This document shows positions 1-35,392 of a stretch of 35,392 nt of DNA, piece after piece. The stretch comes from Nitratifractor sp. GTDB taxonomy: Bacteria > Campylobacterota > Campylobacteria > Campylobacterales > Sulfurovaceae. The stretch spans positions 1 through 35,392 of the forward strand of contig WFSU01000010.1 in NCBI GenBank assembly GCA_015485845.1, given 5' to 3'. The notes under the pieces were generated by a model. It saw nothing but the letters and a program-made list of their open reading frames with translations, had not been told where the DNA came from and made no database searches. How positions within the stretch are numbered: the stretch's first letter is position 1; the number at the start of each line of letters is the position of its first letter. Both the position numbers and the translations under genes were made by a program.

Positions 1-122
1 AAATTCCAAAGAATGTCAAAGAGCTTGAGGAGAATACGAGAACATTTATGGAAGCTTTACAAACAAACCCTGAACGGGTGGCAGGATATTTCAAGCACCC
101 CTCGGTACAATATGCGGCTTGA
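1..122 (+). CDS. 3' end of an unidentified CDS entering from upstream (partial)
   Basis: The frame starting at position 3 is open from the window edge to TGA 120-122 (IPKNVKELEENTRTFMEALQTNPERVAGYFKHPSVQYAA*). Frame 1 is also open to TGA 178-180, so the frame choice is uncertain. No family recognised. Confidence 0.3.
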   Translation, partial: IPKNVKELEENTRTFMEALQTNPERVAGYFKHPSVQYAA

Positions 123-193
123 GATTCAGGTTATTTTTTGGTGGAGTAATAGTTTTGAAGCGTTAACGACACATTTCTGAAATACAAAGAAGA

Positions 194-199
194 TATAAT
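194..199 (+). promoter_or_regulatory. candidate -10 box (TATAAT) for 227..1749 operon
   Basis: gaTATAATg lies 28 nt upstream of ATG 227. AAGGAG RBS at 214-219. Confidence 0.35.
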
Positions 200-226
200 G
201 ATCAATACCATTCAAGGAGAAACACG

Positions 227-1009
227 ATGAAGCGTTTGGGTATAGTCTTGGTCTTGAGTATGATGGTGCAGGGGGGAAGCGGTTCTCTGTTTGCTCCGAC
301 GGCGCGTTACTCTTTTGAACCGGCACCTCATAAGCACGGGAAAGTGCTGATGGATTTCAAACATCAGAAGATCGTCGTTGACATCCAGGGGCGCCGGGCA
401 TTCCTCCCCAAAACCTCCGATGAGTTCATGGACTACCGGGAAAATTTCGGGTTAGAGGATGTCACCTTTGCCGATCTCAATTTCGACGGCTATGCCGATA
501 TCGGTGTATTGATGGGGATCGGATATGGCGGGGTCAATGTATGCAGGGATTATTTCTTCTATGCTCCCCAAACGAAACGATATACACGACAGATAGACAT
601 CGCCTGCAACCTCGAAATCTACAGCAGCAAAAGCCGCCTGCTGGCCACAATGGCCAAAGACGGCCCTTCTCAGGAGAGTGATATCTACTGGATCGATCCG
701 ATGGGGGCGGCACATCACATCATCAAAAGCACAGGACACTGGCCGCAAAACGAAGAGGGGGATATGATCTTCCGCTACACTTCGGATGCCCGGGTCAAAG
801 CGTCAAAAGCATATTTTTATGCAAAGCCCGGCGGGAAGCGATCCAAAGTCTACATCATCAAGGGGGACAAGGTCTCCTTGTTGAATATGGCGCTACATCA
901 GGGGGAAACCTGGGTCAAGGTAGCGTACAGAAGCAAGAAAAAAACGTATCGCCAATGGGTGCGTTTTTCTGATTTGTCATTCCGGGATCTTCCGAAGGAG
1001 GCTTTATGA
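227..1009 (+). CDS. secreted hypothetical protein (signal peptide, DxNxDGxxD Ca-binding/FG-GAP-like motif, SH3b-like C-terminus)
   Basis: 260-aa ORF with a good RBS and a hydrophobic N-terminus (MKRLGIVLVLSMMVQGG). Motif DLNFDGYAD. C-terminal KVYIIKGDKVSLL...WVKVAY...WVRFSDL resembles bacterial SH3. Confidence 0.6.
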   Translation: MKRLGIVLVLSMMVQGGSGSLFAPTARYSFEPAPHKHGKVLMDFKHQKIVVDIQGRRAFLPKTSDEFMDYRENFGLEDVTFADLNFDGYADIGVLMGIGYGGVNVCRDYFFYAPQTKRYTRQIDIACNLEIYSSKSRLLATMAKDGPSQESDIYWIDPMGAAHHIIKSTGHWPQNEEGDMIFRYTSDARVKASKAYFYAKPGGKRSKVYIIKGDKVSLLNMALHQGETWVKVAYRSKKKTYRQWVRFSDLSFRDLPKEAL

Positions 1010-1749
1010 AAGAAGTGATACGCACTCTGCGAAAGACCGGTACAGCGATGTTTGTTTTGCTGAGTTTTGGTATCTTTTTTTCAGTCCAACTCCATGCAAA
1101 ATCCGTCACGATCACCCGACTGAGCAGCACGCCAAAAGTCGGTGTGACCCCTCCGCTGAAACAGTTCGGACTGACCGGAATCAACAAACAAAAGAATTAC
1201 GTACAGCGATACCGCCGTCAAGTACCGGCACAATACGCCCGGAGTGGTGCCGATATTATGGATCGCGTCTCGGATGGATGGATCGTGTTTGACCGGGAGA
1301 GTCATATCGTGGCGCATGTAGGGGAGGGGCAACAGCTGTTTTGGAAGATCGATCTCGGTACGATCGTTCGAGAGAAGCGCTTTGAAGTGCAGGATTTGCG
1401 ATACGACAAAGACCTCCTCTATTTCAACGCCGCCTGTGTGAGCTATTCCAGCATGCAAAAAGGGCGCTGCTCAACCCTCTACGCTTATGATCCGCAGAAG
1501 AAGAAGCTCCTCTGGCACAGCCGGTATCGGACGTCGAACGATATCTTTCTCGTGACGGATCGTCTGGTTATCGCCGGGTACGGGTTTACCCAGGAACCGG
1601 ACTATCTCTATCTCCTCCGGAAGCGGGACGGAAAACTGCTGAAAAAAATCAAGCTCGACTCCGCCCACGACTATCTCGAAATGGTAGGAGACAAGCTGCA
1701 CGTGATGACGTACAACCGTCATGTTGTGTTCAGGCTGCGTGGGTATTGA
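1006..1749 (+). CDS. secreted hypothetical protein, translationally coupled to the upstream gene
   Basis: 247-aa ORF whose ATG overlaps the upstream stop (ATGA at 1006-1009). Signal-like segment MFVLLSFGIFFSVQLHA. No confident family; possibly beta-propeller-like. Confidence 0.55.
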   Translation: MKEVIRTLRKTGTAMFVLLSFGIFFSVQLHAKSVTITRLSSTPKVGVTPPLKQFGLTGINKQKNYVQRYRRQVPAQYARSGADIMDRVSDGWIVFDRESHIVAHVGEGQQLFWKIDLGTIVREKRFEVQDLRYDKDLLYFNAACVSYSSMQKGRCSTLYAYDPQKKKLLWHSRYRTSNDIFLVTDRLVIAGYGFTQEPDYLYLLRKRDGKLLKKIKLDSAHDYLEMVGDKLHVMTYNRHVVFRLRGY

Positions 1750-1808
1750 GGGTACCTTTTTTTGAAGCTGATTCGATGTATACTTTTTGAAAAAGTGAGT
1801 CTGTCATC

Positions 1809-3119
1809 ATGGATCCGGAAGAAGCCTACCAAAACCCTGCGCGTCTGCTTCAGCATCTGATACGGTTTGATACGACCAATCCTCCCGGCAACGAAGAGGC
1901 GTGTGTTGCTTTTATCGAAGAGTTGCTTCATGATGCGGGGATTGGGACGGAGCGGTTTTCTGATGAGAGCGGCCGTCCCAATCTCGTGGCGCGACTTTCC
2001 GGGCGCGGTGAAGCGGAACCGCTGCTGCTGTATGGTCATGTCGACGTGGTGCCGGTGGCCGGGCAGGCGTGGCGGTATCCCCCTTTTGAGGCGCGGATAG
2101 CCGATGGATATGTCTGGGGGCGCGGTGCGCTGGATATGAAAGGGGGCGTGGCGATGATGCTGGCGGCCTTTTTGCGTGCCAAGCTGGAGCAAACACCGCC
2201 GGCCGGAGATGTGATGCTCCTTATCCTCTCGGATGAAGAGGCGGGCGGCGACCACGGCGCCAGATGGCTGACACAGAACCACCCGGAGCTTTTCGCCGGT
2301 ATCCGCCATGCTATTGGTGAATTTGGAGGCTTTTCCCTCACCGTCGGGGGTAAGCGCTTTTATCCGATTCAGGTCGCCGAAAAACAGCTGTGTTGGCTGA
2401 AAGCTACGGTGCACGGGGAGGGTGGACATGGATCGCTGCCTGTACGGGGAGGGGCGATGGCCAAGCTCGCTCGGGTGCTAAGCCGCCTCGATCGGAACCG
2501 TTTGCCGGTGCACATTACTCCTGCTACCCGAATGATGTTTGAAAGCATGGCCAAAGAGATTGGCGGGATACGCGGGTGGCTCTTAAAACAGTTGCTTACC
2601 CCGGCACTGACCGATACGATCCTCACGCTCATGGGCAAAGGGGGCAAACTGTTTGATCCGATGCTCCACAACACTGTCAGCCCTACGATTCTGCATGGCG
2701 GTCATTCGATCAATGTCATCCCCGACACCGTTTCTGTCGAGCTTGACGGACGTATCCTCCCCGGACAGACACCGGAGGATCTCATACGCCAATTGCGGGC
2801 AGTGGTGGGGGATGAGGTGACGTTTGAGCTGATCCGCCACGATGCGGGGACGGATGAGCCGGATATGGAGCGTTTTGAGATGCTCTCAGATATCCTGCGG
2901 GCACTGGATCCTGACGCAATCCCGGTGCCGATGCTTTTGACCGGTGTGACCGACGGACGCTTTTTTGCCCAGCTTGGGATTCAGACCTACGGGTTTCTAC
3001 CGATGCGCCTCCCCGAAGATTTTAATTTCTCACAAACCATCCATGCTCCCGATGAACGGATCCCGGTCGAAGCCGTTGGGTTTGGTGCCGAAGCGATCTA
3101 CCGTGCAATCTGCCGGTAG
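1809..3119 (+). CDS. M20/M25/M40 family metallopeptidase (ArgE/DapE/CPG2-like)
   Basis: 436 aa with the motifs LYGHVDVVP, WGRGALDMKGG and SDEEAGG typical of M20 zinc peptidases. Confidence 0.85.
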   Translation: MDPEEAYQNPARLLQHLIRFDTTNPPGNEEACVAFIEELLHDAGIGTERFSDESGRPNLVARLSGRGEAEPLLLYGHVDVVPVAGQAWRYPPFEARIADGYVWGRGALDMKGGVAMMLAAFLRAKLEQTPPAGDVMLLILSDEEAGGDHGARWLTQNHPELFAGIRHAIGEFGGFSLTVGGKRFYPIQVAEKQLCWLKATVHGEGGHGSLPVRGGAMAKLARVLSRLDRNRLPVHITPATRMMFESMAKEIGGIRGWLLKQLLTPALTDTILTLMGKGGKLFDPMLHNTVSPTILHGGHSINVIPDTVSVELDGRILPGQTPEDLIRQLRAVVGDEVTFELIRHDAGTDEPDMERFEMLSDILRALDPDAIPVPMLLTGVTDGRFFAQLGIQTYGFLPMRLPEDFNFSQTIHAPDERIPVEAVGFGAEAIYRAICR

Positions 3120-3345
3120 CACTCACCGTACCGCCCGCACCCTGAGCCGTACATAGTCCGCTACCCAGCCCCCATCTTCACTATAATTAGTGGGCTTGAG
3201 CTCTTCGCGTACCTCCTGCTGGAACATTGCCGTTTGCGCTTGGTTGAGGTGCCCGGTTACGCCATTGGTGAAGATCGCCAGCCAGTGGGCGATGTCGTCG
3301 ATAGGGGTGGAGGATGAGTGTCGTGGATTTCTGGTGAAATGTCAA

Positions 3346-3436
3346 TGGCGGAGAGAGGGGGATTCGAACCCCCGGTCCAGGAAGCCCGGACAACAGCTTT
3401 CGAGGCTGCCGCATTCAACCGCTCTGCCATCTCTCC
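3346..3436 (-). tRNA. tRNA-Ser (anticodon CGA), encoded CCA end
   Basis: The reverse complement reads GGAGAGATGGCAGAGCGGTTGAATGCGGCAGCCTCGAAAGCTGTTGTCCGGGCTTCCTGGACCGGGGGTTCGAATCCCCCTCTCTCCGCCA. It has a 7-bp acceptor stem, anticodon loop CTCGAAA, a long variable arm, and T-arm GGGGG-TTCGAAT-CCCCC. Confidence 0.9.
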
Positions 3437-3448
3437 TAAGAAGATGGC

Positions 3449-3454
3449 ATTATA
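3449..3454 (-). promoter_or_regulatory. candidate -10 box for tRNA-Ser
   Basis: The minus strand reads gaTATAATgcc, ending 12 nt upstream of the tRNA 5' end at 3436. Confidence 0.4.
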
Positions 3455-3553
3455 TCCAAAGTTTGCATATGAAAAAGGCTGCTTTCAGTATAGGACTGTT
3501 ACTGTATCAGGATACGAAACATTTGGATTGATACCACGGAGAAAGGATACGAG

Positions 3554-3706
3554 ATGATATACTATGTAACAGGCTTCATGTATTCAATAGATAGAAAACG
3601 TGTCGTGCTGATTGAAAAGATCAATCCGGAGTGGCAGAAGGGACATTTGAATGGTGTCGGGGGTAAAATCGAGAAAGATGAAACCCCAGAAAAGGAGCTT
3701 CCATGA
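3554..3706 (+). pseudogene. NUDIX hydrolase N-terminal remnant (50 codons)
   Basis: The small ORF MIYYVTGFMYSIDRKRVVLIEKINPEWQKGHLNGVGGKIEKDETPEKELP* stops inside what looks like the start of a Nudix box (GGKIEKDETPE...). Its stop overlaps the ATG of the next gene (ATGA). It is too short for the supplied ORF track. Confidence 0.4.
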
Positions 3707-4113
3707 CCGACCAACTCAAAAACCACTTTATCGAATATGACCGTTTCGCCAGAGAACTGGGATTTCGTCTAACGGAGCTGGAGGAGGGGCAGGCGACGGT
3801 AATTGCCGAAGCCGGAGAAGATCACCTTAACGCCGCCGGGGTGGTTCACGGGGGTTTTCTGTTTGCGCTGGCGGATGTGGCGTTTGCTGCGGCGTCCAAT
3901 GCCCGCAACAATCTTTCGCTCGCTATCCATGCCGATATCCTCTACCATCAGGCCGGAATGCCCGGTACGTATATCGCCCGGGCTCGTGAGATCAAAGACG
4001 GCAGGAAAATTGCCAGCTATCAGGTGACGATACACACCGGTGATGAGGAATTGGTCGCATCGTTTACGGGGACGGTGTATCGGAAGGGGACGCGTGTCGT
4101 GGAGGAGCGATGA
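3703..4113 (+). CDS. PaaI-family hotdog-fold thioesterase
   Basis: 136 aa with the motif VHGGFLFALADVAFAAA typical of PaaI/YigI thioesterases. AAAAGGAG RBS upstream. Confidence 0.85.
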   Translation: MTDQLKNHFIEYDRFARELGFRLTELEEGQATVIAEAGEDHLNAAGVVHGGFLFALADVAFAAASNARNNLSLAIHADILYHQAGMPGTYIARAREIKDGRKIASYQVTIHTGDEELVASFTGTVYRKGTRVVEER

Positions 4114-4463
4114 TATGAGCCCAGAGCAACGAGCCCATTTCAAAGCGATCATCGAAGTACAGGTTGCCGAACTCAGCGAAGAGATTGAGACGATCAAAGC
4201 GGCGATTTATCCCAACAAGGGGGGAGGCACCTCGGACAAAGTCGCCCATATCAGCTTCAAGCAGGAGCAGAATGTCCACTTTCAGCGGCATGCGGAAGCA
4301 ACCAAACGGCTCAACCGCCTCAAGCAGGCTTATCTCAAAGTCGATACGGCTGAGTATGGGGTGTGTCAGGAGTGCGAAGAGGCCATTCCGCTGGCGCGGC
4401 TGGAGCTGATGCCCGAGTCGCTCTATTGTGTGGCATGCATGAATGAAATGGGAAGGTGAGGCT
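4099..4463. repeat. direct repeat copy 1 (dksA/traR-like gene plus about 15 bp upstream)
   Basis: Aligns with 5777..6142 at an offset of 1679 bp. I counted by hand roughly 48 mismatches over the 345-nt CDS, many at third codon positions. The homology starts in the last codons of the upstream gene (GGAGCGATGA). Confidence 0.85.
4115..4459 (+). CDS. DksA/TraR-family C4 zinc-finger protein, copy 1
   Basis: 114 aa from ATG 4115, one nt after the PaaI stop. The 4040 start in the ORF track overlaps PaaI and was not used. C-terminal CQECEEAIPLARLELMPESLYCVAC is a CxxC-N17-CxxC zinc finger preceded by a coiled coil. Confidence 0.85.
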   Translation: MSPEQRAHFKAIIEVQVAELSEEIETIKAAIYPNKGGGTSDKVAHISFKQEQNVHFQRHAEATKRLNRLKQAYLKVDTAEYGVCQECEEAIPLARLELMPESLYCVACMNEMGR

Positions 4464-4464
4464 T

Positions 4465-4800
4465 TCACTTAAAGACTACGTCCAACGATTTCCTGCAAGA
4501 TAGCAAGACATCCCCCTTTACTGAGCCGAGTTTTTTGACAAGACGTTTTTCTGAGAGAGAACGCACTTGAAAAAGGTCGATGGCTGAAGGTTTTTGCAAT
4601 CCGTTTTCGGTAGTGGGTCCCAAGATGACCATCCAGGGGATCATCCGATAGTGTTCTTTGAGGTCTGTAATAGGCGCGATGACTTTGAGGGGGAGTTTGC
4701 CGACTGTGTTATTGTTGAGGATGAGGCAGGGGCGTGTCTTTTTCATCTCAGACCCGAGTGTCGGGTCGAGATTGATCAGCCAGATTTCTCCCTGTTTCAC
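4465..4800 (-). CDS. mazF: MazF/PemK-family type II toxin (endoribonuclease)
   Basis: 111 aa. The N-terminus MKQGEIWLINLDPTLGSEMKKTRPCLIL is the classic PemK/MazF signature. Start overlaps the stop of the upstream antitoxin by 4 nt. Confidence 0.9.
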   Translation of the reverse strand: MKQGEIWLINLDPTLGSEMKKTRPCLILNNNTVGKLPLKVIAPITDLKEHYRMIPWMVILGPTTENGLQKPSAIDLFQVRSLSEKRLVKKLGSVKGDVLLSCRKSLDVVFK

Positions 4801-5051
4801 AGGAAATCCTCCCCATCAAGTGCCGTGAATGCCGTTAATTCCTCATTAGTCTCGTATTCGTGCGCCATCTGTTCTACGGCACGCTGAAGTTTGAGCTTTT
4901 CCTGCTGGGCGAGGTAGTCGGCGATGGCCACATTGATGATTTCAGATTTGGAACGATTCATCTCGCGCTTGAGTTGATCAAGAGCCGCGTTTACGGTGCG
5001 GGGGAGAGAAAACGTGATGCGATTGTATGTAAGATTTGTTGCTGCTTGCAT
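4797..5051 (-). CDS. ribbon-helix-helix (CopG/MazE-like) antitoxin
   Basis: I used the internal ATG at 5051 because an AAGGAG RBS lies 6 nt upstream, giving 84 aa. RITFSLPRTVNAALDQLKREMNRSKSEIINVAIADYL is an RHH-type fold. Overlaps the mazF start. Confidence 0.75.
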   Translation of the reverse strand: MQAATNLTYNRITFSLPRTVNAALDQLKREMNRSKSEIINVAIADYLAQQEKLKLQRAVEQMAHEYETNEELTAFTALDGEDFL

Positions 5052-5078
5052 ATGGATTCTCCTTAAAATGATGTTTTT

Positions 5079-5100
5079 ATTATACATCAATATTTGATGT
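5079..5100 (-). promoter_or_regulatory. -10 box plus 17-bp perfect palindrome (candidate operator of the RHH-MazF operon)
   Basis: Minus-strand TATAAT at 5079-5084 abuts ACATCAA-TAT-TTGATGT (5084-5100), about 30 nt upstream of the antitoxin start. Confidence 0.45.
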
Positions 5101-5151
5101 TTGTCAATGCATACTCATTGCTGTGCAACCTCTTTTTTAAGCCCAGTAGAC

Positions 5152-5157
5152 TATAAT
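5152..5157 (+). promoter_or_regulatory. candidate -10 box for the phd/parE-like operon
   Basis: gaCTATAATaa lies 29 nt upstream of ATG 5186. GGGAG RBS. Confidence 0.4.
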
Positions 5158-5185
5158 AACCTAAATAGACAATTGGGAGAATACT

Positions 5186-5530
5186 ATGACAACCATTACC
5201 GCTTCGGATCTCAAACAAAACACTATGCGCCTTCAGGAAGCCTTGCGGGATGACTTGCTGGTAACCAAGCGTAACAAGCCCTTCGTTGTCGTGATGGACT
5301 ACGAGAAGTACCGCCGACTTCAGGCGTATTTCGATGCGCTGCCGGCAGAAGAGGTTGTAGATGACGGTTACCCGTCCATCTCTTTCGAAGAAGCCCGTGA
5401 CCGGGTGGCAGATGCGGTGTATCGATATCGGAGCGGAAAAGGGAAATATCGAAAAACGGATGATGCATACTGGGACAGTGTGGATGCGGTGATCGGAGAA
5501 AGTAGGGGTTCAAATGACGGTCATTACTGA
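5186..5530 (+). CDS. Phd/YefM-family antitoxin with extended C-terminus
   Basis: 114 aa. The N-terminus ITASDLKQNTMRLQEALRDDLLVTKRNKPFVVVMDYEKYRRL is typical of Phd/YefM. Overlaps the downstream toxin gene by 17 nt. Confidence 0.75.
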   Translation: MTTITASDLKQNTMRLQEALRDDLLVTKRNKPFVVVMDYEKYRRLQAYFDALPAEEVVDDGYPSISFEEARDRVADAVYRYRSGKGKYRKTDDAYWDSVDAVIGESRGSNDGHY

Positions 5531-5792
5531 TGAGCCGTTTGACCAAAATCTCAAGAAAATAGTGAGATTTATCGCTATAGACAGCCAAAATAGGGCACGT
5601 GCCTTTCACATAAGTTTACGTAAAGGGTTGGAATCTCTGGATAATTTTCCTTTTAAATACCGACAATCTATTCATTATGATGACCCAAATATTCGGGACT
5701 TTATCTTCAAGGGTTATACCATTCCCTACCTCGTGGATGAACCGCAGGACAGGATCGTAGTTTTGGATATTTTCAAGTGGACGGAGCGATGA
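5514..5792 (+). CDS. ParE/RelE-family type II toxin
   Basis: 92 aa with the pattern FPFKYRQS...FIFKGYTIPYLVDEPQDRIVVLDIFKW typical of ParE/RelE. Operon partner of the Phd-like gene. Confidence 0.75.
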   Translation: MTVITDEPFDQNLKKIVRFIAIDSQNRARAFHISLRKGLESLDNFPFKYRQSIHYDDPNIRDFIFKGYTIPYLVDEPQDRIVVLDIFKWTER

Positions 5793-6142
5793 GATGACCC
5801 CAGCCCAACGAGTACATTTCAAAGAGATTATTGAAACGCAAGTTCCAGAACTCAGCGAAGAGATTGAGACAATCAAGGCGGCGATTTATCCTAACAAAGG
5901 GGAGGGTACTTCAGACAAAGTTGCCCACATCAGCTTCAAGCAGGAGCAGAATATCCACTTTCAGCGGCATGCCGAAGCGACTAAACGGCTCAATCGCCTG
6001 AAACAAGTTTATCTCAAAGTCGATACCGCAGAGTATGGGGTGTGTCAGGAGTGTGAAGAGGCCATTCCGCTGGCACGATTGGAGCTGATGCCTGAGTCGC
6101 TCTATTGTGTGGCGTGTCTGAATGAGAGAGGAGGGTGAAGCT
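5777..6142. repeat. direct repeat copy 2 (dksA/traR-like gene plus about 15 bp upstream)
   Basis: See copy 1. The last codons of the ParE-like gene (..TER*) lie inside the repeat. Confidence 0.85.
5794..6138 (+). CDS. DksA/TraR-family C4 zinc-finger protein, copy 2
   Basis: 114 aa, colinear with copy 1 and differing at about 13 residues. Same CxxC-N17-CxxC finger. Confidence 0.85.
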   Translation: MTPAQRVHFKEIIETQVPELSEEIETIKAAIYPNKGEGTSDKVAHISFKQEQNIHFQRHAEATKRLNRLKQVYLKVDTAEYGVCQECEEAIPLARLELMPESLYCVACLNERGG

Positions 6143-6144
6143 CG

Positions 6145-6750
6145 TTACACCGTCCTCTGCACCTGCTCGATCCAATACGGAAAATGGGCTTGCTCCTCCC
6201 GGAGGGTGGTGCCGGGGCCGTGGCCGGGGTAGATGGGGTAGTCTTGGGTGATTTGTTGGGCTTTTTGGAGGCTCCGGATCATGTCGTTGGCGCTGGACCA
6301 GGGGAAATCCCATCGGCCGATGCTGCGATGGAAGAGGAAATCTCCGCTAAACCATTCTCCCCCGATCTCGATGACGGAGTTGCCCGGAGTGTGGCCGGGG
6401 AAGTGGTGATAGCGCACGGGGATGCCGGCGATGTCGAGCATGGCATCACCGGAGACTCGGACGTCAGGCTGCGAGGGTGGTGTGCCCTGACCGAACGGGT
6501 CGCTGGTGAGCATGAAAGTATCCTCATCGGGGACGTAGAGGGGGATGCGGAGTGCCTGCTGCAGGGCTGCGTTGCTCCAAGTGTGGTCGAAATGGCCGTG
6601 GGTGTTGAGGATCGCTACGGGATTGTGCGCATGGGCAAGCACCCACTCCGTCGCCCCGATCCCCGGATCGATGATGAGGGTCTTGTTGTCAATAGTGACG
6701 AGATAGCAGTTGGTTTGGTAGTCCCCCATGGGGTGGGATTGGATTTGCAT
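6145..6750 (-). CDS. MBL-fold metallo-hydrolase (glyoxalase II-like)
   Basis: 201 aa with the motif HGHFDHTW (HxHxDH) and downstream His/Asp ligands. Confidence 0.85.
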   Translation of the reverse strand: MQIQSHPMGDYQTNCYLVTIDNKTLIIDPGIGATEWVLAHAHNPVAILNTHGHFDHTWSNAALQQALRIPLYVPDEDTFMLTSDPFGQGTPPSQPDVRVSGDAMLDIAGIPVRYHHFPGHTPGNSVIEIGGEWFSGDFLFHRSIGRWDFPWSSANDMIRSLQKAQQITQDYPIYPGHGPGTTLREEQAHFPYWIEQVQRTV

Positions 6751-6770
6751 GGATGGCTCCGGGGTTTTTT

Positions 6771-6826
6771 GTGTTACGTGTTACGTGTTACGTGTTACGT
6801 GTTACGTGTTACGTGTTACGTGTTAC
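6771..6826. repeat. perfect heptanucleotide tandem array (GTGTTAC)x8
   Basis: Eight uninterrupted units counted directly, followed by gtac. Lies between divergent genes, 21 nt from the MBL hydrolase ATG. The minus-strand unit GTAACAC carries TAA. Confidence 0.95.
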
Positions 6827-6875
6827 GTACTTATAATATACTTTGCTAAGGATAACATAACTTTTTGGAGGATAA

Positions 6876-6896
6876 ACTTCCTACTTCCTACTTCCT
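6876..6896. repeat. heptanucleotide tandem array (ACTTCCT)x3
   Basis: Three perfect units counted directly, in the same intergenic region. Confidence 0.9.
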
Positions 6897-6930
6897 GCTT
6901 AACACTTCCCACATAACACAAAACATACGC

Positions 6931-6936
6931 TATAAT
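6931..6936 (+). promoter_or_regulatory. candidate -10 box placed 6 nt before the ATG of the DUF455-like gene
   Basis: cgCTATAATattttcATG. No Shine-Dalgarno fits between the box and ATG 6943. Confidence 0.4.
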
Positions 6937-6942
6937 ATTTTC

Positions 6943-7761
6943 ATGAATTTTTATTCCGAATGCAAACGGGTGCTTGAGACCCCGGACATCGAGACCAAAT
7001 CCGACATTATTGATGCGCTGATCGCCCATGTTGAATCGGGAGAATCGGTGCCGGATGGGTTTGTGCCGGTGGTGTTTGACACCCCGTCATATGCAAGCAC
7101 TGCCAAAGTAGTTCCCCCGAGAGACTTGCCCAAGCGACGGGATTTCGGGACGCAGGAGGGGTTGGCGACGCTGGTGCACTCGATCACCCACATTGAGCTC
7201 AGTGCGATCGATCTGGCGCTCGATGCGGTCTATCGTTTCCCGCAGATGCCCACGGCGTATCGCCTTGACTGGCTTGTGGTGGCGCAGGATGAGGTGCGGC
7301 ACTTTCGGATGCTCCATACCGTACTGGAGCGGCTGGGGCATCGGTACGGGGATTGGCCGGTACACAGTGGGCTGTTTGAGATGAGCATGAAGACCGCCGG
7401 AGATGTGCTCAACCGGATGGCGGTGATCCCTCGGTACTTTGAGGCCGGTGGACTCGATGTCAACCCACAAATCGCCGCCAAACTTCAGCCACATCGGGGC
7501 AATTCTGACGTGGAGGAGGTGATCGAGGCTTTGGGCGTGATTGAGACAGAGGAGATCGATCATGTTCGCAAAGGGGATCGCTGGTTTCGGTGGCTCTGTT
7601 CTGAGCGGGGACTGGAGGTCTCTGAGACGTTCCTGTCCATTCTTGATCGGTACAACCTCCGCAGCCATCAGCGTCCACATATGAATGTCACCGCACGCAA
7701 AGAAGCGGGGTTTGCGTGTGATGAGTTGCTCGAACTTGGGGCGGTGGAGTGCCGTGATTAA
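6943..7761 (+). CDS. ferritin-like di-iron protein, DUF455 family
   Basis: 272 aa from ATG 6943; the ORF track begins at a TTG at 6865. Carboxylate/His motifs HIELSAIDL, QDEVRHF and ETEEIDHV fit a four-helix-bundle di-iron site. Confidence 0.6.
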   Translation: MNFYSECKRVLETPDIETKSDIIDALIAHVESGESVPDGFVPVVFDTPSYASTAKVVPPRDLPKRRDFGTQEGLATLVHSITHIELSAIDLALDAVYRFPQMPTAYRLDWLVVAQDEVRHFRMLHTVLERLGHRYGDWPVHSGLFEMSMKTAGDVLNRMAVIPRYFEAGGLDVNPQIAAKLQPHRGNSDVEEVIEALGVIETEEIDHVRKGDRWFRWLCSERGLEVSETFLSILDRYNLRSHQRPHMNVTARKEAGFACDELLELGAVECRD

Positions 7762-7782
7762 TGTTTGGAAACTTTTTTGTGC

Positions 7783-7788
7783 TACAAT
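7783..7788 (+). promoter_or_regulatory. candidate -10 box (TACAAT)
   Basis: tgCTACAATct lies about 40 nt upstream of ATG 7830. Confidence 0.35.
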
Positions 7789-7829
7789 CTCCTCACAATA
7801 CATTTAGTATAAAACATTCAGGATAAGAC

Positions 7830-8936
7830 ATGACCATGAAAATACCTTTTAGAAAAGTGAGTATCCCAACGGCGCTGCAAGCTGCAACAGTCGAAGCACT
7901 GGAGAGCGGAGTGATCGTTGCCGCCGATGCCCTCGAGGCGGACGTTGTCGCCGCGACTGGAATGACGTATGCGCTGAGCACGTCGAGTTCTACTGCTGCT
8001 CTGCACCTCGCGATGTGTGCACTCGACCTCAAACGGGGGGACAAAGTCCTCTGCCCCGTCAACGGCTTTGTCGATCTGCCCGAAGTGGTACGCCACTTTG
8101 ACGCTGAGCCGGTGTTTGTCGATACCTTACCGGGAAGTTATGCGATCGATCCGGAGAAACTGGCCGAAGCCGCCGAGAGAATCAAGGGGAAAAAGCTCCG
8201 CGCCGTGATCGTCAATCATCCGGGGGGAAGACCAGCTCCCATAGCTGCGATCCGAGACGTGGCTGAAAAGTACGATTTGAAAATCATCGAAGATGCGACC
8301 GAGGCGGTGGGCGCTGCGCATGTCGGAGCGTACAGTGATATGACAGTATTCGGATTTGGCTCCAAAATCGACAACACCATCGACGGTGGTGTCCTGCTGA
8401 CGAACGATGAGCACTATTATGAACGGGGGAAGCTCCTTCGAAACCATGGGATGGTCTATACGTCCGAAGAGACGCATTACCTCTACGATGTGCTTGCCAT
8501 CGGGTGTCAGTACCGGATGAATGAGTTCAGTGCTCTCTACTGCCGGGCACTTTTCGCCGAAAATGCTGAAAGCATGGCGAGACGTCACGCCATTGCCGAT
8601 GCTTATTTTGCTGCGCTGAAACCGGTCAAGACCATCACCTTGCCGGAAAAAGCAGATGGTCATCTCTATACGCAGTTTATCGTCACCATCGAGACCAACC
8701 GGGATACCTTTGCCCGCAAACTTCGGGAGAGGGGGATTGAAGTAAGTGTGCAGTATATTCCCCTTAACTTCACCAAATATTACAAGGAGAAATACGGTCT
8801 CAAAGTGTTTGACTTCCCCCAGGCACTCGATGCGTATCAGAAGACCATGTCCCTCCCAATTTACCCCGAGATGAGCGATGATGAGGTGGTGTATGTCTGT
8901 GAAGCGATCCGTGAGATCGCAGCGTCGCACCGATAA
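7830..8936 (+). CDS. DegT/DnrJ/EryC1/StrS-family PLP-dependent aminotransferase
   Basis: 368 aa. AGGA RBS 6 nt upstream. Pattern IIEDATEAVGA...DMTVFGFGSKIDNTIDGGVLLTND resembles the DegT lysine region. Confidence 0.7.
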   Translation: MTMKIPFRKVSIPTALQAATVEALESGVIVAADALEADVVAATGMTYALSTSSSTAALHLAMCALDLKRGDKVLCPVNGFVDLPEVVRHFDAEPVFVDTLPGSYAIDPEKLAEAAERIKGKKLRAVIVNHPGGRPAPIAAIRDVAEKYDLKIIEDATEAVGAAHVGAYSDMTVFGFGSKIDNTIDGGVLLTNDEHYYERGKLLRNHGMVYTSEETHYLYDVLAIGCQYRMNEFSALYCRALFAENAESMARRHAIADAYFAALKPVKTITLPEKADGHLYTQFIVTIETNRDTFARKLRERGIEVSVQYIPLNFTKYYKEKYGLKVFDFPQALDAYQKTMSLPIYPEMSDDEVVYVCEAIREIAASHR

Positions 8937-8944
8937 GGATCTCC

Positions 8945-9796
8945 ATGCAGGAAAAAGTCAAAATCGTCCAGACCCTCCTCGAGGCACTTCCCTACATCAA
9001 ACGATTCAGTGGTGATATCGTCGTAGTCAAATACGGCGGCTCGGCGCAGAGCAGTGAGACCCTCAAAGCGAAATTTGCCCAGGACATCGTCATGCTTCAA
9101 GCGGTGGGGATGAAGCCCGTGGTCGTCCACGGTGGAGGTAAAAACATCAGTGGGCTGCTGGGGGATCTCGGGATTGAGAGCCGCTTTATCGATGGACAAC
9201 GGGTCACGACCAAAGAGGCGATGCGCGTCGTCGAAATGGTGCTCAGCGGCGAAATCAACAAAGAGATCGTCGCCCTGCTCAATTCCCAGGGTGCCCGTGC
9301 CATTGGTATCTCGGGTAAAGATGCCAATTTTCTCGAGGCCAATGCTAAAGACGCCGGGGAGTTCGGCTACACCGGCACGATTCAGCAGGTCAATCCTGAG
9401 ATTGTCCTCAAGATGCTGGATGACGGTTTTGTTCCCGTCATTGCTCCTATTGCCAGCGGTGGTACATTGGGACATCCGGGTTACAACATCAACGCCGATC
9501 TGGCGGCCAGCCAGATTGCCGTGGCACTCGGTGCCCGCAAAGTGGTTTTTTTGACCGATACCCCGGGTGTGCTCGACAAATCGGGTGATTTGATCTCCAA
9601 TCTCAGCATCACTCAGACCGAAGAGCGCAAGCGTGATGAGACGATCACCGGTGGGATGGTTCCCAAAGTCGATGCGTGCATCGAAGCCCTGCGCGGTAAT
9701 GTCAAAAAAGCCCATATCATCGACGGTCGCATCGAACATTCTCTCCTGCTTGAGATCCTCACCAACAGCGGAATCGGTACCTGTATCGAGCTCTGA
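8945..9796 (+). CDS. argB: acetylglutamate kinase
   Basis: 283 aa with VVKYGGSA, VVVHGGG, NINADLAA and TDTPGVL, typical ArgB/amino-acid-kinase motifs. Confidence 0.95.
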   Translation: MQEKVKIVQTLLEALPYIKRFSGDIVVVKYGGSAQSSETLKAKFAQDIVMLQAVGMKPVVVHGGGKNISGLLGDLGIESRFIDGQRVTTKEAMRVVEMVLSGEINKEIVALLNSQGARAIGISGKDANFLEANAKDAGEFGYTGTIQQVNPEIVLKMLDDGFVPVIAPIASGGTLGHPGYNINADLAASQIAVALGARKVVFLTDTPGVLDKSGDLISNLSITQTEERKRDETITGGMVPKVDACIEALRGNVKKAHIIDGRIEHSLLLEILTNSGIGTCIEL

Positions 9797-9842
9797 TCCT
9801 GTTTGAAACGCTGCGTCTCAGGGCAGGGGGCAGCTTTTTCGC

Positions 9843-9848
9843 TATAAT
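9843..9848 (+). promoter_or_regulatory. candidate -10 box upstream of the thrC leader
   Basis: cgCTATAATat lies about 300 nt upstream of thrC ATG 10152. Confidence 0.4.
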
Positions 9849-9866
9849 ATCCCCCAAAATTCACGA

Positions 9867-10134
9867 TTACCGCACCAAGTATATACCCAAACGTTTGAGA
9901 GAACGAGACGAGATGAGATGTGCGTGAAAAAATCTGAAGGACTGGCCGTAGTCAATTCAAAGGTTTTTTTGCGTGCAGGTCGTCTCGTATCGTTCTCCCC
10001 GAAGGGTGCAGCACTTTCGCTCACATACTGCGTTAGATTTTCTTGAATTCGCTTTGGCGAGTCCTGCGAAAATCTGCCTTGCCTGTGAACGAAAGTGCAG
10101 CATCAAACATTTGGGTATATACTTGGTGCGGTAA
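9867..10134. other. 268-bp element with 31-bp terminal inverted repeats and nested hairpins (MITE-like or structured leader)
   Basis: Left arm 9867-9897 is TTACCGCACCAAGTATATACCCAAACGTTTG. The right arm, 10104-10134, is its reverse complement with 1 mismatch. Inner imperfect inverted repeats lie at 9899-9910/9981-9997 and 10007-10024/10086-10103. No credible ORF. Confidence 0.6.
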
Positions 10135-10151
10135 GAACAAGGTGATCCTGC

Positions 10152-11618
10152 ATGCAGTTTATCCAGACACGCGGCAACGATAATACCCGTCCCAAATCGG
10201 TAAGCTTCTCCGAAGCGATCCTCAACCCCAGCGCCAGTTTCGGGGGGTTGTATGTCCCGGAGTCTCTTCCGGATATGGGGATTGTCTTCCTCTCCGAATA
10301 CCTCAACAGCGACTACAAACATCTTGCGTTTGACCTGTTACAGAAGTTTGAGATCGATATTGATGACGATCTCCTCTGGGAAGCGCTCGACCGCTACGAC
10401 CACTTCGACGACTCCAACAATCCCGTTCCCGTCGTCAAGATCGAAGAGGATGCCTGGGTGAGTGAACTCTACCATGGGCCGACACGTGCGTTCAAAGACA
10501 TGGCACTGCAACCCTTTGGTGTCATCCTCTCCGCACTGGCACAGCGGAGGGAAGAAGAATACCTGATCATGGCTGCCACCAGCGGTGATACCGGCCCGGC
10601 CACGCTTGAGACCTTTAAAAACAAACCGAACATCCGTGTTGCCTGTCTTTATCCCGACGGGGGTACCAGTGATGTTCAACGTCTTCAGATGGTCACTGAA
10701 GAAGCCGAGAATCTCAAAGTGGTTGGCATCCACGGTAACTTCGACGATGCACAGCAGGCGCTCAAATCGCTGCTCGGTTCCGAAGAGTTCAAGCAGGAGC
10801 TCTCTGAAAAGGGGATACAACTCTCTGCGGCCAATTCGGTTAATTTCGGTCGGATTATCTTCCAGATCATTTACCACATTCACAGTTATCTCGAATTGGT
10901 GCGTCGCGGAGAAATTGGACTGGGCGATGAAGCCTACCTCGTCGTCCCGAGTGGCAATTTCGGCAATGCCCTCGGTGCCTACTATGCCAAAAAATCCGGT
11001 CTACCGATCCGCAAAATCCTCATCGCTTCTAACGCCAACAACATCCTTACTGATCTCATCAATACCGGCGTGTACGACATCCGCGACCGGAAGCTGATCC
11101 TCACCGAATCCCCGGCGATGGATATCCTCAAGAGCTCCAACGTCGAGCGGGTGCTGTTCGACAAATTCGGAGCCGAACGTACCCGTGAAATGATGGAGGC
11201 GCTCAACGATGAATTGGTGTATCACCTCACCGAAGCAGAGCTCAAGAGCCTCCAGGAGGATTTTGCGGCCATCGAGAACACGGATGCTGAGGGGGAAGCG
11301 GTGATCGCCGAGTATGCGGCACGGGGATACCTGATGGATCCGCATACCGCCACCTGCCTCAAAGCCTACCGAAGTCTTCGGGAGGAACCCCTCCCGACCC
11401 TGATGTGCTCAACGGCGGAGTGGACGAAGTTCAGCCCCACCGTTGCCCGGGCGATCGGTCTGGATGTCGAGGGGGATGAAGCGGCACTTGCTGCGGTGAG
11501 CCAGACGCTCAATGCCCCGATTCCCCGACAGATTCAAGCGCTGTTCGAAAAAGGGATCGCCCACGGCACTGTGGTCGAGAAAACGCAGATCAAACAGGAG
11601 ATGCTGGCTTTTCTGTAG
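10152..11618 (+). CDS. thrC: threonine synthase (long form)
   Basis: 488 aa with HGPTRAFKDMALQ (PLP lysine), SGDTGPA and VPSGNFGN. Confidence 0.9.
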   Translation: MQFIQTRGNDNTRPKSVSFSEAILNPSASFGGLYVPESLPDMGIVFLSEYLNSDYKHLAFDLLQKFEIDIDDDLLWEALDRYDHFDDSNNPVPVVKIEEDAWVSELYHGPTRAFKDMALQPFGVILSALAQRREEEYLIMAATSGDTGPATLETFKNKPNIRVACLYPDGGTSDVQRLQMVTEEAENLKVVGIHGNFDDAQQALKSLLGSEEFKQELSEKGIQLSAANSVNFGRIIFQIIYHIHSYLELVRRGEIGLGDEAYLVVPSGNFGNALGAYYAKKSGLPIRKILIASNANNILTDLINTGVYDIRDRKLILTESPAMDILKSSNVERVLFDKFGAERTREMMEALNDELVYHLTEAELKSLQEDFAAIENTDAEGEAVIAEYAARGYLMDPHTATCLKAYRSLREEPLPTLMCSTAEWTKFSPTVARAIGLDVEGDEAALAAVSQTLNAPIPRQIQALFEKGIAHGTVVEKTQIKQEMLAFL

Positions 11619-11637
11619 GCCAGGATAATGGAGCAGT

Positions 11638-12813
11638 ATGTCACGTAAACATGCCATCGTATTGGGCGTTGCCCTTGCCGTGTTTGTTGCCGGGATCTTC
11701 CTCTCGTTGATCCGCTCAAAAAGCGCACAAAACCCTGTGGGTGAAATCAAACATTTCACGGCGGAACATGAAAAAAAGAGCCTGGAAAAATCTCTACATT
11801 CCAGCAAAGCTTCTGCCGTTTCCTGTCAACGGGAACCGGCGAAACCTTCTTCCGCGCCGGGAAATACTGAAACGCCACCATCGGCGCAGGTTACTTCTGA
11901 CACCTCTCCTTCCGATAACCAGCCGATCGAGGCGCCGCTTCTCGAAGAGGGGGTTTTGATCACCCACCGAGTTGTTTCCGGTGAATCGCTGCTGGGATTG
12001 GCCAGGAAATACCGCACGACGGGATACCAGATAGCCAAGCGAAATATGATTCCTGAAGATGCCCGATTGTTTGTGGGGCAGGAACTGGAAATCATTCCAG
12101 GGGAAGAGGTAACCTATTGCGCTAGAAAAGGGGAGAGTCTCTCGGAAATCGCACAGCGTTTTGGAGCCGATCGTCAGGATATTGTCGCGCTTAATGATCT
12201 CGAAACCAATGCGACGCTCCAGTTGGGTCAGAAGTTGATCATGCCGGTCAGTCAAAAGAGGATCGATACGGTACTCGAAGAGATCGCCGAGAAAAAACGG
12301 CAAGTGGAGATGGAGAGGAAAAGTCAGTATCAGCGGAAATTTCTGACCCGACTGAAGCTCCAACAGAATGCTAGAGCCAAGCTGGCAAGGCTCCGTGCCG
12401 AGAAAGCGGCCAAAGCGCGAAAGCTGGCCCGAGCCAAACGGGAGAAGGAACGACGCCTCCGGAAAGCGAAACAAAAGTTTAAATATACATCATCGGCAAA
12501 ATATCAGCACAAAATGCGTGTCGTGGCGACTGCTTACACTTCTCACCGAAGCCAAACAGACCGTACCCCGTTTCTGGCGGCATGGAACAACCGCATCCGC
12601 CCGGGAATGAAGATCATCGCCGTTTCTCCCGATCTGATCCGGAAATACGGCCTCACCAACGGTGTCCGGGTCAAGATTGGTGGTTTACCTGGCACGTACG
12701 TCGTCCGGGATAAAATGAACAAACGCCTTCACGATCATATCGATATTTACATGGGGACTAATCGACGCCGGGCATTGCGGTGGGGGCGCAGGCGGGTGGT
12801 GATGTATTGGTGA
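11638..12813 (+). CDS. membrane-anchored peptidoglycan-binding protein, 2x LysM plus C-terminal 3D domain
   Basis: 391 aa with an N-terminal TM segment. Two LysM-like segments (HRVVSGESLLGLARKY..., YCARKGESLSEIAQRF...). K/R-rich coiled region. The C-terminus ATAYTS...IAVSPDLI...VRDKMNKRLHDHIDIYM fits a 3D domain. Confidence 0.8.
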   Translation: MSRKHAIVLGVALAVFVAGIFLSLIRSKSAQNPVGEIKHFTAEHEKKSLEKSLHSSKASAVSCQREPAKPSSAPGNTETPPSAQVTSDTSPSDNQPIEAPLLEEGVLITHRVVSGESLLGLARKYRTTGYQIAKRNMIPEDARLFVGQELEIIPGEEVTYCARKGESLSEIAQRFGADRQDIVALNDLETNATLQLGQKLIMPVSQKRIDTVLEEIAEKKRQVEMERKSQYQRKFLTRLKLQQNARAKLARLRAEKAAKARKLARAKREKERRLRKAKQKFKYTSSAKYQHKMRVVATAYTSHRSQTDRTPFLAAWNNRIRPGMKIIAVSPDLIRKYGLTNGVRVKIGGLPGTYVVRDKMNKRLHDHIDIYMGTNRRRALRWGRRRVVMYW

Positions 12814-12858
12814 GTGGTTGATGGTGATTGGTGATTCGTGATTCGTGATTCGTGATGG
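12810..12858. repeat. heptamer array, 7 units degenerating from GTGATTC
   Basis: Units are gtgagtg gttgatg gtgattg gtgattc gtgattc gtgattc gtgatgg. Every unit contains TGA. The LysM/3D gene stop (12811-12813) is inside unit 1. Confidence 0.85.
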
Positions 12859-12860
12859 GG

Positions 12861-12880
12861 ATGCGACTTTTGTCGCATTT
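12861..12880 (+). terminator. small hairpin ATGCGAC-TTTT-GTCGCAT (weak terminator candidate)
   Basis: 7-bp stem and 4-nt loop, followed only by a short T run. Sits between the heptamer array and the REP-like motif. Confidence 0.35.
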
Positions 12881-12881
12881 G

Positions 12882-12903
12882 GTGGGACTGAAGTCCCAGC
12901 CCC
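12882..12903 (+). repeat. REP-like 22-nt hairpin motif GTGGGACTGAAGTCCCAGCCCC
   Basis: Internal hairpin TGGGAC-TGAA-GTCCCA. The same motif recurs at 19516, 20112, 24943/25014, 28543/28588, 32410/32450 and, degenerate, 34210. Confidence 0.85.
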
Positions 12904-12936
12904 TGAATAGGTTGGCTGTGTGATGGTTCAATCTAA

Positions 12937-12958
12937 GGGCAGACACGTGGGTCTGCCC
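12937..12958 (-). terminator. hairpin GGGCAGAC-N6-GTCTGCCC directly after the ABC-F stop
   Basis: 8-bp GC-rich stem abutting the stop at 12959-12961 on the minus strand. The downstream T tract is weak. Confidence 0.4.
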
Positions 12959-14917
12959 CTACGCATTGTTCGATAAATCTTCTTCTTTTTCCAGCACTTC
13001 CAAGTAACGTTCACTGACTTTTTCGTATTCTGCTTCGAGATCAGCTAATTCCTGACTTTTGGCGACGATCCCTTCGGCTTCGAAACAATCGGGGTCGTAG
13101 AGGCATTGGGTGAGGGCGTCGATTTGGGCTTCGAGAGCTTCGATTTTCTTCGGGAGGAGCTCGAGGTCTCGCTGGTCTTTGTAGCTGAGTTTGGTTGACT
13201 TTTTGGGTTGGGATTGAGTGGGTGTTTCGGCTGTTTTTTCTTCGGATGCCGTGATCTCCTTTTCGATCCGGTAGAGTTCGTTGATGTCTTTTTCGATCGC
13301 CAGATAGTCGCTGTAGGCCTGGTAAGACTCTTCCACGACGCCGTTGCCTTTGAAGATCAGTAGTTTCTGGGCGATTTTATCGACAAAATAGCGGTCGTGA
13401 CTGACAAAAATCAGCGCCCCCTGGAAGCTGAGGAGTTTCTCTTCGAGGATGTTGATCGTCTGAATGTCGAGATCGTTGGTGGGTTCATCGAGGATGAGGC
13501 AGTTGTAGGGCTTGGTGAACAGCAGCGCCAGAGCCACCCGGTTTTTCTCTCCGCCGCTGAGTTGGGCAATTTTTTTATCGAGATACTCTTTGGGGAAGAG
13601 AAAATTCTTCAGATACCCATATACGTGCATATTTTTTCCATCCACCATTACCCGATCGCCTCCGTCAGGGCAGAAAGTACCGATGAGTGTCTCATCATCC
13701 TTGAGCATTTCGCGGTGCTGGTCGAAGTAGCCGATGCTCACCTCCCCCCTCTTGATCGTACCGCTCTCAGGCTGGAGGGTACCGAGCATCAGGCGCAGGA
13801 AGGTGGACTTACCGCTGCCGTTGTGCCCGACGATGGCGATCTTGTCTTTTTGGAGGATGCGGGTGGAGAAATCTTCGATGAGGTTTTTGCCTGCAATGGA
13901 GTAGCTGATGTGTTTGAGCTCGAAGAGCATCTTTTTCTTGGCGACGATCTTTTCGCGCATGAAAGCTTTTTTCTCCCGATCGAGTTCGATTTTCATTTTT
14001 CGAATCAGTGTCGGGTTGTCTTTGGCCTGGTCGCGCAGCTCAAAGACCCGTTTCTTGCGCCCCTGGTTGCGGGTCTGGCGAGCTTTGACCCCTCGGGCGA
14101 GCCAGGCTTCTTCTTTGCGGAGGAAGCGGATGAGGTTATCGTGCTGCTTCTGCATGGCGGCCAGGCGCTGCTCTTTTTGTTCGAGGAAGCTGGAGTAACC
14201 CCCTTTGTAGCTGACGAGTCCGAGGTTTTCTACCTCAACGATTCGGGTAGCGATGGTGTCGATGAAGTAACGGTCGTGGGAGATAAGCAGGAGGGTGAAT
14301 TTTTCTTTGAGCAAAATCTCTTCGAGGAATTCGACCATATAGACATCGAGGTGGTTGGTGGGTTCATCCAGCAGAAGCACATCGGGCTTTTTGAGGATGA
14401 GGGTTGCCAGCGCCACCCGCCGCTGCTCTCCACCGGAGAGAGAAGCCACGAGGCGCTCTTCGTACTCCTTGAGCCGAAACTCTTGCAACACCCGCTCGAC
14501 CTTGCTGCTCAGATCCCAGGCGTTGTGGTGATCGAGGTATGCCGCTGCCTGAGCGTGTGCCTCCAACAACGTTTTGTTCTCATAGTCCGTCGCCAGTTGT
14601 TCACTCAGCCGGTCATACGTCTCTTTGGCTTCCCTGAGATCCGTCAGCTCATGCTCGATCGCTTCCCGCGTGGTCAGCCCATCGGGAAACGTCGGCTGCT
14701 GGGAAAGCATCTCGATCTGGATCGATCGATCGATCACCCGCTTGCCCGCATCGGGCTCTTCGGTTCCGAGCGCGATTTTCATCAGCGTCGATTTGCCGCT
14801 GCCGTTCTGCCCCACGATCGCCACCCGCTCCCCGGCCTCAAGGTGAAAGTTCATCCCTTTGAAGATCTGCTTCACGTCATAATTTTTGTCGATGTCGAAG
14901 AGGTCAATGTAGGCCAT
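12959..14917 (-). CDS. ABC-F family ATPase (Uup/EttA-like, two ABC domains, no TM domain)
   Basis: 652 aa. Walker A GQNGSGKST and GHNGSGKST. Signatures LSGGEQRR and LSGGEKNR. Charged linker and C-terminal coiled coil. Confidence 0.9.
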   Translation of the reverse strand: MAYIDLFDIDKNYDVKQIFKGMNFHLEAGERVAIVGQNGSGKSTLMKIALGTEEPDAGKRVIDRSIQIEMLSQQPTFPDGLTTREAIEHELTDLREAKETYDRLSEQLATDYENKTLLEAHAQAAAYLDHHNAWDLSSKVERVLQEFRLKEYEERLVASLSGGEQRRVALATLILKKPDVLLLDEPTNHLDVYMVEFLEEILLKEKFTLLLISHDRYFIDTIATRIVEVENLGLVSYKGGYSSFLEQKEQRLAAMQKQHDNLIRFLRKEEAWLARGVKARQTRNQGRKKRVFELRDQAKDNPTLIRKMKIELDREKKAFMREKIVAKKKMLFELKHISYSIAGKNLIEDFSTRILQKDKIAIVGHNGSGKSTFLRLMLGTLQPESGTIKRGEVSIGYFDQHREMLKDDETLIGTFCPDGGDRVMVDGKNMHVYGYLKNFLFPKEYLDKKIAQLSGGEKNRVALALLFTKPYNCLILDEPTNDLDIQTINILEEKLLSFQGALIFVSHDRYFVDKIAQKLLIFKGNGVVEESYQAYSDYLAIEKDINELYRIEKEITASEEKTAETPTQSQPKKSTKLSYKDQRDLELLPKKIEALEAQIDALTQCLYDPDCFEAEGIVAKSQELADLEAEYEKVSERYLEVLEKEEDLSNNA

Positions 14918-14943
14918 GCAGGGCTCCTAGGATGTGATGGCGT

Positions 14944-14949
14944 ATTATA
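14944..14949 (-). promoter_or_regulatory. candidate -10 box for the ABC-F gene
   Basis: The minus strand reads ggCTATAATac, about 27 nt upstream of the start at 14917. AGGAG RBS. Confidence 0.4.
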
Positions 14950-14990
14950 GCCTATGGTAGGTCAAGATGCCCATGGAAAGATAAATATGC

Positions 14991-15019
14991 TATAATAACT
15001 CAAAATCTAAAATTTGAGT
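14991..15019 (+). promoter_or_regulatory. -10 box (14991-14996) abutting palindrome AACTCAAAATCTAAAATTTGAGT (14997-15019)
   Basis: tgCTATAAT is followed immediately by 7-bp arms ACTCAAA/TTTGAGT with an 8-nt spacer, 14 nt before the fic ATG. This is an operator-like position. Confidence 0.45.
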
Positions 15020-15032
15020 CAAAGAAAAGAGC

Positions 15033-16367
15033 ATGGCAAAAAACATCATCGAAAAAGCACCGTTTGTATTTGATGTCTCTCAGATTAAAGAGATGTTTGA
15101 TGTCAAATATAGCGAGCGATACAGAGAAGTGGACAAAAAGGGAAGATATCTCTATTGGGACAAATTTAGATACCGAGTCGATGAAGATGACGACCCTCAA
15201 AAAGCATGGTGGGCGGTCAAATTTGCCAGAAACAATATCCGTAAACCGATCATGCTGTTTGATAAGAATAATGAGCCGTTTTATTATTGTCTTCCTGATT
15301 CTTTAGAAGCAAAACTCTATACGATATCGGAGCGATCGAGGCGAGGTATCACCCCGATCGATGCGATAAAACGCGATTTTCTTATCTCGTCTCTTATTGC
15401 AGAGGAAGCGATCAGCAGTTCTCAGCTGGAAGGGGCTTCGACGACACGAAAAGTAGCCAAAGAGATGTTGGCTCACAGAAGAAAGCCTCAAAACAAAGAC
15501 GAAGAGATGATTCTTAACAACTACTTGCTGATGCAGGAGATTAAACGGATCAAAGATGAAGAGTTGAGTGTTGATATGATTTTGGATTTGCATGCTATTG
15601 CGACCAGAGGTAATCACACCAACGGCAATATTCCAGGAAGGCTTAGAACAAGCGATGAGATCGTTATCATGGATCGAGAAGACAATATTCTACACAAGCC
15701 ACCCGAGTATGGCACGCTTATCTCACGACTGCAGAGATTGTGCAATTTTGCCAATGAGCGTCATCTGGGTGAGGAAAATAGGGAATTCATCAATCCGATT
15801 GTCAAGGCGATGATTCTGCACTTCATGATTGGATACGAGCACCCTTTTGCGGATGGAAATGGTCGGACAGCCAGAGCGTTATTTTATTGGTACATGCTTA
15901 AGAGCGGTTTTGATTTTTTTGAATATATCTCGATCAGCTCCCTACTCAAAGAAGCACCCAAGCAATACACGCTTGCCTATCTTTACAGCGAGATGGATGA
16001 TAATGATTTGACCTATTTTCTCTATTATCAGGCTGATATTATCTTGAGGGCGATAGATGCTTTGTTTGGCTATCTTGAAAAGAAGAGTGAGGAATTTGAA
16101 GAGATGACCGAGATTTTGAGGGGGACTTCATTAGCCGAGGCACTCAATTTTGTCCAAAAGGACATCATCAAAAAAGCAATCAAGCATCCCGGACGTGTCT
16201 TTAATGCGCTTGAGATCTCAGCTGATTATGACATATCGCCCAATACGGCTAGAAAATATCTCAATGAGTTGGAGGAGTATAAGCTACTGGTGCGTGTGAA
16301 ACAGGGCAAGCTGATGACATATATCGCTCCGGCGAATTTGCAGGCGCTTCTCAAATCGTATTCATAG
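15033..16367 (+). CDS. class II Fic-family protein (AMPylase-type) with N-terminal inhibitory motif and C-terminal wHTH-like region
   Basis: 444 aa. Fic motif HPFADGNGRTARA. Upstream inhibitory-helix motif SSQLEG ([S/T]xxxE[G/N]). The region is visibly more AT-rich than its flanks (judged by eye, not computed). Confidence 0.9.
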   Translation: MAKNIIEKAPFVFDVSQIKEMFDVKYSERYREVDKKGRYLYWDKFRYRVDEDDDPQKAWWAVKFARNNIRKPIMLFDKNNEPFYYCLPDSLEAKLYTISERSRRGITPIDAIKRDFLISSLIAEEAISSSQLEGASTTRKVAKEMLAHRRKPQNKDEEMILNNYLLMQEIKRIKDEELSVDMILDLHAIATRGNHTNGNIPGRLRTSDEIVIMDREDNILHKPPEYGTLISRLQRLCNFANERHLGEENREFINPIVKAMILHFMIGYEHPFADGNGRTARALFYWYMLKSGFDFFEYISISSLLKEAPKQYTLAYLYSEMDDNDLTYFLYYQADIILRAIDALFGYLEKKSEEFEEMTEILRGTSLAEALNFVQKDIIKKAIKHPGRVFNALEISADYDISPNTARKYLNELEEYKLLVRVKQGKLMTYIAPANLQALLKSYS

Positions 16368-16485
16368 GAGAGCAAATGTGTTGAGTTTTGTGACAGTATG
16401 GCACACAAAAAGAAGCTCTGAACTCAAAAAAACATGGTCTAAACTCACCAATTTATCGGTATTTTATGACAGTAGGTATTTTTTT

Positions 16486-16509
16486 AACTCAAAATCACAA
16501 ATTTGAGTT
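16486..16509. repeat. second copy of the fic-flanking palindrome (AACTCAAAATCACAAATTTGAGTT)
   Basis: Matches 14997-15019 at 21 of 23 positions, in the same orientation, 119 nt after the fic stop. Extra AACTCA half-sites at about 16421 and 16442. Confidence 0.7.
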
Positions 16510-16649
16510 GAATAAAAAATCAGCCCACCCAAAGCAAAAGTGACTATATTTCTCTTTAACTAAACCTTCCGGACACAATTGTCGCTATCAAGCAAAACCT
16601 CTTTTGGTAAGAAAATGGAAGGTCAAATCCGTTTGAAGTAAGGAATCTC

Positions 16650-17909
16650 ATGCTCACAACGCTCATGGCTGTCTACACACTCTACACATTACTTCGCGTC
16701 TACATCTCCGTGATGCAGATCGGCTACATCAATCAGGAGAAGCGAAGCGAGCCGGTGCTGATGGGGGCGGGGCGGTATCTGGTCTCGGGCAATTATGCCG
16801 TCGCCAAAGAAAAAGTAGCACTCCTCAGTCACCTCGTGGAGTATTTGCTCTTTGTGTGGTGGGTGCTCGGCGGGTTTGCGTGGCTGCAAGGGATGACAGG
16901 CGTGGAGGATACGGTGGGGAGCGCTGTGGTGTTTCTCCTTGGATTTTTTGCGGTTAATTACCTCGTGATGCTCCCGTTTGATCTCTACACCACCTTTAAG
17001 ATTGATGAAGCGTTTGGCTTCAACAAAATGACCCCCCGGATGTATCTGATCGATACGATCAAGCAGATGGTGTTGTTTGCCGTCATCGGCGGGGCAGTGC
17101 TCGGAGGGCTGGCGTGGATCATTTCGCGCATCGATAATTGGTGGCTTTATGGGTTTGCGCTGCTGTTTTCCGTCGTGGTGGCAGCCAATGTACTGATGCC
17201 GTTTTTCATGGGGCTCTTTAACAAGTTTACTCCGCTTGAGGAGGGTGATCTGCGTCGCGCGATCGAAGTGATGATGGAGAAGGCCGGATTGCGCAGTGAC
17301 GGGATCTTTGTGATGGATGCGAGTAAGCGAAGCGGCAAACTCAACGCTTTTTTCGGCGGGCTGGGCAAGTCCAAGCGGGTGGTGCTGTTTGATACCCTGC
17401 TGGAGAAACTGAACGATCAGGAGCTCCTTGCCGTGCTGGGGCATGAGCTGGGACATTTCAAGCACGGAGACATCTGGAAAAACATTGCCCTGGTTGGGGT
17501 ACTTCTCTTCGTCGCGTTTTTCTTTTTTGGTCACTTGCCCGATGGGTTGTTTGCGATGATGGGCGCAGCACCCACGGCCGGTGTCAAGATTGCGGTGCTT
17601 CTCTTGCTGTTGCCGGTACTCAGTTTCCTCTTTACTCCTATTATGAGCTATGTTTCGCAACACAACGAATACGCCGCCGATGCCTATGGCTCAGAAGTAG
17701 GCGGCCAAAACCACCTCGTCTCGGCACTGCTCAAGCTTGTAACCGAGAACAAATCCTTCCCCAAATCCCACCCGCTGGTGATCTTCTTCTACCACACCCA
17801 CCCACCGGTACTTGAGCGCCTCAAAGCACTGGGGTTTGACGGGACACTGGTCGACCTGGACGGGGAGTTGCCTTCGGGTGGGATTTTTGAGTTTATTGAC
17901 CACGGATAA
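16650..17909 (+). CDS. M48-family zinc metalloprotease (Ste24/HtpX-like), polytopic membrane protein
   Basis: 419 aa with multiple TM segments. HELGHFKHGD (HExxH) and downstream NEYAADAY. Confidence 0.85.
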   Translation: MLTTLMAVYTLYTLLRVYISVMQIGYINQEKRSEPVLMGAGRYLVSGNYAVAKEKVALLSHLVEYLLFVWWVLGGFAWLQGMTGVEDTVGSAVVFLLGFFAVNYLVMLPFDLYTTFKIDEAFGFNKMTPRMYLIDTIKQMVLFAVIGGAVLGGLAWIISRIDNWWLYGFALLFSVVVAANVLMPFFMGLFNKFTPLEEGDLRRAIEVMMEKAGLRSDGIFVMDASKRSGKLNAFFGGLGKSKRVVLFDTLLEKLNDQELLAVLGHELGHFKHGDIWKNIALVGVLLFVAFFFFGHLPDGLFAMMGAAPTAGVKIAVLLLLLPVLSFLFTPIMSYVSQHNEYAADAYGSEVGGQNHLVSALLKLVTENKSFPKSHPLVIFFYHTHPPVLERLKALGFDGTLVDLDGELPSGGIFEFIDHG

Positions 17910-17914
17910 TATGC

Positions 17915-17920
17915 TATAAT
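17915..17920 (+). promoter_or_regulatory. candidate -10 box for the vapBC-like operon
   Basis: tgCTATAATta lies 28 nt upstream of ATG 17948. Confidence 0.4.
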
Positions 17921-17947
17921 TACTTCAGACAAAACAAAAGGATTGTG

Positions 17948-18280
17948 ATGCAGGTGACATTAAATATCCCCAATGAACAACTTTCCGAAAAGATTCTTTG
18001 GTTTTTGGAACATTTCAAGAGTGAGGGACTGGAAATTATGAAGGGGAGAAAAGAAACGTCCTCCTCTACCCCAAAGCATAAAAAAGAGGGGCTTGATTTT
18101 TCATCGATTGATGTCCCGAGCTTTAGGGGAGTTGACGGGATGGAATATCAGAGAAATATTCGTGAAAAAATGGAGCACATTTTTAGCGAAAATTCCGTTC
18201 GTGCTTTCCAGAAGATAAAAGATCCTGTAGCATGGCAACGAAACTTACGTGACGAATGGGAACGCGATGATTCTGCTTGA
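17948..18280 (+). CDS. putative antitoxin of the PIN-toxin operon (family not recognised)
   Basis: 110 aa from ATG 17948. Overlaps the PIN gene start by 14 nt. Internal motif repeat EYQRNIREKME / AWQRNLRDEWE. Confidence 0.55.
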   Translation: MQVTLNIPNEQLSEKILWFLEHFKSEGLEIMKGRKETSSSTPKHKKEGLDFSSIDVPSFRGVDGMEYQRNIREKMEHIFSENSVRAFQKIKDPVAWQRNLRDEWERDDSA

Positions 18281-18629
18281 TAGTAACATTATTATCTACC
18301 TCTCCAAACGAAAACTCTCTGTAGCGGATGTATTTTCTCTGGATGCAACATATGCAGTCTCCATAGTAACATATATGGAAATTTTTTCTTATGTGTTTGC
18401 AGACAAGGCGGAAGAAAAGTTTCTCCGTGACATATTCTCGGTACTCAAGATAATTGATCTTAATCGGGAGATTGCTGAGCATGTTACTGTGATAAGAAAA
18501 CAAAGAAAACTCAAGTTGCCGGATTCTATTATTGTCGCGACGGCTATTGCTGAAGATGCTATGTTGCTGACCGGTGATAAGCAGTTGGCAACGATAGACG
18601 GTATTCGTACGCAACTGATAGCTGTCTGA
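18267..18629 (+). CDS. vapC: PIN-domain toxin (VapC-like)
   Basis: 120 aa from ATG 18267. The N-terminus MILLDSNIIIY carries the first acidic PIN residue. Later LTGDKQL. The 18249 start in the ORF track is less likely. Confidence 0.8.
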   Translation: MILLDSNIIIYLSKRKLSVADVFSLDATYAVSIVTYMEIFSYVFADKAEEKFLRDIFSVLKIIDLNREIAEHVTVIRKQRKLKLPDSIIVATAIAEDAMLLTGDKQLATIDGIRTQLIAV

Positions 18630-18632
18630 TTT

Positions 18633-19466
18633 ATGACCCTTACCCAAGCCCTCATCACCGCTCAACCTCAACTATCCAAAACTGTAGAGCGTCCCCGCCT
18701 CGAAGTGGAATTGCTATTGGCGTACTATCTCGGGGTAGATCGGATGTATCTGTTTACCCATGGGGATGAGGTGTTGGGTGATGCGGTTGGATATGAAGCC
18801 CTCGTGGCACGCCGAGCGAAGCATGAGCCGTTGGAGTACATTACCGGACGGGTGAGTTTCTACGATATTGAACTGTTCATCGCGCCGGGAGCCCTGATCC
18901 CCCGGCCGGAGACAGAAATACTGGTTGAGAAGACAGCAGACATTATTCGACAAAATAGGCTGAAGCAGATCGCGGAGATCGGGATCGGATCCGGGGCGGT
19001 GAGTATCGTACTTGCCCGGATGTTTCCACAGTTGCGCATTGTTGCTTCGGATATTTCTGAGGAGGCACTGGCCATTGCTCGGAAAAATATTAAAGCGTTT
19101 GGGCTGGCTGATCGCATTGCATTGCACCACACTTCCTTACTCGACGGGATAGAAGCACCCATCGAAATGATCGTCTCCAATCCCCCCTACATCGCCCGTG
19201 ATGTAGAGCTCGAACCCAACGTGCAGGACTTCGAGCCTCACACAGCACTGTTCGCAGACGGGGAGGGGGATGCTCTGCTGAAGAAGATTATCTCGCTCTC
19301 AGCCGAGCGGGGTGTATGGTATGTAGCGTGCGAAATGGGGTACGATCAGCGGGAGAGGATTTCAGCTTTTGTTAAAGAACTTGGGGTATATTCGGTGGAC
19401 TTTTATACCGATCTGGCCGGGCTCGATCGGGGGTTTGTCTTGGAAGAATTAGAAATTAGAAGGTAG
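18633..19466 (+). CDS. prmC: peptide chain release factor N5-glutamine methyltransferase
   Basis: 277 aa with IPRPETE, EIGIGSGAVS (SAM binding) and IVSNPPYI (NPPY). Confidence 0.9.
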   Translation: MTLTQALITAQPQLSKTVERPRLEVELLLAYYLGVDRMYLFTHGDEVLGDAVGYEALVARRAKHEPLEYITGRVSFYDIELFIAPGALIPRPETEILVEKTADIIRQNRLKQIAEIGIGSGAVSIVLARMFPQLRIVASDISEEALAIARKNIKAFGLADRIALHHTSLLDGIEAPIEMIVSNPPYIARDVELEPNVQDFEPHTALFADGEGDALLKKIISLSAERGVWYVACEMGYDQRERISAFVKELGVYSVDFYTDLAGLDRGFVLEELEIRR

Positions 19467-19477
19467 AAATTAGAAAT
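19443..19477. repeat. heptamer array, 5 units of TAGAAAT type
   Basis: Units are gaagaat tagaaat tagaagg tagaaat tagaaat. TAG occurs in all three frames. The prmC stop (19464-19466) is the TAG of unit 4, and the last 7 codons of prmC (EELEIRR) are array-encoded. Confidence 0.85.
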
Positions 19478-19539
19478 TTTGGTATGCTTTTCTGTCGAAA
19501 AGCTTTTATCAAAACGAGGCTGGGACTTCAGTCCCACAA
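19475..19539. repeat. 65-bp mosaic repeat copy 1 (AATTTTGG, terminator hairpin, REP-like motif)
   Basis: Aligns with 20072..20135 with a few mismatches and one 1-nt indel. Contains the REP-like motif at 19516-19537 in reverse orientation. Confidence 0.85.
19486..19507 (+). terminator. intrinsic terminator candidate GCTTTTC-TGTC-GAAAAGC-TTTTAT
   Basis: 7-bp stem followed by a T-rich tract, downstream of prmC. Confidence 0.5.
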
Positions 19540-19559
19540 CAATACTGAAAGGTTATAGT

Positions 19560-20039
19560 ATGAAAAAGAATTTTCGAATCGCAACAATGGTCTATTTGAT
19601 CTTCCTCGGGATGATGCTTGGAGCCGTCGTGTATGCCGGGGCGGTGGTGGCTCCGGTAATTTTCGGAAGTGAACAGTGGTTGGGGAGTGAGATCCTCAGT
19701 CGCTATCAGGAAGGGCAGATCATGACACAGAACTTTGTCCGACTCGGGTACGGTTTGACGGTGGTGATGCTTGCGGTGTTTCTCTACGAAGGGTACCGCT
19801 ATAAAATGGGGGAGCACGACAAAGTAGTCACTTCAGTGACGCTGATTGTTCTGGCGACGGCAGCGTTGTTCAATTACTATTACCTCCCCGATATTGTTTC
19901 GATGCAGTCGATGGGGGTTGAAGCAGTGCAAAGTGATGTTTTTGAAAGCCTTCACAAAGGAAGTGAGCTAGATGTCAAGGTGATGGCGGTAGCAATATTG
20001 GCGTTGATGGTACTGAATATGAGGAAAGCATGCAGATAG
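19560..20039 (+). CDS. small integral membrane protein (DUF4149/TMEM205-like)
   Basis: 159 aa from ATG 19560; the longer 19479 start would read through the repeat element. About four hydrophobic segments. Family call from overall pattern only. Confidence 0.5.
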   Translation: MKKNFRIATMVYLIFLGMMLGAVVYAGAVVAPVIFGSEQWLGSEILSRYQEGQIMTQNFVRLGYGLTVVMLAVFLYEGYRYKMGEHDKVVTSVTLIVLATAALFNYYYLPDIVSMQSMGVEAVQSDVFESLHKGSELDVKVMAVAILALMVLNMRKACR

Positions 20040-20044
20040 GTTAA

Positions 20045-20072
20045 GTGAGGAATTAGGAATTAGGAGTGAGGA
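20045..20072. repeat. heptamer array GTGAGGA ATTAGGA ATTAGGA GTGAGGA
   Basis: Four units, each with an AGGA core and a TGA or TAG, beginning 6 nt after the stop of the membrane protein gene. Confidence 0.85.
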
Positions 20073-20135
20073 ATTTTGGTATGCTTTTCTGTGAAAAGCT
20101 TTTATCAGAAAGGGGCTGGGACTTCAGTCCCACAA
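20072..20135. repeat. 65-bp mosaic repeat copy 2
   Basis: See 19475..19539. REP-like motif at 20112-20133. Confidence 0.85.
20083..20104 (+). terminator. intrinsic terminator candidate GCTTTTC-TGT-GAAAAGC-TTTTA
   Basis: 7-bp stem plus T tract, downstream of 19560..20039. Confidence 0.5.
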
Positions 20136-20166
20136 AAAGCGGAACGCTTAATGCGCAGAAGGAGAA

Positions 20167-20673
20167 ATGATGGATGATTCGCGTCAGATGCACCCGTTTG
20201 AACCGATTGTATTCTCCGATACCCGGACGTTGATTCTGGGGTCGTTTCCGAGCATTCAGTCGGTGGCAAATAATTTTTATTATGCCCACCCGCGCAATCA
20301 ATTCTGGCCGATTTTGTCGGCCATTACCGGATATCCGGTGGGGAATCGGGATCAGAAGATCTGGCTGCTCAAGGAGATGAAGCTTGGGGTGTGGGATATG
20401 ATCGCGGCGTGTGTGCGGGACAACTCACTGGACAGTTCGCTGGAGGATGAGGTGGTCAATGATCTGCCCGCACTCCTCGAGCGGTATCCTTCCATCGAAC
20501 GGGTGGCGTTTACCGGGCGCAAAGCGGAGGCGCTTTGGAAGACGCATTTTGATTACCTGGGAGTGGAGACACATTATCTTCCGTCTCCCTCTCCAGCTTA
20601 CGCGGCTATGCGTTTGGAGGAAAAAGCAGCGAGGTGGCAGGATATCCTCGGACTGGATCGGGGGATCGGCTGA
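20167..20673 (+). CDS. uracil-DNA glycosylase superfamily protein, hypoxanthine/deoxyinosine DNA glycosylase-like
   Basis: 168 aa with LILGSFPS and YYAHPRNQFW, which I recall as signatures of the HDG/UDG family 6 group. Confidence 0.6.
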   Translation: MMDDSRQMHPFEPIVFSDTRTLILGSFPSIQSVANNFYYAHPRNQFWPILSAITGYPVGNRDQKIWLLKEMKLGVWDMIAACVRDNSLDSSLEDEVVNDLPALLERYPSIERVAFTGRKAEALWKTHFDYLGVETHYLPSPSPAYAAMRLEEKAARWQDILGLDRGIG

Positions 20674-21557
20674 TGGGTTTGTTTGGGTGGATTGCACGGC
20701 TTTTGGGGCGCAGAGAGGCACGCGTCTGGGCGATCGGGGATATTCAGGGGTGTCACGATGATTTGCAGGCGTTGCTGAAGAAGATCGACTTCGACCCCCG
20801 GTATGACCGTCTCTGGATTGCAGGGGATCTGGTCAACCGGGGTAAAGGGTCGCTCGAGACGCTGGAGTATCTCCACTCCATCCGTGATCGCATCCATGTG
20901 GTACTGGGCAATCACGACGTAACCCTGATCGCAGCCTATTACGGTCTCAAAAAATCGAATCCTACGATCGATCCGATTTTGGACTCTCCCCGTGCCGAAG
21001 AGTTCATCGACTGGCTCCGATCCCAGCCCTTCCTCCATCATGATCCCAAACTGGGCTATGCGATGGCGCATGCAGGAATCTCACCGATGTTTGACTGGGA
21101 ACAGGCGCAAACGTATGCCCGACGTATCGAAGCAAGACTTCAGAGTGGTGAGGTCAAAGCGTGGCTGAAAAAGATGTTTCAAAAAGGGAAAGGTGTGTTT
21201 GACTCGGAAGGGGATGAGATCACCTTGGATCGTTACATCGTCAACAGCTACACCCGTATGCGCTTCTGTGATAAAAAAAGCGGACGTCTCGACTACGATC
21301 AAAAAGGGGTCCCGACGAAAAAAACCGACAAAGCGGGTCTTGTCCCATGGTACAAATGCAAGCACCGGAAACCCCTCCCATACCGCATTATCTTCGGTCA
21401 CTGGTCCACTCTGGGTTATGTCGAAAACAAGAAAGTCATCTGCCTCGATACCGGTTGTGTCTGGCAGGTGAAAATGAGTGCCAAACTCCTCAACGGTGAT
21501 GGCCGGATCGTGCAGGTAAATTGCCCCGACGGCCTTGAGCCGAGGGACGACGTATAG
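20673..21557 (+). CDS. apaH: bis(5'-nucleosyl)-tetraphosphatase, symmetrical
   Basis: 294 aa from ATG 20673, overlapping the upstream stop by 1 nt. Calcineurin-like motifs AIGDIQGC, GDLVNRG and GNHD. Confidence 0.85.
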   Translation: MGLFGWIARLLGRREARVWAIGDIQGCHDDLQALLKKIDFDPRYDRLWIAGDLVNRGKGSLETLEYLHSIRDRIHVVLGNHDVTLIAAYYGLKKSNPTIDPILDSPRAEEFIDWLRSQPFLHHDPKLGYAMAHAGISPMFDWEQAQTYARRIEARLQSGEVKAWLKKMFQKGKGVFDSEGDEITLDRYIVNSYTRMRFCDKKSGRLDYDQKGVPTKKTDKAGLVPWYKCKHRKPLPYRIIFGHWSTLGYVENKKVICLDTGCVWQVKMSAKLLNGDGRIVQVNCPDGLEPRDDV

Positions 21558-21562
21558 CGACG

Positions 21563-22297
21563 ATGACATCAATCGAAACCCTCAATTTTTTTGCCGACAA
21601 AACTATACATGATATCACTACTATGGTACCTCGGGAGTATGGCAACGAAGCCTACCGGATCACAACGGAAGATCAGATCTATGTCGTCCGACGGCTCAAA
21701 CGGGGGGAGACCGATGCTCAGGTAGAGTACCGTGCGGGGAGATTGGCGCATGCCGCCGGAATTGCTCCGGAAATTTTCCTCTATGATGCGGATAGGGCTT
21801 TGATGGTATTGGAGTTTATCCCCGGTGAACATCGCACTCAATTGAACGACGCAGAGATCGCTCATCTTGCGCGTATCCTCCGAAGGCTTCATATGATTTC
21901 CTATCGGGATGAGGATCTTCCGAAAATCGATCTGCGGCACTTAATCGAACCCGATCGATCGGAAATCATCGAAGCATTTGCCATCGTAGAGCATTTCCTT
22001 CCTCAGTTGGCACTGTGCCACCACGACCTCACACCACGCAACATACTCTGGACTCACGAGGAGCCGACGCTGATCGACTTTGAGTTTGCCGGGATTGGGG
22101 ATGTCTGTTTTGATTTGGCGGCTGTGTGCGTAGAGTTTCAGTTGGACAGAGAGGCGTGTGGCGTGTTTCTCTCAGAGTATTTTGGAACAGCATCCTGTCC
22201 CGAAGAGAAACGGTCGGCGTGGGAGACGCTCTACCGGGCACTCCGCCGACAGTGGTTTGCCCGGCATGGGATCAATAGTGTCGATCAGATTCCGTAA
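21563..22297 (+). CDS. APH/choline-kinase-family phosphotransferase
   Basis: 244 aa with [11 protein letters not shown] (catalytic loop) and IDFEFAG (DFE/DFG-like). Confidence 0.6.
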
Positions 22298-23502
22298 TCG
22301 GCTCCGTATTTCTCCGCGACGAAGTCAATGTCTTTGTCACCACGACCGGAGAGGTTGATGAGGATCGTACCGATGTCGGGGTTGGCTTTGGCGAGGTTGA
22401 ACGCGTGTGCCAGAGCATGGGCTGATTCGATGGCCGGGATGATCCCCTCGAGGCGGGAGAGCTCGAAGAAAGCATCGATCGCCTCTTTGTCACTGACGGT
22501 GCCGTACTGGACGCGGCCGATGTCTTTGAGGTAGCTGTGCTGGGGGCCGACACCGGGGTAGTCAAGTCCGCTGGCGACGGAGTAGACTTTGGCGGGCTCT
22601 CCCTCTTCGTCCTTGAGCATATAGGTTTTGAACCCGTGGATGATCCCCGGCTCACCGAGGGTCAATGTGGCAGCGTGCTCACCCGGCTCCTCGAGGCTGC
22701 GGCCAGAGGGTTCGGCGCCGTGCATGGCGACGGTTTCATCGTTCATAAAGGCGGTGAAGAGCCCCATGGCGTTGCTCCCACCTCCGACGCAGGCGACGAG
22801 ATTGTCGGGGAGTTCGCCGGTCATCTCCTGGAACTGCTCCCGTGCTTCGACGCCAACGATGGATTGGAAATCCCGCACCATTTCAGGGTAGGGGTGTGGG
22901 CCGACGACCGATCCGATCCCGAAAAACTGCGAATCGGGATCGGCCATGTACGCGCCAAAGGCTGAGTCAACCGCCTCTTTGAGTGTCTTGCGTCCGTGGG
23001 AGACCGGGACGACGTTGGCACCGAGGATGCGCATTCGGACGACGTTGGGGTGCTCTTTGGCCATGTCCACTTCGCCCATGTGGATGTCACATTCAAGCCC
23101 TACGAGGGCAGCCGCTGTGGCCAGTGCGACTCCGTGTTGTCCGGCACCGGTTTCGGCGATGAGCTTTTTCTTGCCCATTTTTTTGGCGAGCAGCGCTTCT
23201 CCAAGGGTGTGGTTGATCTTGTGGGCTCCGGTGTGGTTGAGGTCTTCCCGTTTGAGGTAGATGGGGGTGCCGTATTTTTCCGAGAGGTGCCTGGCATGGA
23301 AGATGGGGCTGGGACGCCCGACATAGTGCTGGTAAAGATCGGTCAATTCCGCGATAAAATCGGGGTCTTTGCGGATCTTTTCGTACTCTTCAGCGATGTT
23401 TTTCATGATCGGTTCGAGATCGGGCGGGAGGAAGGCGCCTCCGTATTCGCCAAAGTAGCCGTTTTCGTCGGGTTGGGGACAGTCAAAGATGTTTTGTGCC
23501 AT
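22285..23502 (-). CDS. trpB: tryptophan synthase beta chain
   Basis: 405 aa with HTGAHKINH (PLP lysine) and GGGSNAMG. Its 3' end overlaps the convergent kinase gene by 13 nt. No trpA is adjacent. Confidence 0.95.
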
Positions 23503-23593
23503 GGGGATACTCCTTGGAAGTTTGGTGTAAAAAATTGTACGCCAGATGATATTTCGAATAACTTAGAATTTCATTTCTGGAGGAGGTTTTGGC

Positions 23594-23599
23594 TATAAT
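23594..23599 (+). promoter_or_regulatory. candidate -10 box
   Basis: ggCTATAATta lies about 27 nt upstream of ATG 23626/23629. GAGGAG RBS. Confidence 0.4.
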
Positions 23600-23625
23600 T
23601 ATCCCAATCTACACATCGAGGAGAG

Positions 23626-24906
23626 ATGATGTCCAAAATTATTGACCATTTCAAGGTACTGATAAAGATACCGCACTGCTCACAGGATGCTGAGGCGTTG
23701 TTTCTCTACCTGAGAGATTTTGCCTCCGAGCATGGCTACACGGTACAGATCGATGACGCAGGAAACATTCTTGCATCGAAGGGTAAGCCCGAAATATGCC
23801 TTCAGGCGCATTACGACATGGTCTGTATGGGCAGTGCACCTCAGATTGAGACGGAAGAGCGTGAGGGGTGGCTTCATGCCGTGGATGCTTCTCTGGGCGC
23901 GGACAACGGTATCGGGATTGCGATGATGATGGTGTTGATGGAGGAAGGGGTAGCGGCGGAATTTTTATTTACCGCTGATGAAGAGGTCGGATTGATCGGT
24001 GCTAATGCGCTGGATTTCAAACTCCTATCCTCCCGCATGCTCAATCTCGACAGCGAAGATGAAGCCGAAGTCTACATCGGCTGTGCCGGAGGGGCGGATA
24101 TCATCGGAGAAGTGTTTGATGAGCAGGTTCCCGGACATGGAGCATGCTATGAAGTGTCTGTGCGGGGGCTTCCCGGTGGGCATTCGGGTGTCGATATCGA
24201 CAAAAATATCCCCTCGGCGATTACACTTTTGGCAGAATACTTGCACAAAGAGGGGGTGGATCAGCTCTCTACCATTATCGCCGGTGAACGGCGCAACGCC
24301 ATTCCGTCCAATGCCGTAGCGATCGTCCGAAGCGATACTCCTCTGACTGGACGAGGGGTCGTGACGGTACGGCCACTAAAGGAATCCCCTGATGTTTATC
24401 GTGCCGGCAAAGAGATACTCGACTACCTCTACCGCTTCAAGCAAGGGGTACGGTCAATGAATATGCAGCTTGGTATTCCCCAGACCAGCGTCAATCTGGC
24501 CATGGTCAATGACACGTATTCTCCGCGAGGTCTCACGATTGAGATCAGTGCCCGTGCGATGAGTATGGAGGATTTGGAGATACTGATTTCCGAGACCGTG
24601 GCCGAGATGGAGATGTCAGGGTTTGCTGTACGCGTCGAAGATAAATACCCAGCTTGGAAACCGGAAGAGAATTCTTTTACCCGGGAGGTTGCCGTAGCGA
24701 TGGATGCGGAATTTGGTACCGCGAAAACTGTAGCGATCCACGCCGGCCTCGAGTGTGGCGTACTGAGCCAGAAATACCCGCAGATTCAGTTTGCCTCCAT
24801 CGGCCCAACGATCCGTTACCCCCATTCGACACGGGAGTGCGTCGATCTTGCATCAGTGGAGCAGACGTTTCGGGTGGTGGAAAAAATAGTGAGGAATCAG
24901 GAGTGA
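23626..24906 (+). CDS. PepD-like M20C dipeptidase (aminoacyl-histidine dipeptidase family)
   Basis: 426 aa. The start may be the second ATG at 23629. Motifs LQAHYDMV, GADNGIG, TADEEVGLIGA and LNLDSEDEAEVYIGCAGG. Confidence 0.75.
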   Translation: MMSKIIDHFKVLIKIPHCSQDAEALFLYLRDFASEHGYTVQIDDAGNILASKGKPEICLQAHYDMVCMGSAPQIETEEREGWLHAVDASLGADNGIGIAMMMVLMEEGVAAEFLFTADEEVGLIGANALDFKLLSSRMLNLDSEDEAEVYIGCAGGADIIGEVFDEQVPGHGACYEVSVRGLPGGHSGVDIDKNIPSAITLLAEYLHKEGVDQLSTIIAGERRNAIPSNAVAIVRSDTPLTGRGVVTVRPLKESPDVYRAGKEILDYLYRFKQGVRSMNMQLGIPQTSVNLAMVNDTYSPRGLTIEISARAMSMEDLEILISETVAEMEMSGFAVRVEDKYPAWKPEENSFTREVAVAMDAEFGTAKTVAIHAGLECGVLSQKYPQIQFASIGPTIRYPHSTRECVDLASVEQTFRVVEKIVRNQE

Positions 24907-24916
24907 GGAGTGAGGA
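24889..24916. repeat. heptamer array GTGAGGA ATCAGGA GTGAGGA GTGAGGA
   Basis: Four units. The PepD-like gene stop (24904-24906) is the TGA of unit 3. Followed by ATTTTG, as at 20073. Confidence 0.85.
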
Positions 24917-24942
24917 ATTTTGAGAGCAAGAAAATTTTATTA

Positions 24943-25035
24943 GGGGCTTGGACTTCAATCCAACAAACGCGATAGCGTATCTCATTAGGTATGGATAGCA
25001 TTTTGGTTATTCTGTGGGACTGAAGTCCCAGCCCC
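24943..25035. repeat. REP-like inverted doublet (variant arm 24943-24964, consensus arm 25014-25035)
   Basis: GGGGCTTGGACTTCAATCCAAC, then a 49-nt spacer, then GTGGGACTGAAGTCCCAGCCCC. Lies between the convergent pepD-like and nth genes. Confidence 0.8.
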
Positions 25036-25040
25036 TCATT

Positions 25041-25691
25041 TTATACTTTAAACGTCTCCGACGTCCGGCAATACGGCGCCATATAGCACCCCTCACATTC
25101 CGGCTTGAGGGCTTTGCAGTGGTAGCGGCCGAAGAGCACCATGGCTTGATGGAGGCGGTGGAGGTCGGTTTTGAATTTTTTCGTGAGTTGTTCTTCGCAT
25201 TTGACGGCGGTGGAGGCATTGCACAGGCCGAGGCGGTGGGCGACGCGGTAGACGTGGGTGTCGACGGCCATGAGGTTGGCCTGGGTGTATTCGATCATGA
25301 CGACGTTGGCGGTTTTCTGGCCGACGCCGGCGAGGGTGACGAGCTCTTTTTGATTGAGAGGGATATTTCCGCCGTAGTTTTCGACGACCGATTGCGCCAT
25401 TTTGATGAGGTTTTTGGCCTTGTTGTTGAAAAAGGAGCACGTCTTGATGTACGATTTGATATCCTCGAGATCGGCATGGGCGAGGGAAATGGGGTCGGGG
25501 TAGGCTTCGAAGAGTGCCGGAGTGATGAGATTGACCCGTTTGTCGGTGCATTGGGCGGAGAGCATGACGGAGATAAGGAGTTCGTAGAGATTGCGGTAGT
25601 TGAGCTCTGTGATTGAGTCGGGGTAGTGTTCGAGAAACTGATCCCGAATCGCTTCGATCTCTTCCTTGGTTGCCTGCTTGATTCGTGCCAT
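25041..25691 (-). CDS. nth: endonuclease III
   Basis: 216 aa with helix-hairpin-helix LAGVGQKTANVV, the catalytic region, and the C-terminal 4Fe-4S cluster CKALKPECEGCYMAPYC. Confidence 0.95.
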   Translation of the reverse strand: MARIKQATKEEIEAIRDQFLEHYPDSITELNYRNLYELLISVMLSAQCTDKRVNLITPALFEAYPDPISLAHADLEDIKSYIKTCSFFNNKAKNLIKMAQSVVENYGGNIPLNQKELVTLAGVGQKTANVVMIEYTQANLMAVDTHVYRVAHRLGLCNASTAVKCEEQLTKKFKTDLHRLHQAMVLFGRYHCKALKPECEGCYMAPYCRTSETFKV

Positions 25692-25759
25692 GTTCGCCTC
25701 CTGTCTGTTTGTGCAATCATACTGCGTGCGCCGTTAATGTTTGATTTAAGCAACTCCGA

Positions 25760-25765
25760 TATAAT
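25760..25765 (+). promoter_or_regulatory. candidate -10 box
   Basis: cgaTATAATtt lies about 37 nt upstream of ATG 25802. Confidence 0.35.
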
Positions 25766-25801
25766 TTCCTCATTAATTTTTTGAACACAAAGGACAGAAG
25801 A

Positions 25802-26644
25802 ATGAAAAGAATTTTGAGCACAGCCGCTACTGTGATTGCATTAGGGGCGGTTTCCCTCTCGGCTGCCGATACCTTGGCCACCGTCAATGGAACACCGGTT
25901 ACAACCGAAGATGCCAACATTTACGTAGCCCAGACACAGCAGGGTGCCCGTTTTGATGCGTTGACAAAAGATCAGAAGAAAATGATCGTTGACCGTTTGA
26001 TCGAGCGGGTGCTCTTCATCGATCAAGCCAAAAAAGAAGGGATCGAAAAAGATCCGGAGTATCAGCGTCTGCTTGCTCGAGATAAGGAAGAGCTGATGGT
26101 GCGTACCTGGATCACGAAGCAGTTTGAAAATACCGTGATAAGCGATAGCGAAGCCAAGGCGTATTTTGATAAACATTCGGATGAATTCAAAGTCCCGGCC
26201 CAGGTACATGCCCGTCATATCCTGCTCAAAGATGAGAAAGGTGCCAAGGATGTTCTAGCACAATTGAAAGGGCTGAAAGGCGATGCACTCAAGAAGCGCT
26301 TCATCGAACTGGCCAAAGCCAAATCAACCGGCCCCACCGGCCCCAAGGGAGGCGATCTTGGATTTTTCGCTCCCGGTCAGATGGTCAAACCGTTTAACGA
26401 TGCAGTGTTTGCGATGAAAAAAGGGGAAGTCTCGGCTAAACCGGTCAAGACACAGTTTGGTTACCATGTGATCTATGCCGAAGATATTAAACCGGCCAAA
26501 ACGATTCCTTACAAAGAGGCCAAAGATCGTATTATTGGAATGCTTAAGCAAAAAACATTCAGTGCAAAAATGGCTAAATTGGCGGCCAGCCTGAAATCGA
26601 AGTCGAAGGTCGTGATATCCGGTGAAACAAACGCGACAAAATAG
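25802..26644 (+). CDS. periplasmic parvulin-type peptidyl-prolyl isomerase/chaperone (SurA/PEB4/HP0175-like)
   Basis: 280 aa from ATG 25802, with an AAGGA RBS. Signal peptide. Parvulin motifs ARHILL, GGDLGFF and QFGYHVI. Confidence 0.8.
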   Translation: MKRILSTAATVIALGAVSLSAADTLATVNGTPVTTEDANIYVAQTQQGARFDALTKDQKKMIVDRLIERVLFIDQAKKEGIEKDPEYQRLLARDKEELMVRTWITKQFENTVISDSEAKAYFDKHSDEFKVPAQVHARHILLKDEKGAKDVLAQLKGLKGDALKKRFIELAKAKSTGPTGPKGGDLGFFAPGQMVKPFNDAVFAMKKGEVSAKPVKTQFGYHVIYAEDIKPAKTIPYKEAKDRIIGMLKQKTFSAKMAKLAASLKSKSKVVISGETNATK

Positions 26645-26707
26645 TGGATTTAACCCCACTATTCGACCCGGTTTGATACAATGTCAAAAAGGTCTTGAAG
26701 GAGTAGA

Positions 26708-27409
26708 ATGAAGAAGATTATCGCTGCGGGCATGGTAGGGATGGTTCTGGTAAGCAGTGGTGTGTCGGCGAAAGTGATCGGTCGCATCAATGGATACCCG
26801 GTTACTGAAAACGAAGCCAACAAATTTTTGAAGGTTGTCACCAAAGGGAAGCTGAAGTTTCATCAATTGCGTCCGAAAGATAAAAAAGATGTGATCAAAC
26901 GAATTGCCGTAGATTCTCTGTTGGTCGGGATGGCCAAAAAACAGATACCATTGATCGAACGTAATCAGGTTATCGTCAACTACTGGCTTTCCAAAAAGAT
27001 CAAAGGGATGTCGGTTTCGGACAAAGAGGTTCGCAAGGCATATGACTCCAATAAAAAACTTTTCAAAGATACGCACGGGAAGATTCTGCCGTTTGAAAAA
27101 GTGAAAGAGATGATCGCGGTGTCGATTAAGCAGAAGAAATATGTCGCCCAACTGATGGACAAAGCGCGGATTACCATGGGTAAGAAAGTGATCAAATCTC
27201 CTAAAAAAGGGACATCCTCCGGTAAAAAAGAGAAGAGTACTGTCCCCTCGAACGGAAAAACAAAGATTTATACAGTCAAAAGCGGCAACACGCTTTCGGG
27301 TATCGCTCACAAGTACCATATCACGACAGCAGAACTAAGAGCCCTCAACGGTATGACAGATAAAGACACACTTAAGATCGGTCAGAAACTCAAAGTCCCC
27401 GCCAAATAA
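26708..27409 (+). CDS. SurA-N-like chaperone domain protein with C-terminal LysM and no PPIase domain
   Basis: 233 aa with a signal peptide. The N-terminus ING.PVTENEANKFLK parallels VNGTPVTTEDANIYV of the upstream gene. C-terminal YTVKSGNTLSGIAHKYHITTAELRALNGM...LKIGQKLKVP is a LysM domain. Confidence 0.55.
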   Translation: MKKIIAAGMVGMVLVSSGVSAKVIGRINGYPVTENEANKFLKVVTKGKLKFHQLRPKDKKDVIKRIAVDSLLVGMAKKQIPLIERNQVIVNYWLSKKIKGMSVSDKEVRKAYDSNKKLFKDTHGKILPFEKVKEMIAVSIKQKKYVAQLMDKARITMGKKVIKSPKKGTSSGKKEKSTVPSNGKTKIYTVKSGNTLSGIAHKYHITTAELRALNGMTDKDTLKIGQKLKVPAK

Positions 27410-27422
27410 TGAAGGAATCCAT

Positions 27423-28496
27423 GTGAACCCAAACGTATCCTCTTTTATCAATCCCGGTGTGGTCAGCGGGGAAAAACTTCAGCAACTCTTTGCGTTTGCC
27501 AAAGCGGAGGGGTTTGCTATGCCTGCGGTCAATGTCGTCGGAAGCAACTCGATCAACAGCGTCATGGAAGCCGCAAAAAAGGTTAACAGCCCCGTTATTA
27601 TCCAGTTCAGCAACGGTGGAGCTGTCTTTAACGGTGGCCAGGGGATTGATACTCAGACGGCTGCTGTGATGGGCGCGGTGAGCGGCGCACGCCATGTCCA
27701 TTTGCTGGCCGAGAGCTATGGCATTCCTGTTGTCCTTCACACCGACCATGCTGCCCGCAAGCTTCTACCGTGGATTGATGCGCTGATAGATGCGGGGGAG
27801 GATCATTACGAGGCATACGGTAAACCGCTCTTTTCTTCGCATATGATTGACCTGAGTGAAGAGCCGATCGAAGAAAATATCGCGACATGCAAAATGTATC
27901 TTGAGCGGATGAGTAAGATCGGTATGACGCTTGAAATCGAGCTTGGAGTGACCGGTGGTGAAGAGGACGGAGTGGACAACAGCCACATCGACAATGCCTT
28001 GCTCTATACTCAGCCCGAAGAGGTAGCCTATGCCTACGAAGAGTTGCGCAAAGTCAGTGACAACTTCACTATTGCCGCTTCGTTTGGCAATGTTCACGGC
28101 GTCTACAAGCCCGGAAATGTCGTCCTGACACCGAAAATCCTCGACAATTCTCAGCAATACATCGAAGAGAAATTCGGCACCGATCCCAAACCGGTCAATT
28201 TTGTCTTTCACGGGGGTTCAGGATCAACCATAGAGGAGATCCGCGAAGCGATCGAGTATGGGGTGATCAAGATGAACATCGATACCGATACCCAATGGGC
28301 ATTCTGGGACGGCGTGCGTGGATACGTCGCTCAGTACCACGCCTATCTCGAAGGGCAAATCGGCAACCCCGAAGGGGACGACAAGCCCAACAAAAAATAC
28401 TATGATCCCCGAAAATGGCTCCGAGCCGGGGAACTCTCGATGGTCGCACGCCTCGAAAAAGCGTTTAGCGATCTCAACTGTATGAATCGATTTTAA
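27423..28496 (+). CDS. fba: class II fructose-bisphosphate aldolase
   Basis: 357 aa with a GTG start 6 nt after the AAGGAA RBS. Motifs PAVNVVGSNS, LHTDHA, GGEEDGVDN and FVFHGGSGS. Confidence 0.95.
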   Translation: MNPNVSSFINPGVVSGEKLQQLFAFAKAEGFAMPAVNVVGSNSINSVMEAAKKVNSPVIIQFSNGGAVFNGGQGIDTQTAAVMGAVSGARHVHLLAESYGIPVVLHTDHAARKLLPWIDALIDAGEDHYEAYGKPLFSSHMIDLSEEPIEENIATCKMYLERMSKIGMTLEIELGVTGGEEDGVDNSHIDNALLYTQPEEVAYAYEELRKVSDNFTIAASFGNVHGVYKPGNVVLTPKILDNSQQYIEEKFGTDPKPVNFVFHGGSGSTIEEIREAIEYGVIKMNIDTDTQWAFWDGVRGYVAQYHAYLEGQIGNPEGDDKPNKKYYDPRKWLRAGELSMVARLEKAFSDLNCMNRF

Positions 28497-28542
28497 GTTT
28501 TCAGGGGAGGAGCATGAGCTCTATAATCTAAGCAGAAGATAT

Positions 28543-28609
28543 GGGGCTGGGACTTTAGTCCCACTAAAAGCGTAAGCGTAACTTCTTGTGGGACTAAAGT
28601 CCCAGCCCC
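28543..28609. repeat. perfect REP-like inverted doublet (22-bp arms, 23-nt spacer); likely bidirectional terminator
   Basis: GGGGCTGGGACTTTAGTCCCAC at 28543-28564 is the exact reverse complement of GTGGGACTAAAGTCCCAGCCCC at 28588-28609. Lies between convergent fba and nrdB. Confidence 0.85.
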
Positions 28610-28617
28610 TTTGTGAA

Positions 28618-29631
28618 TTAAAAATCGTCGAGGTCGATGCTTGACTTGGCGTAATTCGATACATTACTCTCAAAGAAATTACTTCGTACCTCATTCATGT
28701 TCAAATGTTTCGTGACCAACTGTTGCAGATACGTCTCGGGGGTCTCTTCGAAGATGGGGTCGAGGCCGATAGTTTTGAGGCGACTGTTAGCGTAGTTGTG
28801 GACGGTACGTTCCATCAATTCGGGGGTGGTTCCCATGATGGGGAAACTGTCGAGAAGGTAGTTGCCATACTCCAGCTCGATATCCACAGCATCCCGGATC
28901 ATGTTGTAGCACTCGTCGATGGTGGCCGCGCTGATTTTGTTTTCTTTGACGATGGTTTTAAAGATGTTTCCAAAGAGCGGCATGTGGGTATTGAGTTCAT
29001 CGCGGGCGATGAATTTGATCATATCGCGGGCTCCGGGGACTTTGTCTCCAAGCAGGTAAATGTAGCTGAATCCCAGCAGAAAGTAAATCCCTTCGAGGTT
29101 GACACTCGCCATAGCGCTGAGGAGCATTTTCTCAGCTGAGCCTCCGTCGATGTACCTGGCAAACTGTTCAGCGATACGCTGGTTTTTCCGGTTGAGAGCC
29201 TGATCGTATTTGTAGAGGTTGAAGACCTCTTCGGAGTTGCCGGCGGCATCGAGGAGGACGGCGTAGGATTTGGAGTGATTGACCTCCTGCATGATTTGGA
29301 GGCTCAGAACCGATTTGACCAGACGGTTGTTGGCGAGGCGACGGAAGTCACTCAGGTACTCTTCCTGAGCACTGTCGTTGAAGCTCAGCTGTGCAAAAGT
29401 GAGTTTGTAGATGGATTGTTCATTGTCACTGAGGGCTGAGAAGTTTTTGCTCTCGGCAGACGTGTTGACTTCGGATGGGAACCAGGTGTTGGCATTCATC
29501 AAATCGTAGATATTGCTGTCCCAACGGTATTTGGAGCGGTTGAAATCGACGAAACCGGTCGGAGAGCCTCCGTAGATCTTTTCATCGAGAATGTCTTCTC
29601 CGTTCGGGTTATAAAAATGTGTTGCATCCAT
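28618..29631 (-). CDS. nrdB: class Ia ribonucleotide reductase beta subunit
   Basis: 337 aa with ferritin-like di-iron motifs (EVNHSKSY, EGIYF..., ARDELNH) and an acidic C-terminal tail ending DLDDF. Confidence 0.9.
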   Translation of the reverse strand: MDATHFYNPNGEDILDEKIYGGSPTGFVDFNRSKYRWDSNIYDLMNANTWFPSEVNTSAESKNFSALSDNEQSIYKLTFAQLSFNDSAQEEYLSDFRRLANNRLVKSVLSLQIMQEVNHSKSYAVLLDAAGNSEEVFNLYKYDQALNRKNQRIAEQFARYIDGGSAEKMLLSAMASVNLEGIYFLLGFSYIYLLGDKVPGARDMIKFIARDELNTHMPLFGNIFKTIVKENKISAATIDECYNMIRDAVDIELEYGNYLLDSFPIMGTTPELMERTVHNYANSRLKTIGLDPIFEETPETYLQQLVTKHLNMNEVRSNFFESNVSNYAKSSIDLDDF

Positions 29632-29718
29632 GGTGTTTCTCCTGAAATAAGTGCATCATTTTACCCGATTCTGATGTAAGTCAAGCTAAAATTTCCTGTA
29701 ATAAAAAGGTAACATTTG

Positions 29719-30624
29719 ATGCAAAAAACTTCCCTTGCTTTGCCCAGCCCTGTCGAGCAGATTGTTGTTGATGATTCCCCTTTTTATCTCAAACACGATG
29801 AGCGGATTCACCCCGACTTTTCGGGGAATAAAGCCCGGAAATTTCATTATTTTCTCACCCATGACTTCCCGGAAATTCGCCGGGTTGTCTCCTATGGGTC
29901 GCCGCAGTCCAATGCGATGTACTCCCTTTCGGTGCTGGCACGGATGCGGGGGTGGGTGTTTGATTATTATGTCGATCACGTCGCCGGATACCTGCGGGAA
30001 AACCCACACGGCAACTACGCCCGTGCCCTGGCCAACGGCATGCAGATCCACACGACACCCCGCCCCCAGATCCTCCTGCCCGACACGCTCCTGATCCACG
30101 AAGGGGGACGACAGGTCGAAGCGGAGTACGGTGTTGCGATCTTGGCGCAAGAGATAGCAGATTGGCAACACGAGCAGGGGATCGAGCATCTCGATATCTT
30201 CTTCCCTTCCGGCACAGGTACCACCGCCCTGTATCTCCAAAAAACCCTATCAACCATCCACCATCCACCATCCACCGTATATACCACTCCGTGCGTAGGC
30301 GATGCCGAATACCTCCGCAAACAGTTTACTATCCTCGAGCCTGACCCACACCTGTGGCCGATGATCCTCGATTTGCCACACAAATACCACTTTGGCAAAC
30401 TCTACCGGGAGTTTTACGAAATTTGGATAGAATTACACCAACAAACCGGCGTGACATTTGATCTCCTCTACGACCCAAAAGGGTGGCTGACGCTCCTGAA
30501 GCATCGCGACCAAATGGGTCAGCATCTTCTCTACCTCCATCAGGGGGGATTGCAGGGAAATGAGAGCATGCTCAAGCGTTATGAGCGTAGATTTTCGCAC
30601 GCCTACAAGGATAAAACGAAATGA
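29719..30624 (+). CDS. PLP-dependent enzyme of the ACC deaminase/D-cysteine desulfhydrase family
   Basis: 301 aa from ATG 29719. SGNKARKF resembles the PLP-lysine motif of this family. Stop overlaps the hisD start. Confidence 0.6.
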   Translation: MQKTSLALPSPVEQIVVDDSPFYLKHDERIHPDFSGNKARKFHYFLTHDFPEIRRVVSYGSPQSNAMYSLSVLARMRGWVFDYYVDHVAGYLRENPHGNYARALANGMQIHTTPRPQILLPDTLLIHEGGRQVEAEYGVAILAQEIADWQHEQGIEHLDIFFPSGTGTTALYLQKTLSTIHHPPSTVYTTPCVGDAEYLRKQFTILEPDPHLWPMILDLPHKYHFGKLYREFYEIWIELHQQTGVTFDLLYDPKGWLTLLKHRDQMGQHLLYLHQGGLQGNESMLKRYERRFSHAYKDKTK

Positions 30625-32261
30625 AAACATTTAGCACGACCGATGCAGACTTCCAAGTCAACTTTGATGAACTTCTTGCCCGGGGAGCGATGGATATAGA
30701 AGGGGTCAGCACGATCGTAAACGATCTGCTCAAAGAGATACGCACCGGCGGCAACGCAGCACTGCGAGAACAAATCGCCCGGTTTGACCGCTGGAGTCCC
30801 CAGAGTGATGACGAGCTTAAAGTCCGCTCGGAGGAGATGAAGGCTGCCTACGAAGCGATCGATCCCAAGCTCCGGGATGCCCTCCAGCTGGCGTACGACC
30901 GTATCCGCGACTACCACGAGAAACTCATGCCCAGGACATGGATGGAGACGGATGCCACCGGCAGCGTACTGGGGCAAAAAGTCACCCCCGTCGATCGTGC
31001 CGGCCTCTACATCCCCGGGGGCAAAGCCGCCTATCCCAGCAGTCTCCTGATGAATGTCATCCCCGCCCAGGTGGCCGGAGTCGGGGAGATCGTCGTCTGC
31101 ACCCCCGCACCGGACAATGAGCTCAACGAACTTCTCCTGGCTGCCTGTCACCTTTGCGGGGTTGAGAATGTCTTCCGTGTCGGCGGAGCCTCGGCGATCG
31201 GGGCGATGGCATACGGCACCGAGACGATCCCCAAAGTAGATGTCATCACAGGGCCGGGCAATATTTTCGTCGCCACCGCCAAAAAACTGGTCTACGGCGA
31301 GGTCAACATCGACATGATCGCCGGCCCGAGTGAGATCGGCGTATTGGCGGATCGTTCCGCTCCGGCTGATCTGCTGGCGATGGATCTCCTTTCTCAGGCA
31401 GAGCACGACGAGATGGCCAGTTCGATCCTCATCACCGACGATGCCGATCTGGCGGCCTCAGTCGCCCAAGAGATCGAAGGCTTCCTCGGTACCCTCTCGC
31501 GAGAGACCATCGCCCGCACATCAATCGCGGAACGCGGAGCGATCATCATCGCCCGCGACATGGACGAAGCGGTCGATCTGATGAACCAGATTGCCCCTGA
31601 GCACCTCGAGGTGGTCACTGAAGATCCCATGAGTCTGCTCCCCTCCATCCGGCATGCTGGAGCAATCTTCCTCGGCCGCAATACCCCAGAGCCCATCGGC
31701 GACTACATCGCCGGCCCCAACCACACACTGCCTACCGGCGGTACAGCACGGTTTTATTCGCCTCTGAGCGTAGAACATTTCCTCAAAAAGTCCTCCATCA
31801 TCTCTATGAGTGAAGCGGGGATCAACGCCATCGGCGAAGAGTGCGCCATGATCGCCCACACCGAGGGGCTTACCGCCCACGAAGCCTCGGTGCGGATGCG
31901 CCTGAAAAAAGAGCACGAAGGTTCCGAGCACGACAAGCGCTTCAAAGGTCTTGATGGTGACGATGATCTCCTCTCTAAGCTTGGCATCGACCTCAATGGT
32001 GAAAAGATCAACATCGACCTGGGGAAAACCAAAGGCTTTTTTGATGCGGTTGGTGAGAAGCTTGCTTCCAAAGCCGAAAAACTTCAGAACGACATCGCAA
32101 GCGGCTCAGTCGATCTGGGCGAAAACGTCGGGGTCAAAGTGGACAAAGAGCAGATCAATATTGACCTTGGAAAAACCAGAAGCTTCATTGATGATCTGGG
32201 AAAAAAGATTGCGGGGTTTGTCGATCAGATTGATGATGTGGTTAAGGACATCAAGAAGTAG
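30621..32261 (+). CDS. hisD: histidinol dehydrogenase with about 114-aa C-terminal repeat-containing extension
   Basis: 546 aa. The HisD core runs to about residue 432 (...LTAHEASVRMRLKK), with QAEHDE and the GDY..GPNH..PT motifs. In-frame tail with two repeats EKINIDLGKTKGFFDAVGEKLA / EQINIDLGKTRSFIDDLGKKIA (32001-32066, 32148-32213). Confidence 0.9.
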   Translation: MKTFSTTDADFQVNFDELLARGAMDIEGVSTIVNDLLKEIRTGGNAALREQIARFDRWSPQSDDELKVRSEEMKAAYEAIDPKLRDALQLAYDRIRDYHEKLMPRTWMETDATGSVLGQKVTPVDRAGLYIPGGKAAYPSSLLMNVIPAQVAGVGEIVVCTPAPDNELNELLLAACHLCGVENVFRVGGASAIGAMAYGTETIPKVDVITGPGNIFVATAKKLVYGEVNIDMIAGPSEIGVLADRSAPADLLAMDLLSQAEHDEMASSILITDDADLAASVAQEIEGFLGTLSRETIARTSIAERGAIIIARDMDEAVDLMNQIAPEHLEVVTEDPMSLLPSIRHAGAIFLGRNTPEPIGDYIAGPNHTLPTGGTARFYSPLSVEHFLKKSSIISMSEAGINAIGEECAMIAHTEGLTAHEASVRMRLKKEHEGSEHDKRFKGLDGDDDLLSKLGIDLNGEKINIDLGKTKGFFDAVGEKLASKAEKLQNDIASGSVDLGENVGVKVDKEQINIDLGKTRSFIDDLGKKIAGFVDQIDDVVKDIKK

Positions 32262-32272
32262 CTTGCCCCCTC

Positions 32273-32300
32273 CTCGTTCCCACCGTCCCGGTGGGAATGC
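32273..32300. repeat. second hairpin-repeat class, copy in reverse orientation (CTCGTTCCCAC-N7-GTGGGAATGC)
   Basis: Local hairpin TTCCCAC/GTGGGAA. It is the inverted counterpart of 32365-32393. Confidence 0.75.
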
Positions 32301-32364
32301 ATATTTGAGATATTTATGTTGATCATGCCCTGATAGGCTTAGCGAGTTGTTTGGGCTCCGATAG

Positions 32365-32393
32365 GCATTCCCACGCAGGAGCGTGGGAACGAG
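32365..32393. repeat. second hairpin-repeat class, forward copy (GCATTCCCACGC-AGGA-GCGTGGGAACGAG)
   Basis: 9-bp stem TTCCCACGC/GCGTGGGAA. The flanks GCATTCCCAC and GTGGGAACGAG are shared with the inverted copy at 32273-32300. Confidence 0.75.
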
Positions 32394-32409
32394 CGGGAAG
32401 TAGTTTGCA

Positions 32410-32471
32410 GGGGCTTGGGCTTCAGCCCAACCAAACGCAAAGCGTATCTGTGGGACTGAAGTCCCAGCCCC
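32410..32471. repeat. REP-like inverted doublet (variant arm 32410-32431, consensus arm 32450-32471)
   Basis: GGGGCTTGGGCTTCAGCCCAAC, then an 18-nt spacer, then GTGGGACTGAAGTCCCAGCCCC. The variant arm keeps a perfect 6-bp hairpin through two compensated pair changes. Confidence 0.8.
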
Positions 32472-32530
32472 ATGCAATACTAAAAATATGACAATCTGAC
32501 ATATTTTTCTTCCCCTCCTCCAATTTTCGC

Positions 32531-32536
32531 TACAAT
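32531..32536 (+). promoter_or_regulatory. candidate -10 box (TACAAT) for the DUF2130 gene
   Basis: cgCTACAATat lies about 30 nt upstream of ATG 32566. Confidence 0.35.
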
Positions 32537-32565
32537 ATCCTCAAGACAAACATTAGGATATGTTC

Positions 32566-33846
32566 ATGCCAGCCACCAATACCATCGCGTGCCCAAAATG
32601 CGGCACTCAAATTGACATTGACGCGATCTTTTATCATCAGGTAGAGGAGAAATTCAAACACCAACAAATTGAGGAGCGGCGCAAGCTTCAGGCTGAGATC
32701 GACGGAGCGCGTGCTCAGTACAAAAACCACCTCGATAGCCTCAAGAAAAAAGAAGAAGCCCTTGCCACCGAAAAAGAGCACTTTGATGAGGCGTTGCGCA
32801 AAGCGACCCGGGAGCAGCTGCGCAAAGATCGGGAGCAGATGGCGCAGGAGCTCAAGCAACAGCTTGCCGAGGAGCAGAGTGCTGCGATGGCGGCCCTCCA
32901 GAAAGAGCTTGAGGAGAAATCGGGCAAACTTCAGGAGCTTCACGCGGCTACTGCTCGTATCGCTCGACTTGAGCGCGAAAAGGCCGAAGCATCTGCCCGC
33001 GCCAAAGCCGAAGCGGAGCTGGAGCTCAACAAACGGCTGGCTGAAGAGAAGCAGAAGCTTCAAAAAGCGATCGATGACGAAACTGCCCTCAAACTCAAAG
33101 AGAAAGACGAGCAGCTCGAGCAGCTCAAGCGCAGTCTTGAAGATGCTAAACGCAAAGCCGATCAGGGGAGCATGCAAATACAGGGTGAAGCGTTGGAGCT
33201 GGCGATCGAGAGCTGGCTGGCATCGCAGTTTCCGTTTGATACCATCGAAGAGGTCAAAAAAGGAGCCTTCGGTGCTGACTGCATTCAGACGGTCCATACC
33301 CGTGAGCTCCCCAACTGCGGTATTATCTGCTATGAGTCCAAGAACACCAAAGCATGGTCGGATAGCTGGATCACCAAGCTCAAGCAGGACATGCTCAAGG
33401 TAGGCGCCGACATCGGGGTACTTGTCACGTCGGTCTATCCGAGCGGCATGGAGCGGATGGGGTTTGTCGATGGGATCTGGGTGTGCAGTCTCGACGAGTT
33501 CAAAGGCTCAGCCGCCTTGCTGCGTGATGGGCTTATCCGGGTGCACAAAAGCATCCAGCGCGAAGAGAACCGCGGAGACAAGATGGCGCTGCTCTACTCG
33601 TATCTGACCGGCAACGAATTTGGGATGCAGATGCGCGCGATCGTGGATGGCTTCATGGCGATGCAGGCCGAGCTGGACAAAGAACGCCGCTCCCTCATGG
33701 CATCCTGGAAACGCCGTCAGAAGATCATCGACGGCGTACTGACCAACACCACCGAAATGTACGGAGCCTTCCAGGGGATCGCCGGAGCCGGAGCGTTGAC
33801 CCATATCGAGGCGCTGGAGCTGCCGGAGAGTTTTGAGGAGGAATAG
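32566..33846 (+). CDS. DUF2130-family protein: N-terminal CxxC, long coiled coil, C-terminal PD-(D/E)xK-like nuclease domain
   Basis: 426 aa from the second ATG, which has better spacing to the AGGA RBS; the ORF track starts at 32560. IACPKCG, then about 200 aa of E/K/Q/A-rich heptad-like sequence. C-terminus GEALELAIE...GADCIQTV...IICYESKNTKAWSDSWITKLKQD...MYG..QGIAG matches my recollection of DUF2130. Confidence 0.8.
   Translation: MPATNTIACPKCGTQIDIDAIFYHQVEEKFKHQQIEERRKLQAEIDGARAQYKNHLDSLKKKEEALATEKEHFDEALRKATREQLRKDREQMAQELKQQLAEEQSAAMAALQKELEEKSGKLQELHAATARIARLEREKAEASARAKAEAELELNKRLAEEKQKLQKAIDDETALKLKEKDEQLEQLKRSLEDAKRKADQGSMQIQGEALELAIESWLASQFPFDTIEEVKKGAFGADCIQTVHTRELPNCGIICYESKNTKAWSDSWITKLKQDMLKVGADIGVLVTSVYPSGMERMGFVDGIWVCSLDEFKGSAALLRDGLIRVHKSIQREENRGDKMALLYSYLTGNEFGMQMRAIVDGFMAMQAELDKERRSLMASWKRRQKIIDGVLTNTTEMYGAFQGIAGAGALTHIEALELPESFEEE
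33797..33832. repeat. 36-bp direct repeat, copy 1 (inside the 3' end of the DUF2130 gene)
   Basis: TGACCCATATCGAGGCGCTGGAGCTGCCGGAGAGTT is identical to 35299-35334. The match extends to 44 bp with 2 mismatches (33789 / 35291). Confidence 0.95.
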
Positions 33847-33850
33847 TTAG

Positions 33851-34137
33851 ATGATTACACGTGATGCTATGCGAAGATATGCAATTTTATTTACAGCTCC
33901 TGCGTTGATGGGTATTTTTTTTAATCTGATAATCGGTTTAGATGTTTATAAACCAATTATTGCTTTGATAGTTCCTTCTATTACACTTTATGCTCTTTCA
34001 TTTTTGTTTGAAAAAGAAAAAAATGTTTGGTATTGCGACAGGTGCATATTGAGCTGACTCGTGATCAAATAAAGTTTGGTGTTTGTCCTGCATGTGGTGA
34101 TAGGGTTAAAGGCTTTCGAGGTGAGCATCGGCTTTGA
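33851..34137 (+). pseudogene. two-TM membrane protein with C-terminal zinc ribbon, split by a frameshift
   Basis: ORF 33851-34057 ends ...WYCDRCILS*. The -1 frame, open from 34045, continues HIELTRDQIKFGVCPACGDRVKGFRGEHRL* to TGA 34135-34137. Joining the two frames completes a CxxC-N15-CxxC ribbon. Confidence 0.6.
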
Positions 34138-34209
34138 TGAATTTGGATGAATACAGAGATCGATATTCTCGCTATAGCTTAATCCTTGGATACATGGCAT
34201 GAGATGTTA

Positions 34210-34231
34210 GTTGGGCTGAATTCCAAACCCC
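34210..34231 (+). repeat. degenerate REP-like motif (GTTGGGCTGAATTCCAAACCCC)
   Basis: Matches the 22-nt consensus at 16 of 22 positions. The hairpin is only partly retained. Confidence 0.45.
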
Positions 34232-34273
34232 TCTTAATTGCAGAAAGTTATGCCACTTCTTCATTGATTGGTA

Positions 34274-34302
34274 TTTGACATCATATTCTATAAACGATAT
34301 AA
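34274..34302 (+). promoter_or_regulatory. consensus sigma70-type promoter TTGACA-17 nt-TATAAT
   Basis: TTGACA at 34274-34279 and TATAAT at 34297-34302 with a spacer of exactly 17 nt, 31 nt upstream of ATG 34334. Confidence 0.65.
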
Positions 34303-34333
34303 TACCCACAATATGTAGTAAAAAGGCACTATC

Positions 34334-34672
34334 ATGCAGACAATGGCGATACGGGATTTGAAGAATAATCCCTCCCATATGACCGAGTATCTCGAGCACA
34401 ATCAGAGTGTCTTCATCACCAAACACAGCAAACCCATCGGGATTACCCTCCCACTGAATGATGATGTGTTCTCCGTGGGGTTGCGCCAATCTGCGGCGAT
34501 CGATCAGTATCGGCATGGACTCATTTCACTGGGGAAAATGGCGGAATTTCTCTCCATCACCAAAACCGAAGCGATCCGGCTCGTCGATCGTCTCGGTATC
34601 GACTGGCTCGACTACACTCCCGAGGAGCTCGAAGAGCAGGCCATCGCAGCCGGAGCCTACCGCCGCGCATGA
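34334..34672 (+). CDS. two-domain antitoxin: Phd/YefM-like N-terminus fused to a UPF0175-like C-terminus
   Basis: 112 aa. N-terminus AIRDLKNNPSHMTEYLEHNQSVFITKHSKPIGITLPL. C-terminus GLISLGKMAEFLSITKTEAIRLVDRLGI. Overlaps the toxin start by 4 nt. Confidence 0.7.
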   Translation: MQTMAIRDLKNNPSHMTEYLEHNQSVFITKHSKPIGITLPLNDDVFSVGLRQSAAIDQYRHGLISLGKMAEFLSITKTEAIRLVDRLGIDWLDYTPEELEEQAIAAGAYRRA

Positions 34673-35145
34673 TCCTCTCGGATGCCACGGCGATCATTGC
34701 CCTGATCAACATCGATGAACTTTCGCTCCTCAAACAGTTTGCCCGTACGATTCTCATCCCCGAAGAAGTCTATCGTGAGATTGCCCACTATTCACATGCC
34801 CGTGCCTGCGTCGACCGTGAAATTGCCGAGGGGTTTATAGAGATCACGACGTACAACGATCCGACTCTTTTCAGGGATTTCTGCTATCTCCTTGATGCCG
34901 GAGAATCTGCAGCTATTGCCATCGCACTCGAGCGTAACCTTCCCCTCATCATCGACGAAAAGAAAGGTCGCGCTTTTGCCCGAAGACAGGGTGTAGAGAT
35001 CATCGGTCTGATCGGCATCCTCCGCTACCTTTACATCGAAGGCACTCTTTCTCAAAAACGCACTGAGGAGATCATCGACAAGCTGAATGCATCGGATTTT
35101 CGGATCAGTGAGAAGTTGTTGGGGATGATTTTGGGAGATGTTTAG
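34669..35145 (+). CDS. DUF3368-family PIN-like toxin
   Basis: 158 aa with the pattern LSDATAIIALINI...LIPEEVYREI...LDAGESAAIAIALE...LIIDEKKGRAFARRQGVEIIGLIGIL typical of DUF3368. Confidence 0.75.
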   Translation: MILSDATAIIALINIDELSLLKQFARTILIPEEVYREIAHYSHARACVDREIAEGFIEITTYNDPTLFRDFCYLLDAGESAAIAIALERNLPLIIDEKKGRAFARRQGVEIIGLIGILRYLYIEGTLSQKRTEEIIDKLNASDFRISEKLLGMILGDV

Positions 35146-35197
35146 TGTTTATTAAGTCACCTTCTGAAGGAATTAAAAGCATTGAAAGGATTGCTCC

Positions 35198-35389
35198 ATG
35201 GCAACTGAACCCGTGAGCCCGACACGGCATCCGATCACCCGCACTGTTTCGCTCGATGAAAACGAGATAGAATTTACGGCCATGCGGGAGCGGAGCTCTG
35301 ACCCATATCGAGGCGCTGGAGCTGCCGGAGAGTTACTTTATATTTATTTAATTATTATTGTATATAATAACCATATACAAAAGGTATAA
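35198..35389 (+). CDS. doubtful ORF; possibly a truncated gene 5' end fused to the second copy of the 36-bp repeat
   Basis: AAAGGA RBS and ATG 35198. After about 33 codons it reads through the repeat in a different frame from DUF2130 and then into very AT-rich sequence. Confidence 0.2.
   Translation: MATEPVSPTRHPITRTVSLDENEIEFTAMRERSSDPYRGAGAAGELLYIYLIIIVYNNHIQKV
35299..35334. repeat. 36-bp direct repeat, copy 2
   Basis: Identical to 33797-33832, at an offset of 1502 bp. Confidence 0.95.
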
Positions 35390-35392
35390 AGA

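What the first reader, a model, noticed from the sequence alone, without database searches (positions are those of the whole stretch)
19443..20135. Small membrane-protein gene bracketed by two copies of a mosaic element (heptamer array, terminator hairpin, REP-like hairpin)
Seen: 19475-19539 and 20072-20135 are direct repeats of about 65 bp with a few mismatches and one indel. Each consists of AATTTTGG, a GCTTTTC/GAAAAGC hairpin with a T tract, and the REP-like motif GGCTGGGACTTCAGTCCCAC. Each is preceded by a different 7-nt tandem array (TAGAAAT type at 19443-19477, GTGAGGA/ATTAGGA at 20045-20072). The only gene between them is the 159-aa DUF4149-like ORF. The array-hairpin-REP order recurs at 12810-12903 and 24889-25035. 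The array units carry TAG or TGA. Three of the four host genes (prmC, the LysM/3D gene and the pepD-like gene) terminate on a stop inside the array, and the last 7 codons of prmC (EELEIRR) are array-encoded. Inference: this is a mobile or recombinogenic mosaic element that inserts at or into gene 3' ends and brings its own stop codons and terminator. The direct copies could mediate loss or duplication of the enclosed gene.
Basis: partly seen in the sequence, partly recalled or inferred. Interest (0 to 1): 0.7.

Follow-up and report, generated by a model that had tools for sequence, protein, structure and literature searches.

The report
Heptamer array, hairpin and REP cassettes
The two repeats around this small membrane-protein gene are ordinary members of a genome-wide family of gene-end cassettes (a 7-base microsatellite, a conserved hairpin and a REP element) in a Nitratifractor-like bacterium; they are not a transposon carrying the gene, though the cassette itself appears to be undescribed.

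Summary
19475-19539 and 20072-20135 are 94% identical, each preceded by a heptamer array. Between them lies one DUF4149 gene.

It is not a gene-carrying bracket. prmC-DUF4149-UDG synteny holds in six genomes, including a Sulfurovum with no repeats. The two copies resemble each other no more than they resemble copies at unrelated loci.

Three separable layers make up each repeat:
- **Heptamer microsatellite.** It is C-free on the strand reading into the hairpin and varies between species. It often supplies the stop codon and last codons of the upstream gene.
- **Conserved hairpin.** TGGTATGC, a 7-bp stem and a T tract: 56 copies found, with compensatory stem variants, mostly co-oriented with the upstream gene. 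Copies are kept at orthologous sites as far as N. salsuginis.
- **REP hairpin.** It occurs at 76 or more loci in related genomes, one of which also encodes a REP-associated tyrosine transposase.

My best reading is a terminator or attenuator cassette that REPs have settled beside; function is inferred, not shown. The "mobile mosaic that brings its own stop" idea is partly supported: PrmC and M20 tails are array-encoded, but the LysM stop is ancestral.

Novelty: a new variant of known kinds.

The parts
18633..19466 (+). prmC (release-factor glutamine methyltransferase). The last 7 codons and the TAG stop lie in array A.
   Evidence: Pfam PrmC_N + MTS. C-terminal comparison of six orthologues.
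19447..19478 (+). Heptamer array A (AATTAGA/AGGTAGA, 4.6 units, C-free).
   Evidence: TRF; sequence. The same unit type is at the orthologous site in L004.
19471..19517 (+). Hairpin module A: TTTTGGTAT, stem GCTTTTC (19486-19492), loop TGTC, stem GAAAAGC (19497-19503), then TTTTATCAAAA.
   Evidence: Covariance model R1, 52.4 bits, E = 5e-10. Terminator-like scan. RNA fold -10.3 kcal/mol, z = -4.2.
19516..19537 (+). REP hairpin A (GAGGCTGGGACTTCAGTCCCAC).
19560..20039 (+). DUF4149/TMEM205-like membrane protein gene. It is ancestral at this position.
   Evidence: Pfam PF13664. 146 homologues. Synteny in L001, L002, L004, L081 and L082.
20048..20075 (+). Heptamer array B (GTGAGGA/ATTAGGA, 4 units, C-free). 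It begins about 6 nt after the native TAG stop.
   Evidence: TRF.
20068..20113 (+). Hairpin module B: TTTTGGTAT, stem GCTTTTC (20083-20089), loop TGT, stem GAAAAGC (20093-20099), then TTTTATCAGAAA.
   Evidence: R1, 68.1 bits, E = 1e-13.
20112..20133 (+). REP hairpin B (GGGGCTGGGACTTCAGTCCCAC), followed by the small hairpin AAGCGGAACGCTT (20137-20149).
12806..12856 (+). Heptamer array (ATTGGTG/GTGATTC x7.3) that starts in the native ..TAT TGG TGA end of the LysM gene.
12857..12903 (.). REP doublet: GGGGATGCGACTTTTGTCGCAT plus GTGGGACTGAAGTCCCAGCCCC.
24888..24916 (+). Heptamer array (AGTGAGG x4.1) holding the TGA stop of the M20 peptidase gene.
24912..24945 (+). Decayed remnant of the hairpin module. 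N. salsuginis has an intact copy at the orthologous site.
   Evidence: R1 E = 0.82 here, against 43.7 bits at L081:13452-13497.
24943..25035 (.). Inverted REP doublet (REPIN-like), 49-nt spacer.
28543..28609 (.). Inverted REP doublet (REPIN-like), 23-nt spacer, between the convergent fba and nrdB-like genes.
32410..32471 (.). Inverted REP doublet (REPIN-like), 18-nt spacer.

Best explanation
The two repeats are independent members of a lineage-wide family of gene-end or intercistronic cassettes in Nitratifractor-like Campylobacterota. They do not bound a mobile unit that carries the DUF4149 gene. Each cassette has three layers with different dynamics.

1. **Heptamer microsatellite.** It has almost no C on the strand that reads 5'->3' into the hairpin. 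It expands, contracts and changes unit type between related species, most likely by slippage (inferred). It abuts or overlaps the end of the upstream ORF and carries TAG or TGA. Because 7 is not a multiple of 3, three or more units put a stop in every frame. The array therefore sets the stop and the last few codons of some genes.

2. **Conserved hairpin.** The form is (A/G)TTT-TGGTATGC, a 7-bp stem, a 3-4 nt loop, the return stem, then TTTTAT. Pairing is kept by compensatory changes. The hairpin is mostly co-oriented with the upstream gene and is retained at orthologous sites across the genus. I infer that on the transcript it acts as a weak intrinsic terminator, attenuator or 3'-end stabiliser inside what was ancestrally a tight prmC-DUF4149-UDG operon.

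3. **REP hairpin.** It belongs to a REP/REPIN family served by a REP-associated tyrosine transposase encoded elsewhere in a related genome. It has accumulated next to the hairpin. One stem subtype plus this REP recurs as a fixed 60-65-nt unit at many loci.

**Shown:** family membership, dispersion, hairpin covariation, orientation bias, orthologous retention, array-encoded C-termini, and the presence of a RAYT.

**Inferred:** termination or attenuation, slippage as the source of the arrays, and RAYT-driven spread.
For: **Organism and synteny**
- The DUF4149 protein is 64% identical to that of N. salsuginis.
- prmC-DUF4149-UDG is conserved in L001, L002/L003, L004, N. salsuginis L081 and Sulfurovum L082. 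In Sulfurovum the gaps are only 15 and 7 nt and hold no repeats.

**Family membership**
- 56 hairpin modules were found in about 0.5 Mb.
- A against B is 93.7% identical; A or B against copies elsewhere reaches 94%.
- The covariance model finds 2 copies in 20 kb of N. salsuginis, 1 in L004 and 0 in Sulfurovum.

**Hairpin**
- The inner helix is 99% paired, and 3 of 7 pairs show double changes: U-A/G-C/A-U at pair 3 and G-C/U-A at pair 6.
- The orthologous prmC copy in L004 has GCATTGC/GCAATGC in place of GCTTTTC/GAAAAGC.
- The core folds at z = -4.2 and -3.5.

**Position and orientation**
- 41 of 54 modules are co-oriented with the upstream gene, and only 1 sits in a divergent region.
- 35 of 56 have an ORF stop 4-47 nt upstream.

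**Arrays**
- 151 of 363 tandem arrays have period 7.
- On the sense strand, 3'-end arrays are 3% C.
- 73 of 78 arrays within 45 nt of a hairpin are G>C on the strand reading toward it.
- Stops fall in all three frames in 40 of 72 arrays, against 22% for shuffled arrays.
- Unit number and type differ between orthologous sites.

**C-termini**
- After the conserved core GLDRGF(V/T/L)(L/I), the PrmC tails are EF*, ND*, ELEIKN*, EELEIRR* and VRSER*.
- L001 has too few array units to give an in-frame stop. Its PrmC reads on for 36 aa, through the hairpin and the first REP.

**REP and RAYT**
- The REP was found at 76 or more loci, with inverted doublets in the window.
- The L019 RAYT passes NF047646. 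Its HUH and Tyr motifs align to 4ER8, and a REP lies 85 nt upstream.
- Stem subtype GCTTTTC is associated with this REP subtype (14 of 21, p = 0.004).
Against: - No transcript data exist, so termination or attenuation is inferred only from hairpin shape and orientation.
- The hairpin is weak (-9 to -10 kcal/mol, AU-rich), and the whole 106-125-nt regions do not fold better than shuffles (z about -1).
- About a quarter of modules between tandem genes lie antisense to both neighbours (9 cases; the neighbouring genes of several were confirmed by Pfam). A terminator role does not explain this.
- Conservation of the unpaired flanks (TGGTATGC, TTTTAT) across the genus suggests recognition by an unknown factor, or ongoing homogenisation. 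My model does not account for this.
- Most loci were collected through the REP motif, so the REP association and copy densities are biased upward.
- Paralogous copies are not independent events, so the covariation counts overstate the number of compensatory events.
Confidence: 0.68

Rival explanations
1. Array + hairpin + REP is one mobile mosaic element that inserts into gene 3' ends and brings its own stop codons and terminator.
For: - The junctions are stereotyped: the array ends in (A/G)TTT-TGGTATGC in nearly all 56 copies.
- The 60-65-nt hairpin + REP unit recurs at many loci at 83-100% identity.
- Stem and REP subtypes are associated (p = 0.004).
- Both orientations relative to genes occur.
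- Whole intergenic blocks are present or absent between species: the window has 5 nt between the Metallophos and APH genes where L001 and L002 have about 170-350 nt of array + REP.
- A RAYT is present.
- PrmC and M20 tails are array-encoded.
Against: - Array type is not linked to stem type (p = 0.17).
- Arrays exist without the hairpin or REP, and at gene 5' ends.
- Array unit type switches at an orthologous site while the hairpin is kept.
- Cassettes sit at the same sites in genomes as far apart as N. salsuginis, and some are decaying in place.
- The LysM stop is ancestral.
- I found no target duplications or precise empty sites.
- Known RAYT substrates are REP/REPIN hairpins, not arrays (PMC3116915, PMC3479197).
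Confidence: 0.22
2. The arrays have no function. They are a neutral by-product of polymerase slippage where replication or repair stalls at stable hairpins, and the stop codons and C-free composition are incidental.
For: - Period 7 holds across at least 58 unrelated unit sequences.
- The arrays point into hairpins from either side (73 of 78).
- Units turn over quickly between species.
- The LysM array looks seeded from the gene's own ATTGGTGA end.
- Heptamers are the commonest long simple repeats in many bacteria, and a 7-nt polymerase contact has been proposed to explain this (Mrazek 2007, as summarised in PMC4679880).
Against: - Slippage alone does not explain 3% C on one strand.
- It does not explain the recurrence of the same few unit families (ATTAGGA/GTGAGGA, GTGAATA) at many loci and in N. 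salsuginis.
- It does not explain the 2.5-fold excess of three-frame stops over composition-matched shuffles.
- 64 of the 143 period-7 arrays are not within 45 nt of a detected hairpin.
Confidence: 0.3
3. The two direct repeats arose by local duplication and delimit a cassette that moves, deletes or duplicates the DUF4149 gene.
For: Two copies at 94% identity in direct orientation lie 597 nt apart, with identical runs of 15-22 nt. In L001 the two flanks also share the array type.
Against: - The gene is in the same place in six genomes, including one without repeats.
- A and B are no more alike than non-neighbouring family members.
- L002/L003 have a completely different upstream flank but keep the gene.
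- No deletion junction was found, although that search was uninformative.
Confidence: 0.03
4. The conserved hairpin with its flanks acts at the DNA level, independent of orientation. It could be a binding site for a nucleoid, uptake or recombination protein rather than an RNA terminator.
For: The unpaired flanks TGGTATGC and TTTTAT are 90-100% conserved across species. About 25% of copies between tandem genes are antisense. E. coli BIMEs bind IHF and gyrase (from general knowledge).
Against: - There is a strong co-orientation bias (41 to 13) and avoidance of divergent regions.
- The possible outer helix relies on G-U pairs that exist only on the sense transcript (36 of 45 at one pair).
- Copy density is far below that of known uptake sequences.
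Confidence: 0.1

Closest known systems
REP / REPIN elements with RAYT (E. coli BIMEs, Pseudomonas REPINs; PMC3116915, PMC3337134, PMC3479197, PMC3733652)
   Same: - A 20-22-nt imperfect palindrome in dozens to hundreds of extragenic copies.
- It occurs as singlets and as inverted doublets with short spacers.
- Sub-families have covarying stems.
- A single-domain HUH/Tyr transposase gene of the RAYT type lies next to a REP in a related genome.
- The elements sit at gene ends and sometimes give the stop codon to the flanking ORF, as reported for GTAG REPs in PMC3733652.
   Different: - The host is a Campylobacterota lineage (Nitratifractor), which the REP survey I searched by keyword (PMC3733652) does not mention.
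- The main family carries GTGG rather than the canonical GTAG tag; a sister sub-family has GTAG.
- It is regularly joined to a non-REP hairpin and to heptamer arrays, which is not part of the REP/BIME description.
Heptanucleotide simple-sequence repeats of bacteria: cyanobacterial STRR, Xanthomonas/Nostoc GGGNATC, Beggiatoaceae TAACTGA (PMC4692102, PMC4679880)
   Same: - Short tandem arrays of 7-nt units, 2-10 copies or more, strongly over-represented in intergenic DNA close to ORF ends.
- Strand-specific composition.
- TAACTGA also carries stop triplets.
- Copy number varies between relatives.
- Function is unknown.
   Different: - Here there are many unrelated units (58 or more) rather than one or a few.
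- The arrays are nearly C-free and not G-quadruplex-type.
- They are polar with respect to an adjacent hairpin.
- They are fused to a conserved hairpin module.
- They frequently overlap the stop codon, so they encode variable C-terminal tails.
Intrinsic (Rho-independent) terminators and intercistronic REP stabilisers
   Same: A short perfect stem, a 3-4-nt loop and an immediately following T tract, co-oriented with the upstream gene and avoiding divergent promoter regions.
   Different: - The stem is AU-rich and weak.
- The sequence outside the stem is conserved among paralogues and across species, unlike ordinary terminators.
- A quarter of copies between tandem genes are antisense.
- There are no expression data.
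Mosaic MITE-like repeats that carry regulatory signals (Neisseria Correia elements, enterobacterial ERIC, pneumococcal BOX/RUP)
   Same: Dispersed, modular intergenic repeats that can be co-transcribed and can contribute terminators or processing sites.
   Different: No terminal inverted repeats or target duplications were seen. The modules here assort semi-independently and are retained at orthologous sites for long periods.

Membership tests
REP/REPIN-RAYT system | Short imperfect palindrome present in many extragenic copies per genome | tested here: met
   8 copies in the 35-kb window against 0 in shuffles. 194 REP-type hits in 0.5 Mb.
REP/REPIN-RAYT system | Occurrence as inverted doublets (REPINs) able to form a long hairpin | tested here: met
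   Doublets at 24943/25014, 28543/28588 and 32410/32450, and many in the loci. The two copies flanking DUF4149 are singlets.
REP/REPIN-RAYT system | A RAYT gene (HUH + Tyr, IS200-like fold) in the same genome, flanked by the cognate REP | tested here: inconclusive
   - There is no RAYT in the window.
- In a related MAG (86.8% nt identity), L019:1391-2158 passes NCBIfam NF047646 (81.5 bits, cut-off 80) and Pfam Y1_Tnp (5e-17). Its HUH and Tyr motifs align to 4ER8.
- The REP lies 85 nt upstream on one side only.
- A second RAYT-like gene in L055 is flanked by a different REPIN family.
REP/REPIN-RAYT system | Conserved GTAG (or CGTC) tetranucleotide at the foot of the hairpin | tested here: inconclusive
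   The main family reads GTGG-GAC...GTC-CCAGCCCC. The sister sub-family GGAGTAGGGAC... has GTAG. Criterion taken from PMC3733652.
REP/REPIN-RAYT system | Cleavage or mobilisation of REP by the RAYT | not testable with these tools
   This needs in vitro ssDNA cleavage assays or mobilome sequencing.
Intrinsic terminator | Stable stem-loop directly followed by a U tract on the transcript of the upstream gene | tested here: met
   7-bp stems at 19486-19503 and 20083-20099 followed by TTTTAT. The cores fold at -10.3 and -9.0 kcal/mol, z = -4.2 and -3.5. 41 of 54 copies are co-oriented.
Intrinsic terminator | Transcripts end at the U tract | not testable with these tools
   No RNA data are available. 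The gaps between the cassettes and the next start codons (about 20-35 nt) leave little room for a promoter, which argues for partial termination at most.
Heptanucleotide SSR / STRR-like arrays | Tandem head-to-tail 7-nt units, over-represented and mainly intergenic | tested here: met
   7 arrays in the window against 0.7 expected. 151 of 363 arrays have period 7. There are 10 or more in 20 kb of N. salsuginis and none convincing in Sulfurovum.
Composite transposon / gene cassette bounded by direct repeats | The enclosed gene is variably present or found at other loci together with the repeats | tested here: not met
   The gene and its synteny are conserved in six genomes, with or without the repeats.
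MITE | Terminal inverted repeats and target-site duplication around a unit of fixed length | tested here: not met
   No TIR or TSD was seen at the cassette borders. The left border is a variable array, and the right border varies with the REP type.

The most novel reading that the evidence does not exclude
Nitratifractor-like bacteria may have a dedicated 'portable gene-end' system. In it, a sequence-specific hairpin (TGGTATGC-stem-TTTTAT) is recognised by an unknown factor. C-free heptamer arrays are actively generated or maintained on the strand running into it. These arrays would act as frame-independent translational stops that also diversify protein C-termini. If so, this is a tractable, culturable model (N. 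salsuginis DSM 16511) for the long-unexplained heptamer repeats of bacteria such as STRR and TAACTGA.
Probability: 0.15. Interest if true: 0.7.

Novelty: new variant of a known kind. Interest (0 to 1): 0.48.

Why it matters
The finding removes a false lead. The DUF4149 gene is not on a mobile cassette, and the bracket comes from two adjacent gene junctions each carrying a common cassette.

What remains has three uses:
- It extends REP/RAYT biology to a hydrothermal-vent Campylobacterota lineage.
- It documents a stereotyped coupling of heptamer microsatellites to a conserved hairpin, with a strict strand polarity (73 of 78). No library or paper search here returned a description of this coupling.
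- It shows that these arrays rewrite the C-terminal residues and stop positions of housekeeping genes between closely related species. That matters for annotation, for orthologue comparison and for assembly: the repeat broke one public scaffold.

A cultured, fully sequenced relative carries the same cassettes, so the function can be tested directly.

Tried and rejected
- **Exact-protein look-up of the window's DUF4149 protein:** not on record. I used homologues instead.
- **Rfam:** at gathering scores on the whole window it found only a tRNA. With permissive E-values on 19300-20300 it found nothing.
- **Metagenome scan for a prmC-cassette-UDG deletion junction:** 0 hits. The follow-up control pattern (prmC end + TTGGTATGC) gave only 2 unrelated chance matches. 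That collection apparently lacks this lineage, so the test is uninformative.
- **Viral-contig scan for the hairpin module:** 0 hits. The REP is found in one IMG/VR contig only.
- **Outer helix (TTTTGGTA/TATCAAAA) around the hairpin:** 83% paired but almost no double changes, so it is not established.
- **CsrA-sponge or Shine-Dalgarno-like reading of the AGGA-rich arrays:** rejected as a general explanation, because other common units (GTGAATA, TTAGAAA) lack GGA.
- **A sigma-70 promoter inside the module:** not called by the scan.
- **7-bp target-site duplication footprints as the source of the arrays:** considered and dropped. IS200/RAYT-type elements make no duplications, and no element ends were seen.
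- **My RAYT and IS200 probe sequences:** The calls rest on Pfam, NCBIfam and PDB.
- **Gene calls for the census:** these were a crude longest-ORF heuristic, so distances and orientation counts are approximate.
Full report

Yes. The sequence shows prmC ending ...GGG TTT GTC TTG GAA GAA TTA GAA ATT AGA AGG TAG inside a period-7 array (TRF 19447-19478).

After the array come four elements in order:
- AATTTTGGTAT
- the hairpin GCTTTTC-tgtc-GAAAAGC
- TTTTATCAAAACGA
- GGCTGGGACTTCAGTCCCAC (19518-19537)

After the 159-aa DUF4149 ORF (19560-20039; Pfam PF13664) the same order recurs:
- array 20048-20075
- hairpin 20083-20099
- REP 20114-20133

The repeat finder pairs the two stretches (families D12 and D14). 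A global alignment gives 93.7% identity. The 18-mer AATTTTGGTATGCTTTTC occurs only at these two places in the window. The REP 20-mer has 8 matches at up to 3 mismatches, against 0 in shuffles. The window holds seven period-7 arrays, against 0.7 expected.

- At 12806-12903 the hairpin is itself a REP-type hairpin of a doublet, and the main REP is inverted.
- At 24888-25035 the hairpin module is only a remnant.

**2. Whose genome, and is the gene native?**

The DUF4149 protein has 146 homologues. The closest named ones are from Nitratifractor, and N. salsuginis is 64% identical.

I fetched contigs encoding close and distant homologues: L001, L002/L003, L004, N. salsuginis L081 and Sulfurovum L082. 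All show the same prmC-DUF4149-UDG order. In Sulfurovum the two junctions are 15 and 7 nt long and carry no repeats.

The window shares 89.9% nucleotide identity with L001 and 86.8% with L002. These are related species, not strains. The gene is therefore ancestral at this position, and the repeats were added to an old, tight gene string.

**3. The REP layer**

Almost all lie in three MAGs of this clade.

Reading the contexts shows a REP super-family that shares the loop TTCA/TGAA, with covarying stems:
- GGGAC/GTCCC
- GCGAC/GTCGC
- TTGGAC/GTCCAA
- CAGGAC/GTCCTG
- GGGGC/GCCCC

Members occur as singlets, tight doublets and inverted doublets. The window has inverted doublets at 24943/25014, 28543/28588 and 32410/32450.

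Probing all ORFs of the loci nominated L019:1391-2158. Several results support it as a RAYT:
- It has a Pfam Y1_Tnp domain (5e-17).
- It passes the NCBIfam equivalog 'REP-associated tyrosine transposase' (81.5 bits against 80).
- Its only PDB relative is E. coli TnpArep 4ER8, with the HUH and Tyr motifs aligned.
- A REP lies 85 nt upstream of its start.

A second RAYT-like gene in L055 is flanked by a different REPIN family. That second family occupies the prmC-DUF4149 spacer in L002/L003. This layer is a regular REP/REPIN-RAYT system (PMC3116915, PMC3479197).

**4. The hairpin layer**

Searching for TGGTATGC followed by a stem-loop gave 56 convincing copies. They are very stereotyped:
- (A/G)TTT-TGGTATGC
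- a 7-bp stem
- a 3-4-nt loop
- the return stem
- TTTTAT/TTTTGT

The stems come as:
- GCTTTTC/GAAAAGC (21 copies)
- GCGTTGC/GCAACGC (17 copies)
- GCATTGC/GCAATGC
- GCTTTGC/GCAAAGC
- GTTTTGC/GCAAAAC

On an ungapped alignment of 45 copies the inner helix is 99% paired, with double changes at three pairs. A possible outer helix is not supported by covariation.

The prmC copy in L004 is orthologous and has the GCATTGC/GCAATGC stem. A covariance model built from the alignment gave the following:
- two full copies in the window, both flanking DUF4149
- a remnant at 24912-24945
- one copy in L004
- two copies in 20 kb of N. salsuginis
- none in Sulfurovum

The N. salsuginis copy at the M20 peptidase 3' end is orthologous to the window's remnant. 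The cassettes are therefore old and vertically kept, and some are decaying in place. Rfam has no matching family.

Position and orientation:
- 41 of 54 modules are co-oriented with the gene on their 5' side.
- 9 lie antisense between tandem genes; I checked the neighbouring genes of several of these with Pfam.
- Only 1 lies in a divergent region.
- 35 of 56 have an ORF stop 4-47 nt upstream.

**5. The array layer**

Across 515 kb, 151 of 363 tandem arrays have period 7, with at least 58 different units. ATTAGGA/GTGAGGA and GTGAATA are the commonest. N. salsuginis has ten or more arrays in 20 kb, including at the prmC and DUF4149 3' ends (GATTGAA and GGTAGAG units). Sulfurovum has none that convince.

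Of 143 arrays:
- 42 overlap an ORF stop.
- 30 lie within 80 nt after a stop.
- 34 lie only near a start.

Composition and polarity:
- On the sense strand the 3'-end arrays are 3% C.
- The 5'-proximal arrays are mostly the reverse complements of the same units.
- 73 of 78 arrays within 45 nt of a REP or module hairpin are G>C on the strand reading toward that hairpin, whichever side they lie on.
- 40 of 72 arrays have stops in all three frames, against 22% for composition-matched shuffles and 20 of 72 on the antisense strand.

Arrays change fast:
- The LysM array has two more units in the window than in L001.
- The M20 array has more than 12 units in L002.
- At one orthologous site the units are ATTAGGA in L017 and GTGAATA in L025, while the hairpin and REP are identical.

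**6. Do the arrays bring the stop codon?**

For some genes they do.

| Gene | Conserved core or end | What follows |
|---|---|---|
| PrmC | core ends GLDRGF(V/T/L)(L/I) | EF* (Sulfurovum), ND* (N. salsuginis), ELEIKN* (L004), EELEIRR* (window), VRSER* (L002) |
| PrmC in L001 | same core | only two array units and no in-frame stop, so 36 further residues read through the hairpin and the first REP |
| M20 peptidase | conserved core | tails vary in the same way |
| LysM protein | ends ..MYW* or a near variant in every genome, including those without an array | the array looks seeded from the native ATTGGTGA, so the stop is ancestral |
| DUF4149 | native stop | the stop precedes the array |

**7. 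One element or three layers?**

Evidence for linkage:
- The hairpin subtype GCTTTTC goes with the GGGGCTGGGAC REP (14 of 21, p = 0.004). This test is biased, because the loci were collected through that REP.
- The 60-65-nt hairpin + REP unit recurs at a dozen or more loci.

Evidence against a single unit:
- Array type is independent of stem type (p = 0.17).
- Arrays occur alone.
- The hairpin occurs with any of several REP types or with none.
- The layers evolve at different rates.

Whole intergenic blocks can also be lost. The window has 5 nt between the Metallophos and APH genes where L001, L002 and L004 have arrays and a REP.

**8. How it most likely works**

What is shown is listed above. 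What follows is inferred.

- The hairpin plus T tract is a weak intrinsic terminator, attenuator or 3' stabiliser placed inside a former operon. The cores fold at -9 to -10 kcal/mol with z = -3.5 to -4.2, while the larger regions are unremarkable.
- The array upstream of it grows and shrinks by slippage. Its C-free, stop-rich units release ribosomes before the hairpin in whatever frame they arrive. This limits the damage from unit changes, which are not multiples of three.
- REPs, moved by the RAYT, accumulate in this tolerated niche.

Two features remain unexplained. About 25% of copies between tandem genes are antisense, and the unpaired flanks are conserved across the genus. Both leave room for a sequence-specific factor or for continuing homogenisation.

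**9. Comparison with what is known**

- **REP/BIME/REPIN-RAYT:** the same kind for layer 3.
- **Heptamer SSRs** (STRR, GGGNATC, TAACTGA; PMC4692102, PMC4679880): the same kind for layer 1. Here, though, there are many units, a strict polarity and fusion to a hairpin.
- **REP termini giving stop codons to ORFs:** already reported (PMC3733652).

The N. salsuginis genome paper does not mention these repeats. My literature searches found no description of the cassette.

**10. Verdict**

- **Observation:** confirmed.
- **Interpretation:** partly supported. The family is dispersed, the tails of some genes are array-encoded, and a RAYT is present. It is not one mosaic transposon, the gene is not a bracketed cassette, and one of the three cited stops is ancestral.
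- **Novelty:** a new variant of known kinds.
- **Interest:** moderate.

Noticed in passing
window 30249-30276: A heptamer array (ATCCACC x4) lies inside the 302-aa ORF 29716-30624. That ORF has no Pfam family and only a faint ACC-deaminase-like hit. Gain or loss of one unit would frameshift the gene, so phase variation is possible.
   Followed up: no
window 30621-32261: The histidinol dehydrogenase ORF is 546 aa, but the Pfam domain ends at residue 428. The last 118 aa match no family in Pfam or NCBIfam.
   Followed up: partly
window 6771-6925: A perfect (GTGTTAC)x8.3 array and an ACTTCCT/ACATAAC array face each other in the divergent region between the metallo-beta-lactamase-fold gene (minus strand) and the DUF455 gene. 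The arrays are therefore not restricted to 3' ends.
   Followed up: partly
window 4104-4403 and 5783-6082: A 300-nt direct repeat (86% identical) corresponds to two DksA/TraR-type zinc-finger paralogues about 1.7 kb apart. A Phd/YefM antitoxin gene lies between them.
   Followed up: partly
window 17945-18629; L001 6311-6896; L004 8486-9095; L082 8644-9155: The slot between the M48 peptidase gene and prmC holds a different toxin-antitoxin-like pair in each genome: PIN in the window and L001, PemK in L004, ParE in Sulfurovum. It looks like an insertion hot spot.
   Followed up: no
window 33789-33832 and 35291-35334: A 44-nt direct repeat (95% identical) brackets the UPF0175/DUF3368 gene pair downstream of the DUF2130 gene. 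This suggests the pair was inserted with duplication of the DUF2130 3' end.
   Followed up: no
window 32366-32393; also L026, L028, L057: Another recurrent hairpin, CATTCCCACGCAGGAGCGTGGGAACGAG, sits just upstream of REPs at several loci.
   Followed up: no
L055 3040-3840; L002 1395-1470: A second REPIN family (CCGGAAGTGGAGACTTCAGTCCCACC ... GGTGAGGCTGAAGCCTTCACTTCC) flanks its own RAYT-like gene in L055. It replaces the hairpin + REP upstream of DUF4149 in L002/L003.
   Followed up: partly
L019 1324-1346 and 2161-2183; L065 2078-2100; L070 1991-2013: The RAYT gene in L019 is flanked by a perfect 23-bp inverted repeat (GGTGGATATTCAACGTCTGACCC). Solo copies occur at two other loci.
   Followed up: partly
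L086 10646-10720 and 11978-12046 (IMGVR_UViG_2654587899_000001): In a predicted viral or prophage contig the same REP occurs as 36-nt tandem direct pairs just upstream of genes. Heptamer arrays are also present (for example ATGTAGG x7.9).
   Followed up: partly
L002 2090-2190: The public scaffold has a run of N flanked by duplicated copies of cassette B. This is an assembly or scaffolding artefact caused by the repeat.
   Followed up: no
L073 vs L044: A contig binned as Flavobacteriaceae (WGDF01000361.1) is 98% identical to a Nitratifractor MAG contig and carries the REP. It is probably mis-binned.
   Followed up: no
window 9867-9898 and 10103-10134: A 32-nt inverted repeat (97% complementary) encloses 204 nt upstream of thrC. 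A related sequence lies at 230-252.
   Followed up: no

What the first reader, a model, noticed from the sequence alone, without database searches (positions are those of the whole stretch)
33797..35334. 1.5-kb accessory module inserted at the 3' end of the DUF2130 gene, flanked by a perfect 36-bp direct repeat
Seen: TGACCCATATCGAGGCGCTGGAGCTGCCGGAGAGTT occurs at 33797-33832, encoding the C-terminal LTHIEALELPES of DUF2130. It occurs again at 35299-35334, and the match is 44 bp with 2 mismatches. The 1502-bp interval is more AT-rich by eye. It holds a frameshifted membrane zinc-ribbon gene, a degenerate REP-like motif, a consensus promoter, and a Phd/UPF0175-DUF3368 TA operon. After copy 2 the DUF2130 frame would read ..PESYFIFI* into AT-rich DNA. 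Inference: this is the att-like signature of a site-specific or microhomology-mediated insertion that duplicates the target gene's 3' end. No integrase lies inside the interval, and the window ends 58 bp after copy 2, so the element may continue beyond the window.
Basis: partly seen in the sequence, partly recalled or inferred. Interest (0 to 1): 0.65.

Follow-up and report, generated by a model that had tools for sequence, protein, structure and literature searches.

The report
Recombination scar between stacked toxin-antitoxin cassettes
The 36-bp repeat is real, but it does not mark a mobile element: it is a leftover piece of a second strain's DUF2130 gene end, sitting where two alternative versions of a variable toxin-antitoxin region were joined in tandem, and that join cut off a copy of the ribosome-rescue gene arfB.

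Summary
The repeat is confirmed. It is 36 nt perfect, or 44 nt with 2 mismatches, at 33789-33832 and 35291-35334, with none expected by chance. The reading as a 1.5-kb att-flanked insertion does not hold.

- **The interval is native.** The gene order (frameshifted membrane/Zn-ribbon gene, UPF0175/DUF3368 TA, start of arfB) also lies downstream of DUF2130 in close relatives that have no copy 2 (L058, L059).
- **The left edge is a broken gene.** Window 35198-35288 is the first 30 codons of arfB, cut just before its GGQ motif and fused to copy 2.
- **Copy 2 is allelic.** Its two mismatches are both synonymous in the DUF2130 frame, so it comes from another DUF2130 allele.
- **The structure continues past the window.** L061 and L062 carry the same joint. 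L065 and L066, from the window's own MAG lineage and assembly, overlap its last 45 nt. All continue as BrnT-BrnA, a DUF3368-toxin 3' remnant, then a full arfB.

The locus is therefore a heterologous tandem duplication of the segment from DUF2130(-57) to arfB(+93), with one illegitimate joint at 35288-35291. No integrase was found. Similar DUF2130 3' remnants beside other cassettes occur in L058, L039, L009 and L048, which marks this as a recombination hot spot. This is ordinary biology and of modest interest.

The parts
32560..33846 (+). DUF2130 gene (426-428 aa). Its tail ...ALELPESFEEE* matches the family's usual acidic C-terminus.
   Evidence: Pfam PF09903, E=7e-73. C-termini of 50 orthologues compared.
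33789..33832 (+). Repeat copy 1, inside DUF2130 (codons GALTHIEALELPES). All haplotypes diverge immediately after ...CCGGAGAGTT.
33851..34137 (+). Pseudogene of a 103-aa membrane/Zn-ribbon protein (orf68 plus zn36). A 1-nt deletion relative to the intact L058 orthologue (L058:11679-11990) breaks the frame.
34207..34232 (.). REP-like motif, 85% complementary to 32409-34234-type hairpin sequence at 32409-32434. Related motifs sit at the same spot in L025 and L058.
   Evidence: The fold itself is not significant.
34275..34303 (+). Consensus sigma-70-type promoter of the TA operon (TTGACA, 17 nt, TATAAT). Conserved in L025, L058, L059 and L060.
34334..34672 (+). UPF0175-family antitoxin (112 aa). 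Its stop overlaps the toxin start (ATGA).
   Evidence: Pfam PF03683, 43.8 bits. UPF0175 is reported only next to COG2405/DUF3368 PIN toxins (PMC5499597).
34669..35145 (+). DUF3368 (COG2405) PIN-like toxin (158 aa).
   Evidence: Pfam PF11848, 27.9 bits. PADLOC PDC-S70, E=3e-31.
35198..35288 (+). arfB 5' fragment: the first 30 codons (MATEPVSPTRHPITRTVSLDENEIEFTAMR), cut just before the GGQ motif.
   Evidence: 28/30 identical to L058 ArfB, which passes the NCBIfam ArfB equivalog at 177 bits against a cut-off of 100. Contigs from the same samples continue ...AMR|AQGSGGQKVN.
35288..35291 (.). Novel illegitimate joint: arfB(+93) fused to DUF2130(-57). The same joint, with 1 SNP, is present in L061 and L062.
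   Evidence: A Logan contig spans it at depth 283.
35291..35334 (+). Repeat copy 2: a 44-nt remnant of the 3' end of a second DUF2130 allele. Its 2 differences from copy 1 (GCG>GCT, TTG>CTG) are both synonymous.
   Evidence: The codon phase was read directly from the sequence.
35335..35392 (+). Alternative DUF2130 tail (YFIFI*) followed by the BrnTA promoter and RBS. The BrnT ATG starts at window end +1. In strain X1/L002 an IS200/IS605-like element is inserted at 35348|35349.
   Evidence: L061/L062. L065/L066 overlap the last 45 nt. The same promoter lies upstream of BrnT in the unrelated locus L063.

Best explanation
The locus is a heterologous tandem duplication of the chromosomal segment that runs from 57 nt before the DUF2130 stop to codon 31 of arfB.

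- **Unit 1** (window 33789-35290) is one haplotype: DUF2130 end with tail FEEE*, the orf103 pseudogene, the UPF0175/DUF3368 TA operon, and arfB codons 1-30.
- **Unit 2** starts at copy 2 (35291) and is a different haplotype: DUF2130 end with tail YFIFI*, then BrnT and BrnA, then a 92-nt 3' remnant of the DUF3368 toxin, then a full arfB. Most of unit 2 lies beyond the window.

The only novel sequence is the joint arfB(+93)|DUF2130(-57) at 35288-35291.

Inferred mechanism: DNA from a strain with one haplotype recombined into a strain with the other. One end used ordinary homology, in DUF2130 or in arfB and downstream. The other end joined illegitimately in a G+C-rich stretch (GCGGG in arfB, GCCGGAGCCGGAGC in DUF2130). 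This could have been homology-facilitated illegitimate recombination, or the equivalent single crossover of a circularised fragment.

The 36/44-nt repeat is therefore a hitch-hiking remnant of a former neighbour gene. It is not a recombinase attachment site.

Shown: the structure, the joint, the allelic nature of the duplicated parts, and that the TA-arfB order is native. Inferred: which haplotype was donor and which recipient, and the exact recombination pathway.
For: 1. L058 and L059 are in the same 90% DUF2130 cluster and share the upstream synteny. Both have DUF2130-(variable)-UPF0175-DUF3368 followed by arfB (L058) or another gene (L059), with no copy 2.
2. Window 35198-35288 is the arfB 5' end.
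3. L061 and L062 match window 34275-35392 at 93% straight through the joint. They continue with BrnT, BrnA, a toxin remnant, full arfB and a histidine kinase.
4. In L061 all three boundary pieces are duplicated with allelic divergence: DUF2130 3' 50 nt at 80%, toxin 3' 92 nt at 90%, and arfB 5' 116 nt at 91%.
5. L065 (same MAG as L002) and L066 (same ENA assembly as L001/L004) contain the window's last 45 nt exactly and continue as BrnT-BrnA-toxin'-arfB(146 aa). In the window joined to L065, 35059-35291 recurs 896 nt downstream at 79%.
6. In run X1 the 43-nt arfB node and the 36-nt repeat node have depths of 498 and 525, against about 220 for the flanking contigs, which is the level two copies per genome would give. 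The loose ends read exactly as the second arfB copy in L065.
7. Both mismatches in the 44-mer are synonymous.
8. The repeat has no unusual secondary structure (z = -0.3 and +0.3).
9. In E. coli conjugation experiments, one-sided-homology substrates most often produced duplications of part of the homologous locus, by single crossover of circular molecules (PMC3240628).
Against: - The parental 'haplotype 2' (an intact DUF2130 followed directly by YFIFI* and BrnTA) was not recovered. The only hint is one low-depth (10x), adapter-contaminated contig in X1.
- The linkage of the window to L065/L066 rests on a 45-nt exact overlap plus the collinear L061/L062, not on a single contig from the window's own genome.
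- The microhomology at the joint is imperfect: there is a 1-nt discrepancy in the GGAGC(C)GGAGC run.
- Natural transformation has not been shown for this organism.
- At least three to five independent lineages carry DUF2130 3' remnants beside cassettes. That clustering could also indicate some site preference that has not been identified.
Confidence: 0.78

Rival explanations
1. Site-specific integration. The 36-44-mer would be an att core at the 3' end of DUF2130, and either the 1.5-kb interval or the BrnTA segment would be an integrase-less cassette (CIME-like) mobilised in trans by a recombinase encoded elsewhere.
For: - Direct repeats of a gene's 3' end with synonymous differences are typical of elements that integrate into gene ends.
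- DUF2130 3' remnants recur beside different cargo in L058, L039, L009 and L048.
- All haplotypes diverge at the same point, after CCGGAGAGTT.
Against: - The interval is native synteny in L058 and L059.
- The left edge of copy 2 cuts arfB at codon 31, and a second pair of repeats (toxin 3' / arfB 5', about 240 nt) flanks the BrnTA segment. This fits a segmental duplication, not an att pair.
- The remnants differ in length and left boundary: 19-30, 34, 44 and 281 nt.
- No integrase lies in or next to the structure, and none recurs among 150 downstream ORFs from 37 loci.
- The common divergence point is explained simply by the non-conserved acidic tail.
Confidence: 0.08
2. Metagenome assembly artefact. 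The contig end would be a chimera joining reads of different strains through the shared 36-mer.
For: - The window is a MAG contig from mixed Sulfurovum populations.
- Many alleles of this region coexist in the same samples, and contigs break repeatedly here.
Against: - The same arfB'|copy 2 joint is present in independent assemblies from different samples: the window, L001/L004, L002, L061 (GCA_027056255.1) and L062 (ERZ23495730).
- Logan contigs also span it, at depth 283 in X1 and 31 in X2.
- The joint lies outside the 36-mer, in unique sequence.
Confidence: 0.04
3. In-situ event within one genome. This could be replication slippage, template switching or filler DNA that copied 44 nt of the nearby DUF2130 end into a deletion junction in arfB. 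Or it could be a homogeneous tandem duplication whose second copy was later remodelled.
For: The source sequence lies only 1.5 kb away on the same strand. Short templated insertions at deletion joints are known.
Against: - Copy 2 differs from copy 1 only by two synonymous changes, and it continues into a different DUF2130 tail.
- The toxin and arfB duplicates are 10-20% diverged, which indicates a foreign allele rather than a local copy.
- In L061 the resident DUF2130 end is only 80% identical to the remnant.
Confidence: 0.07

Closest known systems
Homology-facilitated illegitimate recombination, or single-crossover integration of circularised fragments. Described in naturally competent bacteria and, for E. 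coli conjugation, in PMC3240628.
   Same: One end uses homology and the other joins illegitimately. The products can carry a partial duplication of the homologous locus flanking the foreign DNA (109-950 bp in PMC3240628). No dedicated recombinase is involved.
   Different: Here it is inferred only from natural sequence. The donor, the recipient and the uptake route are unknown, and one duplicated piece is only 44 nt long.
Tandem segmental duplication with a novel end-to-start joint
   Same: The end of the segment (arfB +93) is joined to its start (DUF2130 -57). Both segment ends are present twice, and the shared k-mer nodes have 2x depth.
   Different: The two units are different haplotypes with different cargo (orf103 plus UPF0175/DUF3368 versus BrnTA plus a toxin remnant) and are 10-20% diverged. 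They are not identical copies.
Integrative elements that target the 3' end of a gene and carry a replacement end (e14/phage 21 in icd, from my own knowledge), and integrase-less CIMEs flanked by att sites
   Same: A direct repeat of the gene's 3' end with synonymous differences, cargo in between, and no integrase inside.
   Different: The cargo is native synteny. One boundary is a truncated arfB. A second, unrelated repeat pair exists, remnant lengths vary between lineages, and no recombinase was found.
Chromosomal toxin-antitoxin islets or cassette arrays (for example TA cassettes in superintegrons, from my own knowledge)
   Same: Several small type II TA operons (UPF0175/DUF3368, BrnTA, HigBA) are swapped and stacked at one hypervariable spot between conserved genes.
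   Different: There are no attC-like sites or integron integrase. The boundaries are remnants of the neighbouring genes.

Membership tests
att-flanked integrative element / CIME | The segment between the repeats is absent from orthologous loci (an empty site exists). | tested here: not met
   L058 and L059 carry orf103 and/or the UPF0175-DUF3368 TA (and arfB in L058) at the same place without copy 2. L025 and L060 have the TA directly after DUF2130.
att-flanked integrative element / CIME | An integrase or recombinase within or adjacent to the repeats. | tested here: not met
   None in the interval or in the continuation in L061, L062 and L065. No recurrent integrase among 150 ORFs downstream of DUF2130 in 37 loci (only the 25 most frequent families were listed, so a single occurrence is not excluded).
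att-flanked integrative element / CIME | The repeats coincide with the element's termini, and no host gene is broken except the target. | tested here: not met
   The left edge of copy 2 truncates arfB at codon 31.
att-flanked integrative element / CIME | Excision to a circle and restoration of a single att site. | not testable with these tools
   Only Logan contigs were available, not raw reads. No joined form was reported.
Heterologous tandem (segmental) duplication | A novel joint linking the distal end of the segment to its proximal end. | tested here: met
   arfB(+93)|DUF2130(-57) at 35288-35291. The same joint is in L061 and L062.
Heterologous tandem (segmental) duplication | Both ends of the segment are present twice in the same molecule. 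| tested here: met
   L061 has the DUF2130 3' end x2, the toxin 3' end x2 and the arfB 5' end x2. The window joined to L065 gives the same result. Within the window itself only the DUF2130 pair is visible.
Heterologous tandem (segmental) duplication | Doubled depth of the shared sequence in the source sample. | tested here: met
   In X1 the 43-nt arfB node has depth 498 and the 36-nt node 525, against 213-234 for unique flanks. Other strains in the sample may contribute.
Type II TA, UPF0175 antitoxin / DUF3368 (COG2405) PIN toxin | Both family domains above the curated cut-offs, antitoxin first, with overlapping genes. | tested here: met
   43.8 bits against 27.9, and 27.9 bits against 27.3. 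There is an ATGA overlap at 34669-34672. The pairing is described in PMC5499597.
Type II TA, UPF0175 antitoxin / DUF3368 (COG2405) PIN toxin | Toxicity that is neutralised by the antitoxin. | not testable with these tools
   Needs expression assays.
ArfB (alternative ribosome-rescue peptidyl-tRNA hydrolase) | A full-length protein with the GGQ motif that passes the NCBIfam equivalog. | tested here: not met
   The window copy stops after 30 codons, before GGQ. Full copies exist in L058 (177 bits against 100) and in L061, L065 and L066. The window's copy is a truncated duplicate.

The most novel reading that the evidence does not exclude
The end of DUF2130 may be a genuine hot spot where small TA, Fic or hydrolase cassettes are repeatedly stacked rather than exchanged. 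Each new arrival would bring its own DUF2130 3' end and displace the old one downstream. Toxin-antitoxin addiction would select for such stacking recombinants, because cells that simply replace a resident TA die. If so, integrase-less cassettes would spread between Sulfurovum strains by circle formation or one-sided homologous recombination, leaving a readable stratigraphy of gene-end remnants.
Probability: 0.15. Interest if true: 0.45.

Novelty: new member of a known kind. Interest (0 to 1): 0.25.

Why it matters
It corrects an attractive but wrong call: a mobile element with att sites. It also shows how short direct repeats of a gene end can arise from strain-to-strain recombination in a hypervariable toxin-antitoxin islet.

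For annotation:
- The arfB fragment and the 63-aa chimeric ORF at 35198-35389 should be marked as pseudogenic.
- The contig break at the window end is explained by the BrnTA cassette occurring in several contexts, together with an IS200-like insertion polymorphism.

For population genomics of vent Campylobacterota, it gives a compact, phaseable marker of recombination between haplotypes.

Tried and rejected
- **JGI metagenome contigs.** An exact or degenerate scan for the DUF2130-end 29-mer gave 0 hits. The organism is not in that collection, so no empty sites could be found there.
- **IMG/VR.** A scan for the AT-rich tail gave 0 hits, so there is no sign of a viral element.
- **Exact-protein look-ups.** The 428-aa DUF2130 start variant and the 63-aa chimeric ORF are not on record. 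BrnT cluster member P0147 led only to the unrelated SDR context.
- **Intact haplotype 2.** The search for DUF2130-YFIFI*-BrnTA found only a 10x adapter-containing contig hint. Its three mismatches could not be displayed.
- **Shared crossover position.** I considered that the window remnant (-57) and the L009 remnant (-56) share a left boundary. I rejected this because L009's remnant is a longer, decayed 3' end with its own acidic tail.
- **attC-like or hairpin structure in the repeat.** Rejected: fold z-scores are about 0.
- **DUF2130 in solved structures.** Only coiled-coil noise. NCBIfam gave no hit.
Full report
**Observation.** The 36-mer TGACCCATATCGAGGCGCTGGAGCTGCCGGAGAGTT occurs at 33797-33832 and 35299-35334 and nowhere else in the window. 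With up to 3 mismatches allowed, 100 shuffles gave no matches. The repeat extends to 44 nt with two mismatches, starting at 33789 and 35291 with a spacing of 1502 nt. Homology does not continue further to the left.

Copy 1 lies in the last codons of a DUF2130 gene (32560-33846; PF09903, E=7e-73).
- orf68 (33851-34057) and a 36-codon Zn-ribbon ORF (34027-34137) are the two halves of one 103-aa gene that is intact in a relative. The window has a 1-nt deletion.
- A 12/12 consensus promoter lies at 34275-34303.
- The UPF0175 antitoxin (34334-34672) and the DUF3368 PIN-like toxin (34669-35145) both pass their Pfam cut-offs. This pairing is described in PMC5499597, and it matches the PADLOC candidate defence system PDC-S70.

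Only the first third of the interval is AT-rich (33-39% GC). The TA genes have the GC content of the flanks.

Window 35198-35288 encodes MATEPVSPTRHPITRTVSLDENEIEFTAMR. This is 28/30 identical to the N-terminus of a 148-aa protein in a close relative (L058) that passes NCBI's ArfB equivalog model at 177 bits against a cut-off of 100. The window's copy stops just before the catalytic GGQ motif and is fused directly to copy 2. So the left boundary of copy 2 is a break inside arfB, not the end of an element.

The two mismatches between the copies (GCG TTG versus GCT CTG) are both synonymous in the DUF2130 frame (Ala, Leu). Copy 2 therefore descends from another functional DUF2130 allele rather than from a decaying local copy.

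**The interval is native.** The organism is a Sulfurovum-like member of the Campylobacterota from hydrothermal-vent metagenomes. Members of the same 90%-identity DUF2130 cluster sit on longer contigs with identical upstream synteny, ending in ribonucleotide reductase, orf301 and hisD:
- **L058:** DUF2130, BrnT'/BrnA, orf103, UPF0175, DUF3368, ArfB, MASE1 kinase, YkuD.
- **L059:** DUF2130, HigA/HigB, UPF0175, DUF3368, a 195-aa ORF, kinase, YkuD.
- **L060 and L025:** DUF2130, UPF0175, DUF3368, then a second TA.

The window's 33847-35290 is collinear with L058 11675-13001, and neither L058 nor L059 has a copy 2 after the toxin. What varies between strains is the short stretch between the DUF2130 stop and the TA promoter, and the last few codons of DUF2130. 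All haplotypes diverge immediately after CCGGAGAGTT, where the family has a poorly conserved acidic tail.

**What follows copy 2.** Two contigs from other samples match window 34275-35392 at 93% straight through the joint, copy 2 and the AT-rich tail, with two SNPs in the last 120 nt. They are L061 (GCA_027056255.1) and L062 (ERZ23495730). Both continue as follows:
- BrnT (107 aa), whose ATG starts at the base after the window's end;
- BrnA (86 aa);
- a 92-nt remnant of the 3' end of the DUF3368 toxin, with the intergenic region;
- a full-length arfB, then the kinase.

In L061 all three boundary pieces occur twice with allelic divergence: the DUF2130 3' end (50 nt, 80%), the toxin 3' end (92 nt, 90%) and the arfB 5' end (116 nt, 91%).

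The same continuation exists for the window's own genome. L065 is from the same MAG as L002, and L066 is from the same ENA assembly as L001/L004. Both contain the window's last 45 nt exactly and run on into BrnT, BrnA, toxin', arfB (146 aa) and a YkuD-like gene on the minus strand. In the window joined to L065, 35059-35291 recurs 896 nt downstream at 79% over 244 nt.

The Logan contigs of run X1 agree. The 43-nt stretch shared by the two arfB starts has depth 498, and the 36-mer has depth 525, against 213-234 for unique flanks. The sequences branching off at 35246 and 35288 read exactly as the second arfB copy in L065. The joint itself is spanned by a contig at depth 283 in X1 and depth 31 in X2, and it appears in at least five independent assemblies. 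It is therefore not an assembly chimera.

**Interpretation.** The locus is a tandem arrangement of two different versions of one chromosomal segment, which runs from 57 nt before the DUF2130 stop to codon 31 of arfB.
- Unit 1 (33789-35290): FEEE*, orf103', UPF0175/DUF3368, arfB'.
- Unit 2 (from 35291): YFIFI*, BrnTA, toxin', arfB.

The single novel joint is arfB(+93)|DUF2130(-57) at 35288-35291. It lies in G+C-rich sequence (GCGGG in arfB, GCCGGAGCCGGAGC in DUF2130) that offers 3-5 nt of imperfect microhomology.

The simplest origin is recombination between two strains with different haplotypes, using homology at one end and an illegitimate join at the other. That could be homology-facilitated illegitimate recombination, or the equivalent single crossover of a circularised fragment. 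In E. coli experiments with one-sided-homology substrates, duplications of part of the homologous locus were the commonest outcome (PMC3240628).

Which haplotype was donor and which recipient cannot be decided. The intact haplotype-2 parent (DUF2130-YFIFI*-BrnTA) was not recovered. The only trace is a 10x, adapter-bearing contig in X1 that links a DUF2130 body to the copy-2 tail.

**Against a site-specific att model.**
- No integrase lies in the interval or in the continuation.
- Among 150 ORFs within 4 kb downstream of DUF2130 in 37 loci there are 126 Pfam families, none present in more than 3 loci, and no recurrent recombinase.
- The repeat has no unusual secondary structure.
- The 36-mer is found only at DUF2130 ends or at this joint in all loci examined.

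**A wider pattern.** DUF2130 3' remnants lie beside other cargo in other lineages:
- **L058:** about 30 nt of a window-type FEEE* end lies after BrnT'A.
- **L039:** a 281-nt, 89%-identical and mostly synonymous copy lies after a RhuM/Fic gene and a hydrolase.
- **L009:** a decayed end with its own acidic tail lies after the hydrolase.
- **L048:** 34 nt lie after a Fic/HTH region.

The lengths and left boundaries differ, which fits illegitimate joints clustering near the point where inter-strain homology ends rather than a fixed crossover site. Stacking instead of replacement might be favoured by TA addiction. That idea is speculation.

**Verdict.** The feature is a recombination scar in a hypervariable TA islet. 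It is a new example of a known kind of event and of modest interest.

Noticed in passing
window 35348|35349; L002:9889-10007; L065:1-125; L066:1-52: A strain-polymorphic insertion of an IS200/IS605-like element lies between the DUF2130 remnant and the BrnT promoter. Its left end is GTCCCAAAAACGATAGTCC... with hairpin GCACTTTCAGTGC and an ORF starting MRRSGHTVSQMQAH. Its right end has an ORF ending ...DEYLEHHRTPSNRDTGTMILE* and hairpins GTGGACTTTCAGTCCAC and ATGGACTTTCAGTCCAT. It is present in X1, L002, L065 and L066, and absent in the window, L061, L062 and X2. Together with the multi-context BrnTA cassette, it explains why contigs break here.
   Followed up: partly
window 30621-32261: hisD is 546 aa long, with a C-terminal extension of about 115 aa containing INIDLGKT-type repeats. 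In more distant Sulfurovum genomes only this extension, as a stand-alone small gene, lies upstream of DUF2130, and hisD is elsewhere (tblastn hits to residues about 440-546 only). This suggests a gene fusion or another recombination joint.
   Followed up: partly
L063:6940-7553, L064, L067; L058:11293-11620; L061:3805-4414: The BrnT/BrnA cassette, with a conserved promoter (TTTAAT[TC]ATTATTGTATATAATAACCATATACAAAAGG), occurs in at least three unrelated contexts. These are after the DUF2130 remnant, fused 5'-truncated to the DUF2130 tail in L058, and between a HigB-like TA and an SDR gene in L063/L064/L067. It behaves as a small movable cassette.
   Followed up: partly
L039:11178-13352: A 281-nt copy of the DUF2130 3' end, 89% identical with few amino-acid changes, lies 1.76 kb downstream of the gene. 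A RhuM/Fic protein and an alpha/beta hydrolase lie in between. This is an independent case of the same kind of structure.
   Followed up: partly
window 32409-32470 and 34207-34232; L025:985-1010; L063:7600-7625: REP-like G+C-rich hairpins (GGGCTTCAGCCC, GGGACTGAAGTCCC) lie in intergenic regions. Their loops resemble the terminal hairpins of the IS200/IS605-like element (GGACTTTCAGTCC). This suggests a REP/RAYT-type relationship.
   Followed up: no
window 34334-35145: The UPF0175/DUF3368 pair matches PADLOC's candidate defence system PDC-S70 (toxin E=3e-31). In L025 and L060 a second, diverged copy of the same TA type follows in tandem with a similar promoter.
   Followed up: partly
window 35198-35389: A 63-codon chimeric ORF is retained behind the arfB ribosome-binding site. 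It consists of arfB codons 1-30, then an out-of-frame read through the DUF2130 remnant and the BrnT promoter. It is probably non-functional, but it could be translated.
   Followed up: no
L060:6101-8863 compared with window 23626-33846: In L060, DUF2130 directly follows the M20 peptidase gene. The roughly 7.5 kb of housekeeping genes that separate them in the window, L058 and L059 (HhH-GPD, rotamase, LysM, FBA aldolase, RNR small subunit, orf301, hisD) are missing there. So the upstream side of DUF2130 is also rearranged between close relatives.
   Followed up: no
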